Below are positions 1 to 64,000 of a DNA stretch of 64,000 bases, in pieces (the stretch's first letter is position 1; the number at the start of each line of letters is the position of its first letter). The notes beneath the pieces were generated by a model. That model saw nothing but the letters and a program-made list of their open reading frames with translations, had not been told where the DNA came from and did no database searches. This DNA is from Bacteroidota bacterium (GTDB lineage Bacteria > Bacteroidota > JABWAT01): positions 65,049-129,048 of the forward strand of contig JAIUNL010000004.1 in NCBI GenBank assembly GCA_020161835.1. Reading direction: 5' to 3'. The position numbers and the translations under genes are program-made.

Positions 1-116
1 TGAAAATCCGGCCACCGACGGAAAGGCGGGAATGACATTCTAAAAACAATAACAACCCCCTTTTTTTATACTTATACTTTGCTTTTTAAAGTTCTTTACA
101 CACAAGGAGATATAAC

Positions 117-869
117 ATGTTAACTGCTTTGCTTACACTCACACTGCTGACCGGAAATCCGGAAACATCCGAAATCCAATTCGCTTTAAATCAGCTTCAA
201 ACTGCCATCAACCGGTTTGAAGAAGCCGCTTTACTTACATCTATTTCCACTCTGGACAGTTTGTCGGCTCTTGTTCCCGAAAACGGACATCTGCTGGTTG
301 CTTCCGGATGGGCAAGATATGAACTCGGGACTTACTACATGGTCAGGAAAATGGGTGATAAAGTCACCGAAAATTATGACACCAATATGGAGTTCGCAGA
401 AAAACTGTCCTCACTTCCCGGCTACAAAGTAGACGGACTTGTTCTGAAAGCTGCATACACGATGAACAAACTGTCGGTTTCTGGTGGTGCTTCGGCTCCC
501 ATCCTTTCTTTCAAAACCCACGGTTATCTGGATGATGCAGAAGCCATCCAGCCTGAAAATCCACGGTTAAATCTGATCAGAGGGATGATGTATTTTTTCA
601 CCCCGAAAATGTTTGGCGGAAGTGCCGAAAAAGCCCTCAGCTATTTCGAAAAATCAGTTGCCGGATTTGAATCTGCACCAAACTATGACGGAACCTCTTA
701 TCGGTTAGCTTATGCAACCTCCTGTGCCTGGGCTGCTCAGGCTGCTTTCAAAATGGAAGATGGCGTACTGGCAAGAACCTGGTGCAACCGTGCCCTTTCC
801 CTTCAGCCGGAATACGGATTTGTGAAACACCAGCTTTTACCCATGGTTAACGAAAAATTCCCGGAATAA
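117..869 (+). CDS. hypothetical protein (possibly secreted/TPR-like), directly upstream of an outer-membrane receptor gene
   Basis: 250-aa ORF; no recognisable catalytic motif; tight spacing with the downstream outer-membrane protein gene suggests an operon. Confidence 0.4.
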   Translation: MLTALLTLTLLTGNPETSEIQFALNQLQTAINRFEEAALLTSISTLDSLSALVPENGHLLVASGWARYELGTYYMVRKMGDKVTENYDTNMEFAEKLSSLPGYKVDGLVLKAAYTMNKLSVSGGASAPILSFKTHGYLDDAEAIQPENPRLNLIRGMMYFFTPKMFGGSAEKALSYFEKSVAGFESAPNYDGTSYRLAYATSCAWAAQAAFKMEDGVLARTWCNRALSLQPEYGFVKHQLLPMVNEKFPE

Positions 870-873
870 TCCC

Positions 874-3087
874 ATGAAAACGACCCGTCATTTCATCGCC
901 ATTTTTCTTGCTGCAGGCTTATTCTTCATCAGCAGCAGCACCTTCGCCCAGACTAAAATTTCCGGAACGGTTAAATCCGGTTCCGGTGAACCTTTGAGTT
1001 ATGCCAATGTCATTCTGCTCGGCACCACTTCAGGAGGCATGACCGATGAAAACGGGTCGTTTTCCTTTTCCGCAACAAAAACAGAACCCGGAACTGTGCA
1101 GATTTCACTGCTGGGATATCAGAAAAAATGGGTAGCCATCAAGCCGGTAGCCGGTAAACCAGTTGTCATTAAAGTGACACTTGAAGAAGCCGATATCACC
1201 CTTTCTGAACTGGTTGTGACCGGATCTTCTTACAGCACCGAATCGGTTTCAGGTTTACCCGTAAGTCCCATGGAAATTGTGATGACGCCCGGCGGTGCTG
1301 CCGATGTTTTCCAGATGCTGAAAACCCTGCCCGGACTCACACCCGTTTCTGAAAGTGCAGATTTGTACGTCAGAGGCGGTGAACCGATGGAATCGGTTGT
1401 TCTGACTGATCAGGCGGCGATTTACCATCCGAGCACGTTTGAATCAACTTATGGCGGGTTGTTTTCTTCCCTTCCCCCATCGCTGGTGAAAAATCTGTGG
1501 TTTTCTTCCGGTGGTTTTCCGGCGAAATATGGAAATGCACTTTCCGGAATTCTGGATATTGAAACCCGGAATGAACCTACAGATTACCGGTTTAATTCAG
1601 GCTGGAATTTTGCGGGATGGGATGCGCAAGCCTCGATTCCCATTCGTAAAGAAAAATCTGGCATGACTGTTTTCTTCAAGAAAAGTGAGACCGGTCTGCT
1701 CATGAAAATCAATCAGAATACACGCCCCTTTACATCGTATCCGGCAGGTTGGACGACGGGCGGAACGTACAGTCACAAATATTCTGAAACCGGACGGGTG
1801 AAACTCAATATTCTGGCCGGTGAAGATGCACAGGGTGTAAATGTAAACCGTCCGGAAGGACAATCACAATTTGACGGAAATTCTGAGAATCAGAATCTCG
1901 GACTTTCATTGTCGGATGTGTGGAATCAGAAACTGGTCATCAAAACCGGTGTTGCCGTGAATCAGTTTGCCAAAACCTGGAAACTGGGTGTTCTGGATCT
2001 CGATGAAACCGACAGAACCGTGCAAACCCGTACCGATTTCGAATGGATGGGAGCCAACGGACAAAAATGGTATTTCGGCGGAGAAGTCCGTTTTCGGAAG
2101 GATGGCTTTTCCGGTAAAGTCCCGGCATCAGACAAAGATTACCGGTCTGGGGCAGCCTTTAAAACCATCAACCCGTCAGAATCTATCACAACCGGCGGCG
2201 GATATCTCGAATGGGAACAATCCGGCTGGCTGGGAATTCCGGCTTTGTCGACACGGGCAGGATTCCGCACCGACAACAGTTCCGACCGGAAAAATCCGAC
2301 CGTAGATCCCAGAATCACACTTGCAGGTCCGCTCTCAGGAAACTGGACAGCCAGTTTAAACTGGGGAATTTTCCATCAATCTGCCTGGCTGCCTGTATCC
2401 GACCGTCAGCATCTTAACAAAAACCTGCCGGCCATGTCGGCCATTCACACCGTATATTCAATGACCTATTCCGGTACCGAATCGAACACCTTCCGGGCAG
2501 AAATCTGGAATAAAAACTATGACCATCTTCCATTAAAAACCGGAACGACGTTTTCTTCGGATGGATACGGATTTGCCCGGGGTCTCGATGTGATTTACAA
2601 AGGATTGCTGCCCGGCGGCATTGACGGCTGGATCAGTTACGGATGGTCAGTTTCGAAAAGAAAGTGGCTCGATTCAGACGGACTTTCACCGTCTTCTGCA
2701 GATATTACCCACAACCTGACCTGGATCGGAAAGAAGAATCTAAATCCGTTCTGGCAGTTGGGATGGAATCTGAAACTGGCAACCGGCAGACCTTACACGC
2801 CCGTCACCGGCGGCCTTGCAGATACAACACTCGGATTATTCACTCCGGTTTACGGAAAAACCAATTCAGACCGGCTTCCCTTCTACCACCGGCTGGATGT
2901 GAGAATCACTTACACCAATTCATTTCTTGACCGTTTTTTTCTCGTTGGCTACGCAGAACTGCTGAATATTCTGGATACAGATAACCCGATGGGCTATTCC
3001 TGGAACTCAGATTACACGAAAAAAATACCGGTGAGAAGCTACTTCGGCAACCGGACGGTAGTGCTGGGAACTTCAATTTCTTTTTAA
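874..3087 (+). CDS. TonB-dependent receptor-like outer membrane beta-barrel protein with N-terminal carboxypeptidase-regulatory-like domain
   Basis: Signal peptide (LAAGLFFISSSTFAQ); N-terminal ISGTVKSG...GSFSF motif typical of the CarbopepD_reg-like domain preceding TBDR plug/barrel; C-terminal residue F typical of OM beta-barrels; 737 aa. Confidence 0.6.
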   Translation: MKTTRHFIAIFLAAGLFFISSSTFAQTKISGTVKSGSGEPLSYANVILLGTTSGGMTDENGSFSFSATKTEPGTVQISLLGYQKKWVAIKPVAGKPVVIKVTLEEADITLSELVVTGSSYSTESVSGLPVSPMEIVMTPGGAADVFQMLKTLPGLTPVSESADLYVRGGEPMESVVLTDQAAIYHPSTFESTYGGLFSSLPPSLVKNLWFSSGGFPAKYGNALSGILDIETRNEPTDYRFNSGWNFAGWDAQASIPIRKEKSGMTVFFKKSETGLLMKINQNTRPFTSYPAGWTTGGTYSHKYSETGRVKLNILAGEDAQGVNVNRPEGQSQFDGNSENQNLGLSLSDVWNQKLVIKTGVAVNQFAKTWKLGVLDLDETDRTVQTRTDFEWMGANGQKWYFGGEVRFRKDGFSGKVPASDKDYRSGAAFKTINPSESITTGGGYLEWEQSGWLGIPALSTRAGFRTDNSSDRKNPTVDPRITLAGPLSGNWTASLNWGIFHQSAWLPVSDRQHLNKNLPAMSAIHTVYSMTYSGTESNTFRAEIWNKNYDHLPLKTGTTFSSDGYGFARGLDVIYKGLLPGGIDGWISYGWSVSKRKWLDSDGLSPSSADITHNLTWIGKKNLNPFWQLGWNLKLATGRPYTPVTGGLADTTLGLFTPVYGKTNSDRLPFYHRLDVRITYTNSFLDRFFLVGYAELLNILDTDNPMGYSWNSDYTKKIPVRSYFGNRTVVLGTSISF

Positions 3088-3176
3088 ATGCGGATTTGCG
3101 CGCAAAGGCGCTAAGACACAAAGAAAACGCTAAGCGGAGGGAGGGTTTTTTATTTAATTCATGGATGAAATTCGTA

Positions 3177-3210
3177 GGGGCGACCGGCCGGTCGCCCGTG
3201 TTTTTTTGTT
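3177..3210 (+). terminator. rho-independent terminator (GGGGCGACCGGCCGGTCGCCC + TTTTTTTG) after TBDR-like gene
   Basis: GC-rich perfect hairpin followed by T-run. Confidence 0.75.
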
Positions 3211-3233
3211 TTTAATAGAAATACCGAATTAAG

Positions 3234-3312
3234 TTCCCCTCTCCCGATAAAATCGGGATTTTCAACTTTTCAAGGAGAGCCCGTCCCGAACGCTTTCGGG
3301 AGGTTAGGGGTG
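3234..3312. repeat. composite palindromic element (TTCCCCTCTCCCGATAAAATCGGGA...GGAGAGCCCGTCCCGAACGCTTTCGGGAGG..GGGG); copy at 15775-15850
   Basis: Direct comparison. Confidence 0.7.
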
Positions 3313-3601
3313 GTTTGATATTTAAACTATTAAAACCGCATTCCCAAAATTGATATTTAATCCTGATTTTATCCGCGAAATCAGCGGGATCTGCGGGAAA
3401 ATAGTACCTCCGGGATTACCGACCAGAGGTCGGTGTTACATAAATTCCCATCCCACCGCTCTGTGTTCATTGGTATTTCCTTTGTGCCCGTTGTGGTAAA
3501 ATAAAATTCCCATCCCACCGCTCTGCTTCCTCCGTGTCTCCGCGGTTGAATTTTCCACCTGCCCAAACATTAGAATCAGATTAGAGACCACCTCATTCCT
3601 T

Positions 3602-3623
3602 TAAATGAATTTGAATTCATTTA
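3602..3623. promoter_or_regulatory. palindromic operator-like site TAAATGAATT-TG-AATTCATTTA immediately upstream of tetR
   Basis: 10-bp perfect inverted arms with 2-nt spacer seen directly in sequence ~40 bp upstream of the TetR start; typical TetR-family autoregulatory operator architecture. Confidence 0.5.
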
Positions 3624-3664
3624 TAATTATCCTCAGATTTATCCCATCACAAAACAGGTGGGTC

Positions 3665-4252
3665 ATGAGAAGAAAAGAAGGTAATAAGGAAGAAGATATT
3701 CTGAAGGCAGCTACTGAAGTCTTTGCTCGGGAAGGATTTCACCTCGCCAAAATTTCGCAGATTGCTGAAAAGGCCGGACTTTCCGTCGGAACGGTTTATC
3801 TCTATTTCGAAAACAAAGATCATCTTTTGCAACGGATTTTCGAAACTCTCTGGGAAGGACTTCTCGACCATTCCCAAAAACTTATCGAAACCCCAAACCT
3901 GAATGCCCTTGAAAAGATTGACGGCATTGTGGATGTTGTGTTTGACACGTTTGCTGAAAATCCGTCTTTGGGGGCAGTATTCCAAAAAGAAATGCACCAC
4001 GTTTCAAATTTAAAACATACCCCTTTCCGCACTTACTTTGAACAGTTCATTTCCATCGGTGAAAAAATTCTTGCTGAAGGCCGTGAACAATCCCTTTTCC
4101 ATCCTGAAACCAATCTTCATGTTGCCGTTTCCTTCATTTTTGGCGGACTCCGGTTTTCGGTTCATCAGTGGACGTTACATCCTGATGCTGAATCCCTGGT
4201 CATTTTCAGAACGGGTATCAAGAAAATCATCCGGAATGGATTGTCTGTCTGA
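3665..4252 (+). CDS. TetR/AcrR family transcriptional regulator
   Basis: N-terminal HTH signature ILKAATEVFAREGFHLAKISQIAEKAGLSVGTVYLYFENKDHLL; start placed at the internal ATG (MRRKEG) rather than ORF-track start 3605. Confidence 0.8.
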   Translation: MRRKEGNKEEDILKAATEVFAREGFHLAKISQIAEKAGLSVGTVYLYFENKDHLLQRIFETLWEGLLDHSQKLIETPNLNALEKIDGIVDVVFDTFAENPSLGAVFQKEMHHVSNLKHTPFRTYFEQFISIGEKILAEGREQSLFHPETNLHVAVSFIFGGLRFSVHQWTLHPDAESLVIFRTGIKKIIRNGLSV

Positions 4253-4313
4253 GATCACCAGAAAATTCGTTTTTCACTTCACAATGAATTTTTTTCTTTT
4301 GCCTTTTTTTCCA

Positions 4314-4346
4314 GGTCTGCACCTTTTTCTGGGTGCAGAATTTTAT
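4314..4346 (+). terminator. stem-loop (GTCTGCACC..GGTGCAGAA) followed by TTTTATT between tetR and tolC-like gene; possible intrinsic terminator/attenuator
   Basis: 7-8 bp GC-containing stem followed by T-run, seen in sequence. Confidence 0.4.
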
Positions 4347-4360
4347 TACCAGCTATCAAC

Positions 4361-5815
4361 ATGAATACCCATAAAATTTCCCCGTTTTTCTTTCTTGCCC
4401 TGCTTCTCCCCCTGACAGGTACGTCTCAAAACTTTTCCCTCCCCGATGCGGTTCAGTCAGCCCTTTCCACCCATCCGAAACTGAAGCAAATGGAATCCCG
4501 GAAAGAACAAAAATCCGATCTGACCAAATCGTCCTGGGGAAATTATATGCCGTCAGTTTCCGTTCAGGGAACTTACAACCGGCTGAATGGTCCGCTCGAA
4601 ATTAATTTATCGCCGGTCCGGGAAGTCATTCTTCAGCTTCAGTCGAAAAACTCAGCAGAAATTAAAAATCTGTACGGAATTGCACAGGGTGCCGGTTCCA
4701 TGACCGATGCACAGAAAGCCCAGGTTGCAGCAGGAGCTTATCAGCAACTGGACAAATCCATTCCGGCTTTTGTGGAAAGTGTGAAAGATCAGACATATCC
4801 TTCCGCCAACATTACCGCCGTTCAGCCTCTTTTCACCGGTGGAAAACTGCTGGCAGCCTCTGGTTTTGCTAGAGCAGAAGAAGTTGCCGCCGATGCAGAA
4901 TTCAGAAAAACCCGGGAAGACATTATCCTTGAAACGACCAAATCGTACTGCACCGTATTACTGATGCAATCGGTTGTTGAAACCCGGAAACAGGTTCTCG
5001 TGGGCATGAAAATCCACCTGAAACAAGCTATCAAAGCCGAGTCGGAAGGACTGATTTCGTACCAGCAACGGCTCAGGGCAGAAGTTGCCGTGTCAGATGC
5101 AGATCAGAATTTATCCGCCGATCAGAATAATCTGGACCTTGCATTAACCGCTTTTAAATCCGTCGCCGGAATCCCGGAATCTGCTGTCATTTCGTTGACG
5201 GATTCTCTCTTTTTCCGGGAACTGTCCGATTCTGTTCAACTCGCCGGTTCCGGATTTTCCCATCAGCCGGTTCTGTCCCTGCTTTCTGCCAAAGAACAAT
5301 CAGCCGTTATGGGAAGCCGGGTTAAATTGTCTGAATTTATGCCAACCGTTGCCCTTTTCGGCCGGTATGAATTATTTCCTGATGATCTTTCTGTGCTGGA
5401 ACCGAAATGGATTGTTGGGGTTAGCCTCAGCATGAATTTGTTCCGTGGCGGATCATCTTATTACGACTGGCAAGCCGCAAAAAGTCAGGTTGATGAAGTG
5501 AAATTTGCCCGGAAGGAAGCAGAACGGCAGATCAGTTTATGGATGAGCAAATCGTGGCAAACCCAGAAAAGTGCTGCCAGCCGGTATCAGAATCTGGCCG
5601 TTAATGTGAAACTGGCCCAGGAAAATCTGCGTGTTGCAGAAACCCGTTTTAAAGCCGGAATGGCAACGTCTCTCGATGTCATTGATGCCCGGCTTGTTCT
5701 TGAAAAAAACCAGATTGACCGTCATCAGGCGTTGTTTACCTATCAGACGTCCGTGGCAGATTGTTATGCTGCAGCCGGACTTTCAGACCAAATTCTGACC
5801 TGGTGGGTTAAATAA
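4361..5815 (+). CDS. TolC family outer membrane efflux protein
   Basis: Signal peptide, 484 aa, two-repeat coiled-coil/beta architecture typical of OMF (TolC) proteins; operon position before HlyD-family adaptor. Confidence 0.75.
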   Translation: MNTHKISPFFFLALLLPLTGTSQNFSLPDAVQSALSTHPKLKQMESRKEQKSDLTKSSWGNYMPSVSVQGTYNRLNGPLEINLSPVREVILQLQSKNSAEIKNLYGIAQGAGSMTDAQKAQVAAGAYQQLDKSIPAFVESVKDQTYPSANITAVQPLFTGGKLLAASGFARAEEVAADAEFRKTREDIILETTKSYCTVLLMQSVVETRKQVLVGMKIHLKQAIKAESEGLISYQQRLRAEVAVSDADQNLSADQNNLDLALTAFKSVAGIPESAVISLTDSLFFRELSDSVQLAGSGFSHQPVLSLLSAKEQSAVMGSRVKLSEFMPTVALFGRYELFPDDLSVLEPKWIVGVSLSMNLFRGGSSYYDWQAAKSQVDEVKFARKEAERQISLWMSKSWQTQKSAASRYQNLAVNVKLAQENLRVAETRFKAGMATSLDVIDARLVLEKNQIDRHQALFTYQTSVADCYAAAGLSDQILTWWVK

Positions 5816-5846
5816 GTACGGAAAGAATTTTAAAAGGAAATTTGAA

Positions 5847-6827
5847 ATGAAATTGAATAAAACGTTACTCATTCTGCTGGTTCCCGTGATTCTGATTTCG
5901 GTAACGGTCGTTTATCTGCTGTTTAAACCGGAACCTGCCAACATCCGGGTGGGAATGATTGAGGCGCCGGAGACTGATATTGCTGTGAAAATCCCCGGAA
6001 GACTCGACAGTATTTTCGTTTCGGAAGGTGATGTGGTTTCTGCAGGAACCCGGCTCGGAACCATGAAAAGTCCGGAACTGCAGGCAAAAGCAAATGCTGC
6101 CGAAGACGCCTGGAAAGCAGCCAAACTGAAAGCCCAGATTGCCGGGAAAGGTGCGAGACCAGAAGAAATTAAGGCAGTGGAAAAACTGTATGAACAGGCC
6201 AGTCATCAGTTTGAACTGGCATCAAAAACCTGGAAACGGGTTCAGTCGGTTTATTCGGAAGGCGTCATGTCAACCCAGGAACGGGATCAGGCAGAATTTC
6301 AATTCAACGCTGCCCGTGATCAGATGGAAGCAGCAAAAGCCAAATCCGACATGGTGAAATCCGGACTCCGGCCCGAAGAAGTTCAGGCTGCAGAAGCCAT
6401 GGCTGCTGCTGCCGGAGAGCAATATAACGAAGTAAAAAGTTATCTGGACGAAACTCAGATTCAGTCACCGGTTGCCGGGGAAGTCACCAAAATTGTAGCA
6501 GATGCGGGTGAAATGGTTGCCGCCGGATATCCGGTTTTTACGGTCATAGACAGAAGTAAATCCTACGTCGTCATCAACGTCAGAGAAACCGATCTTGCTC
6601 TTATTAAAACAGGAACACAAATGCCGGGAAGGTTACCCGGACTTGGCGGCGAAACGGTCACCTTTGAAGTGTATTCTATTGCTGCTGCCGCCGATTATGC
6701 CACTTGGCGATCCACTCAGGAAAAAGCAGATTTCGATTTGAAAACTTTTGAAGTCCGCCTGAAACCCGTTTCGAAAGGAATTGATTTCCGTCCGGGAATG
6801 ACCGTTCAATTGGAATGGCCGGAATGA
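5847..6827 (+). CDS. HlyD family periplasmic adaptor (membrane fusion protein)
   Basis: N-terminal TM anchor, long Ala/Glu/Lys-rich coiled-coil hairpin, C-terminal beta-barrel-like domain; 326 aa; follows TolC gene. Confidence 0.75.
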   Translation: MKLNKTLLILLVPVILISVTVVYLLFKPEPANIRVGMIEAPETDIAVKIPGRLDSIFVSEGDVVSAGTRLGTMKSPELQAKANAAEDAWKAAKLKAQIAGKGARPEEIKAVEKLYEQASHQFELASKTWKRVQSVYSEGVMSTQERDQAEFQFNAARDQMEAAKAKSDMVKSGLRPEEVQAAEAMAAAAGEQYNEVKSYLDETQIQSPVAGEVTKIVADAGEMVAAGYPVFTVIDRSKSYVVINVRETDLALIKTGTQMPGRLPGLGGETVTFEVYSIAAAADYATWRSTQEKADFDLKTFEVRLKPVSKGIDFRPGMTVQLEWPE

Positions 6828-8026
6828 CAAAAAAACCACGTTCCCCCTGGGTGCAGATTGCCATCCGGGAATGGAACCGTATTCTTGAACGGAAAACCTA
6901 CTGGCTGCTGATGGTGATTCTTCCGCCGGTTCTGACGGTTTTCATCGGATCCATTTATCTGAAAGGATCCGTCACTGATATTCCGGTCGGGATTGTGGAT
7001 CTCGACCAGACGCCTCTTTCCCGGATGCTGATCAGAGCCATTGACGACTCGCAAGCACTTTCCGTGGAAGGTCACTACCTTTCTGTCACTGAAGCCAGGC
7101 AAGCCTTGTTGTTTGGTCGATTGCAAACTATTGTGGTAATACCGGACGGATTAACCTCCGATGCGAAATCCGGTCGGCCCGGCTCGGTGACAGTGCTTAA
7201 AAATGCCTCCAATCTTCTTTATTCCAACTCTGTTACCAAAGAAATTTCAACGATTGTCCGAACAGTTTCGGCAGGAATTTTAGTCCGCCGGTTTGAAGCC
7301 AAAGGCCAGCAACCCGATCAGGCGCTGGCATCCGCTGATCCAATCAAAGTGGACACTCACGGTCTTTACAATCCAACCTACAATTACGAACAGTTCCTGA
7401 TTCCGTCTCTCCTTGCCATGGTTTTGCTCTTGGGCGTCATGGTGGTTTCCGTTCTGGTTATTGCAGATGAATTCCGGGAAGGAACCTGGCAGGAAGTTTT
7501 GGATCTGTCAGGATCTGACTGGCTGGTCATTTTTTCCGGGAAATCGCTTCCCCATCTTTTTATTCACGGACTTCAGTCGGTCGTTCTGGTTTTCTTCTGG
7601 TTCCATGTATTCGGAATTCATCTTTCCGGATCGGCCGCCGGTGCAGTTTTCCTTTTATTTCTTCTGATTTCTGCTGGATTTTTTCTCGGGATGGCAGTTT
7701 CCTGCTGGATTCATGACGAATTTCTTTCTACCGAAGTGGCCATTTTTTTCAATACCCCGGCCTTCATCTTCAGCGGGTTAACCTTCCCCCTCTGGGCGAT
7801 GCCAGGCCTTCACCAGGGATTTGCAGGCATTCTGCCTTTCACCCATTTTCTTCGGGCATGGGTGAAACTGGCGGTGATGAACACGCCTGCCGATTCCTGG
7901 CTGGGTGATGTCCTGATTTTAGGCGGATTTTCTCTTCTCGGAATCGTGCTTTCTCTCCTTTTTTTGTACCAATCAACCCGTCCCGGATTTGTGATTGAAG
8001 AAGCCCATCCGGAGGTGGTTGTATGA
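6815..8026 (+). CDS. ABC-2 type transporter permease
   Basis: 403 aa; N-terminal TM then large periplasmic loop then 5 TM segments; overlaps the upstream HlyD gene by 13 bp; YhhJ/YbhS-like topology. Confidence 0.7.
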   Translation: MAGMTKKPRSPWVQIAIREWNRILERKTYWLLMVILPPVLTVFIGSIYLKGSVTDIPVGIVDLDQTPLSRMLIRAIDDSQALSVEGHYLSVTEARQALLFGRLQTIVVIPDGLTSDAKSGRPGSVTVLKNASNLLYSNSVTKEISTIVRTVSAGILVRRFEAKGQQPDQALASADPIKVDTHGLYNPTYNYEQFLIPSLLAMVLLLGVMVVSVLVIADEFREGTWQEVLDLSGSDWLVIFSGKSLPHLFIHGLQSVVLVFFWFHVFGIHLSGSAAGAVFLLFLLISAGFFLGMAVSCWIHDEFLSTEVAIFFNTPAFIFSGLTFPLWAMPGLHQGFAGILPFTHFLRAWVKLAVMNTPADSWLGDVLILGGFSLLGIVLSLLFLYQSTRPGFVIEEAHPEVVV

Positions 8027-9198
8027 TTCAATTCCGGCTAAGAGGCATGATTGCCACGGCAAAACGGGAAGCCCGGATGATCAAAGCCGATAAAAATATT
8101 CTGTTGATTATCATTCTGGCGCCTCTGTTCTACGCCTTTTTTTACACGGCCATTTACTATCACAAAGTTGAACTGAAACCGGCTGTTATTCTGGTTGATG
8201 AAGATCATTCTTCCCTCAGCCGCCAGCTCCTCCGTGCGTATGAAACCAGTCAGTATCTTGATGTTTATGTGTACCCGGGCCCCGGATCGGCCCAAAAAGC
8301 CATGGAAGATCTGGACGGAATGGCAATTATCCGGATTCCAGCCGGATTTCAATCTGACCGCCAGTCGGGCAAACGGGTGACGGTGAGTTTATATCTGAAC
8401 AACGCCTATTTTCTGGTATCCAACGATATCAACAAAGCTGTCAATGAAGTGACGGCAACGTTTGGCGCCGGCATCAAACTGAAAATCCTGGAATCGAAAG
8501 GCGAAAACCGGGAACAGGCACTTGCTCACATCGATCCCATTTCTGTCCGCAGTCATGCGCTTTCCAATCCGTCTGAAAGCTACGGGAATTTTATGATTCC
8601 TGCCCTGTTCATTCTGGTCCTTCACCAGACTTTGCTGATCGGACTTTCAGAAAGTATGGCGGATGAACGGGCAACCCGTTCTCTGGGTGAACTGTACCGG
8701 ACGGCAGAAGGATCAACCTGGGCGCTGGTCATGGGAAAGGGATCGTTTTACCTGGTGCTATATTGTGCGTATGCCGTCTTCTTCCTCACGATCGGACTTA
8801 CGTTTTTCAATCTTCAGGTTGCTGGAAGTTATCTGGCTCTGGCAGTTTTAACCGTTTTAATGATTTTGTCGGTGATTTATGCCGGGATTTTCCTGGCGTC
8901 TTTTTTCACGAGGAAGATTGTGGCTCTGCAGATTCTGGCGTTCACCACTTACCCGATATTTCTGGCATCAGGTTACAGCTGGCCGGAAGGCTCCATGCCG
9001 GTCTGGCTTCAGTGGCTGGCAAATCTGTTTCCGGGAACACCGTATTTTCAGGGATTCTCCAGAATTGTTTTCCTGGGTGCAGATCTGGAACACGTTCTCC
9101 CCGAACTTTTTCATCTGCTTCTGATTCTTGCTTTGGGAATTACTGCAACCCGGCTCCGTCTCCCGAAAATTGCAAAATGGCAGGCAGAGCACTACTAA
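8023..9198 (+). CDS. ABC-2 type transporter permease (paralog of the upstream gene)
   Basis: 391 aa; same topology and conserved blocks as the 6815-8026 product (e.g. IVVIPDG/IIRIPAGF, HGLYNPTYNY/HALSNPSESY); 4-bp overlap. Confidence 0.7.
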   Translation: MIQFRLRGMIATAKREARMIKADKNILLIIILAPLFYAFFYTAIYYHKVELKPAVILVDEDHSSLSRQLLRAYETSQYLDVYVYPGPGSAQKAMEDLDGMAIIRIPAGFQSDRQSGKRVTVSLYLNNAYFLVSNDINKAVNEVTATFGAGIKLKILESKGENREQALAHIDPISVRSHALSNPSESYGNFMIPALFILVLHQTLLIGLSESMADERATRSLGELYRTAEGSTWALVMGKGSFYLVLYCAYAVFFLTIGLTFFNLQVAGSYLALAVLTVLMILSVIYAGIFLASFFTRKIVALQILAFTTYPIFLASGYSWPEGSMPVWLQWLANLFPGTPYFQGFSRIVFLGADLEHVLPELFHLLLILALGITATRLRLPKIAKWQAEHY

Positions 9199-9254
9199 AA
9201 CAAAGGTTAAAGGTTTAATTGTAAAGGTTAAATGGGAAATGCAAATTTTCCCGC

Positions 9255-9865
9255 AGATCTAACGGATTTCTGCTGAAGAAAAAAGAGTTCAACCACAGAA
9301 ATATCAGAAGTCACAGAAAAAACTTCTTTTTAAAACCCGAATTCAATTCCTTTTATGCATATTCTGTACCTTCTGTGGTGAAAAGGTATTGGAGCCCTGA
9401 CTTCACTTTGTGACTTCCGCTGAAGAAAAAAGAGTTCAACCACAGAAACTACAGAAGTAGCAGAAAAAACTTCCTGTTTAAAACATAAACTCAATTCCTC
9501 TTCTGAATATTCTGTTTCTTCTGTGGTGGAAAGGTATTGAAGTCCTGACTTCACTTTGTGACTTCCGCTGAAGAAAAAAGAGTTTAACCACAGAAATAAC
9601 AGAAGAAGCAGAAGGTAATTTCCTTTTAAGAACCCGAATTCAATTCCTTTTCTGCATATTCTGTACCTTCTGTGGTGGAAAGGTATTGAAGTCCTGACTT
9701 CACTTTGTGATTTCCGCTGAAGAAAAAAGAATTCAACCACAGAAATATCAGAAGTCACAGAAAAAACTTCTTTTTAAAACCCGAATTCAATTCCTTTTCT
9801 GCATATTCTGTACCTTCTGTGGTGAAAAGGTATTGGAGGCGTGTCCTGAATTTGGGATTTCCAAT
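9255..9865. repeat. tandem array, ~4.1 copies of a 149-bp unit (family A of the 149/150-bp repeats)
   Basis: Unit starts at ~9271, 9420, 9569, 9717; copies ~85-95% identical; each unit contains imperfect inverted repeat AACCACAGAA...CAGAAG / CTTCTGTGGTG. Confidence 0.9.
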
Positions 9866-9978
9866 TTGAATACTTACAAGTAAATATTCAAAATGTTTCT
9901 TGTTTGATTAAACAATTTAAATACTTTAACTTCATTTATTCTAAACCCATCGAGTTTAAAAAAACCGGATAAAAAAAT

Positions 9979-10677
9979 ATGATGAACAAATTTACATACC
10001 CGACTTATTTCTTAGCCATTGTTTTTGTTATCACAATTTTTTCAGGCTGTACGGCCAATTATTCCCGGTTTTCGCCTGAGAGCCCCGAACAGATAAAGAA
10101 AATAAAAAGGATCGGATTATTAACCCCTGAAATCAATATCCGTGAAATCAGCGCTGGCGGCTCCAGTATCGTTTTAGGTGAACATACTGCAACTTCAAGG
10201 AAATATTTTATTGAAAACACAAAAAAGATATTTGAAAAAAAGGGCATTGAAGTCAAATTTATCGATCTGTCTGGTCAGGATTCGCTTCGTTTTATTGAAC
10301 CATTGGCCATGTACCGAACAATAAATAATGCCATCTTACAAAAAGATCCGTCTGAAACGAGGAATAATTTTCAATTTGAAATTGGCTCTCTTGACTCTCT
10401 TTCAGCACTCTACGAGGTTGATGGGTTTTTATTTCTTTCCGGATATGATTTAAAATCATCAACAAGCAGAGTCTTTGCTGAAACTGCATTAGTCGCAGTT
10501 GGGGGATTAGGGGCATCCGAAAAGAGAAGTTTACTCTGTCTTGGAATAGCAGATAAAAGCGGAAAATTACTTTTTCACAGTTATAACAATGAACCGGATA
10601 TCTGGATTTTTACCCGGGAACAAAGTGTTAAAGACCTGATGATTAAGGTGACAAGAGATTACACAAGAAAGCTTTAA
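9979..10677 (+). CDS. lipoprotein of uncharacterised family, paralog 1 of 3
   Basis: Signal peptide + lipobox (FSGC); shares blocks with ORFs 10932 and 13469: GC-T.DY.R.S, IK.I...GI..P, E[LI]SAGG, LAMYRT, GS[LI]DSL, VDGFLF..GY, GLADK.GK[IL]L. Confidence 0.6.
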   Translation: MMNKFTYPTYFLAIVFVITIFSGCTANYSRFSPESPEQIKKIKRIGLLTPEINIREISAGGSSIVLGEHTATSRKYFIENTKKIFEKKGIEVKFIDLSGQDSLRFIEPLAMYRTINNAILQKDPSETRNNFQFEIGSLDSLSALYEVDGFLFLSGYDLKSSTSRVFAETALVAVGGLGASEKRSLLCLGIADKSGKLLFHSYNNEPDIWIFTREQSVKDLMIKVTRDYTRKL

Positions 10678-10686
10678 GTTTTTTTC

Positions 10687-10724
10687 AATTTAGGGTAATC
10701 GTAATCCAATGATTACCCTAAATT
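10687..10724 (+). terminator. 14-bp perfect inverted repeat AATTTAGGGTAATC..GATTACCCTAAATT right after lipoprotein-1 stop (hairpin; no strong T-run)
   Basis: Seen in sequence; placement 10 bp after stop codon. Confidence 0.35.
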
Positions 10725-10931
10725 TTCACAAATTGATCTGTTAATCAAACAAAATGGTTTTTCCTGATAACCAGCACATGTTGTATTGAATCTATTTCCG
10801 CTTCCTTCCCGATCAAAAATTAACCTGTGATTATAAATTAAGTTTAGATTACCGTCTTATGATACTCTTATTGATTTGACCAAGCCGAACTCTTAACTTT
10901 AAACCCTACCCAGATGTTACCAAAACTTTGA

Positions 10932-11648
10932 TTGGATCCCAACATGAACTTTTCAAAAATGTCGTTTTTCACTTTTTTGGTTTTTGCAGGAATGACAATT
11001 TCCGGCTGTACGTCTGACTATACCCGTTTTTCTTCGAATGGCCATCAGCAAATCAAGCAAATAAAAAAAGTTGGAATTATTACCCCAGATGTTAAAGTTT
11101 ATGAACTTGGAGCAGGCGGAGCAAATACTCCTCTTGGAAAACAAACAGAAATTGCCCGGAATTTTCTTTTTGAGAATACAAAAGTATCATTGCAGAATCT
11201 GGGAATGAAGGTCAGAAAGATTGATTTGCAGGGAGGAGATTCCCTTCTTTTTCAGGAAACGTTGGCCATGTACCGCACAGTTGATGATGCCATTCTGGGT
11301 AAAAAGACAAGCGATACCAAGAAAAAATTTGAATATGATCTGGGTTCATTAGACTCCCTTGCATTATATTATGATGTCGATGCCTTTCTTTTCCTGAGAG
11401 GTTATGATACTGAACCCTCATCGAACCGCAGCGCAGCAGCAGTTGCAGGGGTGGTGACAGGCGTTCTTTTTGGCGTGGGCGTCATTTTACATGAACCCAG
11501 CTTTCTTTCTGTCGGACTTGCAGACCGTGACGGTAAAATTTTGTTTTATAACTTCAACAATGAAATGGATACCTGGAATTACACTAAGGAAAAAGATGTA
11601 AAAAAGCTGACTGAAAAGCTTTTCAAAGAATTCTCAAAGAAAAAGTAA
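10932..11648 (+). CDS. lipoprotein of uncharacterised family, paralog 2 of 3
   Basis: Signal peptide + lipobox (ISGC); conserved blocks as above. Confidence 0.6.
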   Translation: MDPNMNFSKMSFFTFLVFAGMTISGCTSDYTRFSSNGHQQIKQIKKVGIITPDVKVYELGAGGANTPLGKQTEIARNFLFENTKVSLQNLGMKVRKIDLQGGDSLLFQETLAMYRTVDDAILGKKTSDTKKKFEYDLGSLDSLALYYDVDAFLFLRGYDTEPSSNRSAAAVAGVVTGVLFGVGVILHEPSFLSVGLADRDGKILFYNFNNEMDTWNYTKEKDVKKLTEKLFKEFSKKK

Positions 11649-11669
11649 CTATGATTCAGGAAATGAACT

Positions 11670-12857
11670 ATGACCCGGTTTCCGTTTTTGTATAATTTTT
11701 TAACCATTTCCATTCTCTGTTTTGCATTTTCGCTTAAAGCACAGGAAAAAAAAGCGAGAATCTTCGAAAACGATGAAACAGAAATCTGGAAAGAAAGCCA
11801 GATCGAACAAAGAAAAATAAATGAAAGCGGACTCATTTACCAGGATGATTCACTCGAAGCCTATCTTAACAATGTTCTGATTAAGGTTACAGGAATTTAT
11901 CCTGAACCGATTCAGCCAAAAATAAAAGTTTTAAAAAGTCCCGTGTTAAATGCCTTCGCCTATCCAAACGGAGTCATGTATATCCATTCAGGCTTGCTTG
12001 CCAAAATGGAAAATGAATCCCAGCTTGCAACCTTACTCGGACATGAAATTACCCATTCTACCAACCGTCATGCTGTACTGGCCTTTCGCTCACAAAAGAG
12101 CAACAGTGACGCACTTGCATTTTTTAGCATTCTTTCAGGTGGATTTGGGTTGATTGGGGCAGTCGCACGTTTGATTGGTGAGGTGGGTTATATGGCATCG
12201 GTTTCCGGGTATTCTCAGGAATTGGAAAAGGAAGCTGATGGGGTTGGGTTTCAGCGAATGAAAAGATCTGGATACAACGTGACTGAAGCCCCCAAGCTGT
12301 TTGGAATACTCAAACGGGATCTTGATCAGGAACCACCTGCAGAAAAACAATCTTTCTTTTTCAGTTCACATCCAAAACTGGATGACCGGATAAAAAATTA
12401 CAACCAGCTTTTAAATAATTTAACGGTAAAACCAGATTCGGCAGGTGTTGATTCTGTTTTTATAAAGAAAACCAGAAAACTCCTCTTTGATAATATCGGA
12501 ATTGATATTCAGTCAGGACGTTATAATTCTGCTCATTTCTCTTCAATTGTTTATGCAACCAGATTCCCCTCAGATTACCGCATCTATCTGCTTCAGGCTG
12601 AAATTATGAACAAACGATTCCCTGATGATTCAAATAAACAAACTGAGGTAATGGAATTATATAAAAAAGTTGTTGATCTGGATTCTACCCAGGCAGAAGC
12701 ACAAAAAAATCTTGGAAAATGGCATTTTAAAAAGGGTGATTATACGGCTGCATTGCCCTATCTTGAAGCCTATTTGAAACTGTCACCTGATGCAAAAGAT
12801 AAAGGCTATATCGAAGGTTACCTCAGAAAAATTAAAACCTCAATGGATTCAAAATGA
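11670..12857 (+). CDS. M48 family zinc metallopeptidase with C-terminal TPR-like region (BepA/YfgC-like architecture)
   Basis: HEITH (HExxH), downstream ELEKEAD (third zinc ligand ExxAD) and SHPKLDDRI motifs characteristic of peptidase M48; signal peptide; C-terminal helical repeats. Confidence 0.75.
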   Translation: MTRFPFLYNFLTISILCFAFSLKAQEKKARIFENDETEIWKESQIEQRKINESGLIYQDDSLEAYLNNVLIKVTGIYPEPIQPKIKVLKSPVLNAFAYPNGVMYIHSGLLAKMENESQLATLLGHEITHSTNRHAVLAFRSQKSNSDALAFFSILSGGFGLIGAVARLIGEVGYMASVSGYSQELEKEADGVGFQRMKRSGYNVTEAPKLFGILKRDLDQEPPAEKQSFFFSSHPKLDDRIKNYNQLLNNLTVKPDSAGVDSVFIKKTRKLLFDNIGIDIQSGRYNSAHFSSIVYATRFPSDYRIYLLQAEIMNKRFPDDSNKQTEVMELYKKVVDLDSTQAEAQKNLGKWHFKKGDYTAALPYLEAYLKLSPDAKDKGYIEGYLRKIKTSMDSK

Positions 12858-13417
12858 AAAAAATAACGTACTCACTATTACTTCTTTCTATCTTTCTGGT
12901 TTCTTGTGGACCACAATGGAACACCGTTACAAAATCAGTTTCTGATAAAAAAACCGGTGCCGTTTTAGCTGCGCCAACCGGCTGGAAATACATGGAGCTG
13001 CAGAATAAAATTATGCTCACTCCTGACAGCCCGGATTTAGGACTTTTGGTTTATCAGGTTCTCTCTGTTTCAAACCCCATGCGGTTTACCAAACAAATTG
13101 TACAAAAAAATATGCTGCCTGAAGATTTGGCTGCACTGATTACTGATAATTACCAATTAAATCAGGGTTTATCTCAATTTAAAGTTTTAGAAAACAATCC
13201 GGAAGTATTGGCTGGAATTGAAGGATTTCGTCTTATTTCGGAATATAAATCGGGTGATGGTAACCCGATGAAAATGCTAACGGTTGGGATAAGTCTGCAG
13301 GATAATGCAGTCATTCTTGAATTTACAGCTCCGAAAAGAGTCTATTTTGATAAGTATAAACCTGAAATCGAAGCCATTTTAAGCAAATTCCAACTGTCAC
13401 CAGATCTAAAAAAATAA
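12854..13417 (+). CDS. hypothetical lipoprotein
   Basis: Signal peptide + lipobox (LVSCG); 4-bp overlap with M48 gene. Confidence 0.5.
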   Translation: MKKITYSLLLLSIFLVSCGPQWNTVTKSVSDKKTGAVLAAPTGWKYMELQNKIMLTPDSPDLGLLVYQVLSVSNPMRFTKQIVQKNMLPEDLAALITDNYQLNQGLSQFKVLENNPEVLAGIEGFRLISEYKSGDGNPMKMLTVGISLQDNAVILEFTAPKRVYFDKYKPEIEAILSKFQLSPDLKK

Positions 13418-13468
13418 GTTGACCTTACTTTTTCAAAACTGAATATTTTACTTATAAAAAGTTCTCCA

Positions 13469-14206
13469 ATGAAAAAAAACAGTATCCTTTTTTCAGTTCT
13501 TCTATTAAACTGGGTGATATTCAACGGTTGTACTCCTGATTATACAAGGTATTCTTCAAAAGGCCCTTATCTGGTTCAAAGTATAAAAACCATTGGAATT
13601 ATTTCACCTGATTTGGGAATTTTCGAGTTAAGTGCCGGCGGAAGTTCTGAAAAACTTGGAGCAGAATCTGAAAAATCCAAAGTGCTTATTCTAAACGCTT
13701 TTACATCCGAGTTAAAAAAATCTGGAATTGAAGTAAAACTAATCGATTTAAAGGGTCCCGATTCCACCCGTCTTGATGAAACACGTGCCATGTTCAAAAC
13801 GGTAAATGAGGTTATTCTTACAAAAAGTACTGATGAAACCAAATGGAAATTTGAATTTGACATCGGTTCAATAGATTCTCTTGCCACACAGTATCAGGTT
13901 GATGGATTTCTTTTTATTCAGGGATATGAAACCCGGAATTCTGCCGGGAGAAATTTTGCAGCGACGGCGGGCGTTGTTTCTGCTGTATTGGTTGGATCAG
14001 GTACGGTTTACCATAACCCCTATTTAATCTCTTTTGGGTTAGCTGATAAAAAAGGCAAAATTCTGTTGCATAATCATCAAACGGGCGTTGACGGCTCAAA
14101 ATGGACACTTGACGATGCGGAAGAAGTAACAGAAATGACTGAATTTTTATTCAAAACATTTCATGAAGGACTTAAAATCGTTTACAAAATACCAAAAAAG
14201 AAATAG
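13469..14206 (+). CDS. lipoprotein of uncharacterised family, paralog 3 of 3
   Basis: Signal peptide + lipobox (FNGC); conserved blocks as paralogs 1 and 2. Confidence 0.6.
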   Translation: MKKNSILFSVLLLNWVIFNGCTPDYTRYSSKGPYLVQSIKTIGIISPDLGIFELSAGGSSEKLGAESEKSKVLILNAFTSELKKSGIEVKLIDLKGPDSTRLDETRAMFKTVNEVILTKSTDETKWKFEFDIGSIDSLATQYQVDGFLFIQGYETRNSAGRNFAATAGVVSAVLVGSGTVYHNPYLISFGLADKKGKILLHNHQTGVDGSKWTLDDAEEVTEMTEFLFKTFHEGLKIVYKIPKKK

Positions 14207-14351
14207 CCGGTTATCAGAAAAATTGATGCTGAGTTTGATTTACCATTAATCATTGCCCCTTAACCATTATAGCCTTTTTCCCTTCACTTTTACTATGTAA
14301 TTTGTCCTCCGAATCCATCAAAGGCAGGATTAAAATATCACTGTAACTTTC

Positions 14352-14725
14352 ACTTAAGAAAAATGGGTTTAACCACAGAAATTACTGAAGGAGCAGAAAG
14401 AAATTTCCCAATAAAAACCCGAATTCAATTCCTTTTCTGCATATTCTGTGTCTTCTGTGGTGAAAAGGTATTGGAGTCCTGTCCTGACTTTGTGATTTCA
14501 TCTGAAGAAAAAAAGAGTTTAACCACAGAAATTACAGAAGGCACAGAAGGAAATTCCCTATTAAAAACCTGAATTCAATTCCTTTTCTGCATATTCTGTG
14601 TCTTCTGTGGTGAAAAGGTATTGGAGTCCTGTCCTGACTTTGTGATTTCATCTGAAGAAAAATGGGTTTAACCACAGAAATTACAGAAGGAGCAGAAAGT
14701 AATTTCCCAATAAAAACCCGGATTC
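14352..14725. repeat. tandem array, ~2.5 copies of the 149-bp unit (family A)
   Basis: AACCACAGAAATT recurs at 14371, 14521, 14671; unit ~85% identical to the 9255-9865 units. Confidence 0.9.
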
Positions 14726-14761
14726 AAGATTCATTAACCATTAATCATTTACCATTAACCA

Positions 14762-15730
14762 TTATTCCCCTGCGTCTTCCGCATCAAAGCCTTGTTCTCT
14801 GAGCCACCGGCTGAAAATTCCTTCTGTTCCATGAGTTACGATGATTTTGTCAGCTCCGGATTCAGTTATCGCCTTATTTAATGCCGGCCAATCAGCATGA
14901 TCTGACAAAATAAATCCACGGTCAAACGCCTGCCAGTTTCTTCTCTTACTCACCGCCATCCACCCCGAAGCAAAAGCAACCGAATACGGTTCAAACTGAG
15001 TCATGAACGGTGATCCTTTCCCCGAAACCGGTGTGATCACCAATCCCCGTCTGAGTTCCTCCGGCTTCACTGAGTCAACCAGTAAATTGACTTTTGGAAC
15101 GGGAATTCCAAATTCCCGGAGTGACTGATTCATGGTCTCCACGGAAGGATGACAGAAAACAGGTCCGGTTGAATAATCGAGATGATGAAGAATCCGTTGG
15201 GCTTTTCCCAAAGAGTAGGCGTTCAATACGGAAGTTTTTCCTTCAGCCTGGTTTTGTTTCCACCAGCGGTTGATTTCAGCAAAAACCTGATCCTGATCGG
15301 GCCAGCGATAAATGGGAAGTGCAAAAGTTGCTTCAGTGATGAAGGTGTTGCATGTCACAGTTTCAAAAGGCTGGCAAACCCGGTCATTTTCAAGTTTGTA
15401 ATCTCCCGACGCCACCCAGACTTCACCCTGATACTCCACACGGACCTGAGCCGAACCGATGATATGTCCTGCCGGGTGCAAACTGATCGTAACGCCGTTG
15501 ATGGTTACCGGGACACCATACTCTTCAGTTCTGAGGCGAATATTTTTCCCGAGACGGGTTTTGAGAACCGGTTCAGAGTCACGGTGAGCGAAATAAGAAG
15601 CGTGCCCGGACCGGGCATGATCTGAATGTCCGTGCGTAATCACAGCCCGCTGAACAGAACGAAGCGGGTCGATGTAAAAATCTCCGGCTTCGCAGTAAAT
15701 TCCGTTGGGTGTAAATTGGAGAAGGGGCAT
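14762..15730 (-). CDS. metallo-beta-lactamase fold exonuclease (ligase-associated DNA damage response exonuclease-like)
   Basis: N-terminal LQFTPNGIYCEAGDFYIDP...VITHGHSDH motif (HxHxDH MBL signature); 322 aa. Confidence 0.5.
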   Translation of the reverse strand: MPLLQFTPNGIYCEAGDFYIDPLRSVQRAVITHGHSDHARSGHASYFAHRDSEPVLKTRLGKNIRLRTEEYGVPVTINGVTISLHPAGHIIGSAQVRVEYQGEVWVASGDYKLENDRVCQPFETVTCNTFITEATFALPIYRWPDQDQVFAEINRWWKQNQAEGKTSVLNAYSLGKAQRILHHLDYSTGPVFCHPSVETMNQSLREFGIPVPKVNLLVDSVKPEELRRGLVITPVSGKGSPFMTQFEPYSVAFASGWMAVSKRRNWQAFDRGFILSDHADWPALNKAITESGADKIIVTHGTEGIFSRWLREQGFDAEDAGE

Positions 15731-15774
15731 TTTGGTTACATATTACGGGTTACAGATCACGTGTTAATTTCCAG

Positions 15775-15850
15775 GTTCCCCTCCTTTTTTAAAGGAGAGC
15801 CTGCCCCGAACGCTTTCGGGACACCCCTCCTTAAAAAGGAGGGGAATTTT
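15775..15850. repeat. composite palindromic element (CCCCTCCTTTTTTTAAAGGAG...CCGAACGCTTTCGGGAC...CCCCTCCTTAAAAAGGAGGGG); copy of element at 3234-3312
   Basis: Direct comparison of the two loci. Confidence 0.7.
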
Positions 15851-15949
15851 TCATCCTTATTACATTTCAAAAACCTTATAGCGTACAACGTCCCCCGTAA
15901 TACGTTTTGCGTTTTCCCGTGACCCGTAATAAGTGACCCGTAACCATCC

Positions 15950-16861
15950 TTAATCCATTACTGTTTTCATGCAGAAAACTGATCCGCCGGATTTCATATA
16001 TTCGCCGGTTTCAATCTGGATGACTTCATATCCTTCTTTCTGAAGAATATCAATAACGATTGAATTGGATTTTTGGATAACGGCAACTTTTTTCTCACCG
16101 GATTCATCAAAAACGGCATCGAAATTCAGAGAAAAAGTTTCCTTCACATCCGCCATCGGAATGTCATACACTTTTTTGTACATCTGATGGATGACGGCAA
16201 GTCCTTCTTTGCTGAAGGCATCGGGGCAGATGAGAACGGTATCATCATCAAGAGGAGAGAAACAGGTGTCGAGATGATAGAAATACGGCGAAACGAGCTC
16301 AAGGCAGATAATCGGTGTTTTCAGTTTTGCAGAAATTTCATCGTACATAAACCGGTCAGACCGGTGACCGTAACCACCCCAGATCAATCTTTTGTACGGA
16401 TGCGGAATGGCATCACCACCACCTTCAAAAAGTCCTTTTCCTTCCAGTTCAATGATTTTAAATCCCTGACGTTCACAGAAAAGCCGATGATGTTCCACTT
16501 CCCGCTGACGGCTTGGGTAACGCATGTGCGAAAGGACGACACAGCGGGTATCATCCACTACCCAGGAATAAATCGGATTGCAGCAGAACACCATATCTTC
16601 CAAACCTTCTGCACCCGGTTCAACAAACAAGCCACGGATAAGTCCACGTTTGTATAAAGCTTCATAGGTATCACGAAGTTGCTGCCACTGCTTTTTTGCC
16701 AGCCGCCGGTCGATGATACTGCCTTCCATGTACACGTTTTTAACGTCGATCACATCAAAATAATCGGGAATGGTGAGCAGGACGTTCTGCTGCGGCCCCC
16801 GGTCTTCAAGATCACTTATGGTAAAATCGGGTTTATCGTAGGCTTTGGCGAGTGGTTTCAT
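15950..16861 (-). CDS. amidinotransferase-superfamily protein (DDAH/arginine deiminase-like)
   Basis: 303 aa; C-terminal SGGSVFCMK resembles the catalytic Cys motif (GGxxxC) of the guanidino-group modifying enzyme superfamily; start overlaps selD stop. Confidence 0.45.
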   Translation of the reverse strand: MKPLAKAYDKPDFTISDLEDRGPQQNVLLTIPDYFDVIDVKNVYMEGSIIDRRLAKKQWQQLRDTYEALYKRGLIRGLFVEPGAEGLEDMVFCCNPIYSWVVDDTRCVVLSHMRYPSRQREVEHHRLFCERQGFKIIELEGKGLFEGGGDAIPHPYKRLIWGGYGHRSDRFMYDEISAKLKTPIICLELVSPYFYHLDTCFSPLDDDTVLICPDAFSKEGLAVIHQMYKKVYDIPMADVKETFSLNFDAVFDESGEKKVAVIQKSNSIVIDILQKEGYEVIQIETGEYMKSGGSVFCMKTVMD

Positions 16862-16864
16862 GGG

Positions 16865-17917
16865 TCAGCTCCGTATCTGTATTCTGGGTTGGTCATGGTT
16901 TTCCGGCATTAACCTGCCGATGGGTCTGGAAAATTTTACGAGTCCATTTTCCTTCAGAAGAGTTTCAAGTTCTTCCCGTCCTGAAGGATCAATGGCGATC
17001 AGAAGTCCGCCGCTGGTCTGCGGATCAGCAAGGATGGCTTTTTGCTCATCGGTTACCGGTCCGATTTTCGATCCGTAGCTGGCCCAGTTCCGGTTGGTCC
17101 CTCCGGGAATGGATTTCAGCTGGATATAATACACTAAATCATCAATAATCAGCGGAATGGATTTCATGTCCACTTCTGCAGAAAGCCCGCTTCCTGCAGC
17201 CATTTCAACGAGGTGACCCAGAAGTCCGAATCCGGTAACGTCGGTCAAAGCCGTTACTTTTTCCATTTTTCCGAGTTCAGCACCGATTTTATTCAGTTCC
17301 ATCATCTGCCGGGCTGCAAGTCCGACTTCCGGCTCCCTCAAAATCCCTTTTTTTTCAGCAGTTGTCAATATTCCGACACCGAGGGGTTTTGTTAAATATA
17401 AGAGATTTCCGGCTTTGGCAGTATTGTTTTGTTTGAGGTTTTTCACCGGGACAAATCCGTTCACAGCCAGCCCGAAAATCGGCTCCGGACAGTCAATAGA
17501 ATGTCCGCCGGCAAGTGCAATTCCTGCTTCCTGACAGGCAAACCGTCCGCCGTCGACAACCTGACCTGCAATTTCGGGTGCGAGTTTATCAATCGGCCAG
17601 CCTAAAATCGCAATGGCAAGTGACGGCGTTCCGCCCATGGCGTACACATCACTGATCGCATTGGCAGCAGCAATCCGTCCGAATTCAAACGGATTATCCA
17701 CAATCGGCATAAAAAAATCGGTCGTTGAAATGAGTGCAATTCCGTTTCCCATATCGAGAACCGCAGCATCATCCCGGCTGTGATTTCCGACGAGCAGATT
17801 TTTAAAATCGGGTTTCACTTCCCGGGTTTGAAGAATTTTATCAAGAACGGCCGGAGAAATTTTGCATCCGCATCCGGCACCGTGGCTGTATTGAGTTAGT
17901 TTGATGTCTGAGTTCAT
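16865..17917 (-). CDS. selD: selenide, water dikinase (selenophosphate synthetase), Cys-type
   Basis: N-terminal [12 protein letters not shown] glycine-rich active-site loop with Cys (not Sec); AIR-synthase-related fold, 350 aa. Confidence 0.85.
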
Positions 17918-18020
17918 GGGGATAATTCCGAATTACGAATGACGAAACGAAGTTCTGCGAAGCAAATTTTAAATTTTGAATTTTAAAAATTGAAGAATGA
18001 AAAAAATCTTTGATTTAATT

Positions 18021-18130
18021 GTCATTCCCGCGAAGGCGGGTCATGAAATGTGCGAAGCAAGTCCAGTATTTATTCAAACAAACTAATACAAAATTCAATT
18101 ATGGATTCCCGCCTTCGCGGGAATGACATC
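18021..18130. repeat. two inverted copies of a small palindromic element forming a perfect 19-bp inverted repeat (TCATTCCCGCGAAGGCGGG ... CCCGCCTTCGCGGGAATGA) between selU and selD
   Basis: Seen in sequence; ~65-nt spacer. Confidence 0.8.
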
Positions 18131-18156
18131 AGTTTATACCATTAAACATTAACCAT

Positions 18157-19197
18157 TTACCATTGAGCCTTAAGCCTACCTAAAGCCTCCACCACCCGGT
18201 CAGCATTTCCCGCCGGATCAATCTTTTCGCATGGAACACGGATGATCGATTCCGGATCCCGTTTCGACGTCCCGAAATCATAGCCCGGATCGTAATAACG
18301 GGTCAGCAGAAATTCGGACAAGGTCAGCCAGTCACCGGTTTCAAGCCAGAGAAGACATTGTTTCGTATCGGTTCCGCCCAGTTTTTCCCGGATTTTCAGA
18401 ATTGATTTTTCCAGATTGACCGGTTCGGTTTTGCCGTATTCTTCAACCAGCTTTTTCGCCCGTTCCTGAACCGGAATATCCAGATAGATTACCGGCGCCG
18501 TTCTCATTTTCGGCCAGAAAAATTCATTGATCTGAATGGATCCGGTCTTGTGACTTTCATCTTCCAGCCAAACCACTTTTTCAGGATTTACCGAAACCCA
18601 ATCCAACCCAAGATCGTTGTCAAACTGTTCCTGAGTCGGTTGAGCAGGTTGATCGATGTCACCAAATGCAGAACCTTTGTGATTTGCAAGCAGTTCCAAA
18701 TCGATGATCTGCTGATTTCTTTCCGGAAGGAGGTGAAGCACATCTGTTTTCCCTGAACCGGTTCTTCCGCCAAGAATCACCAGTGGCTTTGAGGTTTTAA
18801 ATTCCTCAAGAATATGGCGGCGGTAAGCCTTATATCCGCCATTGACGATGTAAACAGTATATCCATAAAAACCGAGAAGCCAACCCACCGCACCGCTTCT
18901 CATTCCGCCACGCCAGCAATGAACCAAAACAACCCGGGAATCGGTAACCGATTTAACCTGTTCGATGATTGGCCGCATTTTGGGTCCGACAAAATCCAAC
19001 CCTTTGAGAATTGCCGCCTGCTTGCCTTCAGTTTTGTAAGTCAATCCGATGATATGCCGTTCTTCAACAGAAAAAAGAGGGAGATTCAGGGCACCTGGAA
19101 TGTGTCCCTGACGGAATTCTGCTTCGGTACGGACATCAAAAACGGGGAATTGTTTTCGTTTAACGAGGAATTCAGAATTGTCGCAATGGAACGTCAT
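18157..19197 (-). CDS. selU: tRNA 2-selenouridine synthase
   Basis: N-terminal rhodanese domain (VDVRTEAEFRQGHIPGALNLP, CWRGGMRS) and P-loop GGRTGSGKT; 346 aa; adjacent to selD. Confidence 0.8.
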   Translation of the reverse strand: MTFHCDNSEFLVKRKQFPVFDVRTEAEFRQGHIPGALNLPLFSVEERHIIGLTYKTEGKQAAILKGLDFVGPKMRPIIEQVKSVTDSRVVLVHCWRGGMRSGAVGWLLGFYGYTVYIVNGGYKAYRRHILEEFKTSKPLVILGGRTGSGKTDVLHLLPERNQQIIDLELLANHKGSAFGDIDQPAQPTQEQFDNDLGLDWVSVNPEKVVWLEDESHKTGSIQINEFFWPKMRTAPVIYLDIPVQERAKKLVEEYGKTEPVNLEKSILKIREKLGGTDTKQCLLWLETGDWLTLSEFLLTRYYDPGYDFGTSKRDPESIIRVPCEKIDPAGNADRVVEALGRLKAQW

Positions 19198-19700
19198 AGT
19201 TTTTGCAGAAAGTAAATTGTAAAGATACGAAATTTTAAAATACCGGGGACGGAATGGTTACAGGTCACGGATTACGGGTAACGGGAAATACAGGGATTTA
19301 GAAAAGTCTTGAAATCGATTTGCTTCTTCGCCGTCATCCGGTCGACGCCGCGGCCAATGAAGTGCCCTGACAAAAAATGTCAGTGTCTGCTTTTTAAAAT
19401 TTGCTTTGTGCTTAATCGTCTATGTTCTGACATTTTTCAGGGCCGAAGTGCCAGCCGCAAGTCAAAGAGCGGATGGGCGAAAAGGGATTTTGGGTACTTT
19501 TGTCCCGTCAAAAGTACCTCTCCGAAGGAAAAACCACCTATTTGGATGAAGGAGTTTTACAGAACTTCGTTAACCATCAGTGACTGAAAATTTATCAACC
19601 ATTTGAAAAAAAAACATGGATCCCGGCTCGTAGGCCGGGATGACAACTAAAGAGTCTGTATTTACCATTCATTTCCCTTTAATCTGTCAATTTCCTACCT

Positions 19701-20609
19701 TTGCAGGTTTTAACTGAAATTGAAAAGAGGACTGTTGTGGCGAAGGAAAAACTCGTCAATGTGGGCATGATTCAGGTTTCCTGTTCAAAGGATCCTGCTG
19801 AAAACATGAAAAAAACCATTCTGAAAATCCGGGATACTGCAAAAGCCGGTGCTCAGATCATCGTTCTTCAGGAATTATTCAAGTCACTTTATTTCTGTGA
19901 TGTTGAAGATTACGACAATTTCAATCTGGCAGAGCCAATCCCTGGTCCTTCTACCGATGAACTGGGAATAGTTGCAAAAGAACTTGGCGTGGTCATCGTG
20001 GCTTCCCTTTTCGAAAAACGGACGGAAGGATTGTATCACAACACAACCGCCGTCCTGGATGCTGACGGAACATACCTCGGGAAATACCGGAAAATGCACA
20101 TTCCGGATGATCCTTCCTTTTACGAGAAATTTTATTTTACACCGGGAGATCTGGGCTACAAAGTTTTTGATACGAAGTTTGCGAAAATCGGCGTCCTGAT
20201 CTGCTGGGATCAGTGGTACCCTGAAGCAGCAAGAATCACAGCGTTAATGGGTGCTGATCTCCTTGTTTATCCGACTGCAATCGGCTGGGCCACCTCACAG
20301 GATGAAGCAACCAACGATGAACAGTACAACGCCTGGCAAACCATTCAGCGCGGACATGCCGTCGCAAACGGCGTTCATGTGGTTTCGGTAAACCGTGTCG
20401 GACTTGAAGGCGAACTGAATTTCTGGGGCGGATCGTTTATCTCAAATCCGTTCGGAAGATTGTTGTACAAAGCCAGTCACGATAAAGAAGAAATCCATGT
20501 CGAAACCCTGGATTTAAGCAAAACCAATTCGTACCGGATTCACTGGCCATTTTTAAGAGACCGAAGGATCGATTCCTACGACCCAATACTTAAAAGGTTT
20601 ATAGATTAG
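19701..20609 (+). CDS. aguB: N-carbamoylputrescine amidase (carbon-nitrogen hydrolase family)
   Basis: CN-hydrolase N-terminus KLVNVGMIQVSCSKDPAENMKKTI...GAQIIVLQELF and catalytic Cys region ICWD; true start may be slightly downstream of the ORF-track start. Confidence 0.7.
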   Translation: MQVLTEIEKRTVVAKEKLVNVGMIQVSCSKDPAENMKKTILKIRDTAKAGAQIIVLQELFKSLYFCDVEDYDNFNLAEPIPGPSTDELGIVAKELGVVIVASLFEKRTEGLYHNTTAVLDADGTYLGKYRKMHIPDDPSFYEKFYFTPGDLGYKVFDTKFAKIGVLICWDQWYPEAARITALMGADLLVYPTAIGWATSQDEATNDEQYNAWQTIQRGHAVANGVHVVSVNRVGLEGELNFWGGSFISNPFGRLLYKASHDKEEIHVETLDLSKTNSYRIHWPFLRDRRIDSYDPILKRFID

Positions 20610-20688
20610 GTAGGGCAGACCGCAAAGGCCCAAAGTCGCTAAGAAATTCAATCTTTTAGAAAATACAAAGAATTAAAAATTAATTTCT

Positions 20689-21108
20689 ATGATTAAATCT
20701 GGGTTTAGGAATGAAATTCAGAGTGAAGAATTAAATAATCTTGCGAAAATAATTGTTGATTCTTGTTATGAAGTTCATCGGAATATTGGTCCCGGCTTGC
20801 TCGAATCTGTATATGAAAATTGTCTTGAGATTGAATTAAAACACCGTGGAATTAAAACTGACCGGCAAGTCCCGGTTCCTTTGAAATATAAAAATGTGGA
20901 TCTTGAAAAGGAATTTTATATTGACCTGTTGGTTGAAGATAAAATTGTAATTGAAATAAAAGCAGTTGAAACCATGATTCCTGTTTTTGAAGCTCAACTT
21001 CTTTCTTATTTAAAACTGGCAGATAAACGGCTCGGTTTTCTGGTGAACTTCAATGTTCCTTTAATTAAATATGGAATTCGCCGTTTCGTAAATGGTTTGG
21101 AAAAATAA
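20689..21108 (+). CDS. GxxExxY family protein
   Basis: GPGLLESVYENCLEIEL motif (G-x-x-E-x-x-Y); 139 aa. Confidence 0.7.
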   Translation: MIKSGFRNEIQSEELNNLAKIIVDSCYEVHRNIGPGLLESVYENCLEIELKHRGIKTDRQVPVPLKYKNVDLEKEFYIDLLVEDKIVIEIKAVETMIPVFEAQLLSYLKLADKRLGFLVNFNVPLIKYGIRRFVNGLEK

Positions 21109-21232
21109 TCATTTTTTTGCTCTTAACTATAAAATAATTAGAGTCTTAGCGCCTTTGGGGTCTCTTTGAATTATCCTTTGTCTTTAACTTTAAAAAACTT
21201 AGCGTCTTAGCGCCTTTGGGGTCTCCTTTCCA

Positions 21233-22273
21233 ATGAATACATCTCCGAAATCTCTTGGCTACCGGTTCCCGGCTGAATGGGAACGTCACACGGCAACCTG
21301 GCTGTCCTGGCCGCACAAAGAAGCATCCTGGCCTGGAAAAATCGATACGATTTATCCGGTTTATGCTGATTTTATCAAAATTCTTGCAACCGGTGAACGG
21401 GTTTGCATCAACGTGGCTGATGACGCCATGAAAAACCATGCAATGAAGTATCTTTCTGCCAACGGACCAGATCTTTCAAAAGTGGAATTTTACCCCTTCC
21501 CAACTAATGATGCCTGGTGCCGTGATCATGGTCCGGCCTTTCTTGTGAATCCATCTGCACCTGAACCCAAAATCGTCATTGATTGGGATTACAACGCCTG
21601 GGGTGATAAATATCCGCCTTACGATCTGGATGATGTCATTCCTACTTTAATCGGACGAAAATTCGGATATCCGGTTTTCAAACCCGGCATCGTCATGGAA
21701 GGCGGTTCCGTCGAGTTTAACGGGAAAGGAACCCTGCTGACGACTTCCGCCTGTCTGCTGAATCCGAACCGGAATCCGCATCTGAATCAGGATGAAATTG
21801 AAGGATTTCTGCGGGATTATTACGCTGTCGATCACATTCTTTGGTTGGGTGACGGAATTGTGGGCGATGACACAGACGGACACATCGACGACCTGACCCG
21901 GTTTGTGAATCACGATACCGTCGTTACCGTTATTGAATCCAGCAAAAAAGATGAGAATTATGACATTCTTCAGGACAACCTGAAAGAACTTAAGAAAATG
22001 AGACTGGAATCCGGAAAACAGATGAATGTGGTTGAACTCCCCATGCCGGATTCGATTATTTTTGAAGATCAGAGATTGCCCGCATCCTACGCCAATTTTT
22101 ACATCGCCAATTCATCTGTCATCGTTCCGACTTACCGGTGTAAACAGGACGATCAGGCATTGGATATTTTGTCCTCAGTTTTTAAAGACCGGAAGGTTAT
22201 CGGACTCGATTCCGTTGACATTATCTGGGGCTTGGGAAGTTTTCATTGTTTAAGTCAGCAGGAACCGGAATAA
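21233..22273 (+). CDS. aguA: agmatine deiminase
   Basis: FPAEWERHTATWLSWPH N-terminal signature and C-terminal GSFHCLSQQ catalytic Cys of agmatine deiminase/PAD family; 346 aa. Confidence 0.8.
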   Translation: MNTSPKSLGYRFPAEWERHTATWLSWPHKEASWPGKIDTIYPVYADFIKILATGERVCINVADDAMKNHAMKYLSANGPDLSKVEFYPFPTNDAWCRDHGPAFLVNPSAPEPKIVIDWDYNAWGDKYPPYDLDDVIPTLIGRKFGYPVFKPGIVMEGGSVEFNGKGTLLTTSACLLNPNRNPHLNQDEIEGFLRDYYAVDHILWLGDGIVGDDTDGHIDDLTRFVNHDTVVTVIESSKKDENYDILQDNLKELKKMRLESGKQMNVVELPMPDSIIFEDQRLPASYANFYIANSSVIVPTYRCKQDDQALDILSSVFKDRKVIGLDSVDIIWGLGSFHCLSQQEPE

Positions 22274-22279
22274 ATCCCC

Positions 22280-24094
22280 ATGAAATTAAATTTCAGACCC
22301 ATTTTCATGCTATTTTTCTCTTTCTCACTGAGTTCTTGTGAACCCTATGAGCCTCAGGGTGAGAATTTTGTGGAAGTTGCAAAGCCGGAACTTAATGTTG
22401 GGCTTCAGTTGAACAATAAAAATCCGGGTGTAACATTTTCGATATATGGTCAAAATAATTTTACTATCTCAAGAAATCTGGGAAATAAAAGGGAAAGGGA
22501 ATTGACCGTTTTTGTTGACGAAAAGCTGGTTGGTGATTTTACCTTTAAAGACTCCTTTTCGATAGATGGCAGTAAATTATCAGATGGCACTCACACAATA
22601 AAAATTAAATTGATTACCAGTACCAGCTCTGGCAGTCTCGCCGATAAATTAAAAACAGAATATATAACCTATTCCCCAACGTGGAATTTAATGGTAGATA
22701 AGCAATTAACTGGTTTTTCCAATCCATTAACCTACACGATAGAAGATGGATTTTTAGTTATCAATTGGCAAAAATATTCAGGTATTGGGTTTGAGTATTA
22801 TAACCTGAAATATATTGACGTATACCGTAACGAAATTTCGAACCGGATTACCGACATCAATACAACCAGTTTTAAAATTCTGACAATACCATTAAATCCA
22901 AGCACAGTTGTTGTGGAACTCGCAGCAAAAGGAAAAAAAGTTTCATCCCCTGTATTAAATGTTGCAATTCCTACCCAAATTAATCTTTTATCGCCCGAAA
23001 GAATAAATGAACAGGAATATAAATTCACATGGAGCCGGCCAATCTTATACGGACCGATTTCTCAATATTCTGTTGTTGATCAATATGGAAGATCTTATGG
23101 TAATACGTCAGATTCATCGCTTACCTGTATTCCCAGTAGAATTGGTCAGGGCGTTGAGTATAAGATTATTGCAACTCCATTTTCCTCCAACTCAGTTAAG
23201 TTAAATCTGGGAACACGGATTTTTAATAATTTTTCAGTGGCCTGGCCAGACGAGAAAAACAACCGGTTTTTACACTATAATTCTACGCTTTCAACTATGT
23301 TTAGTATAAGTGGAGTTGACGTTGCAACCAAAATATCAGTGCCTCAGATCAACAAGCCGGTTGTTTCTCAGGACTTGACCTATTTTGCAGGGCTTTCAGG
23401 CAAATCTATAAATGGTAAATACTGGAAACAAATTGATATATATAGAACCAGTGATTTCATAAAAATTCAATCTATAAACCTTGATGATTTTTACCCCACA
23501 ATTTATGGTTATGTCGAATCAGTTATGATGAATGGAGATCACCTGGTCTTTAATGTTTATGAAGATGACAAGAATCCAAATAATAATGATAAACCATTAA
23601 AATTTCTTGGTTTTTTTTCCATTTCAAAAGGGAAAAAAGTTAAAGATTTGTTTTACATAGAAAATATTAAACTTATAACTGCAGATGCAAAACGGGCAAT
23701 TACTTCCTCGGGTGCGGTTTATGACATTTCAGGAATCAGTTCGGTTGCAATTTCAGATGTGCCAGTTAACGGCGGGTACCTGCCCTATAATATTATCCCA
23801 AATCCTTTGGACAATTCTTTTATTGGAATTTACTATGATGGAAAGGTCACTTTATTTGATTTGGCACCATCCGTAATTGTTAAAAGTGAATTTGATTTTA
23901 AATTTCCAAACACGATTAATTTTTTTGGTCTCTCACAAAACCTGGATGTTGCCGGTATTGAAATAGATACAAGAATACTTTTGTACAACACGTTATCAAA
24001 CACAATTATTTCAACTTACAGCTATGATGGAAGTTGCTATTTATATGGTGACTACCTCATCACCTCTTTAGGATATCAGGTAAAATGGAGATGA
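22280..24094 (+). CDS. large hypothetical lipoprotein (possible Ig/FN3-like repeats)
   Basis: Signal peptide + lipobox (LSSCEP); 604 aa; AT-rich. Confidence 0.45.
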   Translation: MKLNFRPIFMLFFSFSLSSCEPYEPQGENFVEVAKPELNVGLQLNNKNPGVTFSIYGQNNFTISRNLGNKRERELTVFVDEKLVGDFTFKDSFSIDGSKLSDGTHTIKIKLITSTSSGSLADKLKTEYITYSPTWNLMVDKQLTGFSNPLTYTIEDGFLVINWQKYSGIGFEYYNLKYIDVYRNEISNRITDINTTSFKILTIPLNPSTVVVELAAKGKKVSSPVLNVAIPTQINLLSPERINEQEYKFTWSRPILYGPISQYSVVDQYGRSYGNTSDSSLTCIPSRIGQGVEYKIIATPFSSNSVKLNLGTRIFNNFSVAWPDEKNNRFLHYNSTLSTMFSISGVDVATKISVPQINKPVVSQDLTYFAGLSGKSINGKYWKQIDIYRTSDFIKIQSINLDDFYPTIYGYVESVMMNGDHLVFNVYEDDKNPNNNDKPLKFLGFFSISKGKKVKDLFYIENIKLITADAKRAITSSGAVYDISGISSVAISDVPVNGGYLPYNIIPNPLDNSFIGIYYDGKVTLFDLAPSVIVKSEFDFKFPNTINFFGLSQNLDVAGIEIDTRILLYNTLSNTIISTYSYDGSCYLYGDYLITSLGYQVKWR

Positions 24095-24807
24095 AAAATA
24101 AATTCTATTTTCTTATTGGTTTCTTTATTATTGCCTTAAGTCTCAATGTCCAGGCACAGGTAACGATTTCTGGTAATAGAATATTTGCTTTTGGAGAAAC
24201 ATCAGATTTGGATGATATTCCAAATGCAATTGTTGAATTATATCAAAAAGAAGAAATTGAAATGAAGGTAACTGATCGGTTCCCGGCCAGGCCAAATTAT
24301 GAAGTACGGGTTTCGTTCGGAAATATTTTTGGTGAAAATTTAAAATTGGGAGGCAGTTTTAATTACTTTTCAACCGGCTCAAAAATAACTTACGCAGATT
24401 ACTCGGGGGAGATCAATGAAATTCTTGTCTTCGAAAGAAAATCTTTTGAAATCTTTCTGGGGCAACCCATATATTCCAGTGGGAATCGTATTTCAGTTAT
24501 CGGAACTATTTCTGCAGGAGTAAACTTTTCAACTGTAAAGCTCAATTCATCGTTGACTCTTTACGACCAATCTGCTGAAGAAAATACGACATTCGAAAGT
24601 CAATCCTGGTTTTCAGAACCTGCACTTGAAGTCCAGGTAAGGTTGTTTTACGGTTTGTTTATAGCTGGAACCGGGTCAGTCAATTTAAATATTTCCTCTC
24701 AATTAAAAAATGATTCTGGAAATGGTTTATTTAATTCAAATGGGAAGGAAATTCAAATGAATACTTCTGGCCCAAGATTTAAAATCGGATTAGGTTACAC
24801 CTTCTGA
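24085..24807 (+). CDS. putative outer membrane beta-barrel protein
   Basis: Signal peptide, alternating hydrophobic strands, C-terminal GLGYTF aromatic terminus; 240 aa. Confidence 0.4.
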   Translation: MEMKNKFYFLIGFFIIALSLNVQAQVTISGNRIFAFGETSDLDDIPNAIVELYQKEEIEMKVTDRFPARPNYEVRVSFGNIFGENLKLGGSFNYFSTGSKITYADYSGEINEILVFERKSFEIFLGQPIYSSGNRISVIGTISAGVNFSTVKLNSSLTLYDQSAEENTTFESQSWFSEPALEVQVRLFYGLFIAGTGSVNLNISSQLKNDSGNGLFNSNGKEIQMNTSGPRFKIGLGYTF

Positions 24808-24834
24808 TAGTTCACCCTTTTAAAAGGAGCATTT

Positions 24835-25485
24835 ATGTCAAAGTCACTATTTTCAGAATCAGATTTAAAGCGGATTGAAACTGCCGTCACGGCCGCTGAA
24901 AAGAAAACATCCGGAGAAATTGTTCCCTATTTCGTTGAAGCAAGTGATTCGTATGTCGATGCCTTTTGGAAGCTTTTGGGTTTTACCCTGATTTTTTCCT
25001 TGCTGCTGACAGCATTTATTTTTGAGTATTCCGGTTGGTGGTTCACTTTTGGAATTTTTGAGATTTTAACTGCAATTACAGGTGGAGCCATTCTTCTTTG
25101 TTTCCTGCTCGTAAAAATTGATCCGGTTTTACGTTTCGCTGCCGGAAGAAAATCCATTCAGGACCGCATTACTTCCCGTGCTGCAGAAGCCTTTGTGTCA
25201 GAAGAAGTTTTTGCAACCCGTGACCGGACCGGGATTTTAATCTTTATCTCCGCTTTGGAGCACCGTGTTCTGGTCATTGGTGATTCAGGCATCAATGCCA
25301 AAGTGAAACCGGAAGTCTGGGCAGAAGTTGCCGGTTTGGTTGTAACCGGAATTAAAACAGGAAAAGCCACTGACGGAATTATTTCGGCCATTGAAAAATG
25401 TGGTGAAATACTCGAAACAGCCGGTGTTGCCATCAAATCTGACGACACAAACGAAATCGGAAACGAACTGAGAGTCGGGAAATAA
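24835..25485 (+). CDS. membrane protein, TPM-domain-like
   Basis: Two TM segments then RDRTGILIFISALEHRVLVIGDSGIN resembling TPM-domain core; low certainty. Confidence 0.35.
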   Translation: MSKSLFSESDLKRIETAVTAAEKKTSGEIVPYFVEASDSYVDAFWKLLGFTLIFSLLLTAFIFEYSGWWFTFGIFEILTAITGGAILLCFLLVKIDPVLRFAAGRKSIQDRITSRAAEAFVSEEVFATRDRTGILIFISALEHRVLVIGDSGINAKVKPEVWAEVAGLVVTGIKTGKATDGIISAIEKCGEILETAGVAIKSDDTNEIGNELRVGK

Positions 25486-25650
25486 TAATCCGGTAGCCTT
25501 TTTAAATAAAACATCATTTGCCTTGCTAACTCAGTAAAGCACTTAAACGGATGTTGTTATTGATTTAAAAACAAAATGAATTGTATTTAAAACTCAGCGT
25601 CCTCTGTGTCTCTGCGGTTTACTTGAAATTTATAACATATAAGGAAAATC

Positions 25651-26745
25651 ATGGGTCTTAGAATTGGTATTGTCGGACTTCCAAACGTGGGAAAGTCCAC
25701 GCTTTTTAACGCAATTACATCAGCCGGAGCACAGGCTGCGAACTTCCCTTTTTGTACCATCGAACCTAACGTCGGCGTTGTTGACGTTCCGGATGAACGC
25801 CTTTGGGTTCTGAAAGAAATCGTTGGAACCGATAAAGTTATTCCGGCTGCCGTTGAATTTGTTGACATCGCCGGCCTCGTCAAAGGTGCGTCAAAAGGTG
25901 AAGGTTTGGGAAATCAGTTCCTTTCCAACATCCGGGAATGCGATGCCATTCTGCACGTCGTTCGTTGTTTTGATGATGATAACGTCATTCACGTCGATGG
26001 ATCGGTCAATCCGAAAAGAGATATTGAAGTCATTGAAACCGAACTCATTTTCAAAGATCTCGATACCCTTGAGAAAAAGCTTCAGCGAACAGCTCGCGGA
26101 CTCAAATCCGGCGATAAAAAAGCAAAAGAAGACACTGATTTGTTGATGGCATTGAATGATCACTTCGGTCAGGGAAAACCCGTCAGAACATTTCCGGCAA
26201 CACCTGAACAGAAGGAAGTCTTTGCCGATTGTTTTTTCCTGACTGATAAGCCGGTTCTTTATGTTGCCAACGTGGCTGAAAAGGATATCCTCACCGGAAA
26301 TAATTACGTGAAACAGGTAAAGGAAATCGCAGACGCCGAAGGAGCAAGAATCGTCACCATTTCTGCAGCCATTGAAGCAGAAATTGCCGAACTTCCAATG
26401 GAAGAAAGAAAAGATTTTCTTGCCGGATTAGGACTTGATAAATCCGGACTAGATCAGATCATCACGATCGGATTTGATATGCTCGGTTTGATGACCTACT
26501 TCACTGCCGGTAAAATTGAAGTGAGAGCCTGGACGATTCACAAAGGCGACAAAGCCCCTCAGGCAGCCGGTGTCATTCATACTGACTTCGAAAAAGGATT
26601 TATCCGCGCTGAAGTTCAGAAATATGACGATATCGTTCGTCTGAAATCTGAAGCTGCAGTTAAAGAAGCCGGCTTGCTGAAAGTTGAAGGAAAAGATTAC
26701 GTTGTCCAGGATGGCGATGTCATGCACTTCAGGTTTAATGTTTAA
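25651..26745 (+). CDS. ychF: redox-regulated ATPase YchF (Obg-family GTPase)
   Basis: MGLRIGIVGLPNVGKSTLFNAIT G1 motif, DIAGLVKGASKGEGLGNQFL, C-terminal TGS domain; 364 aa. Confidence 0.9.
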   Translation: MGLRIGIVGLPNVGKSTLFNAITSAGAQAANFPFCTIEPNVGVVDVPDERLWVLKEIVGTDKVIPAAVEFVDIAGLVKGASKGEGLGNQFLSNIRECDAILHVVRCFDDDNVIHVDGSVNPKRDIEVIETELIFKDLDTLEKKLQRTARGLKSGDKKAKEDTDLLMALNDHFGQGKPVRTFPATPEQKEVFADCFFLTDKPVLYVANVAEKDILTGNNYVKQVKEIADAEGARIVTISAAIEAEIAELPMEERKDFLAGLGLDKSGLDQIITIGFDMLGLMTYFTAGKIEVRAWTIHKGDKAPQAAGVIHTDFEKGFIRAEVQKYDDIVRLKSEAAVKEAGLLKVEGKDYVVQDGDVMHFRFNV

Positions 26746-26756
26746 GAATTGAATTT

Positions 26757-26796
26757 AAAAACTGCAGGTTTTTAAAGCCTGCAGTTTTGTTTTTAT
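26757..26796 (+). terminator. rho-independent terminator (AAAACTGCAGG..CCTGCAGTTTT + T-run) after ychF
   Basis: Perfect hairpin followed by TTTTGTTTTTAT. Confidence 0.7.
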
Positions 26797-26849
26797 CCCG
26801 GGTTTTCAAATACAATACTTTTCTCCCGCTCCCAAGCGAGTCAGAAGAC

Positions 26850-27150
26850 CCGCCGGATAAAAACCATTGTTAACCGCAGAAAGAACAGAAATAACAGAAA
26901 AATAAATTCAACCTTTTAAACCTGATTTTATTTCCATTTCTGTCCATTCTGTATCTTCTGTGGTGTAAAAGCATTTGGCATTTTGTCTTCAACCAAGCCA
27001 TTCAAAAGTTGGCCAAAAAAACCAGTTTAACCGCAGAAATAACAGAAATAACGGAAAATTAAATTCAAATCTTTAAATCCGAATTCATTTCCCTTTCTGT
27101 CCATTCCGTATCTTCTGTGGTGAAAAAGCATTTGGCATTTTGTCTCAAAT
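26850..27150. repeat. tandem array, 2 copies of a ~150-bp diverged variant (family B) of the 149-bp repeat
   Basis: TTAACCGCAGAAA..ACAGAA...CTTCTGTGGTG core at 26869 and 27018; overlaps the TTG start of the downstream sigma-54 activator ORF. Confidence 0.85.
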
Positions 27151-28858
27151 TTCAACCTTTAACCTGATTTTTGTTGAGAGTTTAACCTCATCTTCCTATT
27201 TTCTTGAAAATGTAGCCGGAGAAAGTCCTTTGTCTTTTGTAACTGATGCTTTTAAAGCTGTTCATGCTGCCTTTCAGGAATTGAATGCCCAGGTTTCCAC
27301 ACTCCCGGCTGTCCGTCCGGCAATGATGAAACTTTTCAATGAAATTGTGAAGCTGGAAGCCGAACTGAAACGAAAAGAACAGCAGCCCGCCCCATCCGGA
27401 AAAGAAACAGAAACCCACCGCCGGCTTGAAAATGCCAAGTCAATTATCGCCGAAAAAAATCTTGAAAAACTCCTCGATTTTGCGGTGGATTCTCTGATCA
27501 GAATGACCGGCGCCGATCGTGGATTCCTGGCAAGTTTATCAGATGACGGAAATCTTGAACTTTATGCTGCCCGAAGCATCAGCAGCGGTGAAATCGAAGA
27601 TCCCAACTCCCAAATCAGCAAAACCATTCTTAGAGAAACCCTGGCTGCAGGAACGATCAGGCAGGTACAATCTGGGGAAGACGGATTTCAGTATCTGTCC
27701 ATCATGAACCTCAACATCGGGTCGGTGCTTTCTTTCCCGATCAGCGATGACGGCAAACCGGTTGCCATTTTATATCTCGACAGAAAAACGGGGAATAACC
27801 CTTTTGACAGTTCCAAAAATCTGGAACTAATGGAATTCTGCCAGATGCTGGCACCCAAACTCCGCCAGTTGAAAATCATGAATGATCTGGAAACCCGGGC
27901 TGCAGAAGAACCCGAAACTGAATTTATTTTCCCCGGCGTTACCGGGCAATCGGGCGTTTTCAGGGATATCATCAAAATGACAAAACGGGTTTCGGTCACC
28001 GAGGCTTCGGTTTTAATTCTCGGCGAAAGCGGAACCGGAAAAGAACTGATTGCCCGTGCGATTCACGATAATTCCAAACGGAAAACAGGTCCGTTCATTG
28101 CGGTGAACTGTTCGGCCATCCCGGCAGAACTGATTGAATCAGAACTTTTCGGTTATGAAAAAGGTGCCTTTACCGGCGCCAATGCAAGAAAACCCGGGAA
28201 GTTTGAACTTGCGGATAAGGGAACCATTTTTCTGGATGAAATCGGGGATTTAAGTCTCGATCTGCAAAGCAAGTTCCTGCGTGTTCTTCAAACCCGCCAG
28301 CTTGATATTCTGGGCGGAAAACAACCCCTGCCGCTGGATGTGAGAGTGATTGCTGCCACCAACCGGAATCTTAAACTCATGGCAGAAAGCCAGAAATTCC
28401 GTGAAGATCTGTATTACCGGCTGAATGTGGTTTCGCTGACCCTTCCGCCACTCAGAAGCCGCCGGACGGACATTCCGGTTCTGGTTCATTACTTTATTGA
28501 AAAAATCAGAGCCAGAATGGGAGAAACTCCCTACCTGATTACCGATGAAGCACTTGATGTTCTGATCAATTACAAATGGCCGGGCAACATCAGAGAACTG
28601 GAAAATGTAATCGAGCGTGGCATGATTCTCTGTGAAAATTACCGGATTGAACGCCGTGACCTTCCGCCGGAAATTCTGGAAGATGCACCACCGGCGCCCA
28701 CATCAGAAGAACTCAATTTTGAAGATCTGGTATCCGACTTTAAACAGGAACTGATCGCAAAAGCCCTTCACAAAGCCAATGGTAACAAGAGTTTAGCTGC
28801 ACAGATGCTGGGCATTTCACGTAACTATTTCCATCAATTGCTGAATAAGCAAGCGTGA
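27140..28858 (+). CDS. sigma-54-dependent transcriptional activator with GAF sensor domain and C-terminal Fis-type HTH
   Basis: [15 protein letters not shown] Walker [16 protein letters not shown] (GAFTGA sigma-54 contact), C-terminal [20 protein letters not shown]; N-terminal start uncertain (ORF-track start is TTG inside the repeat array). Confidence 0.8.
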
Positions 28859-28970
28859 GGGGAAAGCTGTTAGCTGTTGGCAATTAGCTGTTAGGTAAAT
28901 CCGAAAAAGGCTCAATGCGTAAGGCGTAAGTTTTAAGCGTCAAGGCTTGAATTTATAATTTAATAAAATG

Positions 28971-29034
28971 ACCGGACACTGAGCGGTACTTCGACTCCGC
29001 TCAGTAACCAAGTCGAAGTGCCCGGTTATTTTTA
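28971..29034 (+). terminator. nested hairpin (ACCGGACACTGAGCGG...CCGCTCAGT...AGTGCCCGGT) followed by TATTTTTAC
   Basis: Seen in sequence ~110 bp after stop of the activator gene. Confidence 0.5.
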
Positions 29035-29102
29035 CAAGTTATGTGCCTTGAGATGCAATTCGGGCAGGTGTTGGGGGAATGTAAACATGGAATCATTTTG
29101 AA

Positions 29103-32100
29103 ATGAAAACGATAAGACTTTTCATCATTTTGATTTTCATTTTTCCCGGAATTGGTTTTTTATTTTCCCCTATTGTCTTCAGCCAGGATTTTGAAAACTT
29201 CTCCGTAGATCAGGGGTTACCTCAAAGTACGGTTTTCTCCATTATTCAGGATGATACCGGGTTTTTGTGGTTTGGCACTGCCGACGGACTGGCACGGTTT
29301 GACGGTTACTCCTTTTTCGTATTCAGAAATGATCCCGCAGATTCAACTTCACTTCCTGCCAACCCCATTACCGGTCTCTACACGGGAATAAACGGTGATT
29401 TTTATTCGAATTCGTTTTCAACCTTTTTCAGCTACCAGAGTTCAACTCAAACCTTTTCGAAAATCCGGATTCCGGGCAATCCAATTCAGGGCGTAACCAG
29501 TAAAAAGGCTTTTTATTTCACGAATGAACTGTTGAACGAATATGATCTGAAGTCAGGTTCAGTCAAAACACTTTCGCCCTTTAAAGGTTCAGTGAGTCAA
29601 ATCTACGGATTCCACTCTTTTTCTTCTTCAGTTTCAGCTTGTATTTCCTTCAAAACACTTTCGGTCTTTGTTGACGGAAAACAAAGTCACTCCTTCTTGT
29701 TTCCCCTTCCCTTTAAGCAAGCTGAATGGATTGAAATTTCCGGCGATTCAGAAACCCTTTTTCTTGCAGGAAAAGGAGCTAACAACTCCCTTTTGGTTTA
29801 TTCATATTCCCTGTCGACCAAAAAATTAGAGCTACTGGGTGACACTTCATTTAAATTTCAACCCAATGAGGCCATCATTTTTTCCGGACTTGGGGTTAGC
29901 CGTGACCAGAAAATTTGGATTGCAATTCACAATTTTGGTTTGATTCAACTGGATGCGAATTCAAAGAAAGTGGTTCGGGTTTTTAAAAAAAGTGAACATG
30001 CCCTTCCAACTGATTTATTAACTTCTTTACTAATTGATAAAAGTCAGAATCTTTGGATTGGAACTGATGGAAACGGCGTTTTTAAACTTGATCTGAAACC
30101 ACCCAAATTTAAACTTTTCCGTTCGGGTTTGGATAACATGACCAAAGCCATCTACAGCACCGGTGACGGAAAAGTTTGGGTGGGTTCATATTCTGCCGAT
30201 GGCGGACTGAAGCTTTTTGATCTCAAAACGGGTGAGCTTTTAAAAAACTGGAAGCATCAGCCAGGGAAACCAACCAGTCTTCCCGATAACCGGATTGCCA
30301 CGATTACTCCCGGTAAAAATGGATTTTTATGGATTTCTACAGAAAAAGGGCTATGCCGGTTTGATCCGGTAGCTGGAACAGTCAGGAGATTTACTTCCTA
30401 CAGAATTACGCCGGGCACCATCGATTATCATGTTTGGATTGGTGAAGATACTAAGGGCATCGGATGGATACTTACCCCTTCAGGTCTTGCAAAATTGGAT
30501 CAAACCTCCGGTACTTTTCATTATATTGATTCATTTTCAACGGATCCGAATAAAAGATTGGATGTCTGGCAATTGAACGGACAGTTTCTATCGGATACAA
30601 GTTTGGTCTGCATTTCACCGGAAGGACTCGTTTTTTTCAATACCCAAACGGAGTTGAAACGAATAATCAGAACCTTACCCGGACTTACGATCAGTCTGAA
30701 AAATCTCAGATTGAAAACTATTTTAAAAGAAAGTGAAAATCGGTTCTGGATCGGAACGGAGAATGGGTTGATTTGCTGGAACCTGCAGACGAACAAAGCC
30801 TGGCTCCTGACTGAAAAAAATGGTCTCCCCAACCATTTTATTTACCGGATGGAAATTGAAAATAAATCTCGGCTGTGGGTGAGCAGCAACAAAGGACTTT
30901 TTTCTTTTCAAATCAAACTGGCCGATTCATTTGATGCAGATCCGGTTTTTCTGGATGTTGAACAATACAGCACCCGGCAGGGAATTCAATCCAATGAGTT
31001 TAATTCGGGAGCAAGTTTCAAGGATCGCAACGGGTTTCTTTATTTTGCCGGTATTGGCGGACTGAATTACTTTCATCCGGATTCTTTAAATCAAAACCAA
31101 TTTAGACCAACAGTTGTCCTTACCGATATCCGGATCAACAACCTACCTTTTGCGATGGATTCATCTGTCACAGCAAAGAAAAACCTGATTTTATCGCATG
31201 ACCAAAATACGATTTCAGTTGATTTTGCTGCACTTGATTTCAGTCATCCCGATTTAAACCGGTTTCAGACCAAACTTGAAGGATTTGATTCTGATTTTGG
31301 ACCTGTAACAACAAACCGAAGCATCCGATACACCAATCTCGATCCTGGCAACTATCGGCTGCTAATCCGTGGAAGCAATCCGGATGGAATCTGGTCTGAC
31401 TCCGACCGGATCCTGATGATTGTCATTCAACCTCCATTCTGGAAAACAACCTGGTTTCTTGTTGCTGCTTTTTTTGTTGTGGTCGCAATCGTCATCCAAA
31501 CATCCAGAATGATAACTTCCCGGAAAGTAAAAAAGGCAGTCGCTGATTATGAAAGAAAACTTGAAGTTGAAAAGGAAAAAGAACGTGAACGAGCCAGAAT
31601 TTCACGGGATATGCACGATGATGTCGGGGCTGGACTCACAAAAATTGCGTTGACTTTGCAAGGTTACCAACACAAAAAACACCTTTCGGGTGAAGATGAT
31701 CCTGATATCCAAAAAGCGGCATCAACAGCATCCGGGTTGATAGACAACCTCAGCAATATTGTCTGGGCGTTGAATCCCTACCATGATCCTGCCGAAAATC
31801 TGGCAGGATATTTCAGAACTTACGCATCAGACTGGTTTCAAAATACAAACATTGAATGCCGGTTTGTTTTTCAGGATCCGCTTCCTGACATCAAATTACA
31901 CGCTGAAATCAGACGGACATTGTTTCTGGTTTACAAGGAATCTCTGCACAATATTCTGAAATATTCCGGTTGCAGCGTTGTTGAAATTAAACTTAGTATT
32001 TCTGAGGGAAAGATTTTCTTCAGTGTTTCAGACAACGGTATTGGTATTCAGCCGGAAATTAAAAGTAAAAAAGGAAATGGCCTGATTAACATGAAACGAC

Positions 32101-32183
32101 GGATTGAAGAAATCAACGGAACCTTTGTCATTCAAAGTGTACCCGGGAATGGAACTCAAATTCAAATCGAAATTCCCGTTTAA
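29103..32183 (+). CDS. sensor histidine kinase with N-terminal periplasmic two-component-regulator beta-propeller/Y_Y_Y region
   Basis: Propeller repeat signature (LPQSTVFSIIQDDTGFLWFGTADGLARFDGYSF), TM segment near residue 770, HisKA_3-like ISRDMHDDVGAGLT and HATPase (NGIGI...GNGLINMKRRIEE); 1026 aa. Confidence 0.8.
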   Translation: MKTIRLFIILIFIFPGIGFLFSPIVFSQDFENFSVDQGLPQSTVFSIIQDDTGFLWFGTADGLARFDGYSFFVFRNDPADSTSLPANPITGLYTGINGDFYSNSFSTFFSYQSSTQTFSKIRIPGNPIQGVTSKKAFYFTNELLNEYDLKSGSVKTLSPFKGSVSQIYGFHSFSSSVSACISFKTLSVFVDGKQSHSFLFPLPFKQAEWIEISGDSETLFLAGKGANNSLLVYSYSLSTKKLELLGDTSFKFQPNEAIIFSGLGVSRDQKIWIAIHNFGLIQLDANSKKVVRVFKKSEHALPTDLLTSLLIDKSQNLWIGTDGNGVFKLDLKPPKFKLFRSGLDNMTKAIYSTGDGKVWVGSYSADGGLKLFDLKTGELLKNWKHQPGKPTSLPDNRIATITPGKNGFLWISTEKGLCRFDPVAGTVRRFTSYRITPGTIDYHVWIGEDTKGIGWILTPSGLAKLDQTSGTFHYIDSFSTDPNKRLDVWQLNGQFLSDTSLVCISPEGLVFFNTQTELKRIIRTLPGLTISLKNLRLKTILKESENRFWIGTENGLICWNLQTNKAWLLTEKNGLPNHFIYRMEIENKSRLWVSSNKGLFSFQIKLADSFDADPVFLDVEQYSTRQGIQSNEFNSGASFKDRNGFLYFAGIGGLNYFHPDSLNQNQFRPTVVLTDIRINNLPFAMDSSVTAKKNLILSHDQNTISVDFAALDFSHPDLNRFQTKLEGFDSDFGPVTTNRSIRYTNLDPGNYRLLIRGSNPDGIWSDSDRILMIVIQPPFWKTTWFLVAAFFVVVAIVIQTSRMITSRKVKKAVADYERKLEVEKEKERERARISRDMHDDVGAGLTKIALTLQGYQHKKHLSGEDDPDIQKAASTASGLIDNLSNIVWALNPYHDPAENLAGYFRTYASDWFQNTNIECRFVFQDPLPDIKLHAEIRRTLFLVYKESLHNILKYSGCSVVEIKLSISEGKIFFSVSDNGIGIQPEIKSKKGNGLINMKRRIEEINGTFVIQSVPGNGTQIQIEIPV

Positions 32184-32245
32184 TATACTCCAAATGGAGC
32201 ATTGTTTTCATTCAGCCATCTGAGTACTTTCATGTCGGAGAAACT

Positions 32246-32884
32246 ATGAAAAATAAAACCGTCATTCTGGTAGAAGATGATCCCGATCTGCAGGAGTCCA
32301 TTGGTCAGATTATCAGACAATTGCCGGGTCTGGATCTGATAAAAATTATTGGTGACGGTTTGGAAGCGGTAAATATCATTCCGGATTTACATCCCGACCT
32401 CATTTTTATGGATATTAATCTGCCGGGTTGTTCTGGCATTGAGTGTTGCAGTACGCTTTTGGCAGAAAATCCTGAAATTCTTATTCTGATGCTGACCTCT
32501 TTTGAAGATGATGACTCCGTTTTTAATTCTCTGAAGGCCGGTGCAACCGGATATCTGATCAAAAAAGATCTTACCCTGAAATTAAAGGAAGCTGTAGAAG
32601 ATTTACTTACGGGCGGATCGCCAATGTCACCATCCATCGCAAGACGGGTTGTCAATTCCTTCAGAAAACCCGAACCTGCTGCAAACCAGCAACTCGACAC
32701 CCTGACTTCCCAGGAAGAAAAAGTACTTCATTTGCTTTCAAAAGGATATCAATACCGCGAAATAGCCAATGAGCTTTTTATCAGTACGTTCACCGTCAAA
32801 ACCCACCTTCGAAATATTTACAGAAAACTTCAGGTCCGCTCTGGTACCGAAGCAATTCTGAAATTATTCAATAAACCTTCCTGA
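32246..32884 (+). CDS. response regulator, NarL/FixJ (LuxR-type HTH) family
   Basis: REC domain (ILVEDDPD, DLIFMDINLPG) + LuxR HTH (EKVLHLLSKGYQYREIANELFISTFTVKTHLRNIYRKL). Confidence 0.85.
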   Translation: MKNKTVILVEDDPDLQESIGQIIRQLPGLDLIKIIGDGLEAVNIIPDLHPDLIFMDINLPGCSGIECCSTLLAENPEILILMLTSFEDDDSVFNSLKAGATGYLIKKDLTLKLKEAVEDLLTGGSPMSPSIARRVVNSFRKPEPAANQQLDTLTSQEEKVLHLLSKGYQYREIANELFISTFTVKTHLRNIYRKLQVRSGTEAILKLFNKPS

Positions 32885-32963
32885 ACAAAATACTCCATTC
32901 GGCTGATTTCTTCATTTCTGATTTGTCCCGATTTTTCAGTCAGAAAAACCAAACGGAGAAATC

Positions 32964-34052
32964 ATGAAAAAGCTGGTCGTTTTACTTTTATTTGTTTGTG
33001 CAGGTCTTCCTCTTTTTGCTCAGGATGATGACTGTGATCCAAGTTCTTCTATGGAAGATCTTTTCGCCTCAAAACGAACTGAATTTGGCCCGAACTGTAT
33101 GCAATGGGCAATTAATATTGCCATGAATGTTAACCATAACCGTAGTTTTGCTTTGGCTGACGGTAGTTATGTTCCTGTTTTCTTTGCTCAACGAAAAGAA
33201 AGTCCGTTGCCCGGAGGAGAATGGTCAACCACCTTCCGTGAAACAAATAATTGGATTGGTCAATCCTCAAAAGGATATGAGGTTTTCTCAAGACCCGGTT
33301 CCATCATGAATCTTGGACCCATGATCAGCATGGAATTTTATACTCTGAGTCTGGATACCGGAATTATCAAAGTTGACATCAATAAAATCCTAAAAACGGT
33401 CAGGGATGAGTATGATGACTTCGAAGATGAATTGAATGTGACGGTTACTCCTCACTACGAAGAAGGCCAACTTTATTGTAAAGTAACAGGAAATATCATG
33501 CTTCTTGAAGGATTAAAACCGACGAAAGCCGGCGATATTATTTCCTATTTTTATATGTGGGTTGCAAATTTCGTTAACTATACAATCAAGTACGACGAAA
33601 ATGAAGCTGCAAAAAAAATCGGCGACATGAAGTTTGATTTTTGGAATAAGACCCAGCTTGGTGCAGCTCTAAAAGTTGGAGATATGGTTTCAAAAGGTAA
33701 TGAAGTCAAAGACGGACGATTTGTCTGGAGTCAGAGTGAAGGTGAGAAAGTTATCCAGGTTGATAATTTTGGAACAGAATGTTTCGTTTACATTCAGGTT
33801 AAAAACTCGACCAAAGAAATTAATACTAAAGTGGTAGAAAAATTAAACACCTGGGTGACAAAGAAAAAACCAAAATTGGCAGAATCGGCCGAAGTTAAAC
33901 TTTATGGCGATACTCCCTGGGTTTTACTGAAATTTAAAATTGCAGGAAAAACGGGTTCTGACTTGTATGAAGACATCAGAGAAGATGTGATCAATGATTG
34001 GGGAGATGATTTTATTGAAGAAGCAGAAGATGTTGTTGATGATTTAAAATAG
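32964..34052 (+). CDS. hypothetical secreted protein with acidic C-terminus
   Basis: Signal peptide (LFVCAGLPLFAQ); 362 aa; no recognisable motif. Confidence 0.4.
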   Translation: MKKLVVLLLFVCAGLPLFAQDDDCDPSSSMEDLFASKRTEFGPNCMQWAINIAMNVNHNRSFALADGSYVPVFFAQRKESPLPGGEWSTTFRETNNWIGQSSKGYEVFSRPGSIMNLGPMISMEFYTLSLDTGIIKVDINKILKTVRDEYDDFEDELNVTVTPHYEEGQLYCKVTGNIMLLEGLKPTKAGDIISYFYMWVANFVNYTIKYDENEAAKKIGDMKFDFWNKTQLGAALKVGDMVSKGNEVKDGRFVWSQSEGEKVIQVDNFGTECFVYIQVKNSTKEINTKVVEKLNTWVTKKKPKLAESAEVKLYGDTPWVLLKFKIAGKTGSDLYEDIREDVINDWGDDFIEEAEDVVDDLK

Positions 34053-34248
34053 GGGCGTTTTGATTGGAAAATTCTAAACTCTAAATACATGGATCCCGGA
34101 TCAAGTCCGGGATCCAGCATTTTCCCCTTCCTATTTTCCCCAACAAAATCTTTCAGATTATCAGATTCAAATATTGACTATTAAAAAAAGGAAGTTAACC
34201 TTTATTATCATCTAAAATGTAAAAGAAAATCACTAATCCGGGTGCAGA

Positions 34249-36687
34249 ATGAACCGATTCCTCCTTAATTTATTCAACCCTTCTTTTTTATTTTTTCTTT
34301 TCTTTCTCAACCTTCTCTCCATTCACCCCGCCTTCGCTCAGGAATCTCTTTCCGGGTTTTCATCCTTCAAACAAACCGGACGAAGTCTTCTTTTTTCAAC
34401 CGAAACCGGACAAAAACTCAGGATTACGCCATACGGCAATTTTATCGTCCGTGTTCAGGCTGTCAGAAAAGATGAAGATTTTTTCCCGGATGATTACACC
34501 GAAATGGTGGAATCGCACAATTGGACGGGACAAATTTCCGCAGATGAAAAGTCCGATCGCTTTATTCTGAAAACAAACTCCGGGGATGGCCTTTCCCTTC
34601 AGGTTAGCAAAAATCCGCTGAGACTTTCCTTTTTCCAAAACAATCTTTCTGTTCCTTTTCTGCAGGATAAAAACGGTATTCAGTGGCAACAGGATACACT
34701 TTCGGTTTCTTTTCAGTCAGATTCATCAGAACATTTTGCCGGTTTGGGTCACACCTATTTTGCCAGAACCGATAAACTGGATCTGAAGGGTGAAAAAACC
34801 AGCCGGAATTATGGCACTGAACATCATCAGCAGGCACCTCTGATCGTTCCTTTCTTTCTATCAGGAAAAGGTTACGGCATCTTTCTTAACAGCACTTTTC
34901 CCAACTCTTTTTCTTTCGGTAAAGACGGAAAGTATGAAATTTCGGTTTCTGGTGGACGGATGGATTATTTCGTCATTGCCGGACCCGAGCTCACCGACGT
35001 TCTTGACCGGTACACCCAACTCACCGGACGGCCACGGTTTCCGCCAAAAGCTGCTTTCGGACTTTCACTTTCTGACAAGGGAAACGATCACACCTCAACG
35101 GATCCTTCAGATGAAAACTGGTGGAAACGAAAAATCACTGAACACCGGGCAGCTGGATTCCCGATTGATCATATCGTGAACGACAACCGGTGGCGTGCAG
35201 GCGGCGGACAAAGATGTCTTTCCCGGTTCGACTGGGAATTAACCCGTTACCCGGATCCGACCGAGTATCAAAGTTGGGTTCAGAAAAATCACCTTTTTGT
35301 CACCCTCGATTTTAACCGGTGTATCGCCAGCCACAGTGAAGGCTGGAAACCGGATTATCTCATTCCCGCCTCCGGAAAAATTGATTTCAGTGACAGTGCG
35401 CCGGATTTCACGAAAAGGGAAGTGCGTGACTGGTTCTGGAATCTCTTCTGGACAAAATCACTGAATCCGGAATAGAACTATCCGGGAGATGCTTTGTGGA
35501 TTGATGAGTTCGATGAAATGGGCGCTGCACCTGATTCTATGATTCTGGGCAACGGAAAAACCTGGAAGGAAATGAAAAATTACTGGTTTTTCCTGATCGC
35601 CAAATCTTTAGTCGCCGATGGCTGGGATAAAAGCTTTAAGGAATCAAAACGTCCGTTTGTCTGGGTGAGAGGGATGACGGCAGGTGCCCAACGGTATGCG
35701 ACGTTGTGGAGCGGAGACATCAGACCCACAACTGACGACATGAAAACTCAGGTACGAAGTATGCAATCGGCCGGACTTTCAGGCTTTCCGTTCTGGGGCC
35801 ATGATGCTGGCGGATTTTACAACTGGGAAACCAAAAACGGTTCGGATGACCATCTTTACCGGAACTGGTCAATGGCGTTTGGCAGTTTTTCCCCAACCTG
35901 GAAACCCCACGGCGTGGGTGAGTCCCGCTGGCCGGTTGACCGTTCCGCTGAAGTTCAGAAAGATGCAAAAACTTACAGCCGGTTGCGTTATGAACTGATG
36001 CCTTACTTTTATACGTATGCCCACCTGGCTTCTGAAACCGGAATTCCGATCGCCAGAGCCATGATTCTTGGGTTTTCGCAGGAGCCTGAAGCATGGAAAC
36101 GGGATCTGCAATATATGTGGGGGAACGAATTTCTTGTTGCACCCAACTGTTCAGACAGTGACCGGGTTTCAGTCTGGCTTCCGGGCGGATCATGGTTTGA
36201 TTTCTGGAGTGATTCTCTTTTTTCCGGAAATCAGGTTCTTTCCTATCCGTCACCTACCGGAAAACTTCCTCTTTTTGTGAAAGCCGGATCTATCCTTCCG
36301 ATGACGAATTTTGCCCTCAGCACCGGCTCCCTTCCTGCAGATAGTTTAACAATTCACATCTACACCGGGAAAAACGGATCGTTCACTTTGTACGAAGACG
36401 ACGGACTTACTGAAGGTTACCGACATAAAGAAAAACGAACAACTGAAATCACCTTCAATCAGGATCAGATGTCGGTTACCGTTTTGCCAGCCAATGGAAC
36501 TTACAAAAATGCACCAGCCCAAAAAGCCTGGACGTTTGTCTTTCACGGATTTAAAAAACCGGTTTCTTTTTCAGTGAACGGAAAAAAAACAAAAACAAAC
36601 TGGGATCCTGTAAGGAAATTCCTTTCACTTTCGGCGGGCAGTTTTTCTGTGTTGGAGGATATTGAAGTGGTAATGGTTCGGGAATGA
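34249..36687 (+). pseudogene. glycoside hydrolase family 31 (alpha-glucosidase/alpha-xylosidase-like) interrupted by a single in-frame TAG at 35473-35475
   Basis: ORF-track fragments 34249-35475 and 35494-36687 are in the same frame; sequence spanning the stop (..SLNPE*NYPGDALWIDEFDE..) matches the GH31 nucleophile region of the intact paralog (GIWTDLGEPE); downstream GHDAGGF acid/base-region motif. Confidence 0.55.
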
Positions 36688-36699
36688 GTGAACTAACTA

Positions 36700-36960
36700 G
36701 ATTAGGTTCTCCCCTTTCAAAAAGGGGAGATGCCGAAGGCAGAGGGGTTTGGTTTTTAAAGTCTGCCAGCGGCGAAAAATGCGGGTCAGGTTCTTTTACT
36801 GTCATCCCGGATGTCGAAGATCCGTCCACCGACGGAATCCGGGATCCAGTATTTTTTCTAATTAATTCAAATACACGGTGGGATGGATTTGCTACGCACA
36901 TTGCATGACCCGTCTTTCCGTCGGTTGACGGATTTACAACACGGGAATGACAGCCCCATG
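36700..36960. repeat. intergenic cluster of small palindromic elements (CTCCCCTTTCAAAAAGGGGAG; GTCATCCCGGAT..ATCCGGGATC; CCGTCGGTTGACGG)
   Basis: Seen in sequence; the minus-strand 138-aa ORF here is probably spurious. Confidence 0.6.
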
Positions 36961-37014
36961 AGCCCAATCAAAAAAGTATAATTAACTCTCGAAGTAAAAG
37001 GGAATTTAAATCAA

Positions 37015-39456
37015 ATGAAAACCAGACTTGCCTTCCTTTTCCTGTTGCTTTTTTCAAGTGCATTTGCTCAAAATTTCAAATCTTTTTCACAGGATGGCAA
37101 CTCCATTTTCATCCGCTCAGAAACCTCTGCTTTTCAGTTTACCTTTTATAAAAGTGACATTCTCCGGATGGATTTTCTTCCGTCCACATCCACCCTCATT
37201 GATTCTTCATATGTAGTCATTCAGCAACCGGATAAAACCATCCCGGTTAAAACAGAATATTCCGATTCTCTGATCCGGTTTTCATCCACCGGACTCACGG
37301 TTTCCTGTTCTCTGTTTCCCGTTCGGTTCACTTTTTCTGATTCCACTGGAAAAATTCTGCTGGCAGAACCTGTTGCCGGCGGATTTTCAACCGAAAATGA
37401 AGCACGGAAGGCCACCTTTTCTCTGAAACCGGATGACCATTTCTACGGCACCGGTGAACGGGGAACCAGTCTCGACAAACGCGGACAAAAATTCGGGAGT
37501 TACAACACTCAGATCGGCGGCTATTCAACTCCGCTCCCAACCATGAATCTGAATGTTCCGTTTTTCACCACAACAAATGGATATGCGGTTTACGTTGACA
37601 ACACCTACAAAGGAATTTTTGATTTTGGGCATTCCGACAAAACCACGTTTTCTTACACCGCAACCGGTGGTGAACTTTCTCTTTACCTGATTGCCGGCAA
37701 AACCGTTCAGAAACAACTTGAAAACTATACCTGGCTCACCGGCCGTCAACCCCTTCCTCCACGTTGGGCCTTTGGGTACATCCAGTCGAAAAACCGGTAC
37801 ACGACTGAAGCAGAAACAAGGGGCATCGTCAACACTATCCGTGAGAAAAACTTCCCCTGTGATGCGATCGTTCTCGATCTGGCGTGGTTTAAACACATGG
37901 GCGACATTTCGTGGGATGAAGAAGCCTGGCCGAACCATGAAAAAATGATTCAGGATTTTAAGCTGACGGGAATCAAAACCATTCTGATTACTGAGACCTA
38001 TCTGATTGAACCTTCCCACAATTTTAAGTTTGCCGTTGAAAACGGGTTTTTCACAAAAAAATATGACGGGAAGCCTTATTTGATGCCAAAATGGTGGTCG
38101 TGTAATTTTGGATGCAATGCTGCTTTACTGGATATGACCAATCCGGAAGCCAGAAAATGGTGGTGGAGTTTGCATCCCGGCTCTTTCGGTTCGTCAATTC
38201 CCGGCATCTGGACGGATTTGGGTGAACCGGAACGCCATCCGGAGGATATGATTCACTATCTCGGAAACACGAACAAAATCCACAACATTTACAATCTGCT
38301 TTGGGCACAAACGATTTTCGACGGATTTAACCAGCTTCAACCAGGAAAAAGAGTGATGAATCTGACCCGGTCGGGATTTGCCGGCATTCAGCGGTATGGT
38401 GTCCTTCCCTGGTCAGGTGATGTGGCCCGTGATTTTGGCGGACTTGCGGTTCAGCCACCGATGCTGCTGAACATGGGAATGTCCGGGTTGGCGTACCACA
38501 ACTCAGATATCGGCGGATATGCAAGAAATCCGACCACTCCTGAATTGTATATCAGGTGGATGCAATACGGCGTTTTCTCACCGATTGCCCGTGCTCATGG
38601 TGCAGGTACAAATGCGAATGGATCACCCACAGAACCCTGGATGTTTGGTGAGGAAGCAGAACGGATTTCACGTGAGTTTCTGAGGCTTAGGTATAGTTTG
38701 CTTCCCTATATTTACACGCTGGCTCATGAGAATTACAAATCCGGACTCCCAATCGCCCAGCCTTTATTTTTCACGGATCCTTCAGATAAAAACCTGCTGA
38801 ATGAAAGCGACTCTTATCTCTGGGGTGACAACTTCCTGATTTCTCCGGTTGTTGGAGCCGGAATCCGGGAAAAAGAAGTTGTGCTGCCGAAAGGAAACTG
38901 GATCAATTTCTGGACGGATGAAGTTGTGACTGGCGGAAAAAAAATATCCGTTTCTGCTCCGTTGGATAAAATGCCAATTTTCGTCAGATCTGGAAGTGTG
39001 ATCCCCATGGCTCCGGTTATGGCGTCTACCGATGAACGACCGTTGGACACGCTGATTATCAGAGTTTACCCAGAGTCCGGTACGCCCGGTTCTTTCACCC
39101 TTTATGAAGATGATGGTGAGTCATTGGAGTATCAGAAAGGGGCATTTTCGGAAACCACGTTTTCTCAATCCGGTTTGGTGAGTCAGGGGAAACAGGAACT
39201 CACTCTCACCGTAGAAAAACCAAAAGGCTCGTTCAAAGGTCAGGTTCAAAACCGGATTTACCTTTTTGAAGTCCGCCTGATGAAAGAAAAACCGGAATCG
39301 GTTTTGGCGGATGGGGAAAAAATCAAAGACTATTCGTCATTGGCTCATCTGCGGAAAGAAAATTCCGGATTCTTTTACGACCAGAAATCGGGCGTTTTAT
39401 TTGTTCAGGTAAGTGGTTCTTTGGAAAAATCTGTTGAAATAAAGGTGGGACGTTGA
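37015..39456 (+). CDS. glycoside hydrolase family 31 protein (intact)
   Basis: Signal peptide; GIWTDLGEPE nucleophile-region motif, WSGDVARDF and GMSGLAYHNSDIGGY acid/base region; 813 aa. Confidence 0.8.
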   Translation: MKTRLAFLFLLLFSSAFAQNFKSFSQDGNSIFIRSETSAFQFTFYKSDILRMDFLPSTSTLIDSSYVVIQQPDKTIPVKTEYSDSLIRFSSTGLTVSCSLFPVRFTFSDSTGKILLAEPVAGGFSTENEARKATFSLKPDDHFYGTGERGTSLDKRGQKFGSYNTQIGGYSTPLPTMNLNVPFFTTTNGYAVYVDNTYKGIFDFGHSDKTTFSYTATGGELSLYLIAGKTVQKQLENYTWLTGRQPLPPRWAFGYIQSKNRYTTEAETRGIVNTIREKNFPCDAIVLDLAWFKHMGDISWDEEAWPNHEKMIQDFKLTGIKTILITETYLIEPSHNFKFAVENGFFTKKYDGKPYLMPKWWSCNFGCNAALLDMTNPEARKWWWSLHPGSFGSSIPGIWTDLGEPERHPEDMIHYLGNTNKIHNIYNLLWAQTIFDGFNQLQPGKRVMNLTRSGFAGIQRYGVLPWSGDVARDFGGLAVQPPMLLNMGMSGLAYHNSDIGGYARNPTTPELYIRWMQYGVFSPIARAHGAGTNANGSPTEPWMFGEEAERISREFLRLRYSLLPYIYTLAHENYKSGLPIAQPLFFTDPSDKNLLNESDSYLWGDNFLISPVVGAGIREKEVVLPKGNWINFWTDEVVTGGKKISVSAPLDKMPIFVRSGSVIPMAPVMASTDERPLDTLIIRVYPESGTPGSFTLYEDDGESLEYQKGAFSETTFSQSGLVSQGKQELTLTVEKPKGSFKGQVQNRIYLFEVRLMKEKPESVLADGEKIKDYSSLAHLRKENSGFFYDQKSGVLFVQVSGSLEKSVEIKVGR

Positions 39457-40124
39457 ATGATGAATGTTGAAGGAAACTCGTAACCCGTCAACCGACGGGG
39501 TGGCCTCTTGGTAGCCAAATGACACAGAGCGCAATGGACGGTTAGCCTGTCGAATTGCCGCTTTTTTGAGGGTAAATGAATTTCAAATTCCCTGGCTTCA
39601 ACCCCGTAGGGGTGACCTGATTGTAACCCCGGGTGTCAACCCGGGGATAACGTCACCCCAAAAGCCAACCGCCCGGCCACCATTTCATTTGAAACTGGTA
39701 CCTCCGTTCCGGGCGGAACAAGATTGTTCTCCCGCTGATCCCGTTGATTTACACGGAAAATACGTTTTAACTTGGATATTCAGGATTGTCAGGATGAGAA
39801 AAGAATTGTTAATGATTAATGATCAATGGTTAATGAAATTCTGACTGTTTTGCAATCCCTTAGGGGTGACCTGATTGTAGAAAAAGAGAACCACCAACCA
39901 ACATCACCGCTCGACCACAAATCGTTTTTTAATTCCTTTCCCCCCTGTAATCAATCGATTACACCCACCTGTAACAATCTGCTTACAAGTCATCCCCCGA
40001 AAGGGTTAGTTTCCTTCCAAAACCAGCCCATTTCCCAAATAAATCACAAATTCAGCTTAATTTTTCCTGGTTAACATTTCCGGCACAGTCTTTTCAATAG
40101 TTTGGATCAGAAAACGGAAGGTAA

Positions 40125-40406
40125 ATGGATCAAAAGCGGATTTTAATTGTTGCCCCTGACCTGGAAGTGCTAAAAGCCATCAGGTTCAGATTTTCTGATA
40201 ACCGGGTCAGTTTGTTCACTGCAGACGATCTGGCAACGGCAGAAAAAATAATCATCTCGCTCGATCCGAAGATTGAAAAGGCATTTCTACACCGTGATCT
40301 GTCCCCATCAGATCATAAAGAAATAAAGGATTTATGCCACAATCTTGGAATTCCTTCGGTTGACTTTGACGATACTGTTTCAGGTGAATGGATTTTACGA
40401 GGATAA
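40125..40406 (+). CDS. hypothetical small protein (receiver-like N-terminal fragment?)
   Basis: 93 aa; KRILIVAPD start resembles REC N-terminus but too short and lacks canonical acidic pocket; in-frame with downstream ORF. Confidence 0.3.
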   Translation: MDQKRILIVAPDLEVLKAIRFRFSDNRVSLFTADDLATAEKIIISLDPKIEKAFLHRDLSPSDHKEIKDLCHNLGIPSVDFDDTVSGEWILRG

Positions 40407-40409
40407 TTT

Positions 40410-40850
40410 ATGCCAACCCCAGCTTCTTACTCATATCATAATCAGAACGAAATGAATAATGGCTTTTCGTCAATGAATCCCGTTTCCAATGCGGACGGAC
40501 AAATCATTTATTTCGCCATCCATCCCGAAAATGTGGTCCGTCTGAAAACTTTTCTCATGATGAACAATATTCCCTTTTCACAGGATGAGGAAAAAAAATC
40601 TGAAAGCAAGAATCAGAACCGGGATTTGATCAAGGATGTATTTGAATCCCAATTGCCTGAACTTGGATTGAGCAACCGGGAAAGTGAAGTGTTAAGGGAA
40701 GTGGTAAACGGCTTGGATTATCAGGAAATTGGTAACCGCCTGTTTATCAGCCACGAAACCGTGAGAAGTCACGTGAAAGCGATTTACCGGAAACTCGGGG
40801 TTAAAACCAGAGCCGAAGCCTTAGCGAAAATCCTGAACTTCAGGAATTAA
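40410..40850 (+). CDS. LuxR-family HTH domain protein
   Basis: LSNRESEVLREVVNGLDYQEIGNRLFISHETVRSHVKAIYRKLGV LuxR-type HTH at C-terminus. Confidence 0.6.
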   Translation: MPTPASYSYHNQNEMNNGFSSMNPVSNADGQIIYFAIHPENVVRLKTFLMMNNIPFSQDEEKKSESKNQNRDLIKDVFESQLPELGLSNRESEVLREVVNGLDYQEIGNRLFISHETVRSHVKAIYRKLGVKTRAEALAKILNFRN

Positions 40851-40939
40851 TTCGACCGCAGAGACGCTGAGAACGCAGAGAAATGCAAATTATTAGGTTG
40901 ACCCCAAAGGCCCAAAGGCGCTAAGAATTCTGTTTTTTT

Positions 40940-41135
40940 TTATTTAATTTCTGGGTTGGTGTCTGCCCAAGTTTCTGATTCCCCTCCTTTTCCAAAGGAG
41001 GGGAAAATCCGGTCACTGAGTCCCGAGAATCGGGAAAGTGCTCGGATTGGGGTGGTTTGTATTTTTATAGGTTCAGGAAAACCACCCCGGCTTCGCCACC
41101 CCTCCTTTGGAAAAGGAGGGGAATTTAATGGCCAA
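40940..41135. repeat. cluster of small palindromic elements (CCCCTCCTTTTCCAAAGGAGGGG x2, CACTGAGTCCCGAGAATCGGGAAAGTGCTCGG)
   Basis: Seen in sequence. Confidence 0.6.
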
Positions 41136-41197
41136 TAGCGAATAGCCTAGACCCTAAGATTTTCAACTGTCAGGTATTTAGAATTTATTGTAACACC

Positions 41198-41270
41198 GAC
41201 CTCTGGTCGGTATTCAGGAGTTTTAAGGAAGAATCTCCGACCCGGAGGTCGGAGTTACAAAAATGCGGGA
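41198..41270. repeat. ~70-bp double-hairpin palindromic element (TGTAACACCGACCTCTGGTCGG ... CCGACCCGGAGGTCGGAGTTACA); inverted copy at 43481-43550
   Basis: Reverse complement of this segment aligns almost base-for-base with 43481-43550. Confidence 0.75.
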
Positions 41271-41349
41271 TTTGAAACACCATTACCCATTTAACATTTA
41301 GCCTTGAGAATTTAACCTTTCCCCTTACGCCTTAAGCCTTAAGCCCGCC

Positions 41350-43302
41350 CTACTCCTCCAGTTGTGCGGCCAGTTTTTCCCATTTCTTGTACAGCGGTGG
41401 AAGTTCTGACTTCAGAGCATCGTATTTCTTGGAGGATTTCAGCAATTCCTGAGTATTCTTTTTCAAAAAGGATTCTGATGCCATTTCGGCTTCGATTTCC
41501 TTGATCTGCTTTTCTTTTTCGGCAATCTGCTTTTCAAGCGTTGAGAATTCCTTCTTCACACCCTTCAGCGATTCATGCTTCTTCTGGCGCTCTTCAGCTT
41601 CCTGGCGTTTCATTTCTTTCGATTTGAAACCGGAGTTCTGATCTTTTTTATCCGATTTTTTCGAAGATTCGGCTTTTACTTCCGCCTGACGTTTTTTCCA
41701 GACTCTTTCATAAAATTCTGAGTACGGATCAACATAAACTTTGATCTGCTTGTTATCCAGGAAAAACACTTTCGAGGTAATCTGATCGAGGAAATACCGG
41801 TCGTGCGAAATGATCAGCAAACTGCCGTCGAAATCCATTAACGCTTCAATGAGCAGATCTTTCGATTCCATATCAAGGTGGTTGGTCGGCTCATCCATGA
41901 TAATCAGGTTGTGGGCACGAACCAAAAGTTTGGCCAATGCAACCCGGGCTTTTTCACCACCCGAAAGCACTTCGATGCGTTTAAAAGCATCATCCCCTTC
42001 AAAAAGAAAACAACCCAATAACGTTCTCACACGGGTACGGAATTCAGCCGGAGCAGCTTCGAGAACTTCATCATAAATGGTGGATTGTAAATTCAGTTCT
42101 TCAACCTGATGCTGGGCGTAATAGCCAACAGAAACATTCGACCCGATAATCAGATCACCACGGGTTTTAGGCTCTTTACCAAGAATCATTTTCACCAGGG
42201 TGGATTTACCCGAACCGTTCACCCCCGCAAGAGCGACTTTTTCGCCCCGTTCAAGAATAAAATTGAGGTGATCGAAAAGATGGTTTTCACCAAAAGCTTT
42301 TGCAAGATCACGTCCTTCAAGAACAATCCGGCCAGATCGTGGTGCTTCCGGGAAATCGAAATGGATGGATTTCTCCTTGCTGCCAAGTTCAACCCGGTCC
42401 ATTTTATCCATCAGTTTAATCCGGCTCTGCACCTGACGTGATTTGGATGCCTTGTACCTGAACCGTTCAACAAACCGGTTTAACTGAGTCAGTTTTGCCT
42501 GCTGATTGGCGTACTGGGCTTTAAGAATTTCTTCCCGTTTAACTTTATCTTCTTCGTAAAAAGTATAGTTTCCGGCATATTCGGTGATTTTTCCGAATTC
42601 AATTTCAAGCACTCGGTTAACGATCTGATCCAGAAAGAACCTATCGTGCGAAATGATGATGAGCGCACCTTCGTAGGACTTCAGGTAACTTTCGAGCCAT
42701 TCGAGAGTTTCAAGATCCAGGTGGTTGGTCGGCTCATCGAGCAACAGATAATCCGGACTTGCACAAAGCAGTTTAGTGATGGCAATCCGCATTCTCCATC
42801 CACCCGAAAACTGAGAAACCGGACGGGTAAAATCTGAGGTTTTGAATCCAAGTCCGCTCAGAATTTCTTCTGCACGCGTTTTTGCTGTGAATCCGTCTGC
42901 AACTTCATATTTATGCTGAAGATTGCCGTAATGGTTCAGAATATCAGCGAGATCAGGATTGTTTGTGGCCGAATATTCTTCGATGAGAAGTTCGGTTTTG
43001 CGGAGTTCATCTTCGAGACTCATAACTGAACCAAAGGCGGTCAGAACTTCATCAATGACTGAAAGATCGCCGGGAGATTGGGCAAAATCCTGGGATAAAT
43101 AGCCAATTTCGACGCCTTTAGCTTTGTGGACTTCGCCCTTGTCTGGAAGGATTTCCCCGGTGATCATTTTCATCAGGGTGGATTTGCCTTTACCGTTGGC
43201 GCCAACGATGGCAACCCGGTCACGGACGGTGAATTGGGCAGAAACGCCCTCAAAAATAACCTGGTGGTTATACTGTAAATGGATGTTGGAAAGTGAAATC
43301 AT
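41350..43302 (-). CDS. ABC-F family ATPase (two ABC domains, Uup-like C-terminal coiled coil)
   Basis: Two Walker A (GANGKGKST, GVNGSGKST), two LSGG signatures (LSGGWRMR, LSGGEKAR), C-terminal K/E-rich coiled coil; 650 aa. Confidence 0.85.
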   Translation of the reverse strand: MISLSNIHLQYNHQVIFEGVSAQFTVRDRVAIVGANGKGKSTLMKMITGEILPDKGEVHKAKGVEIGYLSQDFAQSPGDLSVIDEVLTAFGSVMSLEDELRKTELLIEEYSATNNPDLADILNHYGNLQHKYEVADGFTAKTRAEEILSGLGFKTSDFTRPVSQFSGGWRMRIAITKLLCASPDYLLLDEPTNHLDLETLEWLESYLKSYEGALIIISHDRFFLDQIVNRVLEIEFGKITEYAGNYTFYEEDKVKREEILKAQYANQQAKLTQLNRFVERFRYKASKSRQVQSRIKLMDKMDRVELGSKEKSIHFDFPEAPRSGRIVLEGRDLAKAFGENHLFDHLNFILERGEKVALAGVNGSGKSTLVKMILGKEPKTRGDLIIGSNVSVGYYAQHQVEELNLQSTIYDEVLEAAPAEFRTRVRTLLGCFLFEGDDAFKRIEVLSGGEKARVALAKLLVRAHNLIIMDEPTNHLDMESKDLLIEALMDFDGSLLIISHDRYFLDQITSKVFFLDNKQIKVYVDPYSEFYERVWKKRQAEVKAESSKKSDKKDQNSGFKSKEMKRQEAEERQKKHESLKGVKKEFSTLEKQIAEKEKQIKEIEAEMASESFLKKNTQELLKSSKKYDALKSELPPLYKKWEKLAAQLEE

Positions 43303-43480
43303 GGCGCGAAGATAAAAAACGGATGGGCGTATTCCGAAAGGAAGGACGAAGAATTAATGGTCAATGGTAAATGGTTAAGGGTTAATGGGGGAAATGACAG
43401 TGGTAATTCGTCCCCTTTTGAAGGGGGTGGCCCGTTCCGTTGATCGGATCGGGACGGGGGATGTTGTATTCTGTATTCCT

Positions 43481-43550
43481 GTAACTCCGACCTCCCGGTC
43501 GGAGATTTTTCCGGGAAATTTCAGAATACCGACCGGAGGTCGGTGTTACA
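43481..43550. repeat. inverted copy of the 41198-41270 double-hairpin element
   Basis: See above. Confidence 0.75.
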
Positions 43551-43614
43551 ATAAATTCCATTTACCATTGAGCATTTACCATTTAACATTATGCCTAACG
43601 CTTCCCGCCTTTCC

Positions 43615-44235
43615 TCAAAATTTCCCAAACTTGAAAATCAGATTGACCGAAACCGAAGTTAGGTCATTGCTTTGAAGGAAATCATTGTCATAACCGTTTA
43701 CCAGCCGGTAATTCAGAGTTGCAGCCAGTCTCATGTATTTCACAACATTGATTTCCCAGCCGATGTACGGTTCAAAAACGATGACAACCTGTTCATCCGT
43801 TTTCCGGTCAGCACCTCTTTCTTTCAGCCAGGCTGAACCGCCGCCAATCAATCCGCCTGCAAACCAGTGGCCCAGAGAGTCGGGATTATGGATGTATTCC
43901 AGCATCAATCCGCCATAATCCAACCCGATATGATAATCTTTCCCGGCAGGACTTTTACCGTTTGCCCGGATATTGTTGATCAGATTTCCGCCACCGCCAC
44001 CAATCACGTATTGGTGATTGATAATCCACCCCCCACGTCCACCGGAAAAAAATGCTCCCTCTTGGTTAACAGATCCATAACCTAAAATGGGTGCCCCATA
44101 ACCGCCGGAACTTGTCATTTCGGGAAGCAGGGTTTCTGGTTCTTCCTGTGCAAAGGAAAGAACCGGGAAAAGAAGAGTTAAAACAGAGAAAGTTAATGTT
44201 TTCATTTTTTTGTTCCTTGATAGTAAATATTGCAC
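43615..44235 (-). CDS. outer membrane beta-barrel protein (small porin/OmpW-like)
   Basis: Signal peptide (MKTLTFSVLTLLFPVLSFAQ, likely true start at 44205), Gly-rich strands, C-terminal FKFGKF. Confidence 0.5.
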   Translation of the reverse strand: MQYLLSRNKKMKTLTFSVLTLLFPVLSFAQEEPETLLPEMTSSGGYGAPILGYGSVNQEGAFFSGGRGGWIINHQYVIGGGGGNLINNIRANGKSPAGKDYHIGLDYGGLMLEYIHNPDSLGHWFAGGLIGGGSAWLKERGADRKTDEQVVIVFEPYIGWEINVVKYMRLAATLNYRLVNGYDNDFLQSNDLTSVSVNLIFKFGKF

Positions 44236-44594
44236 CTAAACTGAAACCCGTTTTAAGGTCATACCAGAAAGACACAGGTCGCTCCTAAGGAGCTTATTTT
44301 TTTTTCGCGTTTTGGATTCTACAAACAGGTCGCACCTCTGGTGCTGCAAGAAATAGAATCACCAAAATTGTTCTTGCCCCAATTACCAACGGCGTTCGGT
44401 TTTCATTTCTCACCCCGAAAGTGTTTCCAAGTTTAACCGGATCCGCGGTTCGTAACCGAACCTTGGACGGGATCTTCGCTTCGCTGGACTTTTAACTTAT
44501 CACTTACCACTTATAACTTACCACTCGTTCCGTTTACGTCCCCAATCCCGTTCCGGTTGCAGGTTTTCAGGAAGTTCGCTATCTTTGTTGTTCA

Positions 44595-44909
44595 TTGATG
44601 CGTGAGGAAGCTGTGTCAACCCGTGATTTAACCCTTGAAATTACCGATACTTTGATCGATTCAGGTGAGCCTGAAGCCAAAGTTATTTTGTTCAACGATG
44701 ATTATCATACGTTTGATGATGTCATTTTCCAGGTTGTAAAAGCCTGTGACTACTCTTTTGATCGTGCAGAGCAAATTGCCATGATCGTTCACTTCAAAGG
44801 CAAATGTACCGTCATTTCTTCTGACTTTCAAACCTGCCAGGAAGTGGCCGCCGTTTTATCAGAAATTGATTTGCTCGTCGAAATCGAACCTATTGAAACT
44901 GAAAAGTGA
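44595..44909 (+). CDS. clpS: ATP-dependent Clp protease adaptor ClpS
   Basis: VILFNDDYHTFDDVIFQVVKACDYSFDRAEQIAMIVHFKGKCTV matches ClpS core; ~100 aa. Confidence 0.8.
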   Translation: MMREEAVSTRDLTLEITDTLIDSGEPEAKVILFNDDYHTFDDVIFQVVKACDYSFDRAEQIAMIVHFKGKCTVISSDFQTCQEVAAVLSEIDLLVEIEPIETEK

Positions 44910-45025
44910 GCGGAAACACCTTTTTCTGCTCACTCTGTTTTTTTTCTGCCCCCGTTTAAACCTTTCCTTTCCCGTCTCCATCGAACCGGACGTAACTCAA
45001 ACAAAACCTTTTAAGGAGACTACCT

Positions 45026-45823
45026 ATGAAACGTTCTGCATCATTACTTCTATCCGGACTTGCACTTTCTTCCTTTGTTCTTTTTTCAGCCTGTGACAAT
45101 GAAGACAACAAATCGGAATCAACTGCGTTAACAAACGATGAATATACTGAGGTAGCAGCTGTTGCCGGCGGAGAAATTTCATCAGCAACTGAAGGTGATT
45201 TTTCTGATATCAGCGAAGCAGCTAATTACAACGTCAAAGCCGGCCTTGGAAAAGAGGCGGTTGATACAACCTTCGAGAAAGGTCCGCTTACCATTTCCCT
45301 TTACCGTAAATTTGCTCCCGGAATTCTCAATGATTCAACCGATTTTTACATTAAAGGTACTTCAACTTCAATGGTCATGAAAAGATCAGTTAAAGGTGAA
45401 TGGACAAAAACAGCCGGGATGAGCAATAACAGCAAATCGGTTTCCATCAATAAATATCATTCACTCAGGGTTACCGGTTTGGATACCGTTTCTGGTGCCA
45501 TCACCATCAACGGAAATTCGTCAAGAGATAATTACCGTGAAATGACGATGAAAGCCGTTGAAACGACCTTCCATGTAAAAGGAACCGGTTCTAAAACCGA
45601 TGTTGTCATCAACAAGAAAAGTGACAAGTATCCTGAATCAGGAACAGCAACCTACAACATGGTTATCGAAAAAACGAAGAGCAAAGCTGATAAAACTGTT
45701 GTAAAAACCATCACCGTCTCAGTTCAGGTCACCTTTAATGGAACGAAAACTCCTGAAATCATCATCAACAGGGAAAAGAAATTCAAACTTGACCTAGAAA
45801 CCGGTGATGTTACAGCGATGTGA
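45026..45823 (+). CDS. hypothetical lipoprotein
   Basis: Signal peptide + lipobox (LFSACDN); 265 aa. Confidence 0.45.
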   Translation: MKRSASLLLSGLALSSFVLFSACDNEDNKSESTALTNDEYTEVAAVAGGEISSATEGDFSDISEAANYNVKAGLGKEAVDTTFEKGPLTISLYRKFAPGILNDSTDFYIKGTSTSMVMKRSVKGEWTKTAGMSNNSKSVSINKYHSLRVTGLDTVSGAITINGNSSRDNYREMTMKAVETTFHVKGTGSKTDVVINKKSDKYPESGTATYNMVIEKTKSKADKTVVKTITVSVQVTFNGTKTPEIIINREKKFKLDLETGDVTAM

Positions 45824-45953
45824 TTCTGAAATAACTGATATATTGATTTCATCCCTTCCCGCAACCGGGAGGAATCCAATATAGAAGGCATGGATGAGCT
45901 TCGCAGAACTTCGTTAACCGGATCAAGTCCGGGATGACATCCCTAAAATGAAA

Positions 45954-45990
45954 TAAAAAAACCCGTTGAAACCAACGGGTTTTTTTATTT
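45954..45990. terminator. bidirectional rho-independent terminator (AAAAAAACCCGTTG..CAACGGGTTTTTTTATTT)
   Basis: A-run, perfect hairpin, T-run. Confidence 0.75.
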
Positions 45991-46046
45991 CCTGTTTTTC
46001 ACTTCCTTCAGGAATTTAATTCCCCCGTTTTCTCGTTTCAGCGGTT

Positions 46047-46694
46047 ATGATACAAGCCACCAACCTCATCAAAACCTATGGCAGCTACACTGCACTTTCC
46101 GGGGCAAGCTGCTCGATTCCTGCCGGAGAATTTCTTGCCATTATGGGCGAATCCGGCTCAGGAAAATCCACCTTTCTCAATCTGATATCCGGAATTGATA
46201 CCGTTGATTCAGGTTCACTTTCTGTTTTCGGAAACCAGCTTGACGGGAAACCTGTCAATGATCTTCATGAGTACCGCCGGAATTTTGTTTCCATTATTTT
46301 TCAGGATTTCAATCTGCTGCCGACCTTAACCGCCTGGGAGAATGTGATTCTTCCGCTGAAACTTCAGGGAAAACCCGTCGACCCTGCCTGGATTTCTTTT
46401 CTGTTCGAAGAAGTTGGTCTCACCTCCAGACAGCATAAATTGCCTGAAACCCTAAGCGGCGGCGAAAACCAGCGGGTTGCCATTGCACGTGCTTTGGCTG
46501 TAAAGCCCAAAGTTCTGGTCGCTGATGAACCTACCGGCAGCCTCGACAGCCGAACCGGACGTGAAGTTCTCGATTTGCTCAGAACGGTTAACTGGGATCT
46601 GAAGGTGACGATTCTGATGGCAACCCATTCCAAAACTGCTTCGGAATTTGCTGACCGGATTCTCAGAATTGAGGACGGACGGTTTCTGCAATGA
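46047..46694 (+). CDS. ABC transporter ATP-binding protein (MacB/LolD-like)
   Basis: GESGSGKST Walker A, LSGGENQRVAIARAL signature, VADEPTGSLD Walker B; 215 aa. Confidence 0.85.
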   Translation: MIQATNLIKTYGSYTALSGASCSIPAGEFLAIMGESGSGKSTFLNLISGIDTVDSGSLSVFGNQLDGKPVNDLHEYRRNFVSIIFQDFNLLPTLTAWENVILPLKLQGKPVDPAWISFLFEEVGLTSRQHKLPETLSGGENQRVAIARALAVKPKVLVADEPTGSLDSRTGREVLDLLRTVNWDLKVTILMATHSKTASEFADRILRIEDGRFLQ

Positions 46695-49174
46695 TGTCAG
46701 TGTTTCAGGTTTTTAAAGTCCTCACCTTCCACTATTACCGCCGATTTAAACTCCGCTGGATTTTATGCACCGCCGGTGTTGCCATTGGGGTTGCCGTGGC
46801 AACGTCAATCAATCTAACCAGCGACCGTGCGGTTTATTCCTTCTCAGAAACCCTTGAATCGGTAACCGGAACTGCCAACCTTCAGCTTACCGCCGATCCC
46901 GGACTGAGTCCCGATAGTTTATGGTCGGCGTCCTGGATCTGGAAAGTGGGTTATTACTCGCCCTTTATTCAGACAGCAGGGACTTCAAAAGGCAAAACCT
47001 ACCGGTTGTACGGATTTGATTTTGTAGGTGACCGCCGGATCCGCCAGCTGCAGACTTTGCAAAACGATTCAATTAAAACTTCCGTCAATGGCGTTTTTAT
47101 TCCTGTCGATTCCCCTTTGGGCAACGAAGGCGATACCGTCACGATTGTGATTAATGCGGTCCGGTATCAATTGATTATTGCCGGAAAAGTCAGCGCCATC
47201 AGCGGAAAACTTCCGCCACGAAATGCCATTTTTGCCGATCTTTCACTTCTGCTTCCTATCACGAAAACCGTTTCCGGACTCGATATTTCCGTTCCGGCAG
47301 ATTCACTCGATTCTGTTAAAAATAAACTTCAGCTTCAGTTCCCCACCGCCAGAATTGAAACTCTGAACGAGAGAAAACAAACCACAGCCGAACTGTTTTC
47401 TGCATTCCGGATGAATTTGCAGGCGCTGGGTTTAATTGCTCTTCTGGTTTCTGCTTACCTGGTTTACAACACGCTTTTCCTTTCGGTCATTCAAAGGCGG
47501 CAAACCATCAATCTCCTGCTTTCTTTGGGAAGTCACCGCCGTAGTATTTTCATTGCCTTGTTGGTTGAAGGTGCGTTTTTCGGAACGATTGGCGGACTTT
47601 TCGGACTTGCCGCCGGGATTCTGCTGGCTTCTTTGACCTACTCAGAAGTGTCTCAAACCCTGACCGCCGTTTTTCAGCTTTCTGACAGTCAGCTCAGTTC
47701 CTTTTCGTGGATGGCTCTTGCCGGATCGTATCTGACCGGCATCATTTTCGCCACTCTGGCGGCCTGGTATCCGGCATGGCTGGGTTCTGGAACTCCAATT
47801 TCCCGTTCGCTCAAACGCGGACAAAGTGAATTTTCATCAGCCAGATTAAAAAAATCGGTCATCATTGGCGTTTCTGCGCTTCTGTTGGTTTTATTTTCTG
47901 TCTGGATGGCATCGGTTGCAGAAAATCCGCTCTGGGGATATGCAGGCGTTACTTTTTCGATTCTGATGCTGAGCTTTCTTGCGCCTCCTGTTTTAATTTT
48001 ACTTACAAGCCTGCTGAAGAAACTGTCGTCTGCCGGAGAAATTCTGCTGGCAACCTCGTCAGTGAAAGAGCACATGGTGAAAGTTTCGATTGCCGTGGCG
48101 GCTTTAACTATGACGTTAAGTATGGCCGGTGCCGTCGGGATTATGGTTCACTCCTTCCGGACGACTTTGGATGACTGGTTAACCCGATCAATTGTTGCCG
48201 ATATTTATCTCAAATCATCATCCGATCCAACCCAGCTTGTCGGAACGATCAATCCGGACGTGATGGCAATTCTAAGAAATCACCCGATGACTGAAAATGT
48301 GATTACCCTGAGAACAACCCAGATTAAAATTGACGGACTTCTCACTGATATCGGCGCCAACGAAACCTCGGTTTATTTCAAGGCAAGTCCGGCCGATCTG
48401 GTTGCCGGAAATCCTGAGAATCTGGGGCTTCTGCAGAAAAAAGGCGGGGTTGCCGTGAGTGAAGTTTTTGCCAACAAGCACCATCTCACTGCCGGAGACA
48501 CCGTCCACATCCGTCAATATGCCTATCCGATTCTCGCTGTTTACCGGAATTACAGTTCTGACCGTGGATTTTTGCTGATGGATACGCTTCAGTTTTCACA
48601 GCTTTTCGGATATAAAGATCCGACCGCCGCTGCAGTTTTTCTGAAACCCGGAATTTCTTCGGATTCTGCCCTTTTAAGTCTCAGAGATTCCCTGAAAAAT
48701 TTCGAAATGGATTTATCAGTCAACAAAGACATCAGGGAAAATGCGCTGGCGATTTTTGATCAGACATTCAGAATGACACGAATTCTTCAGCTGATTTCGT
48801 TTTTCATTGCTTTACTGGCTGTCATCACCACTTTGAGTTCCATTATTCTTGAGCGGCGGAAGGATTTTGCGACTTTGGTCAGTCTGGGAAGTTCAACTTT
48901 TGGGATGTACCGTTCCTTGGCCATGGAAAGTCTGATTCTCACCGGAACCAGTCTGATTCTGGCTGCCGCCGGAAGTGCTGTGCTTTCTGCCCTGCTCATT
49001 CAGGTTATCAACCGGTATTCGTTTGGCTGGACGATTGTAACCGATATTCCATTTGGTGAACTGGCCTTTACCGGTGTGGTGATGATTCTGGTTTCCCTGA
49101 TTGCAGCAGCCTTCCCGATGAAAATGATCAAAAAACTTAATCTGCCTGAGAATCTGAAAGGAACGATCGGATAA
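46691..49174 (+). CDS. FtsX-like ABC transporter permease (two FtsX modules)
   Basis: 827 aa, ~10 TM segments in two 4-TM FtsX-type blocks separated by large extracytoplasmic domains; overlaps ATPase gene by 4 bp. Confidence 0.75.
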   Translation: MMSVFQVFKVLTFHYYRRFKLRWILCTAGVAIGVAVATSINLTSDRAVYSFSETLESVTGTANLQLTADPGLSPDSLWSASWIWKVGYYSPFIQTAGTSKGKTYRLYGFDFVGDRRIRQLQTLQNDSIKTSVNGVFIPVDSPLGNEGDTVTIVINAVRYQLIIAGKVSAISGKLPPRNAIFADLSLLLPITKTVSGLDISVPADSLDSVKNKLQLQFPTARIETLNERKQTTAELFSAFRMNLQALGLIALLVSAYLVYNTLFLSVIQRRQTINLLLSLGSHRRSIFIALLVEGAFFGTIGGLFGLAAGILLASLTYSEVSQTLTAVFQLSDSQLSSFSWMALAGSYLTGIIFATLAAWYPAWLGSGTPISRSLKRGQSEFSSARLKKSVIIGVSALLLVLFSVWMASVAENPLWGYAGVTFSILMLSFLAPPVLILLTSLLKKLSSAGEILLATSSVKEHMVKVSIAVAALTMTLSMAGAVGIMVHSFRTTLDDWLTRSIVADIYLKSSSDPTQLVGTINPDVMAILRNHPMTENVITLRTTQIKIDGLLTDIGANETSVYFKASPADLVAGNPENLGLLQKKGGVAVSEVFANKHHLTAGDTVHIRQYAYPILAVYRNYSSDRGFLLMDTLQFSQLFGYKDPTAAAVFLKPGISSDSALLSLRDSLKNFEMDLSVNKDIRENALAIFDQTFRMTRILQLISFFIALLAVITTLSSIILERRKDFATLVSLGSSTFGMYRSLAMESLILTGTSLILAAAGSAVLSALLIQVINRYSFGWTIVTDIPFGELAFTGVVMILVSLIAAAFPMKMIKKLNLPENLKGTIG

Positions 49175-49235
49175 TGGTTCATGGTCAATTGTTAATGGTT
49201 AATGGAAAACAATTTTCACTGAATATTTTTTGAGC

Positions 49236-49324
49236 ATGTCATCCTGAGTGATCCCGATCCCGAACGCTTTCGGGACGGGATTGTATCGAAGGACGACATG
49301 CCCCGAAAGTCAGGAAAGTGCCCT
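49236..49324. repeat. ~90-bp palindromic element (GTCATCCTGAGTGATCCCGATCCCGAACGCTTTCGGGACGGGATTGTATCGAAGG...GAAAGTGCCC); second copy at 57084-57171
   Basis: Two copies ~85% identical seen in sequence. Confidence 0.75.
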
Positions 49325-49473
49325 GTATTTTCAGATAATTGTACTTGAGTAACTGAAATCTGGTAATGAAAGTCCCCCTTTGCGATTAATTCCCCCCGTA
49401 ATTTTTCCCCGTTTTGCACATCTGTTACTTCCTTTGTACTTTTAGTCCGTAAGCTTACTAAAGAAACCGGCCC

Positions 49474-50016
49474 ATGAAAAAGCTCATTTTTCTCTTTGGA
49501 TTTTTAACCCTTTTTTCCTGTTCTGATGAAGAGGATACCAAAAAAAGCACAGGGGGAAATCAAATCACTCCGGATTCGGTAAAAAACATCGGGACACTTT
49601 CATTTTCCATTGACGAAAAAGGAAAAACTGCTGCCATTTCGGGGTTGTATTATCACCGGATCCTGAAAAAATACCTGTTTTCGTATTCGGACGGGGTTCA
49701 GCATGCGGGCGGGATTTATGGTTTTTTCACCTTGAATACGCTGCAGACCGGAGTTCAAAACTGGTCTGATATTGATTCATCCAAAGCAATCATTTATTCA
49801 GTTTTTACAGGATTTGACCCTGAGTTTGAAACCAGATATTACAGCGTTCCCGATTCAGGAAAAACGGAAGTCGTTTCGTCTGATCAAAATGAAATTAAAG
49901 GCGTTTTTTCGGGGAAAATACTCAGTCCGGGAAAAGGATCAGCTCAGACCATCTCAGGGTCTTTTTCAGTAAAAAATAAACCGGATTCACTCAGTTTTGT
50001 TTTTGGATATTATTGA
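49474..50016 (+). CDS. hypothetical lipoprotein
   Basis: Signal peptide + lipobox (LFSCSD); 180 aa. Confidence 0.4.
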   Translation: MKKLIFLFGFLTLFSCSDEEDTKKSTGGNQITPDSVKNIGTLSFSIDEKGKTAAISGLYYHRILKKYLFSYSDGVQHAGGIYGFFTLNTLQTGVQNWSDIDSSKAIIYSVFTGFDPEFETRYYSVPDSGKTEVVSSDQNEIKGVFSGKILSPGKGSAQTISGSFSVKNKPDSLSFVFGYY

Positions 50017-50025
50017 AATTAACCT

Positions 50026-50871
50026 TTATTTTGAAAAATCACCGCCCATGGTCAATCTGACGCCCCCAATTATGAAGTTATTCTTAATACTATTCTCAAT
50101 AAAATCCTTTTTAAAATACTTAACACCAAAGATATCCAATTTAATGAACGGATAAATTCCAGAAAAACCATTTTCTAAATCATTTGAAAAATGAATTATG
50201 TTTGTGAAGGAATTTCGAAGGTTAAAACTGAAATAACCTTTTTCCAGAAAATAGTTTCTACTATAATAATAAAACATGTAACTGAGTTGATCCGTTGAAT
50301 ATCCGAGGTTGTCAAAAAAATACAACAGTTTTGTTTTCTTTTTCGTATCAGCAAAAAACCTACCTATAATCCTTTTTTTTCCTTCAAATTCAGTGGTGTC
50401 AATTCTTAATAAATTTATTTCTGGAATCGGCATTTCTATTGTCGTAACCCTTGGGAAAACGATCCAAAGGCTATCCTGATGAAAAGAGTCACCAACTACC
50501 AATTTCACAGAATCCTGATCAGATCCATTATCTGAATAGTTTATTAAAAAAGAACCTGAAGCATATCCCAACTCCTGTGAAATATTCCGATAGTACGAGT
50601 TAATAATTTTGGTTGATTGTGAAGGAAGAAATTGAAAAAAGAGGTACGATTTTTCCTGAACCCTGTCAGTTTGGTACCTAAAATGTTGATTAATAGTGAA
50701 GGAAATAATTACCTCATCCATTCTCTTTTCGCTTCGATCTATTCCAACATTTACATAGTAATAATATCTGGTTTCATCAACTCGTTTTGAAAGAGTTTCC
50801 TCCTCAAAATTGAACTCACACGCAGCCACTAACATGCTGCCCAGAAAAATAAGGATAAATCTTAAAACCAT
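50026..50871 (-). CDS. hypothetical protein (AT-rich; possible lipoprotein partner of the upstream OMP)
   Basis: 281 aa, overlaps upstream gene stop by 10 bp; Tyr/Asn/Phe-rich. Confidence 0.4.
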   Translation of the reverse strand: MVLRFILIFLGSMLVAACEFNFEEETLSKRVDETRYYYYVNVGIDRSEKRMDEVIISFTINQHFRYQTDRVQEKSYLFFQFLPSQSTKIINSYYRNISQELGYASGSFLINYSDNGSDQDSVKLVVGDSFHQDSLWIVFPRVTTIEMPIPEINLLRIDTTEFEGKKRIIGRFFADTKKKTKLLYFFDNLGYSTDQLSYMFYYYSRNYFLEKGYFSFNLRNSFTNIIHFSNDLENGFSGIYPFIKLDIFGVKYFKKDFIENSIKNNFIIGGVRLTMGGDFSK

Positions 50872-53252
50872 AACCGAAATCCCAAAGTAGGAATAATTGG
50901 AATCATAGAATACTGTTTTCGTTTTATGGTCATTTTATCCGAAAAAAATGAGTATGAATTATTTTCTAAGTAGTTGTATATAATTGATGGATTTGCCCTG
51001 GATAAAACATTGTAAATCTGAAAAATAAATTCTCCATTAAAATTTCCTGATTCAGATTCAAATTTGCGGGTTAGACCAAGGTCAACCCGGAACCTATAGG
51101 GGAACTTGTTATCCCATGATAATATAATATTATCGGTACTAATTTTTTCAATTTGGGAAAACCAGGAACCCGAGTCCCAAAAACAATCGGCTGAAAACTT
51201 CCATTTCAAAATTGGAGACCAATACATAAAAAATCCTGCCTGAATATTTGCTGCATCTGGTGAATTCTCCCAGGAATAAACTCTTTCATTAATACTTTTC
51301 CCCCAATAAACGGGGACTCTCTGGAGGGACTTCAGAATTCTCAAATTTGTTTTATACCCAGCAATTTCTCCTGATTTTTCATATTCCAACTCAAGCCCAA
51401 CTCGTTTTGAATCTGAAAACCCACCTGGAATAAAGTTTTCGTATTCCCTTTCATAACCTTCTTTATAATTTACATTTCCTTTTTCAACACTCGCTATAAT
51501 ATAAATTCGCTGACCTGCATAGTACACATTTTCAGAAAATTCAAAAAATAAAGAGCCCTTCACTTTGCTCACATCATTGACGGCACCAGAAAATGCAAAT
51601 TCAATGCCATGGACGACCAGAATTTGGTCGTTCCCCGTAGCTGGCTCGAATAAAAATAATCCGGGAGTCATCACATTTGACATATTCAGATTGTATTCGA
51701 ATTGTATTTTTCTGCTAAGGGTCAGGGAAAGAATGATCGGATCAAGAGAGTTAACTGAAAGGGTATAATCGCCACTCCAGCCTGTTAAAAGGGCAGGTTT
51801 TTTTTCTTTTTGCAGATTGTAACCAGTATAACTCCAAATTAAAGAAGAAAAATCTTCATCATTATTGCTACCCATTACCTTCATGGGTGAATCTGACCTG
51901 ACAAGATGAAATTTTAAACCACCATTACCGGTTAACCCCGGTAAAAGCTGATTACCCATTTTGAAATATACAAATCCCTGAGTTGTTTTGGAATCAAGTG
52001 CAGAACCTATTAAAAAAAAGGGGATCGCATTCCGTTTATTTAATATCACTGAAACGCCTGTTACCAGTTGTAACCCACTGTCAGAAATCAGACCCAACTC
52101 GGAATTTAAACCGGCAGCATTTCCCTCAGAACGTGAGAAATCATATTTTTGTGTATTTTTCCCATTTAGCGTTTCATTGTAAAAAAATAGTTTGTTTTTT
52201 AAAGCAAGTCGGGCATTGATTTGCCGGGATCCGGTTACTTCAAACCCCGTATAATTCCATTCAAATTTATCAGTGATCAACTTACTGGCAGAATTTCCAC
52301 CCGATCCATTTTTCCAGGACAAATTATCAATAAAAAACAAGCTTGTAAAACTCAGTTTCCATCCGTTTTCAGGATTATACCCACCTGAAATCAGGAAATC
52401 ATCAAAATGATAAAGAGGCAATGGCTGATCTGATCCTGAAAAAAGTCCTTTTACAATCAAATCAACATAGGTTCTTCTGAAACCGGCCCGAATATATCCG
52501 TTATCAGTTACCGGACCTGAAACTGAAAATTGAGAAGAAATCAGACCCGCACCTGTGCTGAATGCCCATTTATTAGGTTGATATTGGGGTGTATTCATCG
52601 AAATAACAGCTCCCGAAACCGGTAAACTCCATCCGGGATGTGAGCTTCCATAAGTTTCAACAGATTCGAGCAGATCACCCTGAATTGCACTGATAAACCC
52701 GCCGGCATGCCAGGGATTGGGCACAGGTAAACCATTTAAATAGATCGAGGACTGATAGGGGAAATTTCCCCTGAAAAAAAGCATGCCCTGTCCTTCATTC
52801 GCCGTATTGAAAGCCGGCGAAACAGAAACAAGACGCAAGGGATCACGCTCACCGGCAAAATAATTTCCCTCAGCGAGCTTTTCTGCCGGCAACAAAGAAA
52901 GAACCTGATCAACCGACCTTTCGCCGGTCACCTGAACAAAAGATAGAGGAATATCTTCTGGTTTTAGGAGAATGCGGAACTGTGAGGAATACAAGTCAGT
53001 TTGAATGACTTGGGTTTTGTAACCCAAATGAGAAATCCGGATTTCAGAATTGGCTGAAAGATGAATTTTAAACACCGAGTCCGAATTTACAATCAAAGAA
53101 ACCGGGGAGGGATTGCACAAAACCCGGGCATCAGGGAGCTTTAATCCGGTAACGGAGTCAATAACCGTCAGAATCACGGTTTGTGCCCGTACTTCCTGTG
53201 AAAAACAGGTTGCCAAAGCAAGAAGGATAAAAAAGAGGAGGACTCTTTTCAA
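50862..53252 (-). CDS. TonB-dependent receptor-like outer membrane protein with N-terminal carboxypeptidase-regulatory-like domain
   Basis: Signal peptide, TVILTVIDSVTGLKLPDARV N-domain, 796 aa, C-terminal LGFRLWF. Confidence 0.55.
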   Translation of the reverse strand: MKRVLLFFILLALATCFSQEVRAQTVILTVIDSVTGLKLPDARVLCNPSPVSLIVNSDSVFKIHLSANSEIRISHLGYKTQVIQTDLYSSQFRILLKPEDIPLSFVQVTGERSVDQVLSLLPAEKLAEGNYFAGERDPLRLVSVSPAFNTANEGQGMLFFRGNFPYQSSIYLNGLPVPNPWHAGGFISAIQGDLLESVETYGSSHPGWSLPVSGAVISMNTPQYQPNKWAFSTGAGLISSQFSVSGPVTDNGYIRAGFRRTYVDLIVKGLFSGSDQPLPLYHFDDFLISGGYNPENGWKLSFTSLFFIDNLSWKNGSGGNSASKLITDKFEWNYTGFEVTGSRQINARLALKNKLFFYNETLNGKNTQKYDFSRSEGNAAGLNSELGLISDSGLQLVTGVSVILNKRNAIPFFLIGSALDSKTTQGFVYFKMGNQLLPGLTGNGGLKFHLVRSDSPMKVMGSNNDEDFSSLIWSYTGYNLQKEKKPALLTGWSGDYTLSVNSLDPIILSLTLSRKIQFEYNLNMSNVMTPGLFLFEPATGNDQILVVHGIEFAFSGAVNDVSKVKGSLFFEFSENVYYAGQRIYIIASVEKGNVNYKEGYEREYENFIPGGFSDSKRVGLELEYEKSGEIAGYKTNLRILKSLQRVPVYWGKSINERVYSWENSPDAANIQAGFFMYWSPILKWKFSADCFWDSGSWFSQIEKISTDNIILSWDNKFPYRFRVDLGLTRKFESESGNFNGEFIFQIYNVLSRANPSIIYNYLENNSYSFFSDKMTIKRKQYSMIPIIPTLGFRLWF

Positions 53253-53345
53253 AAGGGATCTTCCATAAATTAAAAAATAATCACCAATATTTGGTATTTT
53301 TCCCTGAATTCCAATTTTGTACCTTTAAAAGAAAAGGAAGTTTCC

Positions 53346-53804
53346 ATGAAGAATCATTACATCAAGCTTTTCAATTATGATAACTGGGCAACCTCACGTC
53401 TTATTGAAGCTGCAGAATCAGTTCAGAATGACCCTAAATTACAAGATCTGATCAGTCATATGATTACCGCCAGAATTGTCTGGTTGGGACGGATAAAAAC
53501 GGATAGTTCATCGGCAACATCATGGAATCCAAGGGAATTATCAGAGAACATCCTGCTTTTCAAAGAAAATCAGGATAATTGGGAAGGTTTTCTTGACCAG
53601 ATAACTGAAACCGATTTACGTGGATTAATCCATTACAAAAACATAAAAGGTGACCCGTTTTCGGGAGTTCTGAAGGACATTCTGACTCATTTGATTAATC
53701 ACTCAACTTATCACCGGGGTCAGATTGCCACACGGCTTAAAGAATTGGGTGTAAAAGTTCCGCCAACTGATTTTATCGTTTTTACCCGGGAAGAAAAAAA
53801 ATGA
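53346..53804 (+). CDS. DinB family protein (DinB_2/YfiT-like four-helix bundle)
   Basis: C-terminal HLINHSTYHRGQIATRLKELG motif; 152 aa. Confidence 0.65.
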   Translation: MKNHYIKLFNYDNWATSRLIEAAESVQNDPKLQDLISHMITARIVWLGRIKTDSSSATSWNPRELSENILLFKENQDNWEGFLDQITETDLRGLIHYKNIKGDPFSGVLKDILTHLINHSTYHRGQIATRLKELGVKVPPTDFIVFTREEKK

Positions 53805-54163
53805 ATCCGATTTTAATTGCCGCCATTTTTGGATTTTTGGCCGTTACACTTGGTGCTTTCGGTGCCCACGCACTTAAACCTTATCTGAATGAGTATGCAA
53901 AAGGAATCTGGCAAACTGCAGTTTTCTATCATTTCATTCACTCAATTGCCATTCTGGCGGTCGGAATTCTTGCAAAGATCAAACCGGAATTAAAAGTGAA
54001 TTTTATCTGTTTGTGTTTTACAGCAGGTATTTTGCTTTTTTCGGGAAGTCTCTATCTGCTGGCCCTCACTGACCTTAAGTGGCTGGGCATGGTTACGCCC
54101 CTTGGCGGACTCGCATTCCTTACCGGATGGGGAATGTTAGCCTGGAAATCCACCCGGACATGA
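53801..54163 (+). CDS. DUF423 domain membrane protein
   Basis: ILIAAIFGFLAVTLGAFGAHALK N-terminus and 4 TM segments typical of DUF423; 120 aa. Confidence 0.75.
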   Translation: MNPILIAAIFGFLAVTLGAFGAHALKPYLNEYAKGIWQTAVFYHFIHSIAILAVGILAKIKPELKVNFICLCFTAGILLFSGSLYLLALTDLKWLGMVTPLGGLAFLTGWGMLAWKSTRT

Positions 54164-54310
54164 TTTCTATTGTTTACTGTTACTTCGGCGGATAAAGTGG
54201 AATTGCGGCCTTCGATAAAATCCTGCAAGCAGGATCACTCAGGCTGACAGTTCCGGATTTTCACGAATTGAATTTACTTGCCGGATTAATAATTACCCGA
54301 AGGGGGATTT

Positions 54311-54916
54311 ATGAAAACTGTTTCTTTCACCGCACTTTCTTTTTTCTTTCTTTTTGCCGGTTGCGGCAGCTCATCCAATTCGCTAGTCTCTCAGGAGCAA
54401 ATCACTGAAAATGGTGGAATCCGTGTTCATGCACAATTTTATCCGGATTCAACATCCGGGTCAACCCAATATTTAACTATTGGATTGACGAAAACCACCG
54501 ATTCAGTTGTTGTTTTTTACCTGCCGGTTAGAAATGACGATCAGTTTGCCCAACTCAACATTCAGCAAGCCCCTGACAAGATCACCAAAAAATTTCCGGG
54601 ACAAGCTGATTTCATGTACACTCCCAAAGATGGATATACAAATCCGCTTCAGTTTGGTGTAAAAGGCTGGGAAGAAACCAAATGGATCACCTGGGATTTC
54701 TGGAAAACAAACAAAGTCATCACCCAGTTCAACATTCCGGCAGATGTTACAGACGGCGTTTTCACCTTTGGATTCAGAATGCTCCAGTTCAATGAAAAAC
54801 CTGCAGATGGTACCAATTTAAATAGTCTTGCCTTCCGGGATGAATACCGTTCCGGCAAAATCTCGGTCATTATCCAAAACCGAAAACTGGCCGGAATCAA
54901 AACCCTGGGGAAATAA
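54311..54916 (+). CDS. hypothetical lipoprotein
   Basis: Signal peptide + lipobox (LFAGCGSS). Confidence 0.45.
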   Translation: MKTVSFTALSFFFLFAGCGSSSNSLVSQEQITENGGIRVHAQFYPDSTSGSTQYLTIGLTKTTDSVVVFYLPVRNDDQFAQLNIQQAPDKITKKFPGQADFMYTPKDGYTNPLQFGVKGWEETKWITWDFWKTNKVITQFNIPADVTDGVFTFGFRMLQFNEKPADGTNLNSLAFRDEYRSGKISVIIQNRKLAGIKTLGK

Positions 54917-55119
54917 TTGACTGGTCACTGAGTCCCGATTTTCGGGAAAGTGCCCGGTCAACTGTGACAAGTCGAGCGAAGCGAAGATCCCGAATTAACT
55001 TCGGGGTGGTAAGTTCAGACTAATACAGCTCCAATCCCACGTCTGTGATTGGGGTGACAGGCAGTAGAACCTTACGTTTGATTTTTTCAGATTGAATAGT
55101 AACTTTCGGAATCTATTTT

Positions 55120-55335
55120 TTGAGGATTATTATGTCTTACAAATTCTTTGGCTTGGCACTTCTTTTACTATCTGCCTGTTCTTCAAACAAAACTGAATCC
55201 CCTGAAATTACATCCGATAGTTTATCGGTTTCCAAACCTGACTCAGTTGTTTCCTTACCGGATTCAGTTTCATCCCTTGATGAACAAACCAAAAAAACTG
55301 AAGAAAAAGTAAACGATTTATTGAAGGGAATCTAA
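55120..55335 (+). CDS. small hypothetical lipoprotein
   Basis: Signal peptide + lipobox (LLSACSS); 71 aa; 2-bp spacing to next gene. Confidence 0.35.
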   Translation: MRIIMSYKFFGLALLLLSACSSNKTESPEITSDSLSVSKPDSVVSLPDSVSSLDEQTKKTEEKVNDLLKGI

Positions 55336-55337
55336 AT

Positions 55338-55832
55338 ATGAAACTACAGATTATATTTTTACTGACCTTCATTTTACTGGTTTCAACGGGTTCCATTGCA
55401 CAGCACAAACCTGAAATAGCGGGCGAAAAGGGTAAAAAGGAAAAAAGTCATCCAGAAAAATCTTCAAAAGGCAATAAATCAGAGAAAGAATCCCGTGAGG
55501 ACGATGAAGATGACAAAGGCCAAAAGGGAAATGCCTATGGGAAGGACAAGGGTGAATTGAGTGGTAAGGAATTTGGAGAAAAACGGTCAGAAGAAGCCAA
55601 ATCTTCAAAAAAACAAAAAGTAAAAAAAGAAGTTTACGATTCCTCAAAAAAGAAAACCTCTGAGCTTAAGGAAAAAATCAAAAAGGCAAAAGATAAAATT
55701 TCCAAAGAACGTAAATCAGGAAAAGTGACTGAAAAGGAACTTAAAGAAAAAGAAGACCGGATCAAGGAAGCTGAAAAGGAAGTTGAAAAACTTGAATCTG
55801 TAATTGAGAACAGCGACCCCGCCATTGAATAG
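55338..55832 (+). CDS. secreted Lys/Glu-rich low-complexity protein
   Basis: Signal peptide then 140 aa of K/E/S/D-rich sequence predicted coiled-coil/disordered. Confidence 0.4.
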   Translation: MKLQIIFLLTFILLVSTGSIAQHKPEIAGEKGKKEKSHPEKSSKGNKSEKESREDDEDDKGQKGNAYGKDKGELSGKEFGEKRSEEAKSSKKQKVKKEVYDSSKKKTSELKEKIKKAKDKISKERKSGKVTEKELKEKEDRIKEAEKEVEKLESVIENSDPAIE

Positions 55833-55850
55833 CAGGAAAAATTGAATTAT

Positions 55851-55895
55851 AACCCGTATCCAGGCTAATCGGATACGGGTTTATCCCCGTTTATT
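55851..55895 (+). terminator. hairpin AACCCGTATCC..GGATACGGGTT followed by T-containing tail
   Basis: 11-bp perfect stem 19 bp after stop of the K/E-rich protein gene. Confidence 0.45.
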
Positions 55896-56040
55896 GCGTT
55901 CCCCACGACCCTCCAACCAAAGTCTAATGTCATTTCTTTGATCTGAAAGCGGATTCCCCGTAATTTTGCAACACTTTAATTCAATAACAATGAATTCCGG
56001 ATCGTTTGTGATGGAATTCCCCGATCGTAGGAGATGTGAG

Positions 56041-57024
56041 ATGAGTGAGATTCGCCATGACTGGACCCGGGAAGAAATCCGTGTTCTGTTCGACCGCCCG
56101 CTTTTAGACCTCGTTTTTGAAGCTGCATCAGTTCACCGCCAGCATCATAATGCCAGTGAAGTTCAATGGTCAACTCTGGTTTCTGTAAAAACAGGTGGCT
56201 GCCCCGAAGATTGTGGTTACTGCAGTCAATCTGCCCATTATGATACACCGGTTGACCGTACCCCATTAATGAATGTCGAAGAAGTGCTTGAAGCTGCCCG
56301 GATTGCCAAAGCAAACGGTTCAACCCGTCTTTGTATGGGTGCAGCATGGCGTTCCCCACGTCCCGGCAAAGACTGGGATCAGGTTCTTGACATGGTTCGT
56401 CAGGTCAATGCAATGGGAATGGAAAGTTGTGTAACTCTCGGAATGTTAAACGAAGAACAAGCAAAACAACTTGCCGAAGCCGGACTTACGAATTACAACC
56501 ACAATATTGACACCTCTCCCGAATTTTACGAAAAAATCATTTCCACCCGGAAATTTGATGATCGTATCAAAACCATTGAAAATGTTCAGAAAGCCGGAAT
56601 TGGTGTTTGTTCAGGCGGCATCATGGGATTGGGCGAATCCACAGAAGACCGCGTCGGATTTATTCATACGTTGGCAACACTTGCCAAACATCCCGATTCA
56701 GTACCGATCAATGCGTTGGTAGCCGTTGAAGGAACTCCCCTTTCGAACCGGCCCCCGGTTGAATCTTTTGAATTTATCAGAATGATTGCTGTTGCCCGGA
56801 TTACTATGCCCGGCTCAATGGTTCGTCTTTCTGCCGGTCGTCTTACCCTGACAGAAGAAGCTCAGGCTATGTGCTTCCTTGCTGGTGCGAATTCCATTTT
56901 TACCGGCGAAACCCTGCTGACAACTGAAAATCCGGGTTTTGATCAGGATCAGAGTTTGCTCAAAAAGCTCGGACTAAAAAGCCAGCCACTTCACGCCGTC
57001 GAACTGGATTTGTGCAAAGCGTAA
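56041..57024 (+). CDS. bioB: biotin synthase
   Basis: Radical-SAM CxxxCxxC ([13 protein letters not shown]), downstream [12 protein letters not shown] and biotin synthase C-terminal motifs; start chosen at MSEIRHD (ORF-track start 55966 is probably too far upstream). Confidence 0.85.
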
Positions 57025-57083
57025 AATCAGTTATAAGTTACAAGTGGTAAGTTACAAGTGATTTAATATCGGACTTCAAGCTT

Positions 57084-57171
57084 GGTACCCCGAGTGATCC
57101 TGATCCCGAACGTTTTCGGGACAGGATTGTATCGAGGGGCGCCGTGCCCCGGACCTTCGGGGAAGTGCCCG
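57084..57171. repeat. second copy of the ~90-bp palindromic element seen at 49236-49324
   Basis: Direct comparison. Confidence 0.75.
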
Positions 57172-57236
57172 ATTTCATTTTCAGAATAGTACGCAATTAA
57201 TTCCCCTCCTTCTCAAGGAGGGGTGTCCCGGCCCGC

Positions 57237-58400
57237 TTGCGGGATCGGGGCGGGGTGGTTCTTTTGAAATCCTCATTTTTCACACGCATTGAAACGGAAC
57301 TTGATGATCTGAAACAGGTCAGCAGGTTCCGTTCTTTATTTACAGGATCCGGGATTATTCTCTCCGGAAATGATTATCTCAATCTCTCCCATCATCCATC
57401 CTTAAGAAAAAAAGCAATCGAACTGGCCAAAACTGCCGATCTTGCATCTACCGGGAGCAGATTGCTTGGCGGAAACCATCCGCTGCATGAAGAACTTGAA
57501 TCTTTAGTTTCTTCCTGGAAAAAGTCAGAATCTGCACTTCTTTTTAATTCAGGCTACGATGCCAATATGGGCGTTATTCAAACCCTGATCCGGAAAGAAG
57601 ATATCGTTTTTTCGGACAAACTGAATCATGCCTGCATCATTGACGGGATCAGAGGAACCGGTGCCGTTACCGAACGGTTTAATCATCAGGATTTTACCGA
57701 TCTCGAACGGCGTCTGAAAAAACATGAATTCTCCAAAGCCGAAAAATTCATTATCGTTGAATCGGTTTATTCGATGGATGGGGATATTACCGACTTTCCG
57801 TCTTTGGTTCAGTTGTGCGAAAAGTATAACGCCCATCTGATTGTGGATGAAGCCCACGGAACAGGCGTTATCGGGCAAACCGGCGCCGGTGTTCTGGAAC
57901 GGGACGGATTGATGAATTATCCGCTGGCAACGATCCACACCTGTGGCAAAGCACTGGGTACTTTTGGCGCTTTTGTTTCCTGCCAGAAATCAGTCCGTGA
58001 TTATCTGGTTAATAAATGCCGCAATTTTATTTTCACGACCGCCCTTCCCCCGTGGCAGGCCGGTTTGATTGCTGAAGCCATCCGGCTTGTTCAGCCCATG
58101 ACCGCTGAACGTGACTATCTCATGAAACTGTCAGCAGATTTCAGAAAACGGGTGACAGAGAAAACAAAGTGGTCAACCGGAAATTCCAAAACCATGATTG
58201 TCCCAGTCATTATTGGTGAAGATTCTGAAGCTGTAAAAATTGCCTCTTTTTGCCGTGATGCCGGGTTTGACGTCAGAGCCGTTCGTCCGCCAACCGTTCC
58301 CGAAGGAACATCACGTCTTCGGTTAAGCTTCCACGCCGGAATTCAGGTGACTGACATGGAAAAACTGGCGGAATTGCTTACCAAAATGGTCAATGGTTAA
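57237..58400 (+). CDS. bioF: 8-amino-7-oxononanoate synthase (class II aminotransferase fold)
   Basis: GSGIILSGNDYLNLSHHP, PLP-lysine region TCGKALG; adjacent to bioB; true start probably downstream of 57237 (5' end overlaps a palindromic element). Confidence 0.75.
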   Translation: MRDRGGVVLLKSSFFTRIETELDDLKQVSRFRSLFTGSGIILSGNDYLNLSHHPSLRKKAIELAKTADLASTGSRLLGGNHPLHEELESLVSSWKKSESALLFNSGYDANMGVIQTLIRKEDIVFSDKLNHACIIDGIRGTGAVTERFNHQDFTDLERRLKKHEFSKAEKFIIVESVYSMDGDITDFPSLVQLCEKYNAHLIVDEAHGTGVIGQTGAGVLERDGLMNYPLATIHTCGKALGTFGAFVSCQKSVRDYLVNKCRNFIFTTALPPWQAGLIAEAIRLVQPMTAERDYLMKLSADFRKRVTEKTKWSTGNSKTMIVPVIIGEDSEAVKIASFCRDAGFDVRAVRPPTVPEGTSRLRLSFHAGIQVTDMEKLAELLTKMVNG

Positions 58401-58649
58401 TTGTTAATGGTAAATGGAAAACCTTTTGTCTTGTTTTGAAAGTCCCCCTTTGAAGACGAAGATCCTCGAACGCATTCGGGAGGGGAACGGCGAAGCCGGG
58501 GGGATGTAACTTGATTTTTTCCCTCCTGCGATCCCGGTCACAGAATCAGTCCATGCCTGAAACAAACGCACTTGATATCCCGAATACCCGCTTTTTAATT
58601 TGAATAAATCACTCAACCGGGAAATGATTTCATCAGGTCGGGTGTTAAG

Positions 58650-59129
58650 GTGTCTATGAAAACTGTTTTTATCCTGTTCAGCATTCTGCTTTCCTTCGCC
58701 TCATGCAATACCGATTCCCGTGAAGAAGAAAATCAGTCCTTGAAAATTTACACTTTGACTGCCGCCAATGGCAATTCACTTCCCTTCAAATCTATTTACA
58801 CTGACAGTACCGGTTATGATACAGTCTGGACGGCAATCGGCAGTTCGGGTATGCTTACCCTTTCGACTATCACAAATGACTATGATCTAAAATTTAACAC
58901 CAGTTCGGGATTTATAATCGGTGCAATAAAATCTGCCGAAGACAAAGTGTATTCTGACCAGGGATCTTTTGAACAATCAGGCGATACGTTGTGGTTAAAA
59001 AGTAAAGGAACTGAACCGGCAAAATCCCGTTTCTTACTTCTTAAGAACGAAAAGGTGATTCTTACGACTAAAGTGCAGTTTGACAACGGGAAAAACCTGA
59101 AATCTATTTATGAACTTGAATTCAGATAG
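58650..59129 (+). CDS. hypothetical lipoprotein
   Basis: Signal peptide + lipobox (SFASCNT). Confidence 0.4.
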   Translation: MSMKTVFILFSILLSFASCNTDSREEENQSLKIYTLTAANGNSLPFKSIYTDSTGYDTVWTAIGSSGMLTLSTITNDYDLKFNTSSGFIIGAIKSAEDKVYSDQGSFEQSGDTLWLKSKGTEPAKSRFLLLKNEKVILTTKVQFDNGKNLKSIYELEFR

Positions 59130-59167
59130 GGAACAGAGATCATCCGATTTCTATTGATTTTGATTCT

Positions 59168-59614
59168 TTGTTTCCGTTGCTTTGTAAATCACGAGGAGAC
59201 TACATGCTCAAAATTTCATTGATTGACCGCAGTCTGTATTTCAAAGGACTTTTACTCCTGATCAGAAAAGATGCCCAAATCTCTGATCCGGAAATGATTC
59301 TGATGAAACAAATCGGGCAATATCTTGGATTTGAAACGGAATTCTGTGACACTGCAATCCGGGATATTTTGACCAACGAACATATTGTTGACAGTCCGCC
59401 TGTTTTTTCAACACCTGAAATTGCAGTAAGATTTATCAGGGATGGCATTACGATCAGTCATTGTGATCATGACATTCATCCGAAAGAATGGGATTGGCTG
59501 GAATCCGTTGCGAAAATTAATCAGCTTGACTTCGTGCCTCTTTTTGAAAAATGGAAAAAGGATCATTTTCAAAAGGAACTGATTCCGATCGAAGCGGAAA
59601 TGCTGACGGTGTGA
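59168..59614 (+). CDS. hypothetical protein (TerB-like helical domain?)
   Basis: 148 aa, helical; weak resemblance to TerB/DjlA N-terminal family. Confidence 0.3.
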   Translation: MFPLLCKSRGDYMLKISLIDRSLYFKGLLLLIRKDAQISDPEMILMKQIGQYLGFETEFCDTAIRDILTNEHIVDSPPVFSTPEIAVRFIRDGITISHCDHDIHPKEWDWLESVAKINQLDFVPLFEKWKKDHFQKELIPIEAEMLTV

Positions 59615-59658
59615 CGGTGTGACGGGGTAAGTGGTAAGTGGTAAGTGGTAAGTGGTAA

Positions 59659-60132
59659 GTGGTAAGATTTTACTTAAACGAAATCAAGAAAATGAAACCA
59701 TCCATACAAAATTTCATTTCAAAAAAGCGGATTGCAGTTGTTGGTTTTTCACGGAATAAAAATAAATTCGGGACCGCAGCCTTTTCCGAACTTCAGAAGC
59801 GTGGATTTGAAGTGTTTGCCATTCATCCAAACGAAACTGAAATAAACGGAGTTGAGTGTTACCCTGATTTGAAATCAGTTTCAGGGAAGGCAGAAGCTGT
59901 CTTTATTTCCATCCCGCCAAAATCAGTTCCACCGGTTTTAAAAGAAGCTGCCGATGCCGGATTCAAATTGGTCTGGCTTCAGCAGGGAGCGGAATCAGAA
60001 GAATCCACCGGTTACGCCACAGAACTCGGACTCGAACTCATTTCAGGAAAATGCATTCTGATGTATGCTCCGCCTGTCACCTCCTTCCACAAATTTCATC
60101 AGGTCGTCTGCAAATGGACGGGAAATTTTTAA
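59659..60132 (+). CDS. CoA-binding domain protein
   Basis: KRIAVVGFSRNKNKFGTAAFSELQKRGFEVFAIHPN Rossmann-like CoA-binding signature; 157 aa. Confidence 0.65.
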   Translation: MVRFYLNEIKKMKPSIQNFISKKRIAVVGFSRNKNKFGTAAFSELQKRGFEVFAIHPNETEINGVECYPDLKSVSGKAEAVFISIPPKSVPPVLKEAADAGFKLVWLQQGAESEESTGYATELGLELISGKCILMYAPPVTSFHKFHQVVCKWTGNF

Positions 60133-60283
60133 ATAACGGTGACAAGGGACAGGGGACAAGTGACTGAAATTCCAGTTACAACCTGTCCCGCTACTGCGGG
60201 AGGTTACGGATTAAATTTTCGAAAACACGAATTTCCCTACTATCTACTAACTACTGTCTACTAACTACTTAAGAATTAAAAAA

Positions 60284-60727
60284 ATGATCTCTACCCTCGC
60301 TGAATTTTTTGACCGTGACATTAAAAAAGTTGCCGAAGAAATCAGTTCATACAAAACTGAAGAAAACCTGTGGGTTATTAACGGAGCCATCTCCAATTCG
60401 GCGGGTAATCTGGCTTTGCACCTGATCGGAAACCTGAATCATTTTATTGGTGCAACCCTCGGACATTCTGGTTACATCCGCCAGCGCGACCTGGAGTTTT
60501 CACAAAAAAACATTCCAATGAACCAGTTGCTGGCTGATCTTGAAAAAACAGCTGGTGTGGTTGCAACTACTTTTTCCAAACTCCCCGAAAGCAGCCTGAC
60601 TGAAAACTTCCCGCTTGAAAAACACGGCAAAATCGTCACCACCGAACACATGCTGCTTCATTTACTCGCCCATCTGAGCTATCACCTCGGTCAGATTAAT
60701 TACCACAGACGTCTGATAGATTTATAA
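60284..60727 (+). CDS. DinB-like (DUF1572/DinB_2) protein
   Basis: NLALHLIGNLNHFIG and LLHLLAHLSYHLGQI histidine-rich helix motifs. Confidence 0.55.
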   Translation: MISTLAEFFDRDIKKVAEEISSYKTEENLWVINGAISNSAGNLALHLIGNLNHFIGATLGHSGYIRQRDLEFSQKNIPMNQLLADLEKTAGVVATTFSKLPESSLTENFPLEKHGKIVTTEHMLLHLLAHLSYHLGQINYHRRLIDL

Positions 60728-61001
60728 AGGAAACACCTTTAAAATTTGAATGCGTGGATCCCGGATCAAGTCCGGGATGACATCGGAGAATTTTTAAAAT
60801 CAAGTGTTTCCTCCACCTTTGCAGGCGCCCTTAAAAATTCTGAATTCCAATAAATGATTCCCCCGCTTTGCGTCCTGGCGAACTGGATTTCGAATTGAGA
60901 TTAAAAAGTATTTTGTACTTTTCTTTTTTCTGCTGATTTAGTACTTTCATTTAACCGGCCCCGCAAACCGGATATTCGTCAGCAAATCAAATGGAATACC
61001 C

Positions 61002-62207
61002 ATGAAAACCTTCCTTACCCTTTTTCTCACTGTTTTCAGTTTAACAGTCGCTGCACAGAAATTTGAAAATCTTGCCAAAACTCCCCCAATGGGCTGGAAT
61101 AGCTGGAATAAATTCGCCTGCAACGTCAGTGAAGATTTATTGAAAAATATGGCGGATGCAATGGCGTCGTCGGGAATGAGAGCTGCCGGTTATGAATATA
61201 TTGTGATCGATGACTGCTGGCACGGGAAACGGGACAGTCTTGGATTCATCCACCCAAATCCTGAACATTTTCCATCAGGAATGAAAGCCGTTGCGGATTA
61301 TATCCATTCGAAAGGATTGAAATTCGGAATATATTCCTGTGCTGGAAATAAAACCTGTGCCGGACATTCCGGTAGCCGTGGACATGAATATCAGGATGCA
61401 ATTACTTATGCCTCATGGGGAGTTGATTATCTGAAATATGACTGGTGCAACACTGACGGACTCACCACCATCGGAGCCTACACAACCATGAGAGATGCAC
61501 TTTATTCGGCCGGAAGACCCGTTGTTTTCAGTCTCTGCGAATGGGGAAACAGTAAACCGTGGGAATGGGGTAAAAACGTGGGGCATCTCTGGAGAACAAC
61601 CGGTGATATTTACAATGTTTTTGACGGAGAAGTGAACCACGGAACCTGGTCGTCATGGGGAGTCATGAAAATTCTGGACATGCAGAAAGGTCTTGAAAAA
61701 TATGCCGGACCCGGTCACTGGAACGACCCTGATATGCTTGAGGTAGGAAACGGAATGCCCGTCAACGAAGATCGTGCCCACTTTTCAATGTGGTGTATGC
61801 TGGCAGCACCGCTCATTGCCGGAAATGACCTTGCAACCATGAGTAAAGAAACCCATGATATTTTAACCAATATGGATGTCATTGCCCTTGATCAGGACAC
61901 ACTTGGAATTCAGGGTTTTCAGTTTTCCACGATTGGCGACAGTATTCAGGTTTTTGCAAAACCACTCGCCGGTGGTGATTTGGCTGTTGCTTTTCTGAAC
62001 CGGAGTAAAAAATCACAGGTTATTTCTTTTGACTGGCAGGCAACTGCTATTGAAAATGAAGGAACAGGGACTAAACTTGTGCTGAAAGAAAAACTTTATT
62101 CTATCCGGGATTTGTGGACGAAGAAAAACCTGGGAACAACCGCAAAAGTTTTAAAAACTGAAGTTCCGTCGCATGATGTTTTGCTTGTCAGGTTAACAGG
62201 GAAATAG
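61002..62207 (+). CDS. alpha-galactosidase, glycoside hydrolase family 27
   Basis: PPMGWNSWNKFACN, YEYIVIDDCWH, LKYDWC catalytic-region motifs of GH27; signal peptide; 401 aa. Confidence 0.85.
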   Translation: MKTFLTLFLTVFSLTVAAQKFENLAKTPPMGWNSWNKFACNVSEDLLKNMADAMASSGMRAAGYEYIVIDDCWHGKRDSLGFIHPNPEHFPSGMKAVADYIHSKGLKFGIYSCAGNKTCAGHSGSRGHEYQDAITYASWGVDYLKYDWCNTDGLTTIGAYTTMRDALYSAGRPVVFSLCEWGNSKPWEWGKNVGHLWRTTGDIYNVFDGEVNHGTWSSWGVMKILDMQKGLEKYAGPGHWNDPDMLEVGNGMPVNEDRAHFSMWCMLAAPLIAGNDLATMSKETHDILTNMDVIALDQDTLGIQGFQFSTIGDSIQVFAKPLAGGDLAVAFLNRSKKSQVISFDWQATAIENEGTGTKLVLKEKLYSIRDLWTKKNLGTTAKVLKTEVPSHDVLLVRLTGK

Positions 62208-62622
62208 GGGGAAGGGAAGCTATTAGCTATTAGCTATTAGCTTTTGGCTGTTGGGTAATGCAATTCAAGGCATAGGAAATAAGGTTTAAAGCACTAGGGA
62301 AAAGGCGTAAGGTTAAATTCTAAAAGGTAAAGGTTAAATTTTTTAGACCAATTCACTATTGTGCCAGACTTTATCTAATCCCGGCAGGATTGAATCTGAA
62401 TAGCCCCGGGTGGAACCCGGTGGATAGTTTCGGGTTTATCCACAAACCCCGTATGGGGTTTAATACTGTTCACCCTTTTCGTCCGGAATAAAATCACCAG
62501 TTTCAACAAATTTTGTGGCCGGACGAATTTCTTTTATTTCCTTTTCATTCCGTCAGCTAAAGCAGACGGCAATAAATTCTCAGAAACCAAAAAATGACCT
62601 TAAAAACTGGTTACGGTCTGAT

Positions 62623-62865
62623 TTACCCTTTCCTCTTCTCCTCATCCACCGTCACCAAATACAAATCTTCGACTTTTTTTCTTGCCCACGGGGTTTTTCT
62701 TAAAAACTTGAGACTCGATTTGATACTCGGGTTTTCAAAAAAGCAGTTGATCCTGATCTGATCGTTGAGTTTTTCCCATCCATAAGCCTGAACCAGATAC
62801 GTCAGGATCATTTCGAGGGTCACACCGTGCAGCGGATTATTGGGTTGGGTTGGGGTTGTTATCAT
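62623..62865 (-). CDS. VF530/DUF2132 family small DNA-binding-like protein
   Basis: [24 protein letters not shown] core; 80 aa; 4-bp overlap with upstream NUDIX gene. Confidence 0.55.
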
Positions 62866-63512
62866 GGTTTTGAAAATTCGTAATAGAAAGCACCTTTTTT
62901 AGACTCGCTGGTGTTTTTAATGTTGAGTTTATTAAGAACACCCATTGATAACGCTTTTTTGCGAAAGTTACCCGGATCGAGTGGTTTTCTGAAAATCGCC
63001 TCGTGAAGCCGGCGAACCTGCATTAATGTAAACCTTTCCGGAAGAAGATCCCGGCCAATCAGTTCTGAATCTGCAAGTGCCTGAAGATGAAGCAATGCTT
63101 TATCAACCATTTTTTCATGATCAAAAATCAGTTTTGGCAATTTGTTTATCGGCCACCATTGCGCACCATGCTCCCTGATGAGGTCCTTATCATGCTGATT
63201 GGGTCTGATAAGAGCAGAAAAAGCAACACTGATAACCCGTGCGCCCGAATCCCGGTTCGGATCAGAAAATGCCCCAACCTGGTCCAACCGGATGTCCTGA
63301 AAACCAGTAATATTAAATAAAACCCGTTTTGCGGCTGATTCAAGTGACTCATCTAGATTTACAAATCCGCCCATCAGCGACCATTTACCCTGCTCAGGCA
63401 TAATTGCCCGTGGAAATAATAAAACCTGCAGATCACCTTCGTCATATCCGAAAATGATGCAATCAACAGCAACAAGATGCTTTTCAGCTTTTGAGTAGGT
63501 AATCGTATTCAT
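62862..63512 (-). CDS. NUDIX hydrolase with C-terminal winged-helix domain (NrtR-like)
   Basis: NUDIX box region [23 protein letters not shown]; C-terminal wHTH-like region; 216 aa. Confidence 0.65.
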
Positions 63513-63776
63513 AATACTACTTTAGAAAATCGGAAACGAGTCAGCTTTAACCCAAATATCTTTCGCAAGTGGTGAAAAATAAGAGTAACAAATGCTTTTA
63601 ATTATTTCAAACCTATCAGCACTAAAAATTCAGACGCAACGATGAAATGAAAATGAAATTGACCCAATGGTAAGTTTTACAACCCAAACAAAACCGTATT
63701 TTCATCCCAAAATCCGGAAAAATTCCATCCTTTTTCCTAACTTGTTGAAAATTCAACAGTTCAGGACTTTCTCAAG

Positions 63777-64000
63777 ATGAATTCAGGTCTTTTTTTAACT
63801 GCACTTACCGGTCTATTACTTTCCGGGTGTTCCCTTTTATTTCCTTCAAAACCAAAAGCCGACATTTTTGATACCGGACTTCAGCAGGATTTTATTCTGG
63901 TGATGGAACATCAGGAGTTAACCCGGATGGCAACCATCCACCTCCCTGATGGATATCGTGAATCAGGGAACTATCCGCTTGTTTTGGTTTTACATGGTGG
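63777..64000 (+). CDS. lipoprotein, alpha/beta-hydrolase (esterase/depolymerase-like), partial at window end
   Basis: Signal peptide + lipobox (LLSGCS); NYPLVLVLHGG is the classic esterase/PHB-depolymerase oxyanion-region motif. Confidence 0.5.
   Translation, partial: MNSGLFLTALTGLLLSGCSLLFPSKPKADIFDTGLQQDFILVMEHQELTRMATIHLPDGYRESGNYPLVLVLHG

Follow-up and report, generated by a model that had tools for sequence, protein, structure and literature searches.

In the phase variation of host-adapted pathogens, simple sequence repeats (SSRs) with units of 1-5 nt (occasionally 7) switch surface or restriction genes on and off from within their ORFs or promoters. Among cyanobacteria, heterocystous and filamentous hosts carry the STRR1 repeat, the unit of which is CCCCAGT. 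The cyanobacterial STRR are 7-bp intergenic tandem repeats of unknown function, for which a part in transcript stability or translational coupling has been proposed (PMC2670836). According to the summaries in PMC4679880 and PMC4692102 of the LSSR5-11 survey (Mrázek, Guo & Shah 2007), heptanucleotide repeats are the commonest class of long SSR in many prokaryotes and are ascribed to slippage on the ~7-nt polymerase footprint and not to a physiological role; stop proximity, strand polarity and the lineage studied here do not figure in those summaries.

Two studies describe repeats that are closer to ours. Rehm et al. 2015 (PMC4692102) found heptameric G-rich SSRs, GGGAATC in Xanthomonas and GGGGA(T/C)T in Nostoc, that are about 90% intergenic and have a copy number of about 4-5. 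They are closest to the upstream ORF, 0-50 bp from its stop codon or overlapping it, and are G-rich on the coding strand, while before ORFs it is the non-coding strand that is G-rich. They are rare between divergent genes, keep the same flanking genes in relatives with variable length and sequence, include some inverted array pairs, and are associated with housekeeping genes, their function being unknown. MacGregor 2015 (PMC4679880) reported TAACTGA heptamers, intergenic and in 2-6 copies, in Beggiatoaceae, cyanobacteria and five Bacteroidetes, and noted that they provide stops in three frames. In Beggiatoaceae one unit dominates and most arrays lie in forward orientation just upstream of starts, at a distance of a few nucleotides. 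The same study mentions other heptamers in Bacteroidetes spacers and a Flexibacter litoralis array that is reversed directly after a stop codon, and we found no further paper on Bacteroidota-specific heptamers at 3′ ends.

Here we analysed a 64-kb stretch of DNA from an uncultured Bacteroidota bacterium (the window) and compared it with the relatives L001 and L201 (close) and L002 (more distant). A preliminary description, made from the sequence alone, had presented runs of short repeated words at gene ends as a feature class not described before. We found instead that these arrays belong to a known repeat class, of which they are a dense, non-G-quadruplex representative, and do not constitute a new kind, since there are published accounts of heptameric SSRs that cover their preference for intergenic DNA, their place near stops on the coding strand and the stops they supply in three frames (PMC4692102, PMC4679880). 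The arrays have the traits of LSSRs and heptameric SSRs, namely a 7-nt tandem unit in at least three copies or so, an excess of period 7, a non-coding bias and length variation by whole units.

As in Xanthomonas and Nostoc, most arrays lie close to ORF ends, and they follow the same orientation rule. Unlike those repeats, the units here are A/T-rich (AATGGTT, GGTAAGT, AGCTATT, GGCTTAA) and most contain GG at most, in place of a G3-4 tract in each unit, a difference that concerns predicted folding: with the ViennaRNA G4 model no G-quadruplex was predicted for five arrays, while the controls GGGAATC x4 and GGGGATT x4 were predicted to form one. Further differences are that several unit families coexist, that the host belongs to the Bacteroidota and that the local density is higher. 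The density of heptamers in this lineage is unusually high: they occupy about 720 bp, roughly 8% of the intergenic DNA, and follow about a third (13 of 37) of the genes with 3′ spacers of 45 nt or more.

In their units, the 5′-leader arrays and the array at the end of bioB resemble the TAACTGA repeats. One leader array (60237..60269, plus strand; CTACTAT CTACTAA CTACTGT CTACTAA CTACT) lies 15 nt before the ATG at 60284 and has a sense strand rich in C and poor in G, and its L001 orthologue reads TAACTGA CTCCTGT CTTCTGA CTTCTGA. The bioB-end array (57029..57060, plus strand; AGTTATA AGTTACA AGTGGTA AGTTACA AGTG), 4 nt past the bioB stop, has a TAACTGA-like complement (TAACTTATAACTGA). Searching the window for TAACTGATAACTGA within 2 mismatches gave two near-matches against 0.37 expected, one of them being this complement, and TAACTGA tandems were not enriched. 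In contrast to the Beggiatoaceae, the dominant unit here is AATGGTT and most arrays lie after stops. The STRR differ in their units and in their hosts, as the nearest genomes here are Bacteroidota MAGs and not cyanobacteria, and CCCCAGTCCCCAGT has no match within 2 mismatches in the window. With phase-variation SSRs the arrays share copy-number change driven by slippage, but they stand behind the stops of housekeeping genes (bioF, bioB, FtsX/MacB, GH27) and of ABC-F and rhodanese genes.

Period-7 arrays across the window

The preliminary description spoke of words of 6-8 bp. The runs are real, and the sequence at its four quoted examples reads as claimed, but the word length is less variable than stated: in a self-match scan the best period was exactly 7 at 19 of the 20 cited sites. 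At 14228-14262 the same scan gave a weak period-7 signal and no convincing array. Over the whole window we counted 14 period-7 arrays (score >=10) versus 0.3 in dinucleotide shuffles, and 11 versus 0 for period 14; no other period from 3 to 16 was enriched against these shuffles, periods 4-6 and 8-12 being near background. The intergenic DNA (about 9.06-10 kb) contains 15 arrays where 0.54 are expected (maximum of 2 in 100 shuffles), which removes the objection that shuffled intergenic sequence would yield such runs equally often. The 55 kb of coding DNA contain just three, and the arrays are thereby shown to be almost confined to non-ORF DNA. They are composed of head-to-tail 7-nt units in 2.6-7.6 copies with 66-100% matches (TRF and self-match scans). 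Period 7 is also the top tandem period in 1.4 Mb of other Bacteroidota loci, with 41 arrays; periods 6 and 8 reach 22 and 7, respectively.

The claim that the feature recurs across the window and is enriched at gene ends was borne out. Thirteen of 21 arrays overlap a stop codon or lie within 16 nt of one, where 4.1 would be expected if arrays were spread evenly over the same spacers (P~5e-5), which answers the concern that stop codons might show no enrichment. Of about 24 arrays, no more than 4-5 lie near a start codon, the majority being behind stops.

Several arrays include the stop codon itself. The flagged bioF-end array (58385..58421, plus strand; AATGGTC AATGGTT AATTGTT AATGGTA AATGGAA, 5.3 units) encodes the last five codons, KMVNG, and the TAA stop. 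Another of the AATGGTT family begins within the TAA that terminates the FtsX/MacB permease gene (49174..49205, plus strand), and on the minus strand the array at 14732..14764 (sense TAATGGT TAATGGT AAATGAT TAATGGT TAATG) begins with the TAA stop of gene 14762-15730. The array at 18140..18180 (minus strand; sense GGTAGGC TTAAGGC TCAATGG TAAATGG TTAATGT TTAATGG) covers the last six codons and the stop of a rhodanese-domain gene, that at 39454..39471 (plus strand; TGAATGA TGAATGT TGAA) begins in the TGA stop of gene 37015-39456, and a micro-duplication of TGACGGTG x2.8 (59604-59625, plus strand) includes the stop of ORF 59168-59614. The latter precedes a perfect (GGTAAGT) x5.9 array (59626..59666, plus strand), 11 nt past the same stop.

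Other arrays begin shortly after the stop. On the plus strand, AAAGGTT AAAGGTT TAATTGT AAAGGTT AAATGGG (9202..9236) lies 3 nt past the stop at 9198; four degenerate copies of AGCTGTT followed by GCGTAAG x3 at 28917-28937 (28865..28937 in all) lie 6 nt past the stop at 28858; GACAAGG GACAGGG GACAAGT GAC (60141..60164) lies 8 nt past the stop of a CoA-binding gene, within a conserved hairpin region; (AGCTATT) x3.6 and then TTTTGGCTGTTGG (62218..62254) lie 10 nt past the GH27 stop; and the short AAATTCT AAACTCT AAA (34069..34085) lies 16 nt past the stop at 34052. On the minus strand, GGCTTAA GGCTTAA GGCGTAA GGGGAAA GGTTAAA TTCTCAA GGCTAAA (41296..41345, sense) lies 4 nt past the stop of the ABC-F gene, and a weak, degenerate GGTTACG/GGTCACG array (15893..15945; period-7 score 6) lies 5 nt past the stop of gene 15950-16861. 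Somewhat farther out are AATGTTA AATGGTA AATGCTC AATGGTA AATGG (43558..43590, minus strand, sense), which is 24 nt past the stop of gene 43615-44235 and is followed by a hairpin, and a degenerate AGGTTAA/AAAGGTA array (62310..62340, plus strand) about 100 nt past the GH27 stop. TTAATGA TTAATGA TCAATGG TTAATGA (39809..39835, plus strand) lies in a long spacer where the flanking short ORFs are doubtful.

Upstream of genes, a 5′-leader array (17924..17946, minus strand; sense TTCGTCA TTCGTAA TTCGGAA) lies 6 nt before the start at 17917. Two arrays lie in divergent spacers on the plus strand, namely ACTTTTA ACTTATC ACTTACC ACTTATA ACTTA (44488..44520), which is the complement of GGTAAGT/TAAGT units and lies 74 nt before the start at 44595, and the weak TTACAGG TCACGGA TTACGGG TAACGG (19258..19284; period-7 score 6).

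The vocabulary had been said to differ from locus to locus. Several unit families do exist, but their choice is not free: AATGGTT, with at most one mismatch, is the dominant unit and covers 8 of the 18 3′ arrays, and the arrays within this genome share a common vocabulary (P~5e-4). AATGGTN as a universally favoured heptamer was rejected, with 109 loci in viral contigs versus 45, 91 and 66 for controls of the same composition.

Turnover between relatives

The slippage proposed in the preliminary description is visible in the comparison with the relatives. The GGTAAGT array has six units in the window and seven in L201, and the AGCTATT array after GH27 has one unit more in the window than in L001 and L201. 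Across a 4-kb block with 99.3% identity to L201, these two indels of exactly 7 bp are the sole gaps. In L001 the GGTAAGT locus carries a degenerate array with a different unit, and the array at the bioB end consists of GGGACAC/GGGACAG/GTGACAA units instead, a concerted change of unit. These data show that the arrays expand, contract and change their unit by strand slippage, and that perfect arrays are length-polymorphic between near-identical strains.

Turnover reaches into a protein. The bioF array is identical to L001 at 36 of 37 positions and is remodelled in L201, where the BioF tail reads ...AGNRFKA* in place of ...TKMVNG*; the last codons and the stop are rewritten, and only the last 5-7 residues of BioF are affected. 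Arrays are hence shown to be able to overrun the 3′ end of an ORF and replace its last codons. In this housekeeping enzyme, microsatellite turnover has clearly altered the C-terminus and the stop codon from one strain to another. The arrays are hot spots of length variation, in assembly as well as between strains, can shift called stop codons and could serve as strain markers.

Further arrays are kept in L001: the FtsX/MacB array is unchanged in copy number, with 29/34 identity, the array at 62310..62340 is retained with substitutions, and that at 60141..60164 is 100% identical, the coding identity between the window and L001 being 87-94% for comparison. L002 (BioF 69% identical in amino acids) carries no arrays at the orthologous ends, including that of bioB, and has one period-7 array in 21 kb, and for this reason could not be used to follow turnover.

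We consider it probable that the arrays are heptanucleotide SSRs that are driven by slippage and then decay, most likely as transcribed, unstructured parts of 3′ UTRs and leaders, with a sequence-specific function that is slight or absent. The excess over shuffles, which is specific for period 7 and confined to intergenic DNA, and a stop content near the compositional expectation speak for this, as do the turnover between relatives, the missing arrays in L002, the lead of period 7 in other Bacteroidota loci, the failure of the arrays to fold by themselves and the published descriptions of the class. Under this hypothesis, older arrays would decay by point mutation into degenerate words, and ORFs would be kept free of arrays by selection, since units of 7 bp do not keep the reading frame and A/T/G-rich ones mostly contain a stop triplet. 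Once an array has overrun the 3′ end of an ORF, its first in-frame stop would serve as the stop of the gene, which would explain why arrays seem to begin at the stop codon. A filter that is polar with respect to transcription may further shape the survivors: behind stops it would favour sense strands poor in C and rich in G, and in 5′ leaders mostly the reverse, and the multi-frame stops would be a by-product.

Several observations argue against purely neutral slippage, namely the strand polarity, the tight clustering at stops, the shared vocabulary and the conservation of some arrays at or above the level of coding DNA. As far as sequence can tell, they leave room for a possible function at the RNA level.

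Stop content and strand orientation

On the sense strand, 15 of the 18 consensus units of the 3′ arrays contain a stop triplet, compared to 57% expected from composition (P=0.02), and antisense stops are enriched equally (10 of 18 versus 30%). The preliminary description had suggested a selected multi-frame stop function, which might catch readthrough or frameshifted ribosomes before they reach downstream genes or terminator hairpins. All three frames indeed meet a stop sooner after annotated stops than in composition-matched shuffles (median of 40 nt versus 72 nt, P~0.01) or in array-free 3′ flanks, and stop triplets are free of C, which would favour C-poor sense strands. The coverage is inconsistent, however, with three frames closed within 30 nt in only 4 of 13 flanks and never within 90 nt in 3 of 13, and the GACAAGG and GGTTACG units lack a sense-strand stop. 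Furthermore, since 7 mod 3 = 1, three copies of a 7-nt unit with a stop triplet are enough to close every frame, and any AT-rich spacer supplies stops without a tandem structure. The enrichment over composition is modest and inconsistent, antisense stops would be needless for such a function, and arrays also occur before start codons. We accordingly regard selection for multi-frame stops as quite improbable, and the coverage as an automatic result of a period of 7 together with one stop triplet.

On the mRNA-sense strand the 3′ arrays are A/G/T-rich with 8% C, and G exceeds C in 17 of 18 (P~1e-4), while among the five 5′ arrays C exceeds G in three, equals it in one and is lower in one. This polarity follows transcription and not the chromosome strand, as all four minus-strand genes with 3′ arrays obey the rule; a replication-strand cause is excluded because within the same 64 kb their arrays are G-rich on the minus strand. 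The polarity also persists in TTAATGG-type units, which have stops on both strands, a further point against a stop function. Independent, unrelated metagenomic (AATGGTN)n arrays show the same polarity at a ratio of 32:9, and it is weaker in other Bacteroidota loci (9:5).

The polarity is in part built into the definition of ORF ends, since an array that abuts an ORF end contains an in-frame stop by definition. In a small sample of metagenomic arrays, the orientation bias at 3′ ends was 11:1 when stops were on the G-rich strand only and 1:2 when they were on the C-rich strand only. Such a dependence would be expected of stop zones, but the result is no more than suggestive and partly circular, because an ORF must end at its first stop.

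An alternative to slippage with little function is selection of the arrays as cis-acting RNA elements of 3′ UTRs, those in 5′ leaders being of the complementary type. They could act as multivalent, unstructured platforms offering one site per 7 nt, to a cold-shock/S1-like protein or a HutP-like ring oligomer, or as Rho-resistant C-poor spacers between the stop and the terminator hairpin, and slippage would then merely tune the copy number. The polarity relative to transcription, which recurs in unrelated metagenomic arrays, Xanthomonas and Nostoc, the vocabulary shared within the genome and the high conservation of some arrays against L001 are all consistent with this idea. Moreover, binding of heptamer repeats by Csp/S1 has been proposed (PMC4679880), and most Xanthomonas repeats are transcribed (PMC4692102). 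On the other hand, no factor or phenotype is known, the units differ by locus and are replaced wholesale between strains without gene loss, and the polarity is weaker outside the lineage and partly an effect of ORF definition. The arrays are also missing in the next relative, L002, which implies that individual genes need none. We judge selected RNA elements to be unlikely, if clearly less so than a stop function.

That polarity at stops on the coding strand occurs with units not predicted to form G-quadruplexes weakens the G-quadruplex explanation for Xanthomonas and Nostoc. We raise as a tentative idea, itself rather doubtful, that the rule of G-rich, C-poor mRNA behind the stop and C-rich mRNA in leaders may hold irrespective of G-quadruplex potential, as it is seen in Proteobacteria, Cyanobacteria and now Bacteroidota with A/T-rich units, and that it could reflect a general mechanism coupled to transcription or translation. 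If so, candidates would include an RNA-binding factor with a 7-nt register, a backup-termination zone at ribosome release, or expansion driven by R-loops or uncoupling at the translation stop, and arrays would repeatedly rewrite protein C-termini as in BioF.

Predicted structure and neighbouring hairpins

Arrays taken alone are unpaired or weakly paired in RNA fold predictions. We rejected the arrays as terminators or structured RNAs for this reason and because they are direct repeats; the stable stem-loop that marks REP and MITE elements and, with a U-tract, terminators is not found in them. A consensus terminator scan gave 30 hits compared to 24.5 in shuffles, which is not above background. 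No curated RNA family matched the window at gathering thresholds (Rfam 15), a tRNA scan of the window found none, and a scan of 9150-9900 against Rfam by E-value returned only chance-level matches.

Hairpins are frequent near the arrays. About half of the 3′ arrays have a strong hairpin (z <= -2.9) 10-60 nt downstream, an arrangement, with the arrays themselves unpaired, that would also fit RNA elements. The region around 60141..60164 folds with z = -3.9. Hairpin elements are in excess in general (8 versus 0.12 expected), and those near arrays are separate elements and not parts of the arrays.

This excess raises the question of whether mobile DNA inserted at the arrays or left them behind, for instance as repeated 7-bp target-site duplications from the insertion and excision of neighbouring small hairpin (REP/MITE-like) or IS elements. 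A hairpin element of ~100 bp just downstream of the FtsX array is present in the window and absent from L001, and in L001 an IS3-family insertion directly follows the bioF array. Yet the insertion points are off the array boundaries, the arrays are the same with or without the element, many arrays have no element, and units are gained and lost with none nearby. Up to seven identical units are beyond what single target-site duplications can explain, and Rehm et al. likewise found no association with mobile elements (PMC4692102). We consider an origin from mobile DNA barely credible.

An 8-bp GC hairpin lies about 60 nt beyond the array at 41296..41345. Before the start of the ABC-F gene, at a distance of 53 nt, an AATGGTN array stands in the opposite orientation (43356..43385, minus strand; sense TTAACCN, C-rich), and together with the array at 43558-43590 it forms an inverted pair.

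Heptamer arrays at gene ends

Using Tandem Repeats Finder, we found about 20 arrays in the window with a period of 7, or of 14, a multiple of 7. A self-match scan of the window against dinucleotide shuffles gave 14 arrays of period 7 (0.3 in shuffles) and 11 of period 14 (0 in shuffles), and no enrichment for any other period from 3 to 16. The preliminary description had reported runs of 6-8-bp words at gene ends; since the best period was 7 at 19 of its 20 cited sites, the sole weak site being 14228-14262, the tandem runs stand and the unit range gives way to heptamers, with proximity to stop codons and strand polarity as further refinements. The flagged bioF array (58385-58421, plus strand), AATGGTC AATGGTT AATTGTT AATGGTA AATGGAA, covers the end of a bioF-type class-I/II aminotransferase gene, namely its final five codons (K-M-V-N-G) and TAA stop, and the gene labels first assigned (FtsX/MacB permease, GH27 alpha-galactosidase, bioB at 55966-57024, bioF) were correct.

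We examined placement on a greedy ORF map (58 ORFs, 86% of the window), with shuffling confined to the intergenic part (9.06 kb). Period-7 arrays numbered 15 between genes, where 0.54 were expected and none of 100 shuffles gave more than 2; the 55 kb of coding DNA held 3. Furthermore, 13 of 21 arrays overlapped a stop codon or lay at most 16 nt away, compared with 4.1 expected if uniform in the same spacers (P~5e-5). The observation thus survives both refuting conditions named in the preliminary description, equal frequency in random intergenic sequence and lack of enrichment at stop codons. Of the 37 genes whose 3' spacer measures 45 nt or more, 13 are followed by an array, and arrays occur in 4/4 convergent, 10/32 co-directional and 1/4 divergent spacers; a minority, 4-5 arrays, lie 6-75 nt upstream of start codons. 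Arrays make up about 720 bp, roughly 8%, of the intergenic DNA.

The best explanation, which we consider probable as a whole, is that these are heptanucleotide microsatellites that slippage would generate and change and that selection would restrict to untranslated DNA. They would encroach on the 3' ends of ORFs, their own stop triplets terminating the protein; a putative transcription-polar filter would shape which array orientations survive, and multi-frame stops would arise as a by-product.

Stop triplets, strand polarity and unit vocabulary

Of 18 consensus units, 15 contain a stop triplet on the sense (mRNA) strand, where composition predicts 57% (P=0.02), with antisense stops enriched to an equal degree (10/18 against 30%). 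Stops in all three frames were reached within a median of 40 nt, compared with 72 nt in shuffles (P~0.01), and never within 90 nt in 3 of 13 flanks. Three copies of a heptamer with a stop triplet place stops in all three frames because 7 mod 3 = 1, as noted earlier by MacGregor 2015 (PMC4679880), and an array touching an ORF end must hold an in-frame stop because the ORF end is defined that way. The multi-frame stop function proposed in the preliminary description is thus unproven: coverage follows arithmetically from period 7 and is complete within 30 nt in only 4 of 13 flanks, and we regard a selected stop zone as improbable.

Scored in the sense orientation of the preceding gene, the 3' arrays contain A 33%, G 29%, T 30% and C 8%, with G exceeding C in 17 of 18 (P~1e-4). 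Where the preceding gene lies on the minus strand (14762, 18157, 41350, 43615), the minus strand of the array is the G-rich one; polarity tracks gene orientation, not chromosome strand. Before start codons, the sense strand is C-rich and G-poor in three of five arrays (CTACTAA at 60237, TTAACCN at 43356, ACTTACC at 44488), the remaining two being 17924, with G = C, and a weak G-rich array at 19258. The unit vocabulary is not free: the AATGGTT family (any rotation, at most 1 mismatch) supplies 8 of the 18 3' arrays, alongside the minor families GGTAAGT/AGTTACA, AGCT(A/G)TT and GGC(T/G)TAA, and units resemble each other more than random heptamers of equal composition do (P~5e-4).

Polarity, shared vocabulary and the high conservation of some arrays support a rival reading, in which the arrays would be RNA elements under selection in 3' UTRs or leaders, or platforms that bind protein in 7-nt register; we consider such a function rather unlikely. 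Fold analysis of 14 3' flanks revealed no folding of the arrays themselves, and a separate strong hairpin (z <= -2.9) 10-60 nt downstream in 6, giving a stop-array-hairpin layout in about half of cases. One inverted AATGGTN pair (43356-43385 and 43558-43590) encloses a hairpin-rich spacer of ~170 bp and is reminiscent of the 'paired inverted repeats' described among Xanthomonas heptamers.

A metagenome scan for (AATGGTN)3 returned at least 133 arrays. Among the matches listed, the G-rich strand was sense at 3' ends (32 vs 9) and the C-rich strand at 5' ends (27 vs 12); the 3'-end bias was 11:1 with stops only on the G-rich strand, 4:1 with stops on both and 1:2 with stops only on the C-rich strand, so stop availability accounts for part of the polarity, though apparently not for all of it. 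AATGGTN was rejected as a globally favoured heptamer: it matched 109 loci in viral contigs, and controls of the same composition matched 45, 91 and 66.

Across other Bacteroidota loci (1.4 Mb), tandem arrays most often had period 7 (41, compared with 22 of period 6 and 7 of period 8), with arrays at gene boundaries, such as TACTGAA x3-5 lying 6 nt before starts in Maribacter, and a weaker polarity (9:5). The TACTGAA site is apparently orthologous in many Maribacter genomes (loci L031, L033, L049, L060), and composite arrays there, (AGTTCAG)n and then (AACTCAT)n, lie between a stop and the next start, for example L031 424-489.

Array turnover and known repeat classes

The window derives from an uncultured Bacteroidota lineage, whose nearest genome is MAG UWPOB_BACT1 (L001; BioF 96% aa identity, nucleotide identity 87-94%), followed by MAG.504 (L002; 69%). 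A JGI metagenome contig, L201, represents a strain 95-99% identical to the window, which a Logan contig (SRR5422910) matches at 100%.

Slippage, one of the origins first proposed, is supported by one-unit indels: GGTAAGT has six copies in the window and seven in L201, and AGCTATT has one unit fewer in both L201 and L001. The two indels are the sole gaps in a 4-kb block at 99.3% identity between window and L201. In L001 the counterpart of the perfect GGTAAGT array is degenerate with a different unit, and at the bioB end units changed in concert (AGTTACA/AGTGGTA vs GGGACAA/GTGACAA). At bioF, L201 carries GGTTTAA GGCGTAA GGTTTAA GGATAAA TGGTTAA TTGTTAA, and BioF ends in ...KLAELLAGNRFKA there vs ...KLAELLTKMVNG in the window and L001, so array turnover has changed the C-terminal residues and provided the stop codon; in distant orthologues of BioF the C-termini differ and arrays are absent. 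Other arrays are stable against L001 (bioF 36/37, FtsX 29/34, 60141 100%). In L002 the orthologous bioB end lacks an array, and 21 kb of its sequence contain a single period-7 array; such high density is peculiar to this lineage. As judged from these alignments, turnover is consistent with a microsatellite life cycle in which arrays are born, expand as long as they stay perfect and then decay by substitution. That the arrays are footprints of mobile elements seems very improbable.

Contrary to the first impression, this feature class has been described, as heptanucleotide SSRs (PMC4692102, PMC4679880). According to the summary of Mrázek 2007 in PMC4679880, long SSRs are most often heptanucleotides, and slippage on a polymerase footprint of ~7 nt is given as the cause. 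Cyanobacterial short tandemly repeated repetitive sequences (STRRs) are likewise 7-bp repeats, of unknown function (PMC2670836). In Xanthomonas and Nostoc, Rehm et al. 2015 found heptameric SSRs to be ~90% intergenic, at a mean distance of 28 nt from the ORF upstream, with the G-rich strand coding behind stops and non-coding when upstream of ORFs, rare between divergent genes and mostly transcribed, with flanking genes kept and length and sequence varying in relatives; no function was identified in that study (PMC4692102). MacGregor 2015 described TAACTGA arrays, five Bacteroidetes included, with stops in three frames and overlapping upstream stop codons (PMC4679880). The window arrays share the defining features of the heptanucleotide class and obey the positional rule of the Rehm repeats, but lack the marks of the individual families. 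No G-quadruplex is predicted for them, whereas control sequences form one under the same model; TAACTGA tandems are not enriched in the window, and the STRR1 unit (CCCCAGT) is absent from it. The arrays add a new member to a known repeat class, one that is dense and non-G4.

Other repeats near the arrays

A tandem family of 148-157 bp, all in plus orientation with a mean identity across loci of about 71%, occupies 9268-9835, 14348-14727 and 26859-27145 (3.8, 2.6 and 1.8 units), heptamer arrays directly adjoining two of the three loci. Each unit holds the imperfect inverted repeat AACCACAGAA...TTCTGTGGT, and the family has no Rfam match. ORF 9330-9758 (minus strand), inside this repeat, is probably spurious, and a weak Rfam Chlorobi-1 sRNA match at 9229-9290 (18 bits vs a gathering score of 50, E = 0.033) is probably due to chance.

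GC-rich GATCCCG...CGGGA hairpins gave 8 matches in the window against 0.12 expected (19619, 34092, 49250-49280, 57102, 57226, 60757); the ~100-bp copy behind the FtsX array (about 49225-49320) is missing in L001, which makes the family look mobile (REP/MITE-like). The hairpin CTCCGACCTCCGGGTCGGAG recurs at 41235-41254, 43485-43504 and ~43520-43540, downstream of the arrays of two minus-strand genes, and folding pairs two of the copies in one long stem (z = -4.1). Close behind the rhodanese-gene array, the perfect 21-nt inverted repeat TGTCATTCCCGCGAAGGCGGG ... CCCGCCTTCGCGGGAATGACA (~18020-18128, minus strand; loop ~67 nt, fold z = -5.7) may be a MITE-like element. Short intergenic words of another family, CCAAAGGCGCTAAGA / CTTAGCGCCTTTGG and the like, lie 3' of several genes (~3090-3140, 20610-20660, 21150-21230, 40855-40930).

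An 8-bp micro-duplication, TGACGGTG x2.8 at 59604-59625, takes in the TGA stop of ORF 59168-59614, and its L001 counterpart reads CTGACGGTGTAA, without the repeat. Directly 3' of the bioF array, L001 carries an IS3-family element (11197-12612; rve integrase ORF and upstream HTH ORF) that is missing from the window.
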